In this document: one piece after another, positions 1-64,000 of the stretch
Position numbering within the stretch: position 1 is the stretch's first letter
Layout: each line of letters starts with the position of its first letter
From: Lingula anatina
Lineage: Eukaryota; Animalia; Brachiopoda
Direction: 5' to 3'
DNA length: 64,000 nt
NCBI GenBank assembly: GCA_051362555.1
Contig: CM120649.1
Location: 15,576,567-15,640,566, forward strand
Notes under the pieces: generated by a model
What the model was told of the DNA's origin: nothing
The model's database searches: none
Seen by the model: the letters and a program-made list of their open reading frames with translations, nothing else
Program-made: the position numbers and the translations under genes

Positions 1-3000
1 CCAGTTGATAAAACTTCTTCACGTGAAATCATGTGGGAAAGAAAATCAACCAGTCCCACGGGCAGTGAGTTAGAGACATTAGATGAAATGGCAGAATTGT
101 GTGGCCATAGCCCCCTTGCTTTAAAACTGCTAGCTGCATTACTTGATATGAAACCAACAGAAGCAGTTTTAGAGAAAATGAAGACTCAAAAGATATTATG
201 CACTCTTTCCATTCCCAGTATGCCAGACGAAATAAGATTTTGTTTTGATATTTCTTTTGAAACATTAGAACCCGAGACAAGAAAAGTGTTCCTTGCACTG
301 CATATATTCCCCGTTGCTTTTACTCTCAAAGAAGTCTCTGATATTTTAGGATTAGACCCAAATGATTGCGAACATGTCCTTGACAGCCTTGCCGACAAAT
401 CACTCATTAGTGCTGATAATTATATCTATGATATCCACCCCTTAGTTAGGGAATATGCAGAATTCAATGCCCAGAATTCTGACATTGACATTTTTGAAAT
501 TCAACGTGCCTATTGCAGTTATTATATAAAAGCTTTCAAAGTGCTTAAATTCAAAGATGTTGGTGCTTCAAAGACAAACATTTTGTCACATATAAAACAT
601 ACTGCTGCCTTACTTATCAAACATTTAGAAACCCAAGAGGTTTCTGAAAAACTTGAAACTACAGACAAATTAACAGGGATTGCAAACGCACTCTGTGAAT
701 TTTATCTATATAAAGATGCTCTAAACATAAGCAAGGTGGTGGCAAATGAAAGGGAGGTACTGCAAGGTCCCAAACACCCTGAAACTGCCTCTTTCTACAA
801 CAATATTGGCTGGGTACTGCAGGCTATGGGTGAGTATAAAGAGGCACTTGATTATCATAATAAAAGCCTGGCAATGCAAGAGGAGACACTTGGTCCCAAA
901 CACGCTGATACTGCCGACTCTTACGGCAATATTGGCGGCATACTATGGAAAATGGGTGAGTATAAAAAGGCGCTTGATTATCTCAAAAAATGTCTTGCAG
1001 TGAGAGAGGAGATACTCGGTCCCAAACACCCTGATACTGCCTCCACATACAACAATTTTGGAATTGTCCTGAGTGACATGGGTGAGTATCAAGCAGCGCT
1101 TGATTATCATAATAAATGTCTTGCAGTGAGAGAGGAGAAACTCGGTCCCAACCACCGTGATACTGTCTCCTCTTACAACAATATTGGAAATGTACTGCAA
1201 CCCATGGGTGAGTACAAAAAGGCACTTGATTGTTACAATAAATGTCTTGAAGTGAGAGAGAAGATGCTGGGCCCCAACCACCCTGATACTGCCGACTTCT
1301 ACAACAATATTGGTAGTGTGCTGCAAGACATGGGTGAGTATAAAAAGGCACTTGGTTTTTACAATAAATGTACTGCAGTGAGAGAGCAGTTCCTCGGCCC
1401 CAACCACCCTAATACCCTCGACTGCTACAACAATATGGGTAATGTACTGGCACACATGGGTGAGTATAAAAAGGCGCTTGATTCTTACAATAAATGTCTT
1501 GAAGGGAGAGAGAAGATGCTTGGCCCCAACCACCCCGCTACTGCGAACTCCTACAATAACATCGGTAGTGTACTGTCACGCATGGGTGAGTATACAAAGG
1601 CACTTAGTTTTTACAATAAATGTCTTGAAGTGAGAGAGCAGTTGCTCGGCCCCAACCACCCTAATACCCTCGACTGCTACAACAATATTGGCAATGTACT
1701 GGCACGCATGGGTGAGTATAAAAAGGCGCTTGATTATCACACAAAGTGTCTTGAAGTGAAAGAGGAGATACTGGGTCATAACCACCCTGCTACTGCCATC
1801 TGTTACAACAATATTGGTAGTGTCCTACAGGATATGGGTGAGTATAAAGAGGCACTTGACTCTTACAATAAATGTCTTGCAATAGAAGAAAAGATACTCA
1901 GCCCCAACCACCCTGATACCGCCACCTGCTACAACAATATTGGTGGTGTACTGCAGGCCATGGGTGAGTATAAAAAGGCGTTTGATTATTACCATAAATG
2001 TCTTTTAGTGAGAGAGGAGATATTTGGTACCAACCACCCTGATACTGCCTCCTCCTACAACAACATTGGGTTTGTGTACATAGTCATGGGTGAGTTTAAG
2101 GAGGCACTTGATTATTACAATAAATGCCTTGCAGTGAGAGAGGAGACACTGGGTACCAACCACCCTGGTACTGTCTCCTCCTACAACAACATTGGTAGTG
2201 TATTGCAGGGCCTGGGTGAGTTTAAAAAGGCTCTCGACTATTACAATAAATGCCTTGCAGTTAGAGAGAAGATTCTTGGTCCTAACCATCCTGATACCGC
2301 CTCCTCCTACAACAACATTGGTGGTGTACTGCAGGACCTGGGTGAGTTTAAAAAGGCACTTGAGGATTACAATAAATGCCTTACAGTTAGAGAGGAGATA
2401 CTTGGTCCCAACCACCCTGATACTGCCACCTGCTACAACAACATTGGTGGTGTACTGCAGGCCATGGGTAATTATCAAGAAGCGCTTGATTTTCATAATA
2501 AATGTCGTGCAGTTAGAGAGGAAAAACTCGGTCCCAACCACCGTGATACTGTTTCCTCTTACAACAATATTGGAAATGTACTGCAACTAATGGGTGAGTA
2601 CAAAAAGGCACTTGATTGTTACAATAAATGTCTTGAAGTGAGAGAGAAGATGCTTGGCCCCAACCATCCTGATACTGCCACCTCCTACAATAATATTGGT
2701 AGTGTGCTGCAAGACATGGGTGAGTATAAAAAGGCACTTGGTTTTTACAATAAATGTACTGCAGTGAGAGAGCAGTTCCTCGGCCCCAACCACCCTGATA
2801 CCCTCGACTGCTACAACAATATGGGTAATGTACTGGCACACATGGGTGAGTATAAAAAGGCGCTTGATTCTTACAATAAATGTCTTGAAGTGAGAGAGAA
2901 GATGCTTGGCCCCAACCACCCTGCTACTGCCACCTCCTACAATAATATCGGTAGTGTAATGTCACGCATGGGTGAGTATAAAAAGGCTCTTGGTTTTTAC

Positions 3001-4659
3001 AATAAATGTACTGCAGTGAGAGAGCAGTTGCTCGGCCCCAACCACCCTAATACCCTCGACTGCTACAACAATATTGGCAATGTACTGGCACGCATGGGTG
3101 AGTATAAAAAGGCGCTTGATTATCACAAAAAATGTCTTGCATTGAGAGAGGAGATGCTTGGCCCCAACCACCCCGCTACTGCCAACTCCTACAATAACAT
3201 CGGTAGTGTATTGCAGGACCTGGGTGAGTTTAAAGAGGCTCTCGACTATTACAATAAATGCCTTGCAGTGAAAGAGAAGATATTCGGCCCTAACCACCCT
3301 GATACTGCTACCTCCAACAGCAACATTGGTAGTGTACTGCAGGTCATGGGTGAGTATCAAGCAGCGCTTGATTATCATAAAAAATGTGTTGAAGTGAGAG
3401 AGGAGATACTCGGCCCCAGCCAACCGGATACTGCCAACTCCTACAGCAATATCGGATCTGTGCACAAAGCAATGGGTGAGTATCAAAAGGCACTTGACTA
3501 TTACAATAAATGCCTTGCAGCGAGAAAGGAGATACTGGGTCCCAACCACCCTGATACTGTCACCTGCTACAACGATATTGGTGGGGTACTATTGGAAATG
3601 GGTGAGTATAAAGAGGCGCTTGATTATCACAGTAAATGTCTTGCAATGAGAGAGGAGATACTCAGCCCCAACCACCCTGATACTATTAACTCTTACAACA
3701 TTATTTTCAATGTACTGATAGTAATGGGTGAGTATAAAAGGGCACTTGAATATATCAATAAATGCCTTTCAGTGAGAAAGGAGAAACTTGGTCCCAGCCA
3801 CCCTGACATTGCCTGCTCCTATCACAAAATTGGTGAGGTACTGCAATCAAAAGGTGAGTGTAAAGATGCGCGCGATTATTACAGTAAATGTCTTGAAGTG
3901 AGAGAGGAGATACTTGGTCCCAAACACCCTGATACTGCCAACTCCTACTTCAGTATTGGTGGGGTACTATTGGAAATGGGTGAGTATAAAGAGGCGCTTG
4001 ATTATCACAGTAAATGTCTTGCAATGAGAGAGGAGATACTCGGCCCCAACCACCCTGATACTATTAACTCTTACAACATTATTTCCAATGTACTGATAGT
4101 CATGGGTGAGCATAGAAGGGCAGTTGAATATATCAATAAATGCCTTTCAGTGAGAAAGGAGAAACTTGGTCCCAGCCACCCTGACATTGCCTGCTCCTAT
4201 CACAAAATTGGTGAGGTACTGCAATCAATAGGTGAGTATAAAGAGGCGCTTGATTATTACAGTAAATGTCTTGAAGTGAGAGAGGAGATATTTGGTCCCA
4301 ACCACCCTGATACTGCCAGTTCCTACTTCAGTATTGGTGGAGTTCTGCTATTCATGAATGAGTATAAAAAGGCGTTTAATAATTTCAAAAAATGCCGTGC
4401 AGTGAGAGAGGAGATACTTGGTCCCAACCACCCTGATACTGCCATCACAGTCCATATTTGTGATGTTGTATCTAAGCAAGTAAAAGTGCCATGGTGCACA
4501 ATAGTTAATTCATTGAAGCAGTCATATATATTCATATGCAGGTTGTTTTCCTCTCTCATACCCTTTGCCCAGGCAGACAGTTCCCTTATGTTTGTCTTCA
4601 TTGCCTCTCTGTTATCCATACTTTGTTGTACTCTTTACATTTACTCATCTCAATCCTAG
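1..4659 (+). CDS. STAND/NB-ARC-TPR receptor, copy A (5'-partial: end of NB-ARC/winged helix, 29 regular TPRs plus 1 degenerate, hydrophobic C-terminal tail)
   Basis: Frame is open from base 1 (PVDKTSSREIMWERK, matching paralogs B and C). GLPLA-like CGHSPLAL and MHD-like YDIHPLVREY motifs are present. MGEY-type motif recurs every 126 bp from 826 to 4354. The C-terminus reads SSLMFVFIASLLSILCCTLYIY. Walker A/B and the HEPN exon would lie upstream of the window. Confidence 0.92.
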   Translation, partial: PVDKTSSREIMWERKSTSPTGSELETLDEMAELCGHSPLALKLLAALLDMKPTEAVLEKMKTQKILCTLSIPSMPDEIRFCFDISFETLEPETRKVFLALHIFPVAFTLKEVSDILGLDPNDCEHVLDSLADKSLISADNYIYDIHPLVREYAEFNAQNSDIDIFEIQRAYCSYYIKAFKVLKFKDVGASKTNILSHIKHTAALLIKHLETQEVSEKLETTDKLTGIANALCEFYLYKDALNISKVVANEREVLQGPKHPETASFYNNIGWVLQAMGEYKEALDYHNKSLAMQEETLGPKHADTADSYGNIGGILWKMGEYKKALDYLKKCLAVREEILGPKHPDTASTYNNFGIVLSDMGEYQAALDYHNKCLAVREEKLGPNHRDTVSSYNNIGNVLQPMGEYKKALDCYNKCLEVREKMLGPNHPDTADFYNNIGSVLQDMGEYKKALGFYNKCTAVREQFLGPNHPNTLDCYNNMGNVLAHMGEYKKALDSYNKCLEGREKMLGPNHPATANSYNNIGSVLSRMGEYTKALSFYNKCLEVREQLLGPNHPNTLDCYNNIGNVLARMGEYKKALDYHTKCLEVKEEILGHNHPATAICYNNIGSVLQDMGEYKEALDSYNKCLAIEEKILSPNHPDTATCYNNIGGVLQAMGEYKKAFDYYHKCLLVREEIFGTNHPDTASSYNNIGFVYIVMGEFKEALDYYNKCLAVREETLGTNHPGTVSSYNNIGSVLQGLGEFKKALDYYNKCLAVREKILGPNHPDTASSYNNIGGVLQDLGEFKKALEDYNKCLTVREEILGPNHPDTATCYNNIGGVLQAMGNYQEALDFHNKCRAVREEKLGPNHRDTVSSYNNIGNVLQLMGEYKKALDCYNKCLEVREKMLGPNHPDTATSYNNIGSVLQDMGEYKKALGFYNKCTAVREQFLGPNHPDTLDCYNNMGNVLAHMGEYKKALDSYNKCLEVREKMLGPNHPATATSYNNIGSVMSRMGEYKKALGFYNKCTAVREQLLGPNHPNTLDCYNNIGNVLARMGEYKKALDYHKKCLALREEMLGPNHPATANSYNNIGSVLQDLGEFKEALDYYNKCLAVKEKIFGPNHPDTATSNSNIGSVLQVMGEYQAALDYHKKCVEVREEILGPSQPDTANSYSNIGSVHKAMGEYQKALDYYNKCLAARKEILGPNHPDTVTCYNDIGGVLLEMGEYKEALDYHSKCLAMREEILSPNHPDTINSYNIIFNVLIVMGEYKRALEYINKCLSVRKEKLGPSHPDIACSYHKIGEVLQSKGECKDARDYYSKCLEVREEILGPKHPDTANSYFSIGGVLLEMGEYKEALDYHSKCLAMREEILGPNHPDTINSYNIISNVLIVMGEHRRAVEYINKCLSVRKEKLGPSHPDIACSYHKIGEVLQSIGEYKEALDYYSKCLEVREEIFGPNHPDTASSYFSIGGVLLFMNEYKKAFNNFKKCRAVREEILGPNHPDTAITVHICDVVSKQVKVPWCTIVNSLKQSYIFICRLFSSLIPFAQADSSLMFVFIASLLSILCCTLYIYSSQS
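775..4443 (+). repeat. Coding tandem array of 126-bp TPR units (copy A)
   Basis: Exact 126-bp phase, consensus HPDTAxxYNNIGxVLxxMGEYKKALDYYNKCLAVREEILGPN. Higher-order duplications occur at offsets 1386 bp (~1135-1750 vs ~2521-3136) and 378 bp (~3577-3954 vs ~3955-4332). Confidence 0.95.
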
Positions 4660-6770
4660 GACTTACTATGAGTCCCAGCTCAGTCATTTACTGGTACTCC
4701 TTGTATTATCCATTTCATATTCTTTAACTACATCAAGGATGTCATTATCCAATACAAGCATAAGTCAAAGTCCATTGAAGTTTCATTTTCCTATTACTGT
4801 AGATTAAATTGACTGAGATTTAGGGAAATGAGGGCTGTGAAAGGTTTTACCAACATTCACCACTCAGATGTGCTGGATCAGTCAGGTACCTCCTTCCTCA
4901 GCTTGTCTCTTCACAACTTCTGGGGCTTCTTGGTTATTCCAATACTATCATGTCCATTGAGTTTTTCCCAATGTAGCATGATGCTTAATTATAAGCTTCA
5001 AGCCCTTAAGCCATCATTAGTAGGCTGGATTGCCATAGCAACTACCGTACAGTTGCTAGACAGGTTGTCGTGGCAGTGCAAGGTTCATTTTTGCAAAAAG
5101 AAGGCATGTTAGATGTAATCATGAGAGAAAGGTATTTGCATTATTTCTGTATAGATTAATTGTGTTCAGAGGAACTTGCATTTTTATTTTAAATTTGCTT
5201 ATTCATATTTTTTATTTTCTCTAAATGAGTTGCTCATTGGTAGCTGAGTTTCTCATTAGTGTGAACATTGGTGGAGAGGAGCTCCTCTCTCGTCAATCTT
5301 ATGATGTGTCACCTGTTCCATAAACCTGTTCTTGTAATTAATTTCAGTATTAACTTAAGAGAAGCAAGTCATTTTTAGTATATTATTTTGTACACACTGC
5401 GAGGCTACCACATTAGTTTGAACTAATTCCAAACTCCAATATTCGAGTGTAACACTGTCAGTGTAACATTTAATATAGATGAAAGCTGTTTGGTGAAATA
5501 TCTGAACATTTCCAAAATATTATTATGATTTTTTATTGGAGAACATGTTCTAGGTTAACCAATATTGTTGTCATTTTGAATACCAATTGTACACTTATTT
5601 CATAGTGGCACTTTTCAATACATGTACATGTGTATGTGCCAGCTATTGTTGTTTGTTTGCCATTATAGATAATAATATTTGACGTGCCAGATGTTCGTTA
5701 GTCATAAGGTTAAAGCTAAATAAATGCTGCTGTACTGAGAAAATGTTCTTATGTGTTACAGCGGGTAAAATACTCACATGAAACTCTTGTCAGAACAGAC
5801 CATACACTTGCATTTGCTTTGGTATATAAATATTTGATTATATATTATCTTACCAGTATTGCAGTTTCTAGATAACTGATGAGGAAACTGAAGAAAAGGA
5901 AATAAGGAAATAAGGCTTTCTGGCACTCTTCTATTGCTATTTAATTTGATGGCATTTGACAGTTCTGAACAGTTGGTTGAGAAATTGTTCTCGTAAAGAA
6001 AACAAATTAAATGATATTTTGCATTATCAAAATATGTTACATAGCTTTATTTCCAGATGACACTGTTGGGAACATGTCTCTTCGGTGTTCAAGAGCCTGC
6101 ATACCGGTATAATTTGATAGCATTTGACAGTTCTGAACAGTTAGTTGAGAAATTGTTCTCGTAAAAAAACAAATTAAATGATATTTTGCATTATCAAAAT
6201 ATGTTACATAGCTTTATTTCCAGTTGATAGTGGTGGAAACATTTCTCTTCGGTGTTCAAGAGCCTGCATACCGGCATTTGGTTGGTTGTTAGTACAGCAA
6301 ATCAACCAATTAGAGATAGCAATAATAACTTATGGGGCAGTTAGTGTTGCATATTGGATTTAAAATTCAGATGTAACTATATATATCATTGGTTGATTTT
6401 CTTCACCACATTGGTAACCATGGTTACAGTGTTTGTTTTATTAACATTATTTAAGACGCTGAGAATGATGAAAGGATTTTATACAATTAATAAAATTGTG
6501 ATATGAAAATATTCACTTGAAGAAGTGTACGATAATAACAATAATAATAATAATAATAATGGACTTTATACAAATAAGATGTATAACTATGAAACTGTTC
6601 TCTTGGAGAAATGTACGCTAGGAATAATGAATGGATTTTATACAATTAAGATGCATATGTTTTATGAAAATAAATACTTGGAGAAACGCACACTAAGAGT
6701 AATGGATATACTTTATACAATTAACATGCATATCTTTATAAAAATATTCACTTGTAGAAATATGCGACAT
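4550..6770. repeat. 3' flank of copy A, inverted homolog of ~19440-21520 (3' flank of copy C)
   Basis: 5581 taccaattgtacacttatttcatagtggcacttttcaatacatgtac is the reverse complement of ~20373-20419. ~6366-6409 matches the reverse complement of ~19668-19713. Confidence 0.85.
5942..6274. repeat. Tandem duplication, 2 x ~168 bp
   Basis: taatttgat.gcatttgacagttctgaacag...aagagcctgcataccgg occurs at 5942 and 6110. Confidence 0.9.
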
Positions 6771-8157
6771 GGGAAATGACAGCTCTAGAGATGTAAAGTA
6801 AACTGAAATAAACTTATCTTAACTTTTATTCAATATTTGACAGTGTTGCCTTTTAAACAGTACTTTGCACACACATTTTCTTCTCTTTGATCAATAATTC
6901 GTATACAATTAGGTAAGATAACTTTTCAGGAAAAAATTATCGCTAAAGGCTGGGTCACACTGCGCTTGCAACCTTTTGGCAACCTCTTTGCAACCACAAA
7001 ATCTGGTGGTCGCTTGCGATCACTTTGCGACCTAATTTGCATATTTTGATCGGCAAGCAGTTGCTAACCGGTTGCAACAAGGTTACAGTATGGTATCTGC
7101 AGCCTCTTACAGACAATCTTCAAGTCAGAGGTTATCAATCGCACACCGTTAGGCGAGCGATAAAAAACCTGTCAGCAACCACTTGGAGACTGAAAACCGG
7201 TTGCCGGACTGTAGCGATCGCTTGCCAACTGGTAGCAACAAGGTTGCACAGACTATATATATTTTATAAGTTGTGACGATAGCTACCTTCTCGTAAATTT
7301 CCCTCTCGGATGACAACAGAGGGAATATCTTAAATATTATTATACAATGATTGGATCCGTTCCGTAGCCGCTTCAAATGATTTAATATTTTGAATATTAA
7401 AGTATGATTCTGCTATGAGATTCTGTTATAACGTCACAGTCGATTTCTGTACTACCAATATTGTCAAACTTACAATAATAAATAAGAAATATATTTGTAC
7501 TATATATTGGCATTTATATCAAACCAGTGGTGTAATAAAACACATATTTGGATGTTTTTCAGCCTAATTAATGTAATAATAGGCATGCATAGTTTCTTTT
7601 TTCAATACTTGGGCTCTTCGAGGTCGCAAGCCCTGTGCAGTTACGGTCACACTGAACAAAAAACCTCCTTGCGACTTGCAACTGTCACCGGTTGCAGAAA
7701 GGTGGGCGACAAGTTGCAACAACTCGCAACGTGGTCTCCAAATGAACGCTGGGTTACTATCCGGTCGCGCCGGTTTTCGGTGCAGCACCGAAAACCTCCT
7801 GGCGACCGAAAAGCCTATTTGTGGTATCCAACTGGTTGCTAAAAGGTCGCCGACTGCTTAGCAACTGATTTGCGACCGATTGTGTGGTTTTCCCTTTGTC
7901 TTTGTAGCCCCAAGCGTTACACTTACAATACAACATCATTAAATAGTGAAGGATCCTGCGCGTCATCAATTTGTTTCCGTCCTTGTGGTACGAATTCTAA
8001 GTACTGGGAGGAAGTTAAATTTTGTATTTATTTGACCTTCTTTATATTGGTGACACTGTTTTATTGTTATAAAAATGCCTGAAAATTAAATTTATTGTAA
8101 AAAGTATGAATCAAACTTTGCTATTTACTTTTTTCTCTGCGCCCGCCTATTTGCTTA

Positions 8158-8378
8158 TACCCCCTTTACACTGGACGGCGTCCTTTCTGCGTCCTTTCTG
8201 CGACCATGAAATTTGGCATCGCTGTGGTCTTAATAAGGAGGCACGAGCATTAATTTTTTATCAGAATGAATACTCAATGATCAGCCAGTTGTCGGCACGT
8301 AAAATATTAAAAAATTTTAACTCTCATGGGGCCGGACTGCTGGACGCAGAAAGGACGCCGTCCAGTGTAAAGGGGCCC
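8158..8378. mobile_element. Small Harbinger-type MITE nested in the 6947-9957 element
   Basis: ~34-bp inverted repeats cccctttacactggacggcgtcctttctgcgtcc with TTA on both sides. The outermost 3 nt of the left end are mismatched. Confidence 0.7.
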
Positions 8379-8993
8379 TTAGTTTTTCTTCCATTGTGAC
8401 TTGGCAAATTAAAAAAGTAAGATATTTCCGGCTGCTTTAGTCATTAAAAATGTTTCCAGTAAATTTGACAACAATAGTTGTCAGAAAATAGCCATGATAT
8501 AGGAATGGATAAAAAGATAACAGTTTATCGTTTACATTGTGATCATCATTATTGATTGTTTTGGCACTTTTGTATTCCACTGATAACTGTATTTAAAAAT
8601 TATTATCAATAAACATTAAACAAAATTATCCATTTATTTCGACTCATTAAATGTTATACTCGGAAGCCAATTGATGCTACAAACTAAATGTTACACTAAG
8701 TAACAAAATATTTAATTATAATACTAATTGTTTTGACGCTTTTGTATTCCACTGATAACTGCATAGAAAAATAATTATCACTTCACGTTAAACAAACTAA
8801 ATTGTCTTTTACTTTTATTTTTCAAACTTTCAATTTATTTCGACTCAGTTAATTTTATACTTGGATGCCAATTGATGCTACAAACAAAACGTTGCACTTA
8901 ATAAAATAATATTTAATTATAAAACTATTCTTATCTTAGACTTTATCAATTACACTGTTTTTATGAGACTGCATTTTGTAACATGATAAATCA

Positions 8994-9287
8994 TCAATAA
9001 AAACTCCATGTGTGCCCTGGTGTCAAATGCTGAGAAGTGGACGCGGGAGTAGAAAAAGAAGAAGTGGGTGTTGGGATAGAGGGAATGGTTAAAGCCGAAG
9101 TGTTCAATGGAGAAGGAAAAGATGTGTTTACTTGAGGGTGTTGAGGAGTAAACAAAAATGTAGGCCTGTAACTGAGTTTCGCCTTTTGGTTGCGTGCTTT
9201 TAGAATTAAGTCCATGCTCTGTTGTTGAAATATCGCCCACTGTTGCTCAGATAGATTGTCAACTTCCGTAGCTAAATAGGGACTCAT
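8994..9287 (-). pseudogene. Possible remnant of the C-terminal (BESS-like) part of a Harbinger Myb/MADF accessory gene
   Basis: YLATEVDNLSEQQWAIFQQQSMDLILKAR followed by a P/S/T-rich tail, inside the Harbinger TIRs. The resemblance is by eye only. Confidence 0.4.
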
Positions 9288-11925
9288 ACATTTATTTATT
9301 TTATTGAAAAAAAAAAATACTTATGAAAACCTTGTAAATAAATTAAAAAAGATGACAACAAATACAATCTACGTTTTAATTGAGAAATAACGATTTTTGT
9401 CAAGATATTTAGAAGGCCTTAATGGCATTATATAAGAGAAAAAGATATTTATATATTTATTGGCCACCATCCTACGCTTATTTTATCACGGTTGCTTGCA
9501 ACCTTCTCGCGACATGTTTTCGAGTGCATGCGAGCTGTAAGAAACCTGTTAGAGACCAAGCGACTAAAGACCGTTAATCGACCATGAAGTTTCAACTGCA
9601 ACCTGCTGGCGACCTGCTGCCCACCGCTTGCAACCGGTTAGTAACCTGTTTGCAACTAAGCGAATAAAGACCGTCAATCGACCGTGCAGTTACAGGTGGT
9701 ATGCGACTGGTTTTAGTCTGGTTACAGCGACCTACTGGCAACCAAGAGGATACCTATAGGCAACCTCTCAGTTACCAATCGTTTTCACTATCAGTCGCAC
9801 TGGTTGTCGGTGCAAAAAAAATGGCCTTCGTGTGTCAACGATCGCAGGCGACCTGTTTGCAACCTAATGCGACCACTTTAAAACCTATGGCAACCTTCTT
9901 GCGACTGAGGTTGCAAAGAGGTTGCCAAAAGGTTGCAAGCGCAGTGTGACCCAGCCTTAAGTTGTTCTGGCGTATCCGTTTTGGCCGCATCCCCGTACAC
10001 ATTATTTCTGTATTTAATCTGTATAGTGGTTTGTTTAATGAAAAAAATGTGACACTAAATGGTATGTAGTATATGTACAGTAGTAACCTTTTAACATACT
10101 ACAAACTGGAGTCGTAGCTCTCTGAAATCAGATTCTGTATGGTCAAAAAAACATCCAAAGCTTTAAGCTTTATTATTTATATATTATAGCTTTAAGGGAG
10201 GAATGTAGGTTGGAGATTTTCTATTAATATAAAGGTCTTAGCCATTTTATTCCTGTCATATTCATTTAATGTATCTTCAAAACATCTAATTATGCTTGAA
10301 ACACAGCTCCAACTTTATCGTGTGACGTAATATTGGGATTTTGGGAACAAAAACACCATTTTCAAACACCTGATTTTCTCAGGCAACTGGACAGCTATAA
10401 ACATGCTTTTAATGGTATTATAACACTTGAACAAAGTACTAAGAAAGGCAGTCAGGGATTTTTCTTTAGAGACTTATTGTTGATTTTATCTATAAAAACG
10501 TGAAATTACATCAAAATATTAAGGAATTTTCACTTTCAAAATCAATAAAAAGAGAGGATCAATTAATTTTTTTAAAAAGCACTTGTAGTGCGTACTTTTC
10601 TTAATAAGCATGGCGAATTTGGTTAACACTAACAGTTATAGCTCGCTCCAATAACGCTCGTTAATCTTGAAAGCGAAGAAAACGAGCGAAAACCCTTTCA
10701 GAGAGGTTAATTGTCCAAAATAGCAAATTAAATTATTGACAGCTTTACCTGTTATCAAAACCAGTGTGTCGGAAAAGATACTTACTTATATTAGCGCTAT
10801 TCATAATCAAGAGCGATTATCAAAACGGAACAATAGGCAATGCTTTGCCGATCGCTGTTAATGACAAAGGGAGCATGACACGTTCCTGTTTTATTGTTTG
10901 GCGAGTCGTGCTGCTAAGGTCCTCCCACAGAGTTTACCCATGCCAACGGCCCTTGTCAACGAAGGCTGGACACAGACCACGCAGCATCAAAATCCTCGGA
11001 AGAACATATTGTTTGTACAAAATGTAAAAATGTTATTCCATTCAACGTTAGATACACATTACACCAATAATAAGACATAAAAAACCCAAAATGATAATTT
11101 TTAGCCGTATTTGGGTACATCCATCCGTTAAGAGGCTAGATCCATGCTACCGCGTGCCAATAAACCGTCCCCCGTAGCGAACTGCCCTTTTGTTCACTAG
11201 CTTGGCACATGCAGCTGATTGACACTTAAAGTGTTGCAAACAAACTGCTAGCTAAATTTGGTATCAGTTATTATTTCATTCAATTGTTTGTTTGATAAAC
11301 AAACATGAGCATCCGTATCATGCATCAGCATGAACAACAATTCACACTGTCTCAGAATTAACTTCTTACTGCAAATAGTATTTATAAGATATGTATGATA
11401 ATGGATGGGGAATAAGGAAAGAAACAGCAAATAGCATTTTAAAAAAGGAACAGTTTATGGCAAGATGTTAGAAGATGTTCTGAATATAAATTTGCATCAT
11501 CGCGACTTGTGTAAAAAATAATGATTAAAAGTAACAAAGAAAGCAACTTTATTAAAAAAAATATTTACAGAACAAGCTGAAGTGTAGCCTCAATTACTAA
11601 ATCAAGTAACATTTTATATAAAGTAATAGAACAAATCCTTAAAGGATAAATAATTTAAAGACTTGATAAATAAATTGATTAATTAACAAATAAATAAATG
11701 ATTTCAAGAATTGAATAAATAAATGATGATTATATTATTAAATGAATAAATCGCAGTAAATGATAAAATTGCTATAATATAAACAAAGAAATCACTTGTC
11801 AAAATCCAGAGTCTCGCCCCTCTCTTTCTATGACCACCAGCATCACTTTAAAGGTGTGATTAATGCACTTCACACATTTGTCTCTAATGACTGTCTGTCA
11901 AAAGCTCTAAATGCTGGTCACTTAA

Positions 11926-12570
11926 GGTGGATCAGTCGTTACATGTTCCAACCTTCGAATTAAAAAAAAAAATTTTTTTTTGAAGAGACACCCAAGTACA
12001 TAAAAAATTTGCAAAAAGATTGGGGGCACCGACCAAATAAGAGAACTAGGCCCAAATATGATACACCCTGCATATCGCACTAGTCCCCATTCAAATCAAT
12101 GGGAAAATGGGTGTTTTTTCACTAAAGCTTTCTTTTTTATGACTTTCTGACATTTGAAATTTTTTTAAAAAATTTTTGTGTAAAGAGGCCTCCAAGTACA
12201 TTTAAATTTTGCCAAAAAAAAAAAAAAAAATTGGGGGTCACCGTCCAAATAAGAGAACTACGCCAACTTGAGGTGAGTCACACCCTGCGTGACGCACTAG
12301 TCCCCTTTCAAATCAATGGGCAAATGGTGTTTTTCACCAGAACGTGATTTTTTATTATTTTTCTAACGTTTGAATTTAAAAAAAAACTTTTTGTGTAAAG
12401 AGGCATCCAAGTAGATTTAAATTTTGCCAAAAAAATTGGGGGTCACCGACCAAATAAGAGATTACGCCAAGTTGAAGTGCGTTACACCCTGTGTGACGCA
12501 CTAGTCCCCATTCAAATCAATGGGCAAATGGATGTTTTTGCACTAAATCGTTTTCTTTTTATTATTTTTA

Positions 12571-12603
<33 letters not shown>

Positions 12604-13544
12604 AGAGACATCTAAGTACATTAAAAACTTTTATTATGTTTAACAGTTGAAGTGAGTATACTCAGCTATTTTCAGATTTGTCATACTGATGCGAAGGTGT
12701 AAGCCATTAACTTTACAACAAAATTATTGAAGAGAGTAATAAGGGAAATACACATGCAAATGAAAATAGTTTATTGCCGTTGTTTTTTTATTTATGAATA
12801 TTACATGAACGTGAGATCGTAAAAACCCTGTTGTCAAGTAAAATGAAGCGTCTGATACAAAGTATCAAATGCGGCAGTCACGTGCTTGCTTGCGGTGCGT
12901 TCAGTACACTGACAAGTCGAGGTCAGAAGTGCACACTTTTTTCTGAACATTATAACGCAGCTTCAATTTTGAATAGTGAATTTTCTTTAAGCTGTATGGC
13001 CATTTTCTGAACATTTGTATAAGCTACAAAATGTTTTTCAGTCCAAATTTTTCTAAGTCCAAACATAGAAGTAGAGAAATGAGTGGCGTTATGACGCACT
13101 TCCGGTTTTCGTCGAAATCTAAGCTGCGTTTTGCAGCACATTCAGGGCGTTCTACCTCAAATGTATGTAGCCGCTTTGATTGGAATTTACAACACTTATT
13201 CTTTACATGATATAGCACCTATGTGCATAATTTGTGAGCTTTAGCTGTCATAGGCCTACTTTTTCTAGTGCCAATATAATTTGGAAAAGGAGCTTTTCCG
13301 ACGATTTCTTGAAGGGCAAGTCTATGAACGTGCTACAGTTGTCGTATGGAATCATAGTCGACAAATGTTGTCGAAAATCTGTATCGATCATACAGAGTTA
13401 CAGACAAGTTGATAATGTGTGTTTATTTTATAGATAATTATTTTATTTCCTCAAATTGATAAAACAGAGTGAAGTGTCGTTAGAGACGATTGACGATGCG
13501 CTGAAATTGCGCAAATCGTCAAATTACGTAACGACCGATCTACC
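11926..13544. mobile_element. Non-autonomous DNA transposon with TTAA TSD and GG termini (Kolobok-like)
   Basis: Left ttaa|ggtggatcagtcgttac and right gtaacgaccgatctacc|ttaa give a 17-bp TIR with 2 mismatches. No coding capacity was seen. Confidence 0.75.
11960..12630. repeat. ~3 tandem copies of a ~205-215 bp unit inside the Kolobok-like element, ending near a (GT)n tract
   Basis: gcactagtcccc.ttcaaatcaatggg occurs at ~12078, ~12294 and ~12498. Confidence 0.85.
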
Positions 13545-13760
13545 TTAATCGTCTTTCGTCCTCCGTTTCAATTGCTAATTTGCTTTGGGTCATTATCTTG
13601 CATAAATCTATATTTTATGGGGCATTTTATCCCCAATGAGTGGGACCAAAAGCAAAAACTCCACAAATAATTCTGCGTCGAAATGGTACAATTCACAGTG
13701 TGTTTGCAATGCATGTTAAGTTGTCTATAGTTTCAAGTTTTTAAAAAACCTCTTGGTTTT

Positions 13761-15777
13761 CTAAATGTTTGTAAGTAAGGAAGCAGTATGTTTTATTCGT
13801 GATAAAATAGTTGTTTTTGAAGTACCATCATTAAGCATTTTGAAAGCGTTTCTATAATAACTACAATAGGCCTGTTGGATAACTAAAATATCACTGTCAA
13901 AATTCTGGACATTGTATTCTGCATATTCCCTAACTAAAGGATGGATATCATATACGTCATTACCTGCACTAATGAGAGATTTGTTGGCAAGGCTGTCTAG
14001 AATATGTTCACAAGCTTTTTGGTCTAACCCCAAAATAGCAGAGACTTCTTTGAGAGTAAATGCAAAGGGAAATATATGCAGTGCAAGGAACACTTTTCTT
14101 GCCTCGGGTTCTAATGTTTCATAAGAAATATCAAAGCAAGTACTTATTTCTTTTGGCATACTGGGAACGGATATCTTTTCGGTTTGCATTTTCTTTAACA
14201 CTGCTTCTGTTGGATTGTTAGCAAGTAATGCAGCTAGCAATTTTAAAGCTAGGGGGCTATGGCCACACAATTCTGCCATTTCATCTAATGCCTTTAACTC
14301 ACTGTCCGTGGGACTGGTTGATTTTCTTTCCCACATGATTTCACGTGATGAGGTTTTATCAACTGGAGGGATATCTAACATAACTATGTAATGTGTTGTG
14401 AAATCAAACTTTTCACGACTGGTACATAACAAAGTGATATGACGTGTTGAATCCATTACACCCTTCAAAAATTCAATAAACTCTCTTCTATTTGAACTGA
14501 TAATGGGGTCGTTATTATCGAGGATAAGTAATGTGTCTGTAGTCAAACCAGACAAAATCTGCTTGAATATGTTTTTATAATCAGAGTATAAATCTTTCAA
14601 ATTTCGTGATGGGTGATAGTGTTGGACAATTGATAACTTGACAGAGTTAAGATCTGTAACTTTACTCATATCAATGAACAACACATTTTGCATGTTTTGC
14701 CCGATCTTAACTGCTATGCTGGATTTACCGATACCCCCCATCCCGGTCAGGAGAACAAGTGGAACCTTATCACTTATATGTTTCTGTATCTTGGTTATGA
14801 TGCTATCACGTCCCTTCAGCTCTGTGTTCATTCCTGGTAACTCAGTGGGCAGCAGCTGGCAAGGAGTTTCTGAAAAGTACACTGAATATTCTTATTACAT
14901 TTAAAACCTTGGGACAACCATATTAAACTTTTAAATATACTACTCGGTTGTCAGTGATATTGTAACATTAGGGTGTTATACATGTATATAAGAATATAGA
15001 ATTGATATAACTGTAATTGTTTATCCTTGTGCTTTTATAAAATTGGCTCATTTTTTATTTATGTGTCCATTTATTTATGTCTATGTGTGCAGTTGTGTGT
15101 GTGTGTGTGTTTGTGATTGTGCGTGCGAGTGCACACATTTGTATTTGTTTTTTAGCTCTGGTTGCATAGATCTAAAATATTAAGTATTTGGGCAGAAATT
15201 CACCTGAAGCTTCCAGTGGCTGAATCAGCATCATGTCGTAGTAATCGCTAGTATATAATGGCGACAGAGACAGCAGGATATCTCTCAGATCAGTGAACTG
15301 GCTCTGGAAGTCTGCGTCTGAGAGACCCTCTATTCCATGAGCGTTTTTATTGCGGTACGCCTTCACCCTGCCGACGTTGGCCTCAGTTGATTTGTCCGTT
15401 GCTGGAGGATTGCTCCATCTTGCACGAGGATTCAGGTTTGTGATATTTCTTAATAAAACTACGGTCAGAGTAATATCTAAGTCCTGCAGTTGCACAGGAG
15501 GGGCGGGGCTCCCAGGAGGGTAGAGAATTTTCATTTGACTTAGGGTCAAAACTTTCTTCCCTTGTAAGCTGTGCAAGTTTTGTTTCACTGTTTGGTCATT
15601 TAGGACACCAGATATGTCGCCATTACTTGACGGTCCAAACAGAGCCGGGTATCGTGACTGTAACTGGTTACTGAGAACATCTCCAAGTACGTCATTTGCC
15701 AGGCCCAGTAAAAGCTGCATGCGAAAATTATTTTCTTTCTTCTTTATTGCAGTAACCGAGCTAGCCATTTGTGCCAT
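13761..15777 (-). CDS. HEPN-NB-ARC paralog, copy B, truncated before the TPRs (join 15777..15204, 14869..13761; ~560 aa). May be a pseudogene.
   Basis: Acceptor ttgcag|ATG at 15777. Phase-1 GT-AG intron 15203..14870 gives in-frame LEAS-E-TPCQLL. HEPN motifs DLDITLTVVLLRN and YRNKNAH, Walker A GMGGIGKS, Walker B LLILDN, TSRE, CGHSPLAL and IHPL are all present. A 1-bp deletion (gtttg-taag vs gtttgataag in copy C) causes the stop at 13761. Residual homology ends at ~13690. Confidence 0.8.
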
Positions 15778-16334
15778 CTGCAAAAATGACATAGTGGTGT
15801 AAAAGGTTCATCAGGACATTTTCTTTTAAGCTAAGATAAAAACAAAATAGATCGGTATGACAGTTTCATTATGATTTAGTTGTTTTTGTCCCATAATCAA
15901 ATTAAGTACCAGTCTCTTAGTTCAAGAATTTGGTGAAAAAACTCTGAGTTGTGCATTTTTACCTATAAGCATGGAATTTGGCACAGTTGTAGATAATGGA
16001 ATTCTAAGCCATTCGGGATATATGGGCATGTCTGAAAATTCCAATATGGACACCAATTCCGATATGGCCACCACAAATACACTTTTAAATAAAAAATCTA
16101 ATATATAGTCCTAGTTCAGCATTACCCAAACTTTCCAATCAATTACACCATTTATGAATACCGTTCTAGTATGTACAATTTATCTATCCTTTTCTGCGCG
16201 GTCACTGTAACCTTGGACATCTCTTATTATGTCCAAGTTATAACTACAGACCTGTAGCCATTACCTCCATTAATTGTTATTGGTGCTTGAGGAATATGTT
16301 CTGTAATACGTGAATCAAAATTACCAACGTACTA

Positions 16335-16504
16335 CTCTCTACCAGGGCGACTGATAGAATTTTACAGATATTCACAGATATGCCTCTAGCTAGATAGATG
16401 GTCATTTTGGGCTGAAAATGACTTCAGCCCAAAATGACCATATTTCTAGCTAGAGACATATCTGTGAATACCTGCAAAAATCTATCTGTCGCCCTGGTAG
16501 AGGG
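16335..16504. mobile_element. Fold-back MITE (Tc1/mariner-like, TA flanks)
   Basis: ~80-bp inverted arms (ctctctaccagggcgac...ggtcattttgggctgaa / ttcagcccaaaatgacc...gtcgccctggtagaggg) around a ~6-nt loop, with TA on both sides. Confidence 0.75.
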
Positions 16505-17164
16505 TACCAACGCACTTCGACCCTTTTCAAGTTGCATATCATAAAAAGAGGTCTACTGAGATTGCTGTTGCTATCATTTTACATAATGATGTTACTTTTT
16601 TTTGGATCGAAAAATCCCTTATTATGCACGAACACTCCTTTTTGGGTATTGAGAAACAAACCCGCTTTTTCACTTTTTGCTTATTGATTATAGCTTGTCG
16701 TTTGAACTGCACAAACAACTTTTTAGTCCTCTCCTCTCAATTTTAATACACCACTCAGTGACTGGACTTGAAAATTTTGAGTCAACCGCATCCAACGAGT
16801 CATAGATGGCAATAACTTTTATAAGACCATAGACATAAATACTGGCACGCCTCAGGGCTGCGTCATTTCACCTCTATTGTATTCACTGTTTACATTGTGT
16901 TGCTTCGTATCTCGATTGTTTGATTGTTAAAGGTCACCCAGGGTCACCCAAAGTCACCCAGCGAATATGCCTATGTCACCAAGTCGACTACAGTCAACTT
17001 CCACACGTATTAAAATAGCTTTATCCATCAGCAGCACGTATTTTTAATAAGAGAAATGGCTTTTTATAGATTATTTTATTGTATTTTATTTCATCGACAT
17101 ATAATATTAATTTTCATTTTATACTTCTATGCATAAATATGACAATAAATATCAAATAATATTA

Positions 17165-17637
17165 TTAAAGTTGTTTGTCAGTGCGCTCAAGCAACAGGAC
17201 GTACATGTAGTGCTTTTGAAAGTGAAAGAGGAAGGGCTTTTTGAAGAAGAAAAATGCGGAAAAATCTAGCAAACAACACGTTACGTCATAATTTAAGTAA
17301 ATATAAGCAATTTAATATATCAATTTAATGTATCAAATCTAATATATCAGAAATCGTCTACACCTAACATTTGTAAGTGAACTTACCGTAAAGTGACTTC
17401 TTGCTAATATATTTGCGTCGAGCCGCCCACTTTTTTTGACCAACTTTTCCAGGTGATGTGCTTCACTTTCTTTGCGTTATGGTTTGTCTATAGGTTCAAG
17501 TAATAAATCCTGAAAACAGCGTCTTTGAGATGAATATTTAACTCCATTTTTCGGCTAAAAAGACTCGTGGATCTACGTGTGTACTCTGTCTCTGAGTCAG
17601 AGTGTGCAAAAAAAAATGAAAAGGGGTCACATGACAA
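17165..17637 (-). promoter_or_regulatory. Putative promoter, non-coding exon 1 and start of intron 1 of copy B
   Basis: Homologous to ~29965-30420 upstream of copy C. Minus-strand donor acg|gtaagt at ~17386. GTCATGTGAC motif at ~17626-17635. GAAAGTGAAA at 17218-17227. Confidence 0.6.
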
Positions 17638-17656
17638 GATCTTATCTGTACTAGCT

Positions 17657-17750
17657 TGGCTCCCCTGATGAGTCCGCATCGACGAAACACAAAAGTTGAG
17701 CAAACGGCAGGAAAACTGCCGACAGTTCTTTTTTTGTGTCGGGAGTACCA
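17657..17750 (+). ncRNA. Type I hammerhead ribozyme
   Basis: Stem I CUCCC(17660-64)/GGGAG(17741-45), extended by UGG/CCA across a UA bulge. Core CUGAUGA (17665-71). Stem II GUC-cgcauc-GAC. GAAA (17684-87). Stem III CACAAAA/UUUUGUG with an inserted CGGCAG-gaaaa-CUGCCG hairpin. Cleavage triplet GUC at 17738-40. Confidence 0.88.
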
Positions 17751-17899
17751 CTATAGAGTTGTCAGATGCAAGTCCATTGTTATGATAAAATCTTGGCTGT
17801 AGCATAGGTGCATAGGTTGATCACCATTTTAAATAGAGCCAAAGTGCAAACACTACATGATAATATTTTCATGATATGTTTGTTTTGGAGATGTATTAA

Positions 17900-18712
17900 C
17901 TTTATATATTAATCATTAACTTATCCCATGTGCATACTGGTTCATATATCAGGTCCTTCGCGTGGTATATTATCACCTGTGCGTCACAGCTCTTGAAAGA
18001 GTAAATAGTCCAAAGACGTGTGTCAACATAACATGCCACAACAGCCGAATTTAAACTGTATTCTCAATCAAGCCAGTTTCGTGCCATCTGGGTTAAAGAG
18101 GAAGAGAAGTTAAATGAGAGATATCTATGATGGAAGAGATAACTGAACTGGTTTGAAAATCCATTTGCGTTCCGCTCCATGATTTCAATTAACCGCACGT
18201 GGAAGTTTGGATCGGATACGAACACTTATTTTGAAGGTCAAACCAGTGTATCTATCTCTTCTCCCACATTCAAGCATCGTCGATGGTGCAAGAAAAACCC
18301 ATTATTTAACCCTTTTTTGCACCTTACTCGGGGATTTCAATTAGAAAGACAACCGACTTGGAACCTAAGTTGATTTGGTGAGACAATTTGCTAATGACTG
18401 ACGACACAAATATTCAAATTAAAGGTATAATGTCAACAGCAAGATGAAAACTTCCGATGACATAAAATTTAATTGAACGTTATTTTCACCTACATGTAAT
18501 TTTATCATGATTCAGCATTTTGTAAAATACTGATATTAATCATTTACCAAATACAGGTGCGCGTGCGTTTGCTCAAAGTTTATTAGCTGGTAAACTGGTC
18601 GCTCATCTCTCACGTTTATCATCCGCTAGTGGCCTTTTCATTCATTTCCATAAATATAAACGTATCAGTTAAGACACACAGTTATAAATAAGGTGTCAGC
18701 AGACATGATTAG
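17900..18712 (+). repeat. ~0.8-kb diverged dispersed repeat, inverted copy at ~38860-39670
   Basis: Colinear matches include cattcaagcatcgtcgatggtgca (~18267 vs reverse complement ~39305-39328) and ccataaatataaacgtatcagttaaga (~18648 vs reverse complement ~38898-38924). Confidence 0.8.
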
Positions 18713-21700
18713 GCACCGTGTATCAGGTATGTTGACAACCTATGCACCAAGCTCGTCATTATTTTATTATCCAAAGTGATCGTGGCATAAAACCAAAGAA
18801 CCCCAAAATAGAAAAAGAAAACAAAATACAAAACAAGGCAGAAGACGGGGGGAAGGAGGTGAGAGGACTTACTGAATGACTCCCCTTTTAATAAATCCTT
18901 TGTGTTAAAGAACATACTTTTAAAAAATCAATGTATCAAAGTAAGACAAAAATATACGATTGATTAGACTAATACTAGAATACCATGTGTTGTAAGTGTT
19001 ATGCCCGGAGGAATTAACCCTTTACTTTAATTGTGCATCATTTTTATTAACATTGCAATAAGTGGTAGAAATCACGGCAAAATATCCGAGGCAGACAACG
19101 AAAAACCTTAATTCACAATTTTGAATTTCTAACAAAATTGAATTGCATGGGCGAGAAAAAGAAACCTTTGGCAAAATATCAAAGTTCGCCAAACAGCGCA
19201 TCGGTGGTGGCACATGAAGATGAAGATGTGACATAGGTGTGGAGTTACAATCAATTGGCACGTTGTGGCATCTAGACGTGTGGTCTTTGCATTACTATAA
19301 AGGTGTATACGATTACTTTAGTGAAAAGTGCCCTTACTTTAATTATTATACGCAAGTATATTGGTCACAGAGGAAAGAAATTTGTGAAAGGTGAAATACG
19401 CTGTCAAATATTGGACAAAACTAAAGATACAAGTAAGTTTATTTTACATCTCTTGGACAATCATTGGATACCTTGTACATTTCTCCAAGTACATAATTTC
19501 ATATAGATATTCATATTAATTGTATGAAATCCATTCATTATTCTTAGCGTTCATTTCTCCAAGTGAATATTTTCATATAAAAATATTCAATTTTTAATTG
19601 TATTAAATCCATTTTTGCGTCTTTAGCAATGTTTATGTAATACACAAGCTGTAACCATGGATTCCATTGTGGTGAAGAAAATCAACCAATGATATATATA
19701 GTTACATCTGAATTGTTCCAAATATGCAATACTAACTGCCCCGGAAATTAGTATTTCTTTCTCTAATTTGATGATCTACGCCATCGACAACTATCAAATA
19801 CCCGTATGCAAGCACTTGTAGACTTAAAAAACTATTGTCACTACAATCATCTAGGAATAAAGCTATGGCCCATATTTTAAACAACATTTACTACGCTTTC
19901 TATGAGCAAACAACTTTTCAACTATCAAATTTCCATCAAAACCAATAGCAATACAATAGAGTATTCCAAGGCCTTATTTCCTTTTGTCTTTAGTTTCATT
20001 GTCAGATATCTAGATCCTGCAATAATGGTTAGATAATACCCAAACAAATGTTTATTTACCAAAGGAAATTCAAGTGTATTGTCTGTGTCAAAAATACATT
20101 CTGATTTGGCTTCTATGTATGGATCTCACACGCTGTCCTATACTTATTTTCAGTACAGCAGCATTTATGTAGCGTTAACCTTATGACTATCAAACATCTG
20201 GTATGTCAAATATTATTTCTATATTGGCAAACTAGCAACAATATCGGGCAAGTGAGAGAACAGTTTCATTAGCTCTGTAGCCTATGTATCAATTCAAATT
20301 ATTCTTTTTCTTTTTATCAAGAGCTCTTGATAAAAAGAAAAACGATAGTTTGAATAGCGGGCAAGCACTCAAGTACATGTATTGAAAAGTGCCACTATGA
20401 AATAAGTGTACAATTGGTATTCAAAATGACAGCAATATTAGTTAACCTAGAACTTAATTTCCGATAAAAAGGACAATGATATTTTTGAAATATACAGATA
20501 TTTCACCAAACAGATTCCATCTACGTTAAATATCACACTGGCAATATGTAGAATCTGTTTAGACGCCCAAACTATTGGGTTATCCTGGCAGCGTGTACAA
20601 GACAATATACTAAATCAGTCACTGGCTTCACTTCAGCTCAAAAAGAACTTAATTACAAGAACATAAGGTTGATAAGAGAGAAACTGCTCGTCATCACAGT
20701 TCACACACACAACTTAAAACCATCCACAAATCTCAGGGTGGTAAAAATAAGTTAACACTGGTGTGCAATTCATTTAAAAGAAAGAAAACCTGAATACGCA
20801 AATTCAAAATAACAGAAATAAGACAAAGCTCCTCTTAACACATAATTAATTCTTTAAAAAAATACTGCAAACAATTTACTCTCATGATAACTGACTTTTT
20901 TCTTTTAAAAATGAACCTTGCACTGCACAGTAGTTGCTACGGCAATCCAGCATACTGTTATGGTGATTTATCAGGAAAATAAGGGCTTGAAGCTATTAAG
21001 CATCAGGTTTCATGGGACATTGGTCCTAAGAAATGATATTACTGGGTTAACCAATCTTTATCTTCTACTCCCCAGGAGGTGTGTGTGTGTAGGGGGGGGG
21101 GAGCTAGGGCGGGGGGGGGGACCTGAATGATCCAGCACATAGGCGTGGTGACAGGTGGTAAAGCCGATCAGAGCCCCCAATTTTTGCTGGTAAATATCAG
21201 TTAATTTTATCTACAGCAATTGGCAAATGAAACTTCAATGGTCTTTGGGTTATGCTTGTATTGGATTATGACAGCCTTGATGTAGTTAAAGCAGGGGCGG
21301 ATTTAGGCAATAAAGATAATTTGGAAGCCTGTCAGAATATAAAATGGATAATAAGTGCCTGTATGTGACTTAGCTACAATGCAGAACTCACATTGAGTCC
21401 TAGAACTGAGGGAAGTATATGTAAAGAGCACAACACGGTGATTGGATAACAGAGAGGCGAAGGAAGACAAATATGAAGGAACAATGTGTCTGGATGAAGG
21501 GCGTGAGAGAAAAAAAACACGTTAATCGATTGCTTCGATGAAGAGAATGTTCCCACAGTGTACTGGTAGTTTGCACTCTTAAAAACTTCCAAGACAATTA
21601 ATTAAGAAAATACATTTGGCTAGAAAGACTGGAGAAGAATATTGTGATGATTAAAGAGGAGTAAATAATACACTCCATTCCATGTAACACCCTTTACTAT

Positions 21701-21916
21701 CACATTATCAACGACTCCTTGTCTGTGTCACTATGGGAGCTCTACCAGAGATAGTCTTACTTAAACAATGGCTGGTAAAGGTAAACAGCACCGTAAGTAA
21801 TGCCTGTATGCGCCAGTCTCATTGAAATACAAACAGACTGGTGTTGGAAATAAAGGGATTTATAAAAAGTTGTTAACCATTTGAGACATGGGTGAAATGC
21901 ATGACCCAATAAGCTG

Positions 21917-24900
21917 CTAAATAATTGTACACCATAGCCATCTGACTAAATCAAGATGGTACATTTTGGATAAACGATCTAAAAGTTTAATTGTTCTCAC
22001 AGTATCAGGGTGGTTGGGACCAAGTATCTCCTCTCTCACTGCAAGACATTTATTGTGATAATCAAGTGCCTCTTTATACTCACTCATGGCCTGTAACACG
22101 TTACCGATATTGTTGTAGGAGGCGGCGGTATAAAGGTGGTTGGGGCCGAGTATCTCCTCATTCACTGCAAGGCATTTATGGAAATAATCAAGTGCCTCTT
22201 TGTACTCACCCATGGCCTGTAGTACAATGCCAATATTGTTGTAGCAACCAGCAGTATCAGGGTGTTTGGCGCCAAGTATCTCCTCTCGCACTGCAAGACA
22301 TTTTTTGTAATAATCAAGTGCCTTTTTGTACTCACCCATGGCCTGCAACACATTACCGATATTGTTGTAGGAGGCAGCGGTCTCAAGGTGGTTGAGACTA
22401 AGTATCTCCTCTCGCACTGCAAGACATTTATTGTAATAATCAAAGGCTGCTTCATACTCACCCATGGCCTGAAGCACACTTCCAATATTGTTGTAGGATG
22501 CGGCAGTATCAGGGTGTTTGTGGCCAAGTGTCTCCTCTCTCACTGCAAGGCATTTATTGTGATAACCAAGTGCCTCTTTATGCTCACCCATGGCCTGCAA
22601 CACATTACCAATATTTTTGTAGGTGTCGGCGGTATCAGGGTGTTTGGGGCCAAGTATCTTCTCTTCCACTGCAAGACTCTTTTTGTAATAATCAAGTGCC
22701 TTTTTATACTCATCCATGGCGTGCAACACATTACCAATATTGTTGTAGACTTTGCCAGTACTAAGGTGGTTGGGACCAAGTATCTCCTCTCTTACTGCAA
22801 GGCATTTATGGTAATAATCAAGTGCCTTTTTATACTCACCCATGGCCTGTAACACATTACCAATATTGTTGTAGACTTTGCCAGTACTAGGGTGGTTGGG
22901 ACCAAGTATCTCCTCTCTCACTACAAGGCATTTATTGTGATAATCAAGTGCCTCTTTATACTCACTCATGGCCTGTAACACGTTACCGATATTGTTGTAG
23001 GAGGCGGTGGTATCAAGGTGGTTGGGGCCGAGTATCTCCTCATTCACTGCAAGGCATTTATGGAAATAATCAAGTGCCTCTTTGTACTCACCCATGGCCT
23101 GTAGTACAATGCCAATATTGTTGTAGCAATCAGCAGTATCAGGGTGTTTGGCGCCAAGTATCTCCTCTCTCACTGTAAGACATTTACTGTGATAATCAAA
23201 GGCTGCTTTATACTCACCCATGTCCCGCAACACACTACCGATATTGTTGTAGCAGGCAACAGTATCAGGATGGTTGGGACCGAGTATCTCCTTTCTCACT
23301 GCAAGACATTTATTGTAATAATAAAGTGCCTCTTTATACTCACCAATGGCCCGCAGTAAAATGCCGATATTGTTGAAGGAGGCAGCAGTATTAGGGTGTT
23401 TGGGGCCAAGTATCTCCTCTCTCACTGCAAGACATTTTTTGTGATATTCAAATGCCTTTTTATACTCACCCATGGCCTGCAACACATTACCAATATTGTT
23501 GTAGGAGGCGTCAATATCAGGGTGTTTGGGACCAAGTATCTTCTCTCCCACTGCAAGACATTTTTTGTAATAATCAAGTGCCTTTTTATACTCACCCATG
23601 GCGTGCAACACACTACCAATATTGTTGTAGCAACCAGCAGTACCAGGGTGGTTGGGACCAAGTATCTCCTCTCTCACTGCAAGACATTTTTTGTGGTAAT
23701 CAAATGCCTTTTTATACTCACCCATGGCCTTCAACGCATTACCAATATTGCTGTAGGATACGGCAGTATCAGGGTGGTTAAGACCGAGTAACTCCTCTCT
23801 CACAGAAAGACTTTTATTGTAATAATCTAGTGCCTCTTTATACTCACCCATGCCACTCCGTATAAGTCCAATATTGTTGTAGGAAGCGGCAGTTTCAGGG
23901 TGGTTGTGGCCGAGTATCTCCTCTCGCACTGCAAGACATTTATTGTAATAATCAAGTGCCTCTTTATACTCACCCATGGCCTGTAGTACCCCGCCGATAT
24001 TGTTGTAGGAGTCGGCAGTATTACGGTGGTTCGGGCCTAGCACCTCCTCTCGCACTTTAAGACATTTATTGTAATAATCAAGTGCCTTTTTATACTCACC
24101 CATATGTAGTAGTTCACAACCAATATTGTTGTAGGAGGATGCAGTATCAGGATGGCTGGGGCCGAGTATCTTCAGTTTCACTGCAAGACATTTTTGGGAA
24201 ATATCCAGTGCATTTTGATACTCACCTAAATCACACATTACTAAACCAATACCATCGTAGGAGTTTGCAGTATCAGGGTGGTTGGGACCGAGGATCTCCT
24301 CTCTCACTGCAAGACATTTATTGTAATAATCAAGTGCCTCTTTATACTCACCGATGGCCTGCAGTAAAATACCGATATTGTTGTAGGAGGAGGCAGTATG
24401 ACGGTGGTTCGGGCCTAGCATCTCCTCTTTCACTGCTAGACATTTAACGTGATAATCAAATGCCCTTTTATACTCACCCATGGCCTGCAGTACATTGCCG
24501 ATATTGTTGTAGCAGCTCGCAGTATCGGGGTGGTTGGGACCGAGTATTTGCTCTTGCAGAGCAAGGCTTTTTTTGTAATGATAAAGAGCCTTTTTATACT
24601 CACCTATATTTAGAAGTACAGTGCCAACATTGCCGTGGAAGGTGGCAGCAAAAGGGTGTATGGGACCGAGTGTCTCTTCTTGTATTGCAAGACTTCTATT
24701 GAGATAATCAAGCGCTTTTTTATACTCACCCATGGCCTGCAACATAGTGCCAACATTGTTGTAGCAGCTGGCAGTATCAGGGTGTTTGGGACCGAGCACC
24801 TCCTCTGCCAATGCAAGACATTTTTTGTAATAATCAAGTGCCTCTTTATACTCACCCATAGCCTGCAGTACCCTGCCAATATTGTTGTAGGAGGAGACAG

Positions 24901-27016
24901 TTTCATAGTGTAGTACCTCCTTTTCATGTGCCACCACCTTGTAAATGTGTAAAGCATCCTTATAGAGGTAAACTTCACAGAGTGCGTTTGCAATCCCTGT
25001 TAAATTTTCTATAGTTTCAAGTTTTTCAGAATCCTGTTGGATTTCTAAATGTTTGATAAGTAAGGCAGCAGTATGTTTTATATGTGATAAAACATTTTTT
25101 ATTTTAAGCATTTTGAAAGCTTTTATATAATAACTGCAATAGGCACGTTGAATTTCAAAAATGTCATTGTCAGAATTCTGGGCATTGCATTCTGCATATT
25201 CCCTTACTAAAGGGTGGATATCATAGATATCATTATCTGCACTGATGAGTGATTTGTTGGCAAAGCTGTCTAGGAAATGTTCACAATCATTTGGGTCTAA
25301 TCCTAAAATATCAGAGACTTCTTTGAGAGTAAATGCAACGGGAAAAATATGCAGTGCAAGGAACAATTTTCTCGCCTCAGGTTCTAATGTTTCATAAGAA
25401 ATATCAAAGCAAGTGGTTATTCCCTTTGACATACTGGGAATGGAAAGAGTGCGTAATATTTTTTTAGTCTTCATTTTCCCTAACACCCTTTCTGTAGATT
25501 TATTAGCAAGTAATGCAGCTAGCAATTTTAAAGCTAGGGGGTTATGGCCACACATTTCTGCCATTTCATCTAATGCCTTTAACTCAATGTCCGTGGGACT
25601 GGTTGATTTTCTCTCCCACATGATTTCACGTGATGAGGTTTTATCAACTGCAGGAATGTCTAACACAACTATGTTATGTGTTGTGAAATCAAACTTTTCA
25701 CGACTGGTACATAACAAAGTGATATGGTGTGTTGAATCCATTACACCCTTCAAAAAGTCAATAAACTCCTTTCTATTTGAACTGATAATAGAGTCGTTAT
25801 TATCGAGGATAAGCAATGTATCTGTAGTCAAACCAGACAAAATCTGTTTGAATACGTTTTCATAATCAGAGTATAAATCTTTCAAAGGGCGTGTTGGGTG
25901 ATAGTGTTGGACAAGTGATAACTTGACAGATTTAAGATCTGAAACTTGCCTCATATCAATGTACAACACATTTTGCATGTTTTGCCCGATCTTAACTGCT
26001 ATGCTGGTCTTACCAATACCCCCCATACCGGTCAGGAGAACGAGTTGTTTTTCTTCGATATGTTGGTGTATTTTGGTAATGATGTCATCACGCCCCTTCA
26101 GTTCTGTGTTCATTCCTGGTAACGCAGTGGACAGCAGCTGGCAAGGGGTTTCTGAAAAGTACACTGAACATTTTTATCGCATTTTTAACCTAGGGGCACC
26201 GATACATAATTTTTTCCTGAAAATATACAACTCGGCTGTCAATAACATTGTGAGATTAGAGTGTTACATGTATTTATATTTTGAATGAGTATTACTGAAA
26301 TTATTTATGCTTGTGCTTTTATAAATGTGACTTAATACTTTGATTTAATGAATCATCTGTGTGTCAATTTGTTTGTGGTTATCTGTGTGTGTGCACGCAC
26401 CTATATTAGTATTTCCATTAACTGTGGCTGTATTGATGTTAAGTATTAAATATATGAGCATAAATTCACCTGAAGCATCTAATGGTTGAATCAGCAACTT
26501 ATCGTAGTCATCGCTTGTATACAATGTCGACAGAGACAGCAGAGGAGCTTTTAGATTAGTGAACTGGCTCTGGAAGTCTGCGTCTGAGAGTCCATCTGTT
26601 TCATGAGCGTTTTTATTGCGGTACTCCTTCACCCTGCCGATGTTGGCCTCAGTTGATGTGTCCGTTGCTGGAGGATTGTCCCATTTTGCATGAGGATTCA
26701 GGTGGGTGATATGTCTTAATAAAACCACGGTCAGGGTAATATCCAAGTCCTGCAGTTTGACAGGAGGGTAGAGAATTTTCATTTGAGTACGGTTCAAAAC
26801 TTTCTTCACTTTTAAGCTGTGCAAGTTACATTTCACTGTTTGGTCATTTAGGACACCAGATATATCGCCATTACATGATGGTCCAAACAGCCCCGGGTAC
26901 CGTGACTGTAACTGGTTATTGAGAACATCTCGAAGTACGTCGTTTGCAAGATACAGTAAAAGTTGCATACGGAAATGGTTTTCTTGCTTCTTTCGTGTAG
27001 TCTCCGAGCCAGCCAT
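21917..27016 (-). CDS. Complete HEPN-NB-ARC-TPR receptor, copy C (join 27016..26470, 26151..21917; ~1593 aa, 23 regular TPRs plus 1 degenerate)
   Basis: Acceptor ttgcag at 27026 and ATG at 27016. Phase-1 GT-AG intron 26469..26152 is in frame (LDAS-E-TPC). HEPN DLDITLTVVLLRH and YRNKNAH, Walker A GMGGIGKT, Walker B LLILDN, CGHNPLAL and IHPL are present. MGEY-type motif recurs every 126 bp from 24859 to 22087. Confidence 0.92.
22000..24905 (-). repeat. Coding tandem array of 126-bp TPR units (copy C)
   Basis: 126-bp phase with a block duplication at offset 882 bp (ggtgtttggcgccaag at 22261 and 23143). STGKVYNNIGNVL appears in two adjacent units. Confidence 0.95.
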
Positions 27017-28221
27017 TTGTGTCTTCTGCAATAATCACAAGATGGTTTAAAGGTTCATCAGGACATTTCCATTTTCTCATAATTATTTGTTAAGGTAAGA
27101 TAGAACAAATGGATCACAAAGTCAGTATCATTCTAAGATATAATTGGTATTTTTTTTATCTGACTGATAGAATAGTAGTGTAAATTTCATATGCGCTGTT
27201 AGTGCAGGGCAAACTGGTAGTTTTTCACGGAGTTCGATTAAGAGTTTTTTGCCCCGACCCGTCCAGACCACTGGCTCTGTCGGCTCCACGCCACGTTGCC
27301 AGACACCAATCACGGTTAAGCTTTTCCTAGAATACAAGAACCTATGTTTTCATCTTTTAAACCCCATATATTTTGTGCTCTTTTTGTGCATTTGAATTAG
27401 GGTGATGCTCGTCGCAATGCACCCTTGTCATTTGTTGTAATTCAATTGCTAAATATCCTCCCGAGCCGAAGGAAAAATTTCTATGGAAGTCTGACCGAAA
27501 GTCATTTGTAGATATATACTGTATTTCAAAAATGACCTAGGATTTCACCTTTGACCTCTATTCGAAGGTCAAATGGGCTAACATTAAAAAATATACATCC
27601 ATATCTACCAAAAACATTTGCTGGCGGCACAACATCTTGTAAAGTCTTTGCCTTAACCGGCACTTAAAGATCTTTACTAATGCAGTTTGCCAGACTCGGT
27701 CGTAAGAGTGTTCGGGCACGATCTTGCATGCTTTAGTTAACACAAACAACTTCCTTTAAAGTTTCTAATGAAGAAATAATTACATTGGGGAATATCTACG
27801 GTGCAAATACTGTTTACCCTGTCTTGTGCATGGCCACTTGTGTTAACATACATGCAACCGCAGGGTATTCCCCAACACAGGAATGATCAACTGCACTAAA
27901 TGTGACAAAATCAATAACTGATTAAAATGTCACTACTGGATTCTTTAGTTGGAATCACAGGTTTATTGCCCTGTCACTGATGTAGATGTGGGTACTCTAA
28001 ATCTTGACCGCTCAATTTCAACAAAGCTATAATTTAGTGAGTCACACACAAATATTGCCCACCTCCTTACGACAAAATTTAAGAAAAAAGTGTAAATATA
28101 TGTAATAAACATTAGCATTTTCTTTACAACCTGGCTGTGGTATCGCCATTCTGATTTCGCCAATTAGTTTTCTTGTATTGTCTTTTACTTATTAAAATTT
28201 TAAAGGTATATCGATGATTAC

Positions 28222-28264
<43 letters not shown>
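28222..28264. repeat. (AAT)n microsatellite
   Basis: Read directly from the sequence. Confidence 0.95.
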
Positions 28265-28266
<2 letters not shown>

Positions 28267-29964
28267 GAAACTTATTAACTGTCGAGCATAATTGAGTGTA
28301 TATTTTGTGATTTCCACACATTTGTTCCAATATCATATAGCCTACATCATATTTTAATAATAAAATTGGTTTTTCAAACAGGGTCAGTGAGTTAGGGACT
28401 GTTCAGAACCAGCTGATCCGCAGACTAACTGGTCCACGGAACAAATATGGCGCGACCCACTTGAAAGCAAGCCCAGGTTTTATTGCTCTGTCCCTGCAGG
28501 GGCGGCTTGCATGGGAAACGGGGAATCCGTTAGGGTTTATGCACCATGCTTTCAAGTGTGCACCATCCTTAAACTAGTCTGTGGATCAAGTTTTTTTTGA
28601 AGAGGGCCTTCGAAAAAAACTTTACATGCTTCAACTAATTCCAAACCTAACACTTCCACTCAAGAACTTAGCAATGGAGCTTACCAGTAAAGCCTCCCAG
28701 TCACAAGAACTTCACTGTAATGTGCTGCCACCGAGCGGTTAACAAAGCACTAAAATGCAGCCGAGGTGACTGCATGCAAAACTGCCCCCAGACAGTAAAA
28801 TATCACCTTCAAATAGAAAAGTGAAGGAAAATAAACAAATAATTTCTCAAATAATTTTCACACAATCTGAAAAAAAAAGAGTTTCTCTTGTTTGCAAATA
28901 TTATGGCTTCAAAATTAACAAATAAGACACTTTAAATTGGCACATTAAATAAGATTGGGGTCCTGTAGGCCTTTGTGGCTCTAGATAAAAACTTTTTCTC
29001 GACAAAAATTACTGGCCCGGGAGTGCGCTGCTGCTTTATGCTCAAATCAAGTACATGCAACTAATATGCTGTGGTGCTTTACAAACTGTGTAAATATAGC
29101 GCATTATAAAGCAATACCAATCAATACACAGACAATCAATACACAGACGTGAAATTGAACTTAAAGTTAAAGGGGAACTCTATGGAATTTTCCCACCAAA
29201 ATGAATTTTCCCGGGGAAATAAGCAATTTTCTCGTACTCACTTATCATTTATCTATCCTCCTCGGCTTTAAACATTAAAAGGAATGTGTCAGGGACCATA
29301 GTATTTAAAAGTTTGTTATTAATATTTTTAAATTTTCATACATGATGTGGTATTAATTCAATCAGTAGAAGTCTTTCTTTGGTAAAATTCACACATGGGC
29401 AGCTAAGAATTTAAAAACTTTAGATCATATTTCACGCCAAGCAGTTCAAATTTTAATGTCTTTTGTTGCAAGCTAGTACTCAATTAGATCTTACGAAATT
29501 ATTGGGAGGACACACCACGAGGGGGCAGTCTTGTGTTTGTATTGACCAAACGGTTTATGATCTTTCTGATCGAAATTTTTAAATATTGATACAGCCAAGA
29601 AAAAAGACCTGTGAACTTAAATCTTGAGAGGAAAGAGGTCAGGATTGAAGCTTGGGTTTCACCATGCTTGTATCATGTAACTCTTGGTATAGTTAAATAT
29701 ATTTTGTTGAAATAAAAACATGGAACCGTTTCATTATTTTCCGTGTGCAGAGTTTAAGGTATAAGACATGCAACTAGCAACTTTACAGATCGCGTTATCT
29801 GATGATGAGGGCCTGTAGTGCCCAAGTCTTACGGTTTTATTATAAAGGGTTATATTCAATGTGTAGTGTGGGATCCAAGGTGGTAATGAAAAGGAGACTT
29901 ACGTAAATAATTCAGGACCCTACTATTGAAAAAGGCGCATTGCAATGCAGACGTGACCTTGACC

Positions 29965-30420
29965 TTAAAGTTGTTTGTCAGTGCTCTCTACTAGCAACAT
30001 GGCATACTGCTTATGAAAGAGAAAGAGGAAGTGCATTTTGAAGAGGAAATATATGTAAAAACTTAGCAAATACAACACGTTGTCATAATTTAAAGTATTT
30101 TGCAAACAATTTAACAAGATTATATATCAAAACTCATCCACACGTAGCATTTGTAAGCCGAAAGAGCGAGCTTACCGTAAATTGACTTCCTTCGCTTACA
30201 CCTTCTTCTTTTCTTTGTTGAACAGCTTTTCCAGGTGATGAGCTTGACTTTCTCTGTAAATTGGTATGTCTGTATCTGTATATGTCTATAGGTTCAAGTA
30301 ATAAATCTTGAGAACACAGTCTTTGGGGTGAACATATAGCGCCGTTATTCGATTAATCAGACCCATTCGTGTGTATTGTTACTCTGTCTCTTAGAAACAA
30401 CAGAAGGGTCACATGACAAA
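29965..30420 (-). promoter_or_regulatory. Putative promoter, non-coding exon 1 and start of intron 1 of copy C
   Basis: Homologous to 17165-17637. Donor acg|gtaagc at ~30176. GTCATGTGAC at ~30408-30417. GAAAGAGAAAGAGGAAGTG at 30015-30033. Confidence 0.6.
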
Positions 30421-33400
30421 AGCCATATGGGATATTTTTAGGGATTTTTTTCAATTCATCTTAATGAAATGAAATTTGTTTAAAGTGCGAGTTTTGGCCA
30501 AGGGGGTCATTTGTTGCTATCATTATAAAACATTTTGAACATTCCATATTTACACTTGTTTCAACATTGCCGCCAATCAGATTACGCGATATTGACAAGA
30601 TTCCAACGAATGCTCATGCGCGAAAATCGGAGTGTCTGAATAAAAAAGTTATAATTGACAAATCTTGCCTGTGTTTACCGTCTGATTGATTCGATTTGCC
30701 TTCTATTGTCCTTTGAGAAGCATATTGGAAATGCTCTGTTGATTGTATGCATTAAAAGGAAAATCCATTGGTCTTTGTTCAGAACAACATTTGATTTGCC
30801 TTTATTGGGATTCCTTTGTATTTGCAGTGTTATATGTGGCCCCAAGGTACCGATTGGCCATTAAAAAACCAGACTACTAGTACGCGTAAGATCGATAACT
30901 GCTTTAAGTGCCGTAAAATTACCACCCACTCCTGTTACTTTATGAAGACAATGCAACTGTCTCACGCTGGAAGAGAATATGTACTTCCTCACAGCAGCAG
31001 GAGGTTCCTACCCCTTCCCAGCAAGCAGTCAACATAACCGCAAGTGACCATGGCCTCGCTTAATTAGGGGTTAGTGGCTGACCGGTATTGTTCATCCTGA
31101 TTGCAGCGCACTTCTTACTCACTACATTTCTGGTAGACCAGACTAACATATCTTTGCATCATCGGGGCAGCCTGCTTTGAAAAGCTCGTATCTAGTTAAA
31201 AAAACACAATAAAAAGAAATTGTCTTTTTTTTAGTCAATATAAATTCCCTGTTTTCTCCATAAACAGTAAATTCTACTGCTTCTTATTTACCCTTTAAAG
31301 CCAAGGTTTAATCATAAAAAGGCAGAAAGGAGGTCATTTCCAATAGTGGATTATAACCCCTCGCTAAAGGGGAAAAATAAAATTAATATTTACAAAGTCA
31401 TAATATAAAAACGAATATAAAAGAAAGAAAACGTGGAAAGAATTAACACAGGCTCAACTAAGCTGTGCATAATGCTTATGAATAGATGAATGAATAATTA
31501 AAAAAAATGTTAATAGTAAAATTAATACAAAAAGAAAAATACTGGCGTTTATTGATGAAATCTTTTACGTCAATATCATAACATTTTTAGTAACAAGGGT
31601 TGTGAATGATGACAATGAGGAAATATCTGGTAATGAGAATGGCCATGGAGAGGAGAAAGCTGTAGATCAATTTTCCCTACATGTAAAATTTTCACGTAAG
31701 TTTTCATCTTTACTTTTACATTGTTAGTGATTAATTTACTTTTCTGGTTTTAAATTAAAAATATTCTGGTATTTCAATGCTCGGTTTCTTCCAATTGATA
31801 CATGACTATACAGCCTATTCAGTCTTGATGGATTTTAACAAACAAAATGATTTAATGAATGATTGATCAATTCACATAATCCACATGAAGTCTCCAACTT
31901 CGGAACCCACACAGCTCACATAATAGAGCTTGCAAGAGCTACATGTACATAACCTACCTGCTACAGAACTAAGATCACAAAATTGATACGGTCATGAACA
32001 AATCCTCAAATATCATGTTAAAATATAACCCCTCAAAACTTTCCTTACATTTAGAATTTGGTTCTTTTTTAAGTTAAATTCTCCAAATTTGTTCCTTGAA
32101 GACGAATTGTCAATTTTTGTAGCAAAACCCGATCAGAGGTTACCATATAATTTCAAATAGTGTAACCTAGAGGTATGAGCAAACAAGGGGTTGAACTCCC
32201 AAGAGAGAAGTAAGTTGAGTCCATGGATAAGCCTGTCATTTTGTCCCCTCACACAGCCCTGTACACTTCAAATGATATGAAAACCGATTAACTCAAATGT
32301 GCCCTTGAAATATTAAAACAGCCAGCAAATTCCTTACGTCTCAAAATGATACAATCTGAAACAAAAACTGACAATTAAAACACATGCTTCTTAACAAAGA
32401 TGGCTCAAAAAGGTTGAGAAATAATATTCTTGTGCTGACAAACCGCCCTGCATGCCGACGTAACGTGACAGAGAGTCCCCCCAAGATAGAGAGTCAGCCT
32501 CCCATTTATTTGTACCGGTAAGCCTCGACCTAGAATTTGACCCACTTAAGTTAGGCTAACCCTAACCATTACAACTAAGTGGAGGTCGGACTTTCTGTTA
32601 CAAGGACCCTCATTGCAGTTTCGTTACACCGGTGTTCATGTGATTGTGGCCTTGTGTTTAAATCCCCCCCCCTTTCGGTCTCTTTACATATCTCAAAGTC
32701 GACAGTATATTGCACTTGCTAAATGCTCAATAAGCAAGGGTTCGATCTTTATATTGACTCGGATTTCAGCTTTTACCGTCCCGCATTGCTATCATTAATT
32801 TAAGAAACATATGGCACTAGAGAGACAAGTGCACACAAAGCCATACCCGGCATTCAATACCTGCTGCCATGCCATCAATTTTTCATGAAACCTGCAGCTA
32901 CACATCGAAACACCGTATACAGGGAATGTAGGCTTAGACACTGTTCCAGATCTTATGGCAATAAGGTAATGTTTTTCAATTTATATAGAATTTTCTATGT
33001 TTATTAGACTAATTATTAACATATTTTAAATTCAAGAGCGTCTGAGAACCAGCTATTAAATAGAATGGACAAATATGCCCCATGTAATACTTTTAAAAAT
33101 CTATCGGCATTATAGGCTATATTGATATTAAATCATTCAAAGTGAATTCTGCTGTTCATTGTGCTAAAGATCATTGTCCAGACTGACCGAAGCTACAGAT
33201 AACTGCCCGAAGCCCACCCCATGTTATTTGAATAATTCAGATGGGGCGTTTATATTTTTGCTCAGTATATATATATGAGCGACACAAACTTTGATCTAGT
33301 TGAGTCAATCGTATGTATGTATATGTAATCTTTTTGTAAAATGACCAGCATAATGGGGTGATAATTTAAGGGAGAGGTTTAAGAATCGTGAAAATGGCAT

Positions 33401-33886
33401 TGGCTATGTACCCTATCTTCTACCCGTGGTCCTGTTGGTATGGATTTACCCGTAACGAAAAAGTCCTATAGAATCCTATAGGATTTAATAGGATCCTATA
33501 GGACTTTTTTGTAAGGGACGTGAAACATATACAAGAACATTACGCAAACTAAGTTAATTTTTTTGTCATCAAAGAAGTGAATGTTGTGATCCATCCAATT
33601 GTTTTAAACTACGATGATGGGAATGAAAAAGTGATAAGGTTGAAGCATTGTGACCCCCGTTTCAAAATGTAATATCCAGAATGAGATTTGATTTCATTTC
33701 CACCATTACCTATCCACGTTTTTTCCCTAAAATATGTAGCCAGGGCACTCAGCGAAATGACGTTCTAAAATAAGACTATAAGAAACAGTAACATGAGTCT
33801 CCCTGTTCTACAGCAGTTGGCGTGCGTATATATCCTACAAATACTGCGTAATTATTGCGTATTTTCTTTCCTTAGCTTCGGCCAAT

Positions 33887-35247
33887 ATGATCCGAAGAAG
33901 AACATTCAAATTTCTTGCCGTTCTGAGTGCCGTGTCTGTAATATGGCTTGCCGCTTTTTGGATCCGTGAAGGTGACGTTTCCATTTTTCCTATTAGCCCC
34001 CTCCTTTTTTATTTATACCATAGTAGGTTATACTGCTCCATACAATCAAGAAAAAAAAACAGCGAACAGAAATCCCTTTTCATCCATCGTTCAATTATAG
34101 GAATTCGAAGTTTAAAGTCGTAGGATCTGTGCGATGTGAATAAATACTTAAGGTTTACTTATGGTTTATTTTACATTGAATTTCTTTAGTAATGTAAATT
34201 TTAATGTTTCTGTTCATGTAATGACAAACTGGCACAGCACGCAGCTTTGACAGTATTAAATACGCCAAATCTTTCCTCTGTGTTATATTAATGCACAAAA
34301 TAAAATAACTTCTTACCAAATGTCTTTGCCTCTATTAAGCGGCAAGTGAACGCAAACGTGTGCTGCTCAAAGTCAGCAGTGGCAAGGCCGAGCCCCCCTT
34401 GAAACTGGTAAGTGGGCGTTTTACTTCTAACATAAAAATCTATATAGTATTTGAATGTCTCTCGTAGCTGAAGGGATTTAGGCTGTTAATGGATGCCGGT
34501 GTGACAGGAATCGTATTCCACTAGAAACCGTAGTGCATTCCCCATGACTTTGTACATTCGTCTCATTTACTAATACTCATACTAAGACAATACTCCGACT
34601 AACCCTAACCATTTTGACCTTTCTCCAAATGTAGTACCAAAACTGGATAAGTTACATATTGTATAGGATAAAATTAAAGTGAAATGTTAGCACGTACAAC
34701 TTACTGTTTTCTTTTCATTCATCATCAAGGCAACTGAACCGACCTCAAGGCACATTTCTCCATCGAGATCTTCTCCTCCAAAAACGTTTTACAATCTAGC
34801 AGACGACATCGACTACTCACCGGAAGTGACGCTGAATCTCACCCTGCCGCAGCTTGCATACGATGAAATTGAGAGGGATTATTTCAGGTATTGTAAACGA
34901 ACACGTTTGAAGTGCATCCTTGGACTTTAGGCAATTTATTAGAATATGCATTCATTTTGAGGTATAACGTTGAAAAGTCAATATTGGAGACGCCCCTACA
35001 TTTTTACGCCAAACGGATAACACATGAGTGTTAAAACTACAAAGACGAATGGCAGTTTATACACTATACGTTTTCAATAAATGAATGGATTGTTATAATG
35101 CGTATAATGCTATTAAAATACAATACCATGGGGTTAAATTCTAAGAGTTCATTAAATACATAAGGGCAATACATTTCACAAGAATATATACCATAATTCT
35201 TCTGTGGTTCAGAGTTGCATTATTAATTGTATGTGGTACTATATGCA

Positions 35248-35307
<60 letters not shown>

Positions 35308-37635
35308 CTGTTTAAGTGAATATCAAAATTTATCATTTATTGATACTGAAAACAAACATCTTTTCAGTGAGTTATATCTTGAATATTTCTTCGCGTATGT
35401 AGTTCAGATAAAATTATAGATTAAAGTGCTGCTTTAAAATTCGCTCCGTCTGCTGATAGTGATCGAATAATAATCAACAGAATTAAAAAGCACGCTTATT
35501 TTGCAACTTGAAAACTGCTTTACCTTCGCAGAATAAAAGCAAATACTCCTAACTCCAGGTACCTAATGAAGATTCAATTTGACTGCCGACACCGGATTAG
35601 AGCAGGAACCGAGGAAACAGGAGACGGCGGCTGGGAGGTGTGCCTTGACCCGCCATACAATTTGAAACCGGGGAAATGTTTAGTCTACTCCTTTGGGTAA
35701 GATCGGCTATGTTTTCGTCACGCATACAGTATTTGGCATATTCCTTCAGTCAGAATAACGGCTTCCGGTCTGGTTTTATAAAGGGACTATTACCCCAAAG
35801 TTTGATCTCTCTCAGTTCAAGTTAAATACACAGTAGACCACTTAAATGAAAAGTGGTTCATTATTCCCCTGAATAAGAACACTGGTACATGAAGATAAAC
35901 ATGTAGAATTTTCAGACGTTGGTTAGAAGGTATCTTGCCTGCGACTTTTATATTTTTTTCATATTTATTTTGCCAAGTTTTCATTTGATTGCTCACCAAG
36001 GAGGATGACTGATTGCTTCAGTAGGTCAGAGCAATAAATAAAACATATTAATAAAAACAAAGACGTAGATATAACACTCGAAGCAAGAAATTCGCTGGTT
36101 TTATTAATATATATATTCAATTGAAATTTATGTCTGTAGATGTTGATTTGTAATTGAAGCATTTGCCACGCCCTCGTTGCCTTCCTATTTCCCTCCTCTC
36201 ACATGCCCATCTAAATAAGATTGAAAATGTATATCTTTTTATCCAGGATCAGCTACAAATGGTCCTTTGACGATTACATGGACCAAGAAAAGAAGTGCGA
36301 AGTTCATGCATTCGATCCAAGGTAAGCATGTCTTTGATGCTAACAGAAGCCAAAGGATCGGATTCTCGTATCTATCAGTTGACGCTATTCAGTCACTAAC
36401 GTGATGCTATACATCATCCAGTACTGAGTGTAATTAATAGTGCATAATTTTGTTTTCAAAATATGAAATGCTGGATGCTGTCCACACGATAAAAACACAG
36501 GCCATAAAACTTTTTTTGCCTTTTACACAGTAATTTAATAGTCGTTCTCCATGTATCACATTTACTTTCAGCATAGGGCAAGATGACTTCAATCGCTCCG
36601 CAAATATCCATTTCCATAATCTAGGATTAGGCGGAAAGAACTGGACCAATGCTAAGAAATGGAAAATGTACACGCTTGGATCCATTGTGCGACTTCTGGG
36701 ACATAAAGATGTAAGTAAAACATAAGCCAAAGTGCTAGATAAAGTGTTTTAAAACTGCATATATTCCTGCCTACTGGTACAATGTATTGCATCCACTTTG
36801 AGACCGTCTATAATGTTGGATTACCTTTGTTTCCATTCTACATAGTGATAAGGGCATATGTTTCAAGGCTTTGCTATTGCCCCATTGTGTTATTTGTTGA
36901 GCGCTCACTCAGTACTTAACACATTGTGTTGGTGACATGTTCTAGCAGTCTGCAGCGTTAACACAGGGCCCATATCGAATATCAGTCACACCGGAGCAGA
37001 GCAAGTAAAACTTACTAAATACATTCGGTTACTGACAAATGGTTCATAGCCTACAATCACAACAAAGTTGATCCACTTGAAAGCTTGTCGCAAAATACCC
37101 TCCGAGAAATCTATTCAGTGTCCATTACGTGATTATGCGGCAAGCTTTCAAGTGGGTCGGCCGTATTTGATCTTCAGGTATGTTAGTCCGTTGATCAACT
37201 CCGTCGTGAATATGGCCTTAGACTGTGGTTGACCCTGGTGGCTCGACAGCCACCAAGTACCTTTGTCCAAAAGTGAACTCCAGAAGTAAGTCTGCAGCAA
37301 TCTCTAAAAGAAATACGTTTTCTTTCTTTCAGCGAATAATCGACTACCTGAAAATCGACATCGAAAAGAGCGAATGGTCAAGTTTAGAGGCAATGTACCA
37401 GGAGGGCGTACTGGCACAAGTCAAACAGCTTGGAATCGAGTTCCACGACGTGCCGAGCAACAGGAAGAGGGTTTCTATCATTAACAGATTGTACGAGCTC
37501 GGCTTTAGAATATATTACACCAAACAAAACTTCTTTCAGCGGAAAAGGTCTAGACTCACAAGGCGAACCGTGTATGGATGCATGGAGTCGCATTTTGTGA
37601 ATATTAACTTTTATGAGAGGAGTGAAAAGAGCTGA
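33887..37635 (+). CDS. METTL24: METTL24-like (Methyltransf_22/FkbM-related) methyltransferase with an N-terminal signal anchor; exons 33887-33971, 34340-34407, 34730-34887, 35559-35696, 36247-36321, 36572-36710, 37333-37635
   Basis: All six introns are GT-AG and phase-compatible. The spliced product contains GDGGWEVCLD, CLVYSFGI, WSFDD, CEVHAFDPS, IDYLKIDIE..EW and VKQLGIEFH. The N-terminus MIRRRTFKFLAVLSAVSVIWLAAFWI is hydrophobic. The symbol denotes family membership, not proven orthology. Confidence 0.88.
35250..35305. repeat. (AT)n microsatellite (intronic)
   Basis: Read directly from the sequence. Confidence 0.95.
37070..37158. repeat. Small hairpin/MITE-like element; related ends at ~28453-28560
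   Basis: gatccacttgaaagcttgtcgca / tgcggcaagctttcaagtgggtc form inverted arms. gacccacttgaaagca / tgctttcaagtg occur at 28.5 kb. Confidence 0.5.
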
Positions 37636-37992
37636 TATCGTCATTTCTGTGAGTGATTAGATGAAAAAACGTGATTCGACAGGACATCTGCGTTGCTTAG
37701 ACAAGACGACAACGAGGGTCCAATTGTCCATTTTTCACTCAAGAGTCCATCTGTGAATCTCTCATACATTTGCATTTTAGCGCAATGGGTATTTTTCTCT
37801 ACCAGAGGCCGTTAGGTGATGACATCCTTTTTATATAACAATCTGCACAGAATGAGTCAGAAATATAGCTGAACACTTGAGAATTTTTTCTGTGGCCATT
37901 TGTACAGGGTAAATATTGGAGTAATTTAAACAGTATTGGAGTATTGGAGTATTGCGGTCGTATGCACGACAACACTGTTTTCAGTCCATATT

Positions 37993-38166
37993 CAGTCCCG
38001 TAGCCAGGGGGGGGATTGGGGGGGGGGGTTCGAAAGAACCACCCCTTTTGCTGGGAAAAGGTCCACTCTGGGTAAAATTTGACCTAGGTTCATGAAGTTT
38101 GTATGGAAAAAGGTCCTCTTTTTCAGAAAAAGAACCCCCCTTTTGAAATTGCTGGCTACGGGCCTG
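37993..38166. mobile_element. ~170-bp MITE family, copy 1 (copy 2 at ~60183-60347)
   Basis: TIRs cag.cccgtagccag / ctggctacggg.ctg. Internal ttcgaaagaacc, aaaggtcca and aaaagaaccccc are shared with the 60.2-kb copy. Confidence 0.75.
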
Positions 38167-38859
38167 ATATTTATGTGCCCTGGATGCCGCTCTCCGTAGC
38201 TTGTCATCGGCAAGCGTACAGGTGTATACCTGCGTACAGGTGTATACGTGGGAGTATATTTTTACAGATAGCAGTAGCAAGTGCAAGTGCTGAATGCAGC
38301 AGTCTGATACACATAACGTGTAGTAAAATAGTTCTTCTTGGTGATGGCGGTTATCAGGTCTCGCTGAGGTGTGGCTACTGGATTGGCTCGTCTTGGTCAA
38401 GGACAAGATTTTTTATACGCTACCGGACTGTTTTCACACTTCAGGTGTAGCTAGACAAAGTATATCAAGACACAGTGGAAAATTAAACCATCACTTTGTA
38501 CACTGCATATACATCGCATTATGCGTTATTATGGACCCCTCCCTATCTCCCCTCCTTTTCTAACTCCATTTGGATCAGGGCATATTTCAATCGTTAAACC
38601 CTAATAGTATATATATATATTGCAGTATAATGCCAAGGCCAAACGTCTAAAAACAGCACGCGTTAACTGATTGTAACTCCACAGCTTGCCACAACTACTG
38701 CAGTGTTTATGAATATGATACACACAAATGGATGGATTATTTGTTAATCCATACTTCTGATTTTGACTATTTTCTTCTCTGGAATCGTGCCACGATTGTG
38801 TCCGAAAATCAAATCGCAGACTTTGTTACTCTGACTATCAACATACCCTTTACACTCCA

Positions 38860-39670
38860 CATTATCACGTGTACTGATGCTTATTTATAAGTGTTTATCT
38901 TAACTGATACGTTTATATTTATGGGAATCACGCTGGAAGGTATTGAAATAAAAGTGCACTTGCGGGTGATAACGTGAGACCTTCACCGATTAAGCACGAG
39001 ATGACGCAGTATATCAGCCAATAAACTGTGAGGAAAGGCACGCGCACTTGAGTCTGGTAAATAATTAAAATAAACATTCTTTCAAGATCCAGAATTATGA
39101 TGAAAGTTAAGTTCAATTTAGTTATTTGTCACCAGAAGTTTTTATGTTGTTGTTGAAATTATACCTTTGATATAAATATATTTGTGCATATCATTAGCAA
39201 ATTTCATTGCATTTCTCACAAAATCAACTTAGTTTCTAAGTCGGTTATAATTCTAAATAAAAACCCCGATTAGGGTTCCAAAAAGGATTACCAATTGGTT
39301 TTCGTGCACCATCGACGATGCTTGAATGTAGAAGAAGTGTTAGATACACTGTTTTGACCTGAAAATTGAATGCTCGGACACGACCCAAACGTCCACATAT
39401 TATAGATATGAGACGGAAAGAAAGGGACTTTCACACCATCAAGTTACCTGTCCCACTTTTGGCATCTCTCATTTTACATTCCCCTGCCTTATTTTAATCC
39501 AGAAGACACGAAATTGGTTTGATTGAGAGTGCTGTTTAAATTCAGCTGTTGTGTCGTACCATGAAAACCATCGTTCTTGATCTGTAAATTTGTTCAAGAA
39601 CTGTGTCACACAGGTGTTTATATCACAGGAAGAAACCTGATATCAGTATGTAATAAAATAATTAATATTT
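38860..39670 (-). repeat. Inverted copy of the ~17900-18712 dispersed repeat
   Basis: See the 17900-18712 feature. Confidence 0.8.
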
Positions 39671-41768
39671 AACGTTAATGCAACACAGTTAAAAGATTAT
39701 GCATAACGAGAACATAAACTTGAGTGTACAGAGAGAAGCATTTATGCAGTAGATTAGCAGCATAATAGAAGCATGTTTCATTAATTAGCTTCCACATCTT
39801 CTCCGGTGAAGTACACAAAAAGCATTATTCTATAAGCAGCACTGCACTGGCGTGCATCGAATACTTCAAAGATGCTCCACAGGGGTAGATTTGGAGCATA
39901 CAAGAAAAGAGCAATGCTCCGCGGAGGTAGATTTGGAGTATATCAGAAAAATGTTCCACTGCAACAGTACTCCACGGAGATAGTTTCGAGGTATGTTATA
40001 AAAAAGGGAATGCTTGTGCATTTCTCATCAATGGAAGTTTTGAGGTATATAAAAAGGAATATGCAATAGGAAGGTTTCCTACAGTATATAGTAAATTCAA
40101 CACACACTAAATTAAACTAATAATCAGCAGATAGCGTCACTTTATTCATACGGTCTATACATCAAGAAATAGACGGATAGAAATTTGTTTTATTGGTTAT
40201 TAATTACAAAATGTCCATACACAATTTCAGTGTTTTCTCAAAAATTCATTTTCTCGTGACAAATATTGAATCCGCTTGCCCTCATGTGTGATCTGGTTTG
40301 GGGTCCTAAAAACAAATAAAACAAAATAAATATCCGAGTTCCAGTGCACTTGATTGATTTGCTGGAACGTCTCTGACTTTATAATAGCAACCAAGATATT
40401 TGAAAGCGCCTTTTACAACAATGACTTGCATGAAGTGTTAAAAATACTTTTTTGGGGGTGAAGGCTAGGTAACGTAGCTAAAAACACACCTGTCGTTCTC
40501 CCCTCAAGAATATAGTATCCATACGTCCCAGTGTGAGGTTTCAGCTGGACTCCTAAAAATCCAATCAAACAATAAATATCACAGTTCCAGTACACTTGAT
40601 GGAAAGTCTTAAACTCTTATAGTACCCAAAATATTTAAAAGCGTCCTAATTAACACTGACATTCTAAGTGGATTCATGAAAATACTACAACTTATTTACA
40701 AATATGAGTTGTGGATAAATTTCTGCAGCCCGTATTGTCTAAACGTTTTTAACATTTAAATTGGGTGCTTTTTAAATTCGACGTATTTAATCGAAACACA
40801 CACACACACAAAAAAAATTAACACATTTGATAAAACAGACATTTCGTTACTTTGTTTCCTTTTTCATAAATTGTAAACTTCACCATTGTATTTGTAATGT
40901 TTATCAACATACTTTCATAACTTGCATGAGTCTCTGCTCGAGACTGTTTAATTATGAAAATATGAATTTAAAGTTTGCCTGGGAATAGGTTCAAGTGAAA
41001 AATGACTGGTGAGCCAAAAATAAATAAAATGAAATACAAATTCATGCCAGGGATTTTAAACTTGTATTTAAGCTGAAGTTAGGTGTTCATACTTATTTAA
41101 AATCCCTTCTCCCTTCAGTAATTGCCTGCAAGACCCCAACCTTTCCACCGATCACTGAAAAAAGATTACAATTACAAATATTTTAATTATCTATAACGTT
41201 CATTTAAAACCAACTAGCTATAAGAATAGAAGTTTAAGTGGACATAATACTGCCATCATAAAATGTTACAGTATTTCAGCTGATTAAACCTTTATTACGT
41301 GGCTGACAAGGGCTTGAGATGCAGTCGCAATGTTGTTCTCGGTGGTTTGGGCTACAAATCACGAGAAATACCCATTTAAACCGTTGGGCTGTCATCGATT
41401 TTATCCACAATTATAAATGATAATTAAAGATTTTTTATTGTTATGTGCATCCGAGGATGAAATTGTTTCAAGATAGATGAAGTACTTACCACTTAAACCC
41501 CTTTTGTGTCATTCTTGCAGGGAAGGGCCTTCAGAGGATCTTCTAATTGCACGCAGGCAGAGTAAAAATGCAATATTGTACTATTGGGGAGAAGCATTAT
41601 GCTTCATTTCTACTGTGATTTTGTGAAGCATGGTTGCAGTAGAATGCTACTTCTGGGGAGTATATACAGGTACTTCATCCATACCTCAAATCGAAGCAGA
41701 TTTGAGGCATACTTGCAGTATGATTGCAGAAGTCTACTGGAGTATCTACTGCGTTTTCGTGAGGGAAG

Positions 41769-43652
41769 CTAGCATAGATAGGTTTTTACTGTATCCCTGA
41801 TCTTGAATCCACAAACCGGGCATTTTCTGAGAGAGGGAGAGCATGAATTGCAACACGCAAGATGAGCACACGGCAAGAGAACAACCTCAGCCTCTCTCAC
41901 CTTACATATTTTACATATTCTCTGTTCTTTTAAAAGTTTATTTTCTTCTCTTAGTTTGTCTGATAAGATAGCGGGGTCAATGGGTTCAGGGGGATTATTT
42001 GTATTGGCGGAGGGTGCTATGTCATTTGGAGGTGATTGGTCTGATTGACCCCTGGCTACCGTGACATTTACAGGATCATTTGTCAAACTTGTATCCCCTA
42101 GTTCTTGTTCCTCTTCAATTCTAAGAAGAGCTTCTATCAAGGACTGTAGATTAGGGAAATCGTCACCAACAGTTGTAAGCCTATTTTCTATAGCCTTTCT
42201 TACTAAATCTCGGGAATAACCCATTGCTATTACTTTCTGGGCAGATGGTGCATCTAATCGAGCTTTTATTTCTCTTGCCTCTATTTGATGGGTACGTGGG
42301 GCCCGACCTGCTTGGCCGGAAAATTGGCCGTTGGCGGAATTGCGTTGCAGTATTTCTCTGATGAAAGACACTCCTTTACACTGTTTCACATACCCACAAT
42401 TTGGGAACCAACGCGCATGCTCAGTCCATATGTCATCCTGTGGTTCCCAGTTTCTCAGTCCCCCGCCACAGAAAAAGCATTTCACATTGTCCCCAAAGCC
42501 GGCGTAATAAAACCCCGCTATGGAAAGTTCTTTTGGTGTTTGCCGCTTACTGATAGGCCAGTTTTCAAAAGTCAAAATCCTGTTCTGTTCAATTGCAAAC
42601 TGGGGATGTTTTGGTCGTTCAGTCACTATTGGGTTATCGTCAAATAATAAATTGTTCTGCTGTGTCGAACTCTGCTCTCGGTTTTGTCTTTGTTGTACAA
42701 AAGGACACGAAGGAAAATGCTTCAAATGTTCTCCAAATGCATCATCGCCCCTGTCCCATGATCTGATCATACCGCCGCAGTAAGCACATTTCACAATATC
42801 TAAAGTCCCTAAATAAAAGAACCCCGCCTTTGAGAGTTCACTGGGTCTGACAGGACAACTGTCTGGGAAATTAGCATAGGTCTGCATGCGAGTTAACTCA
42901 TTCTCCCTCATAATCAACATAAAGTCCTCACTGTCATGGACATCTGTAAGGGTCGGAGAAGTAGTGTAAGGGTAATGGGGATTGTTTTGGCGCGTTTCAG
43001 TTGGCGGTGACCTCCTGACGGCAAGATTGTCAGTAGTGTCAACGCCGACTTGAGCGTTTGGATTAACAGCAGATCGCGGATTTCTGGTGGCCTCGTTCCG
43101 TGATTCTGTCCTTTCGTCAGCACGGTTTCTTAATTCACTGGTAGTGCCATGGGTGACTTCACCTCTCATTGAATTTCCATTCAGGACTCTCAAAGAGCCC
43201 TCAGCATGTTGGGAACCTTGTGGCACCCGAGTCCCAGGAGGACGAAGACCAAGAGGAGCGTAGATTGTTCTTTGAAGTCCTGCATTTTCTTCGGGAGAAG
43301 AGACTTCAACATATATCGGAATATTCTCTTTATTAACACCATTTATGTAGCGACAGTTTGGTGATACTTGACGATGTTTGTTTTCGGGGTTGTCGCCCAA
43401 TTTCCAACCTCGAACGCTGCGATGACAGGCGAAACATTCCACCTCATCGTCCCTGCCGGTGTAGAAAAAGCCGTACTTGGCAAGCCTTGCAGCAGAAGCA
43501 GGTGCCCAATCAGGCCAATTGGCAAAGGTTAAGAGTCGTTGGTGCTCATACCTGTGACGCTGTGTCGGACTCAGCGGACGGTGACCGTTCCCTTGTACAT
43601 CGTCTTCATAAGCTTTCAAACCTAATGGTGACCTTCCTTTGCTCAGTGCCAT
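41769..43652 (-). CDS. Inhibitor of apoptosis protein (3x BIR, UBA, C-terminal RING; XIAP/cIAP/DIAP2-like), single-exon CDS, 627 aa
   Basis: Three BIRs with RxxT[F/Y]...G[F]xY.G...C..C...W...D....H.....C. UBA-like VIAMGYSRDLVRKAI...LIEALL. RING CKIC...LPCAHLACCNSC...CPVC. A splice acceptor tatttcag|A immediately precedes the ATG. Confidence 0.95.
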   Translation of the reverse strand: MALSKGRSPLGLKAYEDDVQGNGHRPLSPTQRHRYEHQRLLTFANWPDWAPASAARLAKYGFFYTGRDDEVECFACHRSVRGWKLGDNPENKHRQVSPNCRYINGVNKENIPIYVEVSSPEENAGLQRTIYAPLGLRPPGTRVPQGSQHAEGSLRVLNGNSMRGEVTHGTTSELRNRADERTESRNEATRNPRSAVNPNAQVGVDTTDNLAVRRSPPTETRQNNPHYPYTTSPTLTDVHDSEDFMLIMRENELTRMQTYANFPDSCPVRPSELSKAGFFYLGTLDIVKCAYCGGMIRSWDRGDDAFGEHLKHFPSCPFVQQRQNREQSSTQQNNLLFDDNPIVTERPKHPQFAIEQNRILTFENWPISKRQTPKELSIAGFYYAGFGDNVKCFFCGGGLRNWEPQDDIWTEHARWFPNCGYVKQCKGVSFIREILQRNSANGQFSGQAGRAPRTHQIEAREIKARLDAPSAQKVIAMGYSRDLVRKAIENRLTTVGDDFPNLQSLIEALLRIEEEQELGDTSLTNDPVNVTVARGQSDQSPPNDIAPSANTNNPPEPIDPAILSDKLREENKLLKEQRICKICKVREAEVVLLPCAHLACCNSCSPSLRKCPVCGFKIRDTVKTYLC

Positions 43653-44069
43653 TCTGAAATAAGAGCGAGAACTTAGTGAACATTATTGATTTCACCGACG
43701 CAGTTTTCTATTTAAACAGCTTTGTTTGCTAGAGATGATCTGGTCTAACATATGTATTCTACGTATTATCTTAAGGCTTAGCATATACTTGCGGTGAACG
43801 GAGTTTGTATGGTGGCGTATGGTAGGACGGTTTTTATGGTGTTTGGAGGTGGGTTTTGCATGCGTTTTCCTATGAATTGGCTTTATAAGTATAAGTGATC
43901 TGTAGTTGTCTTATGTGGGGAATCAAATTAGAAAAGGGTTAATTTATGATAATGAAAATGTCTACGGTAAAATGGGCACATGTACATGAACATACTGGTA
44001 CCTGTCAACATTGACAATTGCCAGAGAGGGAGATTCACTCCCTAGCCCTACGCCCTCCCCCACCCTGAC

Positions 44070-44100
<31 letters not shown>

Positions 44101-45255
44101 AAAGGAAACTTTAAAACATAAAACCCCTCTGTGCGTCCGTAGGGCTTTTCATCGTGCCTTAAATAAGTCTTCTTGGAGATGCCTTATTTAGCAGCTCATA
44201 CATTTGTTTGAATATGATAGATTATCTCAAGCTCTATTTGTGTATAAGGATAACCCAAATACACTGTGTACATACAATGTGTATAATACAGGTATGAATT
44301 ATTAGCAACATATAAACTTATTCCGATCTTTAACGCCAGTAGAAGTTAAAATATGCAAAAGTTAAATAATAATGTGTGTGTTTTGTAAAACTGACCAAAT
44401 AAAAAAAAAAGGAATATTCCATTTTGTATTCAGATAACCTTGTCCCTTTTAACATGAGCTATATATATGGGGCAGAACAGTTTTCTCTATAGCACCAGTT
44501 TGACTGATCTGAACATATACGTGTAATAACGCAATGTTCCCTTCAAATGTTTGGACCAAACAAAAGTAATCTGGTCTTGTCGAACGCGGGTGCTCCGTTT
44601 ATATAAGGTGATTTATTTACTTACTGCCAGTAGTCAATCTGCCTTATTGTTTCGATATTACGTGTAATGCCCCTAAGGCCCCTATTTCACACAGACCACG
44701 AATCCCACGAATTGCCCGGAATTTCAGGATTCGTGAGGATTCGTGAGATTTTGCCAATTTTCTGGTCTAAATCGACACTCTCTACGATTCAGTTACGATA
44801 CAGGTGCGATAGTGTTACGAATATTCGTAGCCTAGATCCCAACTACGTTTTGAACGCACGGTTTTTTAGGTTCCTTGCGTCTGGCTAGGACGTAGCTAAT
44901 TCGCAGGGAAGGAATCAAGTAACTGGTGATTGCAAGGAGGGAGCAAGGAGAAAGTGCGTGGAAAGTACGTGAGAAGCACAGCCTCCGCACGGCAGAAATA
45001 CCTGCTGCGCCCGACGGGCTTTCGCAAGTGTTCCACGCGCTCCGTGCATGCAAAGTACAAGCATCGTGCACCACGTACGTTATCCGTACTAAGAGTGCGG
45101 GTAACGCAAGGACAACGCAAGCGGACGTAAGGCAGTCTTGCCGACTTTCTACGCTTGTTGCTCGTCCTCCTTCGTGCGTGTTGAGATGTTTTTTGAGAGG
45201 GTATAAAAGCAGTGCATGTTTGAAGAGATCATTATGTCAGCAGCGATGTTCAAAG

Positions 45256-46654
45256 ATGGCGGGCCCAATCCCGCCGCAGAGACTGCTAGCGTTGAATCTC
45301 CAGGCCCAGCTTCGGGCTCATGAACACGAGTATGACCTACTTTTGATGGCCTTAATCTGAGAGCGAGAGAAACAGAGACATCTAGGCGATTCTGGGTAAG
45401 ACCTTAGATAGAGAGGGGAAGACTCTTTGGACGGTACTTTACGCTTTTTATAGAGCTTGAGAGGGAATCACTGGGTGACTTTATGAAATACGTAAGTCGA
45501 CCAAAACCTGTTCGCTGAACTCCTCCTACGGGTCACTTCGAGGAACACCAAGAGCGGAAGGTATGAATGGAAACATCACCCACTTTCACTACATAAATAC
45601 ATACTGACATTAAATACATATATTAAGATATTAAATACCAATGTTATATAACAACATTTTCATCACTTTCCTCATTTAATGTTTTGGAACCAGGATTGAA
45701 ACTTGCCATATTACCTTGCCGCAATGCGGTTCCTGGCAACAGGGGCAAGCTACCGCTGTCAGGCGTTCAATTTCAGGGTGGTTCATAACACCATATTCAA
45801 GTTCATACCAGAAGTTTGCACAGCAATATATGAGGAGTACAAGGCCGACTTCTTTACAGTACCCTCAACTGCAGACGGCTGGAAGTTGTAGCACGAAAAT
45901 TCAGTTCCCGCTGGAACTTTCATCACACGTGCGGAGCAATTGTTGGGAAGCATGTGGCAAACAAGAAACGAAAGAACAGTGGCTCTCTGTACTTCACCGG
46001 TTTTTTTTTTCAATTGTCCTGCTGGCCATAGTTGATGCTGAGTACAACTTCGTTGGGTGTATGGTTGGTGCCAATGGCTCCTTATTTGATTCCGGTGTGT
46101 TTAACATTTCTACAATTAGATGTTCTCTGGAAACGAACAGGATAGTATTCCCTGACCTGGAGCCTCTTTCAGGAGATGAGAGGGGCTTACCATACTTTCT
46201 GGTTGGAGACGACGCATTTCCTCTGCGCACATGGATGATGAAGCCCTACAGCAGACGAGGGATGTCTCACAAGGAACGTGTCTTCGATTACAGGCTTACA
46301 CGGGCTCGAAGGGTTGTCAACAATGGATTCGGAATTCTTTCCCATTGTTGGAGATGCCTCCTAACCACTCTGCAGCTGTCTCCGCGTCGGTCCATCACTG
46401 TGGTACAAGCGTGTCTGGCACTACACAACCCTCTGCGCAGACGTAGGCCTCAACTTGCATTGGCTGATGTGGACCAAGAGGATGATGAATGCAGTGTTGT
46501 CCCCGGAGCCTGGAGAGATGCAGTGCAGATGGCAGATCCCAACCTTGTTGGAGGCAAACGCATAACCAGGGAGGGCAAGATCATAAGGAACTATTTGGGA
46601 GACTATTACAGCAGTGACATTAGGCGTCTTCCATGGCAGGACAACATTGAGTAG
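45256..46654 (+). pseudogene. Harbinger (HARBI1-like) DDE transposase, inactivated
   Basis: Motifs RFWVRP, RFLATGASY, FFSIVLLAIVDAEYNF, LVGDDAFPL..WMMKPY and YRLTRARRVV. Stops (e.g. 45358) and frameshifts are present. The first catalytic D reads GAIVGKH and the catalytic E reads VVNNGFG. Confidence 0.9.
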
Positions 46655-47632
46655 ACATTGGATAGTCTGTTACAAACTTTCTTTCCATCAAAGTTGAATG
46701 AAACTTATATTGTGCACTGCAGTGTAATGATTGTGTTGAAATTATTTTCTAATAAATGTGCTCGTGGTATGTTTTGATGTTTTATGTAACAATAAAAGTT
46801 ACTAAGAAATTGTTCCTCCTTTTTTCCATCTTAATCAGAAAAGCAATGGAGAGAAAGAGTTGCTTTAAAGTGAGATTGCAACCATGAAAATAATACTTTA
46901 AAGGGGAAATATCCCAGTAAACACCAAATGTTATAAAAACACCATTAAAGCATTTCCATAATATTGTAAAATTAGCATGATTTTAAATTCCTTTTAAAAA
47001 AAATCATCAACAACCATAATGTTTTTTAATGTTTTGACATCATGCATGAGGTTTAAATACTTTTTACATATATCATGATCGTTGGCCATTTATTTATAAA
47101 TAAATTTAAAACATTAATACCAGTACACCGTAATATTATTGTGTTTTCTACGATCCTAGATCTCTTGGGGAGTTCACTTTAAAATAAATACAAATTTAAG
47201 AAGATTTATAAAGGAAAACAGTGTAATTTTTGGTTTATATTTCTCTCATCATTTAGACAAAATAAACTTCCCAAAGTGAAATAATTCATTAAGTTCATGC
47301 AATACTAAATTTTATTTTTCATAACCAAACATAAAAAGCATGAAACAGATATTTCAAATACAAATTTAAAATTGGTCCTCATTAGATGGCTCGATGGTCC
47401 TCCCCGCGGTTTCAGCAGAGGCAGAGATGGACGTTGTTGGTATCATGGTTATATGCGTTGTGGTTTCCTGAGTGCTCACATCAACAAAGGCCTCTGACAG
47501 TCCAATCCCTGAGAAGCTCGTGTCCAGGTTGCCTAGTGACAGTCTGGGCTGGGAGGGATTCTGTCAAACAGAAAAAGACGTAAATAATAAATTATCTTAA
47601 AAATCAGTTAAAATGTATGTTTTTTTGCAGCT

Positions 47633-48345
47633 CTTAGGTAAATAGAGGAAGTACTCTGATAACATTAAAAGCATGGGTTGTTAGTGGTCATACCTTAGGT
47701 AAATAGAGGAAGTACTCTGATAACATTAAAAGCATGGGTTGTTAGTGGTCATACCTTAGGTAAATAGAGGAAGTACTCTGATAACATTAAAAGCATGGGT
47801 TGTTAGTGGTCATACCTTAGGTAAATAGAGGAAGTACTCTGATAACATTAAAAGCATGGGTTGTTAGTGGTCATACCTTAGGTAAATAGAGGAAGTACTC
47901 TGATAACATTAAAAGCATGAATTGTTAGAGTGCATTCCCAGAAATTTAGATCCATCCAGAGATTTAGATTTAGATCGACCTAACTCCCTGGAGTTCACGC
48001 TAAATTGCAGTCAGTCTTAGACCCCATTCCCACAGATTTTAGATCGATCTATCCCCCTGGGGAATCTCACTAGATTGGTGTCAGCTTAACTGGCTTAATG
48101 TCTGTCCCGCCTACTAAAAGCTGTAAGGGGTTAATTACAGGTAACTATGGTGCCCGCTCGACTGACTGCAATTTAGCGTGAACCCCCAGGGAGTTAGGTC
48201 GATCTAGATGGATCAATCTATGGGAATGCAGTCTTAGTGGTCTTATCTTAGGTAAATAGAGGAAGTACTCTGATAAAATTAAAAGCATGGATTGTTAGGG
48301 GTCATATCTACGGTAAATAGAGGAAAGATAACATTAAAAGCATAG
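47633..48345. repeat. 61-bp minisatellite (~6.5 copies) interrupted by a MITE
   Basis: cttaggtaaatagaggaagtactctgataacattaaaagcatgggttgttagtggtcatac occurs at 47633, 47694, 47755, 47816 and 47877, and resumes after 48233. Confidence 0.95.
47928..48233. mobile_element. Harbinger/Tourist-type MITE with TTA TSD
   Basis: Long imperfect TIRs (ga.tgcattccca...tagatcgacctaactccctgg..ttcacgctaaattgcagtcagtc). TTA is duplicated at 47925-27 and 48234-36, while uninterrupted minisatellite units have a single TTA. Confidence 0.9.
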
Positions 48346-48949
48346 ATCCAAAATGATGTAACTAAAACTGACTGTGTTAGATATGACAGAAAATGTGTGC
48401 TATGTGCAAAAAATGTGACAAAAATAGGCAATCATATTCATGAGACTAGAGATACAAAAATTCAACTACCTTCTTTCTCAATTCCTCGACAGGCCTGGGC
48501 CTTGAAATATAGTCGACCAGCAGGTCATCCAGCCTGGATTTTTTGGCTTTCTTGGAGGGGGTGGGTGGAGAAGAATGGTGGCTACAGCTAGCCGTGGCGG
48601 TCTGACTGGCAGGTGGGTGTTAGTGGTGGAAAGATCCTTTTTCTCATCATTACTATCCTTTCCTATCTGGAATAAAAAATTATTTTCATCATATCAAAAT
48701 TGCCACATTATCCTCTATCTTTCTAAGCACCCCTATTTACCCTCTTTACAATTACGTGTTAAATTATTTTTATTTCAAATCTAATATTATCATGACACAT
48801 ATTAGGTTAAAAAATCGTATTCCTCAACCTACATCACATGTGCTTTATAATGTTTTGAAACAATGGTTCATAACACATGTATTAAATAAAGGAATTCGTG
48901 ATCTTCCATAGAATGGATTATAAAAATAGTAATGATAATTTGGACTTAC

Positions 48950-49680
48950 TGTCGTTGTCTCTATAGTAGAAGTTCTGGGAATAATGTGGTCAGAAAGTTA
49001 AAATTTTGCAGCTGCCATTTCTTTCTAGCTGTCAAATGTTGAGATGCTTGTCCTGATTTCTTTTTATACACATTTCCAACGGCGGTCCGTTGGTTTCTTC
49101 ACCATCCAGTAATATTCTTTGCTGGTGAATAAAGATGAGAAATCATTGTTAAAATTTATTTCATTGTCAAAACGATCGTTTTGTTTGTGGTTGATAGAAG
49201 TCCTTAATTTGCACTTAGCACCGACAATTAAAAGCATCCAATTAAAAAAATTAAATAAATATGTTAAGTGTACTTACGGTATGAATTTAATTCTCTGGAC
49301 AGATCAGCCAACAGCTTATCGTTATGGGTCTGGTTTGAATAATTAGGGTGGGCTTTGTTGTACAAACACTCGTTATCAGAGAAGAACTCCACCAACTTCT
49401 CCTCTTTACATGAGCTAAAATAATGTGAACTTTTCTGATCCATTTCCACATACTGTTGCTCCTCCTCACCCTCATCTTGTTCCTCTTCTTGGAAATGATC
49501 GCTCTCCTCTCCATTGCCTCTGTCCACTTCCAAACTGTCTCTCTCATCTTCCTGTCGTGTTTCCCCTGCTTCTTCACTGACCATGTCCACTTCTTCCAAG
49601 AGCCTTGGTGACTCTCTTGTTGCTTGGCTTGCCCCAGCCCCCTTTTCCCCCTCTTGCTCTTTGTTGACTTTTTTTGACAT
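48950..49680 (-). pseudogene. Harbinger Myb/MADF-like DNA-binding gene (first two exons), inactivated
   Basis: ATG at 49680, an acidic N-terminus, then EEKLVEFFSDNECLYNK..NYSN. Donor gtaagt at 49277. The next exon reads GW*RNQRT..G...KKSGQA...LTARKKWQLQNFNFL, with a stop and a frameshift. Confidence 0.75.
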
Positions 49681-50739
49681 TTTCTGCACGAGAGATCCAA
49701 GGGTGAAATGATGGACTTTCGTATATGCTCCTCCTTTTATACTCACGGTCTGTGCGTATGAAGTGACCACTAGTGCAAGACGTCCGTGAGGTCCACACAG
49801 TGGGGGCGTGGAAGTACGGAGTAAGTACGGACTGAGCAAGGAATAAGTACGTGTACCGTGCGCCATAACCACGTGCATCGTACGCACCGTAGCCACCCAA
49901 GCGAAATTGGATAAAAATAATTTCGGCACGTGTCCCGTGCGACAAGCGTACGCTGCACGCACGCCTGTCGTACTTCTTCAAATTTTTTTGAGAATTCGTA
50001 GACCGCACGTAGCGGCTGTTGATCATGTCGAAAAGTTTCTACGTGCTGTTTGCGTCCTCCAAAAGTCGCACGATGGACGTGCTCTTCACGCACGAACTCC
50101 CACGTTTTCCCCAATTTTTGGCCGTAGACCACACGTAGCAGCCCGTACGTTCGGTTGGGACCTAGGCTTTAGTTTGCCCCTGCAGGGACGACACACGGGG
50201 AGGCGTGTGAGAGGCAGAGAGACTATTAATGGCTTAAGCGGTCTTCCTTTCATTTAGGTCCGCCATATTTAGGTCGCGGCCGTACTAGACCTCAGCTCTT
50301 CTTGATGTGAATGCTCACCTAAATAGTTTTCTTCCGTATGCTATATTTATCATAAGACCCCGTTCTGTTTTAGACATCGTAGCAGCTGGATAGATCCTAC
50401 TCAGCGGGGAACAGCCCATTCGGTGTAATCAGCCTAACTGCCTGACACGCCCCCTTGAATAGCTAGAGGGTGATAAAAGTTTATTACACAGTGCGTGTGC
50501 TCGCCCCCTAACTGCTCCAGGATGCGTGTCAGACTTTTAAGCTAATATACACTGAATGGACTTTAGCGATCTTTCCCGCAAAGTTGGATCGATCCACCTG
50601 ATGCGACGGGTCTTTCTAAATGCTCCCCAAGTCCCTACTTTAAGTTACGCCTATGTGGACAATTTACCCTTAATACTTATCATATTTCTAAAACTTTTCT
50701 TAAAAACAACTACCACATTCACATCATACATCTGTAATA

Positions 50740-53700
50740 TAGTAGGCTTGTTAAGAGGTCAAACGCTGCATTTTATAGTACAAATGTCTAACTTGGCATA
50801 AATGTTCCTTGGGCCAAAAGAAAATTTTTTATCCAAAGAGACGCCCTCTATCGATACATTAATTAGCATTAATTATGCAAATTAGGTGCCAAAATATATA
50901 ATATTTCATATTTCCATTAATTTTTGGCCTAGAAACATTTATAGATTATCAAACCTGACTAAATTAGGGACAAGGAACCCATTTTTGATCATTTGGAAGC
51001 AATTGGTGGCCATTTTGTGCCTCAAATCCAAGATGGCCGCCACCCGCCATTTTGAAAGTGGACATAATTTTGCTATTTTATGTTGAATTTTGAAGCGTTT
51101 GGTCTATATATATTTGATATAAATATCGATTCCTACTATTTTGGGTGTGAAAAAGTCATTTTTGATATTGTTTTGGTGATAGTAGGTGATTTGAATGGAC
51201 AAAGAGGGTGTTTTAAGTGCCTACCACATATGTGTGAACACTGCAAAACCATGGATGTTGACAACCCGTATTCAAATATATCTCAATGCAATTTTTTGTT
51301 ATATATCATTGCTATGGACTATATTATGAGCAAAAAAAAAAAAAAAAACCACACTTTTACCATTGTGGAGGCCATTGGTGGCCGTTTTATCCCTCAAATC
51401 CAAGATGGCCGCCAAAACCATTTTGAACATGAGCATAATTCGCTATTTTGAAACTACATGTACTACATCTTTGTAGATGAGTAATACGTCGTTTTATATT
51501 ATTTTCTGGTGCAGAATACATTATTTGTTTCTTAAAATTTGTGCCTCAAATCCAAGATGGCCCTCATACGCTATTTTCAAATTGAACATTATTCACCATT
51601 TTGAAACTATCACACCTTCATAAGCGTGCCATACGTCATTTTTGATTATTTCCTGGAGCAGAATGCATTTTCGGTTTCATAAAATATAAATAGAAACTTT
51701 TATAAGCCTCCAAATAAATAAAGGATTCAGTTGCTACATGGACCTGCAGTTTATATGTACAATGAGTAATCCAATTAGTACAAAAATGCTTTTGCCGATC
51801 TATAAATCAAGTGTCAGCAAACAGAATGGCTGAATTAAAGCAAAAGAATACATCTTTGACCGCATGAGGAAAATTGTTAGCCATTATTTTGATCAAAACC
51901 AAGTGATGGTTGCTTGCCGCTATTTTAATAATTTGGTGTTATTTATAATCTTTGAACTGTGGGACCCTTATTCGCTTGTATTAGGTAAAATGGCACTATT
52001 CTTGGGGCTCAAAAGTAATTTTCCAGTGCTAATTTGGTGACAGAAGATAATAAAAAGGTAATATAAGGTTGTAAAATAAATTCCAAGATGAGTTTTGTTG
52101 AGTCTGTTACAAAAATGTGGAACCCAAACCACATGCTCAAATATATCATCTAGATTTATCTTAAGTGACCATCCACTAAAAGATACTGAATACTCAAAGG
52201 AAAGCAATAAATATATATACATAGTGGTATTATATTATTAATCTTTTACTGGTCAATGTGAACCAAAAAGCCACATGCACATTTATGTCCCAGTCACTGG
52301 GGCTTGCATTCGCACGTTAAATATAGCCCAGAAGATTTGAAGGGTGAAAAATGTGTCGTCTTATAATACTATGGAACTTGGTTAGTTGTGTTGATGCGTA
52401 AATGTCCGTAAAAGACAAGCAAATGGACTTTGCTTTGAAATAGCTCTAGATCTTGTCTGCAAAACCATCCAGCAGCACAGCAAAAAGAAACATGCATGGT
52501 CAGCTCTGGTAGGCCAATAAGACAACAGCCAGTAAGAATTGAGGTTTTGTCAGTGTCCTATGAGAAACAGCCAAACAATATATTAGAATCCAGTTTCCAG
52601 AGAAACATTAATGCATGAGAACATGTCGCATCAGAGGAAAGTGGTATCTTTACACAAAAGAACGAATCTGCAAAACCAACTAGAAAGCAGTAGCTGCGCA
52701 GGAAGGTAAGAGGGATAAAGCAAAGAAGTCGAGGAAGCAGCCTCTTTTCCTAGTTGACAGTGCCAGTGATCATTCCTAGCATGATTTGGCCAGACAAGTC
52801 ATCTCACTACCAATAGAAATCCATAAGGCGACTACATAGTTCTCATTGTTTCCAATGGACGAACAAGCACAAAACATCTACAGTATATGACAACTACAGG
52901 AATATTCATCTTGGAATCATCTTAAAACACCTTATGCCTTTTTTTATTATCCTCTGTCACCAGAGTAACACCAGAAATTAATTATGTACTTCCAAAATAG
53001 TAACAATTGATGTATTACGATCATATGTAAGTCCAATAGCTCAAAAAAGGTAAATTATGCCATAATTTTAAAATAGAGACAGGCTCTTGGATATGAAGAA
53101 CAGAATAGCTAAAAGTGGTCACCATAAAGTTGAATCCACTGTGCTGGTCTCTTGCACTTAATCTATGCCCGGCAAAACCATTTTAAAATTGTTATTTAAC
53201 ATATTTTTGCACAAATTTGACTTCAAGACGTATACAAGCGAAGGTGAAGACGTAAGCCTGTATTGGTGTTGGAGTATTGGTGTTGTATTATATCTCAGAA
53301 GAGATAAGACACATGACTTCTACAACCCAAATGATAAGAAACGATGTATAACATGCTAGTGTAAGAGCAATAGCTTCAAATTGATGAGTTATGCCTTATC
53401 CGTATTTCAAAATTGTGACTGGCGGCCATTTTGGATTTGAGGATCAAAATGGCTTCCAATTGTCTCCAAAGCACCAAGAATGTGTTCTTTACCTTTAATT
53501 ACGCCATTTTGGTCTCTTACACTTGTTTCAAGCTCTTTATGATTTTATAAAACATTTTGTACTAATTAGACTACATGGCACATGTAAGTCTATTTGACGA
53601 CTTAAGCCTACATGCATATTCGTTTTGGAGAATAAAATAGTTTGTACTCACATTTTATGAAACATATAATGTATTCTGCACCAGAAAATAATATAAAACG

Positions 53701-56700
53701 ACGTATTACTGTATTACTCATTTACAAAGATGTAATACATATAGTTTCAAAATAGCGAATTATGCTCAAGTTCAAAATGGTTTTTGGCGGCCATCTTGGA
53801 TTTGAGGGATAAAACGGCCACCAATAGCCTCCATAATGATAAATTTTTTTTTTTTTTGCTCATAATATAGTCCAGTAGCGATGGTATATAACAAAAAATC
53901 GCATTGAGATGTATTTGAATACGGGTTATCAATATCCATGGTTTTGCAGCGTTCACACATATCTTGGTAGGCACTTAAAACACCCTCTTTGTCCCTTCAA
54001 ATCACCTACTATCACCAAAACAATATCAAAAATGACTTTTTCACACCCAAAATAGTAGGAATCGATATATATATCAAGTATATATAGACCAAACGCTTCA
54101 AAATTCAACATAAAATAGCAAAATTATGTCCACTTTCAAAATGGCGGGTGGCGGCCATCTTGGATTTGAGGCACAAAATGGCCACCAATTGCTTCCAAAT
54201 GATCAAAAATGGGTTCCTTGTCCCTAATTTAGTCAGGTTTGATAATCTACACGTTTCTAGGCCAAAAATTAATGGAAATATGAAATATTATATATTTTGG
54301 CACATAATTTGCATAATTTATGCTAATTAATGTATCGATAGAGGGCGTCTCTTTGGATAAAAAATTTTCTTTTGGCCCAAGGAACATTTATGCCAAGTTA
54401 GACATTTGTACTACAAAATGCAGCGTTTGGCCATTTTTTGGTTCTTAAGTGTGTGTCCACGAGAAAACCAAACCAAATGTAGAAAATGCGGCAAGGTGGG
54501 GGTGAACGGATTTACATCATATTTGGTGTGTTTGAACCTTTATATGAACAATATCTGAGGCTGCAATATTTCCTGAAAAAAATCCCTACTTACAGAGATA
54601 TGGCCAGTGACAATTTGGGGGGTTTATCAACCAAAAATTCTTCTGAAAAACAGGGTTATATTGATTGGCCTTAAAGTTTATACAGGTGTCACCAAATGAT
54701 TTAGTTTGGTGATATATTTTAACCTAAAGATAGGGGATTAAAATGATATACACTTTTTCCACTCTCTTTGTTTCCATGGTAACAAACCAAGCGTTTTTCT
54801 CAGGCCTACAAACCACATGCTTTGAACACCCCCCTTCTATTTTTGACAATATCTTCATCTTCACAGGTCTTTGGGGTAAAGCGTGTTCAGGACTAACAGA
54901 TAACTCATTAATCTATTTATACATGAAATCAAAACTTACTGCTGTTCTACAACTTGTCCGTTGTAACAGATAGAACATGACCTAATATTTCTTCATTTTT
55001 CGTAAATATATCCGAACACGTATATCGGTGCACTGAACTTCAGCCATCTCTTTCAAGTCAACGAATGGTTTAAAACACTGTTAGTTGAACTTTTTATTTT
55101 CATTTTACCTATTCTAATTTTTTTCTGGTTAAAACAAGCATCTAACACATTTTAAAACCATGTGAAACTAATGTACTAACGTCAGAACAACACAACGTCA
55201 TTATCCAACATGGCGGAAATCGCAGACTGTTTGTTTACAAATCTTCCTCAACGAAGTCGTATATCATGTGGTTTATACTCTGTCTACAGATATAAAAAAC
55301 ATGTAGTGTATTGAAAAATTGCAACAGAGATATTAACAGTCATCTTCGTCGCGTTTACGTGAAGCAAAACAGCGTGAGTTACGAAAGCACACTGATTCTT
55401 GTCAGGTGTGAATTCTTTTGTATCCGATGACAGCAATTGGACTTTTTCAAGTATCTTTGGGAGAATAAATGGGTTACACCATGTGACCAGCACTGGGATA
55501 TGGGCTTGGTTTGTGCTGGAAACCATCCACACAGGGGAAAACGAGCCTATAACGAAATATGTCATGGGATTAACTGCAGATGTCAGTGTAGACAAAAAGC
55601 CATTTGAATATACTGATGCCACTTGGTTCAGGTAAGAAACGGGTTTGTTTGTATTTTAATACAGGCTAAAATCCAGAAAAAAAGTTCACTCAGAAAAATG
55701 ATCTAGGTGTAATTTTTTAATGGTAAACGCTCCATTTTTTTAAAAAGAAAAATGCCCCCTTTCAAATAATGAAATTGCAGCCTAAGGACCTGTGATAATT
55801 TTATCTTTTAAGCTATATTTGTGTGGGTATTTATGTAGGTTTAATGGTACTTGGGTAAAATAAATTTAAGGGTAACAATTGGAATTAGATTGAAGCTAGG
55901 GCTGGTCTTGGCAAAATTGCTAGGCTCATCATAATTAATATTCGAAACCATGCCTTACTTATAAAACATGGACAAATGGGATAATAATTTATTTTTCATC
56001 AATGTATCAATTAACTTTCAGATAAGTGTTTTCATGTGTCTATAGTAAGCTATATTTATATTTCAGGCATATTTGAGAAGTGTCATTTGACACACAGTGA
56101 TCTTATGGTCAGCAAAAGAGTCCAAAGTCTTGCAGAAACTGAAACTAGTGTGGAAATGATGGCTGTTGTAGAAAGGCATGTATGTAAATGAAAGCCACAA
56201 TATAACAAATGCTGAGGAGATGCATGAGGCCCTAGTTTCTGCAGTTGGAGCCATTTTCTACATCCAGCTAGACAGACATCTTCCAAACCTGCGTGGACTG
56301 GAGTGTCCAATTACAACAATTTAGCTTTCTTGATTCCTACAACATGAGAAAAGGTGTCTTCCTTCCTTGAGCAGTTTTAACATGAGTGATACTGATGTTA
56401 AAGTTAATTTGGGTTTTTCTGAGGCAAATATGCCAACTGGGACTATACCAAGCAAGATCACAAACAGGGAAATTTTTTCTTGTCCAGAGAAGTTTTCTCT
56501 GAAATCTTTTGCTACTAAGACTGAAGAGTATTTGTAAGGTCCTTTTTTAGACCACAGTTATGAAATGTGCCAAAAAAAAAAGCTTTTGATCAAATTAAAG
56601 TCTAGTGGGCCAACAATCTGACTAAAGAAAAACTTAAAGCACATCAGCTGTGAGAGAACTCCACCCTCTTGAATATCTCACTGAGTTACACAATGGATGA

Positions 56701-58234
56701 GCTTTAAAGTCATCTAAACCTTTGAAACTATATTCAAATAAAGTAAAGGAGTTTTTACTGAAGGAGTTTAGAAGGGCACAAGAAACAGGCCAGCAGAACC
56801 TAGCATTTGTGAGCATGAAGATGAGATTGAAATGTCAGTAAGGAGGGTTACAGACTCTTCAGGAAGAAAAAATCGGCAGTTATTTTTGAATGTATTAAAA
56901 ACTTTGATGTTATGAGCTGTAATGTTTGATACAAAACTGCAAAGATGTTTCATAACACCAGGATATATTTTGTTGTGTTAGTTTTGCTTTTTGAATAGAA
57001 AATTATCTTGTTTTGCTACATTATGATATAGTTTGTAATGATCACAACTAATGTTGCACTGCTTTGCATGTATTGCTATATTATAATTTTGTGATTTTTT
57101 TTATTATTTGTAATTATTCATCTGAGACAACAATAAACTAAATTGAATAATTTTTTAGTTACTGTATGCTCATAAATAGTCACCAAAAAGTGGTGTGGAT
57201 GATTTAAAAAAAACTCTTGATAATTGAAAAAGATTTGTTCTGGCTTTGCTATCATAAATACTATGGCATATCCTGATCTCTATATGATAAATATTGCACC
57301 AAAAAGAAATTGCTACTAAACTAAGATTTTAATTTGTATTCACCAAATTGATGATATTAAAAAAAATATATATATTAAAATTATCTTGTAAACTCTCAAG
57401 TTAATTGCCAGTGCCTATCCAAAGTAACAGAATCTATGATTTATTTCCTCTAAATTTTTTGTCCATATAAATTAAGAAGTCCATATATGGCAATTTACAA
57501 ATATGAAGCCCAGTGACCTTGACCTACTGACCTGATATTCATTAGTACACACCCACTTTCCATGTTCACCAGCCCTATTAATTTAGTAACATCATTGTAG
57601 AGCAAAATGGTTTAATAAATTAATCAAACCTATCGTCTACATAGACTTGAATGAATCCACCACGATTTTTTGCCTTAAAAATGGCCAACTTTGGAGGTAT
57701 TTTTCAGTACCTGTTTTAATACAGCAGTAACTTTTGAAACTTGATTTGGAATGACCCATATCTGCCTAAAATATTCATGCAGTTTTATAGCTGTAAACCC
57801 TGTGAAGATGGAGATATATGCAATTAAAGATGGTAGTATCAAAATTGGACTTTGGGGGGAGGGGTGTTATAAATGGGTGTGGCTCGCCCAAGCAGGGTCT
57901 TATCTGAATTCTACATATATCTGTGGCAAGCCAAATGATTGTTTTCAATGATTGTAAGGTCTAATATTTTTTAGTTTTCTCCATTTTTGTTTAATTTACA
58001 CAAAATATATCATTATTTTTCCAAGGTAAAAATGGAGTCTCAAAGAGGCTACATAAGCCATGACTTATAATAGGCTATAATTCTCTGAAGAAAGGATATT
58101 TTTGGGATTCCTTCCTAACTCATGAATAACTTCCTAATATGCCTCCATACAACAAATTTGGTTGAAATCCGCTGACCCCCACCTTGCCACCCTGGGCTGG
58201 TTCTCTCGTGGACAAGCTCTTAACAAGCCTACTA
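50740..58234. mobile_element. Academ-like non-autonomous DNA transposon with ~0.8-kb TIRs
   Basis: Termini TAGTAGGCTTGTTAA (50740) and TTAACAAGCCTACTA (58234) with a 3-bp ATA TSD. Near-identical inverted arms at ~50757-51530 and ~53660-54448 carry caagatggccgcc motifs. The superfamily is inferred from TAG termini, short TSD and long TIRs. Confidence 0.75.
54449..58219. mobile_element. Sola3-like DNA transposon inserted into the right TIR of the Academ-like element
   Basis: TTAA TSD at 54445-48 and 58220-23. Right end ...CTC (GAG terminus). Imperfect TIRs tgtccacgaga.aacca...ggcaaggtgggggt.a.cggattt. Decayed coding-like remnants lie at ~55280-56850. Confidence 0.65.
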
Positions 58235-58373
58235 ATAGCCGCAGACATAAGATAATTGTCTACCGTCAGTTTACATTCGTTATCAACACGATGTTTGTCC
58301 TTTATACACACTGCTATGATTAGTTAATTCTGCATCATTCCAGAATTTGTACATATAATGATGTTGAACTTAC

Positions 58374-58600
58374 GGGAGTTACCTAGCGGGAATGCTCACA
58401 GCGGTATCACCAGCACAGTATCTGCGGACTCGACGGCTGACGGCCTGTTTTAGGCGGGTAAAACGTACCATCTACCAGGTCCACAGATTGATTTTTCACT
58501 ATATATTAACAGATATGGTTAAATAGATGATTAATCTCTGCACTGTGAGCCTGTTCTGAAATCTCAACTACTCAGGCACGGTTACTAGAAAGTCCCTGCC
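58374..58600 (-). promoter_or_regulatory. Candidate promoter and non-coding exon 1 of the IAP gene
   Basis: Minus-strand donor ccc|gtaagt at 58373, TATATA at ~58500-58506 and kB-like GGGACTTTCT at ~58587-58596. The link to the acceptor at 43654 is inferred. Confidence 0.35.
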
Positions 58601-60182
58601 AAGTCCCCTTGACAGTAATCAAAATAGTTAATTACTCATCTGTGACAATAAAACATCCTTTAGCAGACAGACAAGACAAGGCAGGATGCGTAACGAGCGT
58701 TAACATACATTGGCGCGAAGCCCAGCTCGACCACTGAGCTCCCGCAGAGCGAGTACAAAGCCTTCTGCGCGCGGGCAGAATTAATTGTTTCCTCCTGGCC
58801 TAACATAACAGGGTTGCCTCAGCAAATATGTCCACAATAATAACTGCGGCCCTGGTAAAGGGTAGGTTAAATGTACATGTACGCACATGCAGGTAGGTGG
58901 CCAAAAATAACCACAAGAACAATGTGCTTCATCTAAACAATAGAACATGGGCGGATATCAAAGCCATGCCAATAAAAATAACTAAAATACTATAGACTAA
59001 TAAGATTAAAGAGATTGATATTTAGCCAAAAGTTATCAGGCAAAGGACCTTTGATAGATCCCGAGGTTAAATTAGTAAAATAAGAGTTGTGTCGACCTCC
59101 TTATGACAGCGTGTACATGCCGCACGAGGTTTCAGCGATAAGATCAGAGTCGTGTGACGTCCTTATCATACGTGTACATGCCACCCATCACGTAAGTCCA
59201 GTGAGACCTTTGAACATGTGCACGTTAACAGAGAACTCCAATAACTAACTTTTAAAGGCAGTAAACGCTTTTTAAACAGCTTTTATCCAAGTGCAGTGAC
59301 GCATTTTAATTGGTCTCAAAACCAAATTCTTAATTTATTTATTTATTGTATTATTCTATTATTTTACTCTGTATAATGCTCCAAAAGGAAAATGATTTCC
59401 GATTTTTATAATTGGCTAAATAAACACTTATCTCTTATCTCTAATAAGGGAAGGGTTACGGGTGCAGTGAACAGTAAGATCGAAATGATAAAAACGATAC
59501 GATGGGATTCTCCAAATAAAGGAGATCGAAATATAATAGTGGGCCTAAACAACTGAAGATATATTTATTTTCTTTTTTTTCTGAAGTCGAAAGAAATTCA
59601 CTCTTCACAAGTTAAACAACGGGTGTGTTTATAGGTGCATGTATTAATTTTGCCAAGCAAAATTACAAAGAGGACGCGGTTGACCTGAGATTTAGACACG
59701 TATTCTGCAAGACATCGTTAAAGTGTTTAGGACTTGTGATCAATCATTAGATGCTAACATCCCTCCAATAATAATAACTGCAAATCATTGTGCAATTTTT
59801 CATTTGTTTTATCTTAAATGTCGATGATTTCTAAACCACCGATGTGTATGCTAAATCTGGGATTGTTTATCATTGTAATTTGACAATGTCTGCCTCTCTG
59901 CCTCACGTGTGCACTTTTGATATTGTCGTAAACAAAAAAATCCCCTAACTGAGTCCATTGTTTATTCGGTAAACAAGCTTGATTTTTACGTGTACCGGTC
60001 GTTTCAAAATTTTAGTATACAATATGGGGGAATCCCCTTTCTTAACGCAGTACAGGTTCGGTGGTAAGCGTCTTCTCGGTGTCCCTCGATCTTATGATGC
60101 ATTTTTAAAACTTCAACGACGCAAAGCACCCTGTGCACACATTTATAAACCACTTAAATCTCTTTTGATTGAATCTTACTCA

Positions 60183-60347
60183 CAGCCCGTAGCCAGGGGG
60201 GTTCGGGGGATTCGAAAGAACCGCCCTTTTTGTCAGAAAAAGGTCCATTCTGGGTGCAATTTGATCTAGGTACACAAAGGTTTCATTATAAAAAGTCCAC
60301 TTTTTTAGAAAAAGAACCCCCTTCTGACATTGCTGGCTACGGGTCTG
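60183..60347. mobile_element. ~170-bp MITE family, copy 2
   Basis: Homologous to 37993-38166, with cccgtagccag / ctggctacggg TIRs. Confidence 0.75.
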
Positions 60348-61159
60348 TAGTGCAAATAAGTATAAAAGAGGGCTAGAAACATACCTGCGTCTAAATTGTC
60401 TTATATTCTAATTCGCTTACGCTTAAACGTATATAAATTATTTATCGTCTAATAACTCTCAACGAATAAAACCACTTCATCTTCAAACACCAAATCATTT
60501 ATTTATAAATAGGAATGAGTCGATGTGCCTCTGCCTGTGTACAGACGATACAATATTACATACAAACGTTTGCTCCGTCACCAGTTACATTTCCCACATA
60601 GCCTAATTCCAATTCCGGTACAGCTCGTACTTACATGAATCTGATAATTTTATAACGCATAATCAAACCCCATCTTTATACAAATGTTTTTATACAAAAA
60701 CTTTTATTTGGAATAAACTGGAATGTCTGTACATTAGCGTAGCTCGACTTCGAATGATCGTTTCCCTTCCTCACGTGATCTGTTCACCTTTTGAATACAG
60801 CGCCCCCTGTACCTCCTAATAACCTTTCTCCTAAGACACGTCATCGTTGACCCGTTAAACGACAATAAATACATTTATATTCTAATTCGCTTACGCTTAA
60901 ACGTATATAAATTATTTATCGTCTAATAACTCTCAACGAATAAAACCACTTCATCTTCAAACACCAAATCATTTATTTATAAATAGGAATGAGTCGATGT
61001 GCCTCTGCCTGCTTCGACCACAAAGAACGGGCCTCCTCTGTGCATCATTACTTTATCCTAAAAAAGAAAAAACAAATACAATTTCATCGACTTATTAATC
61101 CACATCCACTCTGGATTCACATTGTCCTACAATATCGACAAACAAAATGTAAATGCATA

Positions 61160-62173
61160 TCAAATACCCAAGTTTAAAGATACACTCATTCTTTGCAATA
61201 TATTGTCTTTAATATAACCGTCTTTTGCTTTATCCGATTTCCAGCGACCATGTTTTTTGAATAATCGTTCTTTTATCCCGCAATTTGCTGCAGCTGATGC
61301 GCCACCTGCTCGTAGACTATGTAGACCAAATTTACTTTTATCAAAACCCAATTCTTCAAATTTTTGTAAAACTGTTTCTCTCATACGTGTATACGACAAT
61401 TTTCCAGTATCCTTTAAAACATGTTTTCCTGATTTCTTTAAATACTTGACCGATCTGAAAATATACTTCTCTGAATCTTCTTCTATGTCTGCGGCTCTTA
61501 GATATCTTTGTAAGAAAACATATGGGCATGAAGTCTTACCTGTTCTGGCTATTAAAACATTAGATCCATCTCTGTATATATCAGTTTTGCTTTTTTCTAT
61601 AAAAACTTCAAAATATGAATTTTTGAATATAATATCTGTTCTTCTAATTGAGGATACCTCGCTATATCTTAAAAATCCTGAAAATGATAATAAACATATA
61701 CAGACATCTCTCAAATCGGGCAAACTGGCGTTAGATTTTGCAAATCTATTAACAAGTTTATTAAGCATTTCACTGGTTACTATTTCCTTTTTTATTGTTC
61801 TGTTACATGACAGTCTTTTTGCTGCTTCCACAATATTACTGATCAAAGCGTTATCGCAAGGATTTCGTGTTATTCCAGCAATATCATGAACCCACTTTAA
61901 GGTATATTTCACATCCTGTATTGCTCCTGGTTTACTTTCTTGTTGAATTAAACTTAACATATATAGTGCAATGTGATTTGTGGATGCCGGGAATATGTTA
62001 ACCTCTGTAAATTTCCCTGCCCAATTCTTCCACTTTTGAAATATATAAGTATACTTTTTCACCGTTTTATCTGCTCTAGATTTCAATACAATACTTGGTA
62101 ACTCTTTACCCAATCTTCGTAAAGTTGCATAATTGAAATCCTTTAATTCCGTCCAAACTCCAGATTGGAATAC
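61160..62173 (-). CDS. Tyrosine recombinase (phage-integrase family) of the retrotransposon
   Basis: Catalytic set R (GFLRYSE), K (KSKTD), HxxR (GLHSLRAGG), H (KKHGRW) and Y (DGYI) in an uninterrupted frame. It begins at a splice-acceptor-like tttatttgtatttacag|GTA. Confidence 0.92.
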   Translation of the reverse strand, partial: VFQSGVWTELKDFNYATLRRLGKELPSIVLKSRADKTVKKYTYIFQKWKNWAGKFTEVNIFPASTNHIALYMLSLIQQESKPGAIQDVKYTLKWVHDIAGITRNPCDNALISNIVEAAKRLSCNRTIKKEIVTSEMLNKLVNRFAKSNASLPDLRDVCICLLSFSGFLRYSEVSSIRRTDIIFKNSYFEVFIEKSKTDIYRDGSNVLIARTGKTSCPYVFLQRYLRAADIEEDSEKYIFRSVKYLKKSGKHVLKDTGKLSYTRMRETVLQKFEELGFDKSKFGLHSLRAGGASAAANCGIKERLFKKHGRWKSDKAKDGYIKDNILQRMSVSLNLGI

Positions 62174-62399
62174 CTGTAAATACAAATAAAGAATTTTGAT
62201 GAAAACACACCAGTTTATGTTTACTAATATAAAAGCCCATTTTTAAAACATTTCAAATGTTCTTTTCATGCATTATAGGCCTACTGTTTTCAAAAGCCAA
62301 TCCAGACAATCTTATATTTTCTCTTTTAACAAAAAAGAATGAATTATCCATTAACTCTTAACCATCGTTAAAAGTATGCTTTCATTGCCTTGATTATGT

Positions 62400-63300
62400 A
62401 TAAACATTTTGTACACTGTCCATCCTGATTATCAACTTTCATAATAACACACCTTCATGCCACCAGACCTTTCAAATATATGAATTTCATTTAATGTTGT
62501 ATAACATTTGTTTCATCGTCAATCCTGACTTGCAAAATATATTATAATTCACCTTTATCTCATCATACTTTTCAATTGAACTTTTCAATTCTGTGTAACA
62601 ATTGTTGCAGTGTCAATCCGAACTATAAACCTTTATAAAATATACCTTCATTCCATAACGCTTTTCAATTATAATTTTCAACTCTGTATAACATTCGGTG
62701 CAGTGTCAATCCTGACTACTAACCTTCCTAAATTATACCTTCATTCCATCACGTTTTTTCCCAATATAAATTTCAGTTTTGTATAACATTTTTCGCAGTG
62801 TCAATCCTGACTGTCAATTTATAGAAAATACATCTTCATGCCGTAATAACTTTCAAATATATATTTCAATTCTTTTTAACATTTGTTGCATTGTCAATCC
62901 TGACTGGCAACCTTCATAAAAATACACCAACATGCCATAAAACTTTCAAATATATATATTTCATTTCTGTGTAATATTTGTTGCAGTGTCAATCCTGACT
63001 TGCAACCTTCATGAAAAATACACCGTCATTCCATCACACCTTCTACATATAAATTTTAATTCTGTATAATGTTTGTTGCAGTGTCAATCCTGACTTGCAA
63101 CCTTCATAATAATACACCGTCATTCCATCACACCTTCTATATATAAATTTCAATTCTGTATAATGTTTGTTGCAGTGTCAATCCTGACTGGCAACCTTCA
63201 TAAAAATACACCATCCCATCTCGCCTTTGAAATATAACCTTCGTTTTTAGAAAATATTCTTCTATTAAAATCCTGTCTCCCCATCAATCCTGACTGCCAA
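62400..63300. repeat. ~9-10 diverged ~94-bp tandem repeats between pol and YR, each with a palindromic core
   Basis: gtcaatcctgact-like cores at ~62418, 62518, 62612, 62705, 62799, 62894, 62988, 63084, 63177 and 63284. Confidence 0.9.
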
Positions 63301-64000
63301 AACTTTATCCTTAAATTTCTGCGACCCTATGTAAGATTGCTTATTTTTCCCCTGCTTAAAAATACCCTTGTTACCGAAAATAAGAACATCTTTTATGTAC
63401 ATTTTCCACTTCATATCTCTGTCAAATATCATTGGCCAAAATGCAGCCGACTTCCAACTTGGAACGACTAAAGTGCCTTTTGCTTTACAATTTAATAAAT
63501 GGTTTATTGCCTTTGGTACCAAACCTACAGGTGGAACTATCCAATTATTCTCATGCTGCCAATTTTGTAAAAATGCGTCTGTTGCCTCTGTATTTGGATT
63601 CCAAAATCTTGAATTAAAACGGTTTGTCTTTGTATTTTCAAAATTCGCAAATCTATCTACAATGTGAGGTCCCCACTTTTTATCCAAAAATTCGAAAAAA
63701 GAAGATTCTACCTCCCAGTCGTCTATGTCTACCAATTTGCTGATATAATCTGCTTTTTCATTTTTTGATCTAGGTATCCAGTTTACTGTCAAACTGATTT
63801 CATGACATGTACATAAATGATATATTTGTAAAGCTAAATGTTGTAGATCATGTTTCATAGATCCTGCCTGTATAATCCTCACGACATTTTGATTATCTGT
63901 GTACCAACCTATTTTACTTCTTTTTATAACTTTAATAAAAGCTTGTAATGCAATTGCAATTGCCTTCAACTCCCTCCATGTCGAACTTTTCTCCTTTTCT
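63265..64000 (-). CDS. C-terminal part of retrotransposon pol: DIRS-type RNase H followed by a DNA-methyltransferase-like region (5'-partial)
   Basis: SSTWRELKAI, WYTDNQNV, WIPRSKNEKADYIS, WGPHIVDRFA, RFNSRFWNP and DAFLQNW..ENNWIVPP. The frame is open to the window edge. Confidence 0.9.
   Translation of the reverse strand, partial: EKEKSSTWRELKAIAIALQAFIKVIKRSKIGWYTDNQNVVRIIQAGSMKHDLQHLALQIYHLCTCHEISLTVNWIPRSKNEKADYISKLVDIDDWEVESSFFEFLDKKWGPHIVDRFANFENTKTNRFNSRFWNPNTEATDAFLQNWQHENNWIVPPVGLVPKAINHLLNCKAKGTLVVPSWKSAAFWPMIFDRDMKWKMYIKDVLIFGNKGIFKQGKNKQSYIGSQKFKDKVLAVRIDGETGF

What the first reader, a model, noticed from the sequence alone, without database searches (positions are those of the whole stretch)
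13761..27016. Animal NLR-like receptors with an intact HEPN RNase effector: HEPN - NB-ARC - TPR array
Seen: the ORF track splits these genes, but an in-frame phase-1 intron joins a ~185-aa exon to the NB-ARC exon in copies B and C. That exon has DLDITL..LLR and R-N-K-N-A-H (Rx4H) in both copies, and Walker A/B are intact. Established: Rx4-6H is the HEPN RNase active-site signature, HEPN domains act as dimers, and STAND ATPases oligomerise when their repeat sensor binds ligand. Nuclease-STAND-TPR is also the layout of bacterial Avs defence proteins. DZIP3-type HEPN fusions to STAND domains are known in invertebrate genomes, so the architecture itself may not be new. Inference: this cluster is a ligand-gated RNase immune or cell-death system in which TPR binding drives oligomerisation and HEPN activation.
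Basis: partly seen in the sequence, partly recalled or inferred. Interest (0 to 1): 0.85.

Follow-up and report, generated by a model that had tools for sequence, protein, structure and literature searches.

The report
Brachiopod immune receptors with RNase-like heads
A cluster of three related genes, probably from a Lingula lamp shell, includes one complete spliced gene for a likely immune receptor whose fast-changing repeat tail is predicted to sense intruders and switch on a predicted RNA-cutting head; the same layout is already catalogued in corals, and the second copy named in the finding has lost its sensor tail.

Summary
Real, but a known layout, and only one of the two named copies is complete. 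Copy C (27016-21917, minus strand) encodes 1593 aa: DZIP3-type HEPN (Pfam E 2e-32, RNKNAH), NB-ARC and 23 TPR units of 42 aa. Its 318-nt phase-1 intron is skipped by 9 RNA reads from a 90-99% alike allele or paralogue. Copy B keeps HEPN and NB-ARC but has a frameshift, no TPR array, no 5'UTR exon and no junction reads. Copy A (plus strand, 1-4659) runs off the window. All 13 longer relatives of the HEPN exon are Lingula anatina proteins, 10 of them with this layout. HEPN/NB-ARC/TPR genes are tabulated for corals (PMC10236652), and this scan noted the layout four times before on other DNA. Added here: (1) amino-acid change in the repeats concentrates at four known TPR ligand-contact positions (omega 2.2-3; weaker with site-specific synonymous rates); (2) the repeats show block duplications like fungal NLRs; (3) a 95% identical HEPN exon sits on both NB-ARC-TPR and Roc-COR gene models. 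Likely mechanism: ligand binding, oligomerisation, HEPN pairing, RNA cleavage. All of it is inferred; no functional test turned up in the papers searched.

The parts
28685..28710 (-). 3' end of the non-coding first exon of copy C (GT donor at 28684; its 5' start was not located); spliced to the acceptor AG at 27027-27026
   Evidence: 13 loose read ends at 27026 in X7; their consensus matches 28686-28710 once in the window, with 3 mismatches; an in-frame stop lies 13 codons before the ATG
26470..27016 (-). Copy C, HEPN coding exon (182 codons plus 1 base), DZIP3/hRUL138-like HEPN
   Evidence: Pfam PF18738 E 2.2e-32; AlphaFold2 pLDDT 94.6; best fold match Csm6 HEPN, Z 7.4
26603..26620 (-). Copy C Rx4H motif R133-N-K-N-A-H138
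   Evidence: Sequence; R and H both kept in 107 of 114 aligned HEPN rows
26152..26469 (-). Copy C phase-1 GT-AG intron, 318 nt
   Evidence: 9 junction reads and zero intron depth in X7
24989..26151 (-). Copy C NB-ARC (AP-ATPase) module: Walker A GMGGIGKT at 26029-26006, Walker B LLILDNND at 25816-25793, sensor-1 CTSR, GxPLA, winged helix
   Evidence: Pfam NB-ARC E 8.8e-7; model pLDDT 91.7; Foldseek best hit Apaf-1, E 1.7e-12, TM 0.69
22025..24922 (-). Copy C TPR array: 23 units of 42 aa (the first is degenerate), followed by a capping helix up to the stop at 21917
   Evidence: Pfam TPR_10/TPR_12; units listed; C15-16 duplicated as C22-23 at 97-99% nucleotide identity
15204..15777 (-). Copy B HEPN exon (191 codons plus 1 base), RNKNAH at 15354-15337
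   Evidence: Pfam E 5.2e-31; 77% amino-acid identity to C; dN/dS against C 0.43
14870..15203 (-). Copy B predicted phase-1 GT-AG intron, 334 nt
   Evidence: no joint listed in 4 RNA runs
13685..14869 (-). Copy B NB-ARC exon; 1-nt gap near 13772, stop at 13761, homology ends at 13685; no TPR array
1..4659 (+). Copy A, an inverted paralogue open at the window edge: C-terminal half of NB-ARC plus 29 TPR units (763-4416); whether it has a HEPN exon cannot be seen
   Evidence: 5'-open ORF of 1552 aa; 81% identity to the NB-ARC of C; A04-08 repeated as A15-19 and A23-25 as A26-28 at 91-98%

Best explanation
Copy C is a complete, spliced gene for a three-part protein that is likely an intracellular immune receptor: its TPR tail is predicted to bind a foreign or altered protein, and its HEPN head would then cut RNA. 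Shown: the gene structure, the splice (in a 90-99% alike transcript), the three domains, the Rx4H and Walker motifs, purifying selection on HEPN and NB-ARC, and faster amino-acid change at TPR groove positions. Inferred from known STAND and HEPN biochemistry: (1) at rest the NB-ARC module holds ADP and is closed by the TPR tail; (2) ligand in the concave groove allows ATP exchange and ring formation; (3) the ring brings HEPN heads into the two-fold pair that forms one composite RNase site; (4) cleavage of host or invader RNA stops translation or kills the cell. The ligand and the RNA substrate are unknown. Copy A is probably a second receptor with another specificity. Copy B is most likely a recently broken duplicate.
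For: HEPN family match E 2e-32. R133 and H138 are kept in 107 of 114 aligned rows (the two window exons plus 112 of the 158 hit proteins then held, chosen mostly for short length). A looser R-[ND]-x2-5-H pattern is present in 150 of 172 HEPN domains cut from those 158 proteins. The fold search puts Csm6 first (Z 7.4, rmsd 3.5, 116 aligned), and at least 9 of the top 50 rows are HEPN-domain proteins. The NB-ARC model matches Apaf-1, NRC helpers and an archaeal STAND-TPR at E 1e-12 to 1e-10. dN/dS between paralogues is 0.37-0.43. Among 51 repeat units, 4 of 42 codon positions have omega above 1 at p <= 0.0005 in a shared-synonymous-rate model. They map to TPR positions 2, 9, 12 and 13, all among the six ligand-contact positions named in PMC1261162 (passages); the chance of 4 of 4 falling in 6 of 42 is 1.3e-4. 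The same signature is reported for fungal NB-ARC-TPR NLRs (PMC4986451, passages). The same HEPN family sits on a STAND-type ATPase in 31 of 48 long relatives scanned. HEPN activity needs a canonical dimer in RnlA (PMC8266594, passages).
Against: No activity, ligand or immune induction was measured. Fold support is modest: no VIA match reached Z 8, which that tool says may reflect a common helical arrangement. The selection signal weakens when each site has its own synonymous rate: groove class p 0.044, only position 10 of the four at p 0.018 uncorrected, and two non-groove positions score as well. An IQ-TREE codon model on the six most variable positions did not differ from omega 1 (lnL -663.99 against -664.18). 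Repeat exchange was not modelled and can inflate such tests. TPR groove positions are variable in TPR families generally. No RNA read matched C at 99% or better, and 3 of 4 runs had almost no reads. One close Lingula paralogue (P0001) has lost the catalytic His.
Confidence: 0.6

Rival explanations
1. The protein is an immune receptor, but its HEPN head binds RNA or a partner and signals without cutting RNA.
For: No activity of a DZIP3-type HEPN was seen in the passages read; PMC8662601 leaves 'RNA sensor or RNase' open. Fold similarity to proven RNases is only Z 5-7. Some relatives lack the motif: 7 of 114 rows and 22 of 172 domains.
Against: The R and H are conserved in 94% of rows, and in 194 of 202 pearl-oyster proteins (PMC9646362, passages). 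That is hard to explain without catalysis. HEPN sits in the effector position, and the variable surface is on the TPR tail.
Confidence: 0.2
2. The switch-and-RNase design is right, but the trigger is not a pathogen molecule. It is a polymorphic self protein (allorecognition or guard) or a stress signal, as in fungal heterokaryon incompatibility.
For: Repeat shuffling and groove diversification are the hallmark of fungal het-type NLRs (PMC4986451). No infection data were available here.
Against: No linked partner gene was seen among the window's ORFs of 100 aa or more. Lineage-specific expansion in filter-feeding marine invertebrates is usually read as pathogen-driven (PMC9646362, PMC10236652).
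Confidence: 0.12
3. Copy B is not debris but a functional sensor-less executor (HEPN-NB-ARC, 560 aa) that co-assembles with A or C, or dampens them.
For: B is open for 560 codons, keeps RNKNAH and both Walker motifs, and breaks right at the end of the ATPase module; dN/dS against C is about 0.4.
Against: B lacks any match to the first exon of C. Reads laid on B differ at many fixed sites, and no junction was listed. B carries more private amino-acid changes (syn/nonsyn 8/21, against 13/8 for A and 6/10 for C), though this is not significant (p 0.077).
Confidence: 0.12

Closest known systems
Coral DZIP3-like HEPN / NB-ARC / TPR proteins (orthogroup OG0000193; PMC10236652, Additional files 16-17)
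   Same: Identical three-part layout: 8 of the first 30 of 323 HEPN rows of file 17; tandem expansion.
   Different: Other phylum. The only named coral hit to the NB-ARC part was 24% identical (P0162), so orthology is not shown. No function was tested in the passages seen.
Lingula anatina RefSeq paralogues (LOC106178291, LOC106179188 and others; P0001-P0012, P0015)
   Same: 56-69% identity in HEPN, up to 70% in NB-ARC, the same exon-end sequence and the same layout; already joined as single gene models.
   Different: Uncharacterised models. The window copies form their own pair in the tree and have longer TPR arrays.
Bivalve and cnidarian HEPN-NACHT NLRs (PMC9646362, PMC8260672, PMC8662601)
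   Same: Same HEPN family with Rx4-6H in the N-terminal effector position; RNase role proposed.
   Different: NACHT with LRR or WD40 rather than NB-ARC with 42-aa TPR.
Fungal and brown-algal NB-ARC-TPR receptors with highly similar repeats (PMC4986451, PMC3341825)
   Same: TPR arrays on NB-ARC (42-aa units in the brown alga), repeat duplication, positive selection, mapped to the concave face in the fungal protein.
   Different: Other effector domains. Here the whole array is one exon (brown algae use one exon per repeat). Mean repeat identity is 77-79% at nucleotide level; the 85% amino-acid 'high internal conservation' cut-off of the fungal study was not applied here.
Bacterial Avs and bNACHT anti-phage STANDs (PMC13581612; bioRxiv 10.1101/2022.07.19.500537)
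   Same: Enzyme effector, STAND and TPR-like sensor in one chain; HEPN is listed among bacterial NACHT effectors.
   Different: This is an intron-containing animal gene. Avs3 ranks 46th in the fold search (TM 0.45) against Apaf-1 first (TM 0.69). Bacterial-type NB-ARC relatives are only 21-26% identical.

Membership tests
DZIP3/hRUL138-like HEPN (PF18738) | Profile match above the curated cut-off | tested here: met
   112.3 and 107.8 bits against a cut-off of 27
DZIP3/hRUL138-like HEPN (PF18738) | Rx4-6H motif at the end of the conserved helix | tested here: met
   RNKNAH in B and C; R133-H138 ends helix H122-137 in the model
HEPN RNase superfamily | HEPN helical fold | tested here: inconclusive
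   Best match Csm6 at Z 7.4; at least 9 of 50 rows are HEPN proteins, but none reaches Z 8
HEPN RNase superfamily | RNA cleavage by a composite site of two HEPN domains | not testable with these tools
   Needs biochemistry
NB-ARC / AP-ATPase STAND | Walker A, Walker B, sensor-1 Arg, GxP and winged helix in an Apaf-1-like fold | tested here: met
   Pfam NB-ARC above cut-off; G41, G46, K47, D116 and P204 invariant and R150 at least 90% conserved in 44 rows; Foldseek Apaf-1 E 1.7e-12
NB-ARC / AP-ATPase STAND | Ligand-induced, nucleotide-dependent oligomerisation | not testable with these tools
   Inferred from family knowledge
HEPN / NB-ARC / TPR NLR-like proteins (coral type) | All three parts in one spliced reading frame, copy C | tested here: met
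HEPN / NB-ARC / TPR NLR-like proteins (coral type) | All three parts in one reading frame, copy B | tested here: not met
   Frameshift, stop at 13761, no TPR
Canonical animal NLR (NACHT + LRR) | NACHT domain and LRR sensor | tested here: not met
   The ATPase scores as NB-ARC (no NACHT among the 13 families listed for B) and the sensor is TPR
Avs anti-phage STANDs | Prokaryotic gene that senses phage proteins | tested here: not met
   Spliceosomal introns and brachiopod paralogues
Avs anti-phage STANDs | ATPase falls in an Avs clade | tested here: inconclusive
   Avs3 is listed but far below Apaf-1 and NB-ARC structures; no tree with Avs sequences was built
Fungal-type diversifying-repeat NLRs | Positive selection on the concave face and repeat-level duplication | tested here: inconclusive
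   Block duplications are clear. Omega above 1 at TPR positions 2, 9, 12, 13 with a shared synonymous rate, borderline with site-specific rates; recombination not modelled

The most novel reading that the evidence does not exclude
Brachiopods run a fungal-style receptor factory with a direct enzymatic executioner. TPR arrays reshuffle by block duplication and diversify at the binding groove to track pathogen proteins. A one-exon HEPN RNase cassette is swapped between NB-ARC-TPR and Roc-COR switches and cuts RNA the moment the switch oligomerises. That would be an animal counterpart of Avs immunity that needs no caspase or transcription step.
Probability: 0.3. Interest if true: 0.72.

Novelty: new member of a known kind. 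Interest (0 to 1): 0.36.

Why it matters
HEPN-headed STAND receptors are among the commonest NLR-like genes in corals and bivalves (PMC8260672, PMC9646362, PMC10236652). I found no functional test of one in the papers searched (192 papers met the terms and 20 were listed). If they cut RNA on oligomerisation, invertebrate animals have single-chain sensor-executioner immunity like bacteria. Copy C is a clean test case: one 182-aa effector exon, one intron, and a sensor whose variable positions are mapped. The layout itself is not new.

Tried and rejected
No whole genome was held, so family size in this assembly and the 5' end of copy A were not examined. The run search listed no indexed RNA holder; 9 raw-read runs came by species label. 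PDB sequence searches with the HEPN exon (0 hits) and with its profile (13 hits, best E 0.43, unrelated) found no solved relative. Foldseek gave no HEPN match at E <= 0.001; this does not exclude the fold. Prediction of a HEPN homodimer returned no verdict (runs 0.43, 0.01, 0.01; median under the 0.32 mark; alignment not used) and is not used either way. An alternative in-frame acceptor at 26163 for C was set aside because reads join at 26151. An extra coding exon upstream of C was rejected because of an in-frame stop in the first exon; one search had that exon edge off by one base and its UTR translation was discarded. The degenerate unit C01 was left out of the selection tests (51 of 52 units used). 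The HEPN tree is the quick version, 57 rows, SH-aLRT only. Gerdol et al. 2018 on Lingula immunity is not held and may already describe these genes. Supplement files 13-17 of PMC10236652 were not searched, and a phrase search for a total count of HEPN/NB-ARC rows gave nothing. A sequence look-up in earlier findings was empty.
Full report
Observation. The window holds three related genes. Copy C lies on the minus strand. A 547-nt exon from the ATG at 27016 to 26470 joins through a 318-nt GT-AG phase-1 intron to a long exon, 26151-21917, giving 1593 aa without an internal stop. Pfam assigns HEPN_DZIP3 (E 2.2e-32), NB-ARC (E 8.8e-7) and TPR_10/TPR_12. In RNA run X7, 9 reads from 7 starts skip exactly 26152-26469, and intron depth is zero. 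Of 396 reads laid, 66 were 95-99% alike, 330 were 90-95% and none reached 99%, so the transcript is a diverged allele or close paralogue. The only displayed difference inside the RNKNAH codons is synonymous; 147 further rows were not shown. Runs X1, X2 and X4 gave 0, 1 and 4 reads. Thirteen loose read ends at 27026 point to a first exon ending at 28685; it carries an in-frame stop, so 27016 is the start codon.

Copy B has the same two-exon head (15777-15204, intron 334 nt, 14869 onward; HEPN E 5.2e-31, NB-ARC E 1.3e-8) but is not a full receptor. A 1-nt gap near 13772 leads to a stop at 13761, similarity to C ends at 13685, and no TPR sequence lies between 4443 and 21992. B has no match to the first exon of C. 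In four runs no joint was listed at 15204/14869. Reads on its coding part differ at many fixed sites, as paralogue reads would, and depth at the junction was too low for a firm negative. Copy A (plus strand, 1-4659) is a 5'-open ORF with half an NB-ARC and 29 TPR units. A and C lie tail to tail with homologous 3' flanks.

Origin and relatives. All 13 longer proteins found with the HEPN exon are Lingula anatina RefSeq models at 56-69% identity; 10 of 13 carry HEPN, the same ATPase and TPRs in one chain. The window is therefore most likely a Lingula genome (inference). A library-wide search found 527 proteins at E <= 0.001 and listed 150. Of 48 long relatives scanned, 31 carry a STAND-type ATPase (NACHT, NPHP3_N, nSTAND3, NB-ARC or AAA_16), 2 Roc-COR, 3 NHL with B-box or filamin, 1 an interferon-inducible GTPase and 1 a kinase with a Ribonuc_2-5A domain. 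So this HEPN is a mobile effector of immune-type switches. In L. anatina models, the HEPN region of a Roc-COR protein (P0005) is 185/194 identical to that of an NB-ARC-TPR protein (P0007). The similarity stops at the position of the window's exon end. This suggests recent exon shuffling, unless one model is mis-joined.

Effector. R133 and H138 are both kept in 107 of 114 aligned rows (112 of 158 hit proteins plus the two window exons). The model is confident (pLDDT 94.6). VIA-align ranks Csm6 first (Z 7.4, rmsd 3.5, 116 residues), with Cas13, AbiF, sacsin HEPN, HepS and three HEPN structures named in PMC3710099 among the top 50; none reaches Z 8. HEPN RNases need two motifs juxtaposed in a dimer (RnlA, PMC8266594, passages). 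RNase activity here is likely but not shown.

Switch. The model of the 387-aa ATPase region (pLDDT 91.7) matches Apaf-1 (E 1.7e-12, TM 0.69), NRC helpers, an archaeal STAND-TPR and CED-4; Avs3 is rank 46. The highest TM scores are mostly to resting-state structures. Walker A, the Walker B Asp, sensor-1 and GxP are conserved across 44 rows. Paralogue dN/dS is 0.43 for HEPN and 0.37-0.40 for NB-ARC.

Sensor. The 42-aa units average 79% (C) and 77% (A) nucleotide identity. For 43 of 51 units the best match lies in the same gene, and blocks are duplicated: C15-16 as C22-23, A04-08 as A15-19, A23-25 as A26-28. With one synonymous rate for all sites, unit positions 10, 17, 20 and 21 have omega 3.0, 2.2, 2.2 and 2.2 (p <= 0.0005 each, 42 sites tested), against 0.5 for the non-groove positions pooled. 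By my mapping onto the TPR consensus (offset 8, consensus recalled) these are TPR positions 2, 9, 12 and 13, which contact ligand in HOP (PMC1261162, passages). An independent ranking from 49 units of L. anatina paralogues put 10, 20, 17, 13, 39 and 21 on top. Against this: with site-specific synonymous rates the six groove positions give only p 0.044, position 10 gives p 0.018, and positions 4 and 33 outside the groove score similarly. An IQ-TREE codon model did not separate the top six from omega 1. Raising the synonymous scale by 1.5 leaves only position 10 significant. Recombination was not modelled. The signal is suggestive, not proven. It parallels fungal and brown-algal NB-ARC-TPR receptors (PMC4986451, PMC3341825; passages). 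The 8 papers listed by a search for this signature concern fungi or brown algae, and none of the 20 titles listed of 95 in a Lingula-directed search covers these genes.

Mechanism. Most likely (0.6): ligand binds the TPR groove, the NB-ARC module exchanges nucleotide and oligomerises, HEPN heads pair and cut RNA, and the cell arrests or dies. Every step after the anatomy is inferred. Rivals are a non-catalytic HEPN (0.2) and a self or stress trigger (0.12). B is probably a recently broken duplicate. It shows more private amino-acid changes than A or C, though not significantly (p 0.077); a role as a sensor-less executor is not excluded (0.12).

Prior knowledge. I read the papers below as passages found by term search, not as whole texts. 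PMC3710099 lists the DZIP3 family fused to TPR, NACHT, ankyrin, CARD, DEATH and LRR, with expansions in Nematostella and oyster. PMC10236652 notes many N-terminal DZIP3-like HEPN domains on coral NACHT/NB-ARC proteins, and its supplement lists the exact HEPN, NB-ARC, TPR order. PMC9646362 counts 194 of 202 intact motifs in pearl oyster. PMC8260672 reports anthozoan HEPN-NACHT expansions. PMC8662601 calls for functional tests. This scan has four earlier notes on the layout, one from another piece of this genome; they agree with the reading I had already stated and are not independent evidence.

Verdict. A real, spliced, new member of a known kind. Interest 0.36.

Noticed in passing
window 41769-43682 (-): Single 637-codon stop-to-stop ORF for an inhibitor-of-apoptosis protein: three BIR, a UBA-like region and a RING, with no intron interrupting the frame; an apoptosis regulator about 15 kb from the cluster.
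   Followed up: no
window 45680-46654 (+) and 49264-49977 (-): DDE_Tnp_4 transposase ORF and a Myb/SANT-like (MADF) ORF facing each other, the layout of a PIF/Harbinger transposon (element name recalled).
   Followed up: no
window 61160-62242 (-): Tyrosine recombinase ORF (Phage_integrase E 1e-5, just under the cut-off), probably from a DIRS- or Crypton-like element; strong negative GC skew from 60000 to the window end.
   Followed up: no
window 37222-37635 (+): Last exon of a Methyltransf_22-family gene (E 2.5e-7).
   Followed up: no
window 17165-17596 against 29965-30394: 68% identical segments upstream of B and upstream of the first exon of C, in the same orientation. B may once have been a longer duplicate that lost its first exon, or this is a repeat.
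   Followed up: partly
window 11946-12569, 16333-16506, 8555-8927: Imperfect palindromes, probably MITE-like elements; 16333-16506 draws many RNA reads with varied loose ends.
   Followed up: no
P0005 1-194 against P0007 1-194; P0013 against P0009: Near-identical HEPN regions end at the exon boundary and continue into Roc-COR, or into LRRs, instead of NB-ARC-TPR.
   Followed up: partly
P0030, P0016, P0023: This HEPN family is also fused to a kinase plus Ribonuc_2-5A domain, to an interferon-inducible GTPase, and (two copies) to a W2 translation-factor domain.
   Followed up: no

Follow-up and report, generated by a model that had tools for sequence, protein, structure and literature searches.

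The motif at positions 17657-17750 of the window (the whole 64,000-nt stretch of Lingula anatina DNA analyzed here) is a real type I hammerhead ribozyme sequence. The evidence points to the stranded 3' end of a lost inhibitor of apoptosis (IAP) gene as its source. The explanation that we favor, and consider reasonably probable as a whole, combines this stranded 3' end with a small Lingula IAP subfamily in which a hammerhead at the stop codon would lower gene output, and with decay of the copy present in the window.

Results

Identification of the hammerhead

The motif (Table 1) has the core CUGANGA, GAAA, an NUH triplet and the G10.1-C11.1 pair, and its three helices have their open ends in helix I, as expected of type I. 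A stem I bulge and a stem II loop are both present, and inside stem III lie a helix of 4 bp and a hairpin of 6 bp whose loop is GAAAA. The original prediction of a type I hammerhead in + orientation is borne out by several lines of analysis. Within the 64 kb, both strands included, it is the only descriptor match; stems of 5/3/6 were reached by 0 of 200 order-3 Markov windows, compared to 10 of 200 for a loose descriptor. The region folds with z = -3.9 (an equally good fold occurred in 1 of 200 shuffles), and pair probabilities are 0.85-0.98 in stem III and 0.47-0.97, depending on context, in stem I. A covariance model trained on 35 metagenomic type I hammerheads, from a non-redundant set of 57, gave one strong match, at 17655-17750 (30.9 bits, E ~2e-7; runner-up 11.8 bits); since a pattern derived from the window motif served to choose the training set, the test is in part circular. 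A search with the Rfam hammerhead families, which had been proposed as a check, returned no match to the motif at gathering score or at E<=10.

The earlier description of the motif as canonical is accurate for the core and the three helices but not for stem III, which greatly exceeds the length usual in metazoans. In the account excerpted from Cervera and De la Pena (2014; PMC4209133), helix III of the canonical metazoan type I motif has 1-2 bp and its loop is palindromic, whereas the Lingula motif has nine pairs plus the inner hairpin, and GAAAA is not palindromic. Of 120 metagenomic loci that carry this core pattern, 97 fold as type I, most with ~6 stem III pairs, an outcome that the pattern itself favors; none of the 120 is a sequence or flank relative of the window motif beyond the core. 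Two exact matches to the hammerhead core (L024:1000-1028 and L025:1501-1528) stand on a single metagenomic contig together with several cleavage-site-like repeats of 14-18 letters, which suggests that this contig has multiple ribozymes.

Table 1. Positions in the window of the hammerhead, its parts and the features around it
Feature	Positions	Strand	Basis or remark
Type I hammerhead	17657-17750	+	Descriptor, fold, covariance model
Stem I	5' strand 17657-17664; 3' strand 17741-17750	+	UA bulge in 3' strand
Catalytic core CUGAUGA	17665-17671	+	
Stem II	17672-17683	+	Window copy: 3 bp and 6-nt loop
Private C	17680	+	Non-allelic copies covering the site read G
GAAA	17684-17687	+	
Stem III	17687-17695 with 17731-17739	+	9 pairs counting A15.1-U16.1
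GUC cleavage triplet	17738-17740	+	Predicted cut after C17740
Predicted distal stem I extension	17645-17766	+	Stop-codon region pairs with 17757-17766 (predicted structures)
Last codons and TAG stop (17652-17654) of lost IAP (BIR-RING) paralogue	17643-17654	+	Y-L-Y-stop
Likely internal deletion point	17759-17774	+	Other copies diverge after 17758 and before 17775
Non-coding 3' flank common to the window's intact IAP	17888-18814	+	Homologous to 39686-38764 (-)
Upstream block that receptor copies B and C have in common (first exon and promoter, both putative)	17165-17637	-	Sequence homology; promoter inferred
Intact IAP, uninterrupted 627-aa ORF, BIR, UBA and RING domains	41769-43652	-	Without hammerhead after stop

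An IAP stop codon precedes stem I

The window contains an intact IAP gene, whose product shares 93% identity with a RefSeq protein of Lingula anatina; the best match in another animal reaches 44% over 58% of its length. RefSeq has three close IAP models. The letters TAT CTG TAC TAG that precede the hammerhead resemble the end of this gene: 17643-17657 and the IAP stop region (41780-41766, -) are identical at 13 of 15 positions, and besides the self-match this is the only match in the window with two or fewer mismatches.

Further copies of the hammerhead were sought in contigs of four public DNA runs (X1, X2, X3 and X15, out of nine for which contigs exist) aligned to the locus. Eight contigs among those listed depart from the window sequence exactly at 17643 (two in X1, four in X3, two in X2). 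In these eight contigs the hammerhead trails IAP-like stops, by the evidence of ends of 19-69 letters, which would place it at a 3'-UTR position in a host gene family. Three loose ends, read by hand from 30-letter consensuses with agreement of 0.66-0.80, are free of stops in frame and give ESKITGTVKT, NTKFRGTVKT and LRKSTGTVKT, each followed by the Y-L-Y-stop of the window. The first of them, from X1, compares with ESKIRGTVKT in the RefSeq IAP P0002; the C-termini of the window IAP and of P0002 are GFKIRDTVKTYLC-stop and ESKIRGTVKTYLC, respectively. When ranked against 4,264 window tiles, the X1 loose end, the one of the three to which this ranking was applied, came first at the IAP stop (tile 41771-41830, -) in all three scoring schemes. 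All upstream loose ends among those listed are IAP-like. No contig of the DNA runs spans a whole IAP gene together with the hammerhead, and short IAP C-termini did not turn up when searched for.

Because the upstream letters of the copies and positions 17643-17657 both match the IAP stop region, stem I can be placed 3 nt past an IAP-type stop codon, and the predicted cut 86 nt past it. The other hammerhead copies would then probably sit on IAP genes and not only on remnants of them.

Copies of the hammerhead in the sequencing runs

The original prediction called the hammerhead solitary, and this description fails once sequence outside the window is considered, as other copies are present in contigs of the four DNA runs. 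Contig depth climbs over the hammerhead in all four, and at least nine non-allelic contigs, among 24 pieces listed from 33 aligned contigs, begin at 17641-17643 and cross the core (four in X1, four in X3, one in X15). At 17644-17661 the non-allelic contigs sum to a depth of 459 in X1 (allelic contig, 65.8) and 360 in X3 (allelic contig, 44.7), although summed contig depth does not equal copy number, as the tool itself warns. Non-allelic depth is thus about 7-8 times that of the allelic contig and therefore indicates a handful of loci, not a transposon family of hundreds; as judged by depth, it suggests a family at roughly four loci.

Most copies appear to be identical over 17677-17729, since single high-depth unitigs cover this interval (433 in X1, 300 in X3); variants close to contig ends are left out of the variant lists, which bears on how conservation of the core is read. 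In stem II, an A>C change at 17682 in other copies (149/149 in X15, one contig in X1) disrupts a pair. The copies diverge from the window by ~5-10%, too little to reveal selection.

The downstream flank and the retrozyme alternative

Downstream of the hammerhead, the flank at 17888-18814 aligns to its counterpart near the intact IAP with an nhmmer E of 8e-105 and ~70% identity. The counterpart lies ~2 kb past the stop of the window IAP, on the IAP sense strand. Two X3 contigs lead from the 3' arm of the hammerhead into the flank, in order (17755-18205-18242-18680 and 17758-18608), by joints whose sides are only 24-30 letters and which are flagged as often unreliable. Loose ends are found behind 17758 (one contig in X1, three in X15) and before 17775 (one in X1, one in X3). 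Because the other copies hold extra sequence there, the window copy has likely lost sequence between 17758 and 17775.

Nothing in the flank points to coding: there was no synonymous excess, 12 frames gave no Pfam match, and 0 of 168 candidates scored. A coding origin based on one plant protein match was dismissed as low-complexity and spurious, and an LRR-like appearance noted by eye was not supported. Attempts to map a downstream loose end to the IAP 3' region gave best ranks of 6, 21 and 8 of 4,264, which is unconvincing. Near the ends of the flank there is an imperfect inverted repeat of ~45 bp (17782-17826 and 18728-18770), with a score reached by 1 of 300 shuffles.

The original prediction had offered as one possibility that the hammerhead is a relic of a retrozyme-type insertion. 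That it is a relic is probably correct, but its source appears to be the 3' end of an IAP paralogue. As an alternative, a non-LTR retrozyme or a non-autonomous Penelope derivative, represented by a ~1.1-kb monomer or fragment consisting of hammerhead and body, could have inserted beside promoter B. The motif is indeed multi-copy, and the body is non-coding, has the paired ends just described and folds more stably than its shuffled versions (z -3.4, n = 25). Retrozyme monomers, for their part, occur commonly and measure up to 972 bp, according to the portion of a preprint consulted here (bioRxiv 10.64898/2026.07.22.740005). Against such an insertion, every listed upstream loose end is IAP-like, depth indicates a handful of copies, and the in-window paralogue of the body sits downstream of an IAP gene. 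Tandem arrangement is not apparent either, as there are no go-back joints among the aligned contigs and no tandem hammerhead units within the window, and an X1 contig with 638 nt past the motif has no second hammerhead there. A circular-permutation reading, in which the end of the body would be the start of the next retrozyme unit, was not significant (ranks 60, 1535 and 82 of 4,264 tiles), and inspection by eye revealed no convincing target-site duplication. The statement that no second copy or reverse transcriptase (RT) is visible in the window was correct; Pfam searches of nine reading frames and of the 12 flank frames detected no Penelope RT or GIY-YIG frame near the hammerhead. Insertion of a retrozyme or Penelope-type unit is thus largely refuted and, in our judgment, very unlikely.

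Against the reading as a stranded IAP 3' end, which we prefer, stands the intact window IAP, which has no hammerhead downstream of its stop. For a possible decayed hammerhead in the first 110-165 nt of its UTR, 0 of 990 random tiles scored as well against the motif, but, depending on which of three scorings was used, 4, 16 or 911 of 1000 shuffles did. The ~2 kb that separate this stop from the common flank (39687-41765, -) have weakly inverted ends, a feature reached, with three scorings, by 1, 0 and 65 of 300 shuffles; they may be an old DNA transposon whose insertion moved the hammerhead block away or took its place. The last BIR of bilaterian XIAP/DIAP2-like genes is divided over exons, as stated in the section of PMC13159474 that deals with them. 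Since the ORF of the window IAP is uninterrupted, this hints at a retrogene lineage.

Other frames and repeats lie elsewhere in the window. The frames of a DDE_Tnp_4 transposase (45680-46654, +) and a MADF protein (49264-49977, -) face each other, presumably as in PIF/Harbinger elements. An inverted duplication of ~790 bp with 94% identity occupies 50757-51541 and 53649-54432. A 360-aa tyrosine-recombinase frame at 61160-62242 (-), which matches Phage_integrase with a score below the curated cut-off, is adjoined by a 95-bp tandem array at 62393-63212.

The receptor genes beside the hammerhead

The window has three paralogous NB-ARC/TPR receptor-like genes: copy A (1-4444, +), copy B (13685-15827, -) and copy C (21917-27074, -). 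Copies B and C have an N-terminal HEPN_DZIP3 exon. Arrays of a 126-bp repeat number ~29 units in copy A and ~23 in copy C, and copy B ends just past its NB-ARC region. The Pfam scan of nine window frames found HEPN_DZIP3, NB-ARC and TPR in copy C, and HEPN and NB-ARC without TPRs in copy B; the same scan returned the IAP (BIR, UBA, RING), the DDE_Tnp_4 transposase, MADF and the tyrosine recombinase.

As originally described, the homology between the upstream blocks of B and C stops at ~17637, and copy C has no hammerhead. The B block includes a 5' splice-like site at 17381-17386. Two of nine RNA runs, with poly(A) or unspecified selection, were aligned at about 6% of each: X9 placed one read on 17000-18800 and none on the hammerhead or this block, and X6 placed none on 17590-17830; we give these blanks no weight. 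GTCACATGAC occurs only twice in the window, at 17626-17635 and at 30408, and GTCATGTGAC, a motif that we take to be M-box-like, is found at 17626-17635 and 30408-30417, in the upstream blocks of B and C only. The putative first intron of B contains a MITE-like, near-perfect palindrome (87%) of 174 bp at 16333-16506.

Decay of the window copy

The private C at 17680 is shared by the window and the X1 allele, and contigs of the other copies have G (892/957 of the depth in X1, 1019/1019 in X3, 149/149 in X15). G at this position gives a stem II of 4 bp with a 4-nt loop, and C abolishes the fourth pair. With C17680, the predicted minimum-energy fold pairs loop II to the catalytic core. The active fold costs 2.2-2.6 kcal/mol above this minimum in ViennaRNA, which ignores tertiary contacts and Mg2+, so that a misfolding penalty of 2.2 kcal/mol may be overcome. 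The predicted share of the active fold is 0.011-0.027 for the window copy (six sequence contexts at three temperatures) vs 0.50 with G17680, and the probability of stem II pairs in the window copy is 0.05-0.07, so the active fold is not the dominant predicted one. A dominant alternative fold had been named at the outset as an observation that would count against the hammerhead; it is predicted for the window copy, whose active share is ~0.03 vs ~0.5 with the letter of the other copies.

The locus also varies among runs. It is intact with both flanks in X1 and nearly intact in X2, and X1 or X2 may be the assembly's own source run. In X3, the allelic contig extends from the promoter to 17680 and continues into other sequence, and the flank resumes at 17790. 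In addition, the GTCATGTGAC motif is altered at 17630 in the X1 and X3 alleles. Because of the predicted misfold, the interrupted X3 allele and the altered adjacent motif, the window copy is probably a decaying remnant and not a selected terminator; as predicted from the fold, it is probably inert.

These observations bear directly on the second possibility raised originally, that the hammerhead terminates divergent transcripts. The window copy would have been co-opted to cut + strand transcripts from the B promoter, which would agree with its position (the conserved B/C block ends ~20 bp away), its orientation away from B and its integrity in X1 and, nearly, in X2. However, its private change is predicted to sequester the core, the X3 allele is interrupted at the very site of that change, and the neighboring motif is altered in two alleles. 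Moreover, copy B itself is truncated and no such element exists at copy C. Such co-option is therefore disfavored, and we regard it as extremely unlikely.

Discussion

The data are best explained by a gene end that has lost its gene. The segment 17643-18814 would represent the 3' end of an IAP paralogue, with four codons including TAG, the hammerhead 3 nt later and ~1 kb of flank. This paralogue would once have stood head-to-head with receptor copy B, until a deletion removed the remaining gene; very probably it was such a deletion that joined the B upstream block to the last IAP codons. The hammerhead itself would have been acquired by an ancestral IAP copy, probably from a retroelement-type motif.

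What the hammerhead would do in the genes that still carry it is a separate question. The 4-bp stem II and long stem III of the family motif would allow it to cleave as a monomer. Monomeric cleavage is expected because stem III is long, unlike that of the animal motifs with a short helix III, which depend on dimers for cleavage, as reported in the relevant part of PMC4209133. A cut 86 nt past the stop would detach the poly(A) tail from the capped coding part, so that the mRNA would decay and IAP expression would likely be lower or shorter-lived. That the family motif cuts as a monomer in vivo in this manner is a prediction that we find credible without holding it to be the expected outcome.

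Translation may provide a further layer of control. Judging by the size of its footprint, a ribosome that terminates at this stop would sit on the 5' strand of stem I. It would thereby open stem I, and translation could modulate cutting. In its strongest form, this leads to an intronless Lingula IAP subfamily with a selected, monomer-active hammerhead 3 nt past the stop that cuts off the poly(A) tail and is gated by translation, a proposal that we put forward only tentatively and consider unlikely in all its details.

It is also conceivable that the hammerhead does nothing for its hosts. A fragment of a hammerhead-bearing retroelement could have landed once past the stop of an ancestral IAP and been duplicated with the gene as a neutral passenger with no selected role, on carriers that may be pseudogenes. 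Metazoan type I hammerheads are mostly retroelement-borne, as far as the consulted parts of PMC7229834 and PMC4209133 go. The intact window IAP has no hammerhead, a variant that breaks a stem II pair is common in X15, and the copies are too similar to the window for selection to show. This account shares the gene context of the one we favor and differs on function only, and it accommodates less readily the position 3 nt past the stop with the predicted extension of stem I over the stop region, the complete monomer-type fold, unlike minimal Penelope-like element (PLE) motifs, and the identity of most copies over 17677-17729. A purely neutral passenger therefore seems to us rather improbable, while deserving serious consideration. 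We continue to favor an IAP subfamily whose output is lowered by its hammerhead. In the translation-gated form, if true, the hammerhead would act as a natural self-destruct timer of an anti-apoptotic mRNA, gained and lost among paralogues. Paralogues with and without the hammerhead would constitute a natural experiment on ribozyme tuning of gene dosage.

In the portions of the literature consulted, genomic hammerheads of animals are nearly all tied to retroelements; the host genes named as bearing one are those of mammalian Clec2, in the 3' UTR, and a few amniote genes, in introns. In the main texts of the mostly open-access literature searched, we found no paper that joins a hammerhead ribozyme with an inhibitor of apoptosis and none relevant for Lingula; the word "ribozyme" is absent from the main text of the IAP family papers found, including PMC13159474. 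A contiguous hammerhead with a long stem III at the stop of several brachiopod IAP paralogues would thus be a further case of a host-mRNA ribozyme.

The Lingula motif shares features with several known systems. Its topology and bulged stem I, together with the stem II of the other copies (4 bp, 4-nt loop), recall metazoan type I hammerheads and non-LTR retrozymes as characterized in sections of PMC4209133, PMC7229834 and 10.64898/2026.07.22.740005. However, those form tandem non-coding units, often in thousands of copies, whereas the Lingula copies are few and have IAP-like coding ends upstream. The large helix III, which permits monomeric cleavage, is a likeness to fungal and protist Penelope-like and to prokaryotic type I hammerheads (PMC4209133, in part), but unlike Penelope-like elements the Lingula motif has no RT or GIY-YIG gene nearby. 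The amniote hammerheads of RECK and C10orf118 are also low-copy type I motifs in host genes and are thought to be domesticated from retroelements, according to the pertinent passages of PMC6155905 and PMC3088659. They are intronic and conserved in amniotes, while the Lingula motif follows IAP-like stops and has no Rfam match.

The closest parallel is offered by Clec2, a host immune gene family in which, according to the extracts from PMC4041007 and PMC6155905, several paralogues have a hammerhead in their 3' UTR, placed so as to part the coding region from the poly(A) tail, as the Lingula motif would do. Clec2 3'-UTR hammerheads lower reporter output by ~80% (Martick et al., 2008, as cited in the part of PMC4041007 consulted). 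The same extracts describe the Clec2 motifs as discontinuous type III hammerheads with an insertion of 250-790 nt, in contrast to the contiguous type I motif of Lingula. The latter differs further in its location 3 nt past the stop, its long stem III, its invertebrate IAP family and its cleavage, which is predicted. It is thus plausible that the Lingula family is a new variant of the 3'-UTR hammerhead theme and, if the selected, translation-gated form of our reading is true, an invertebrate counterpart of the Clec2 ribozymes.
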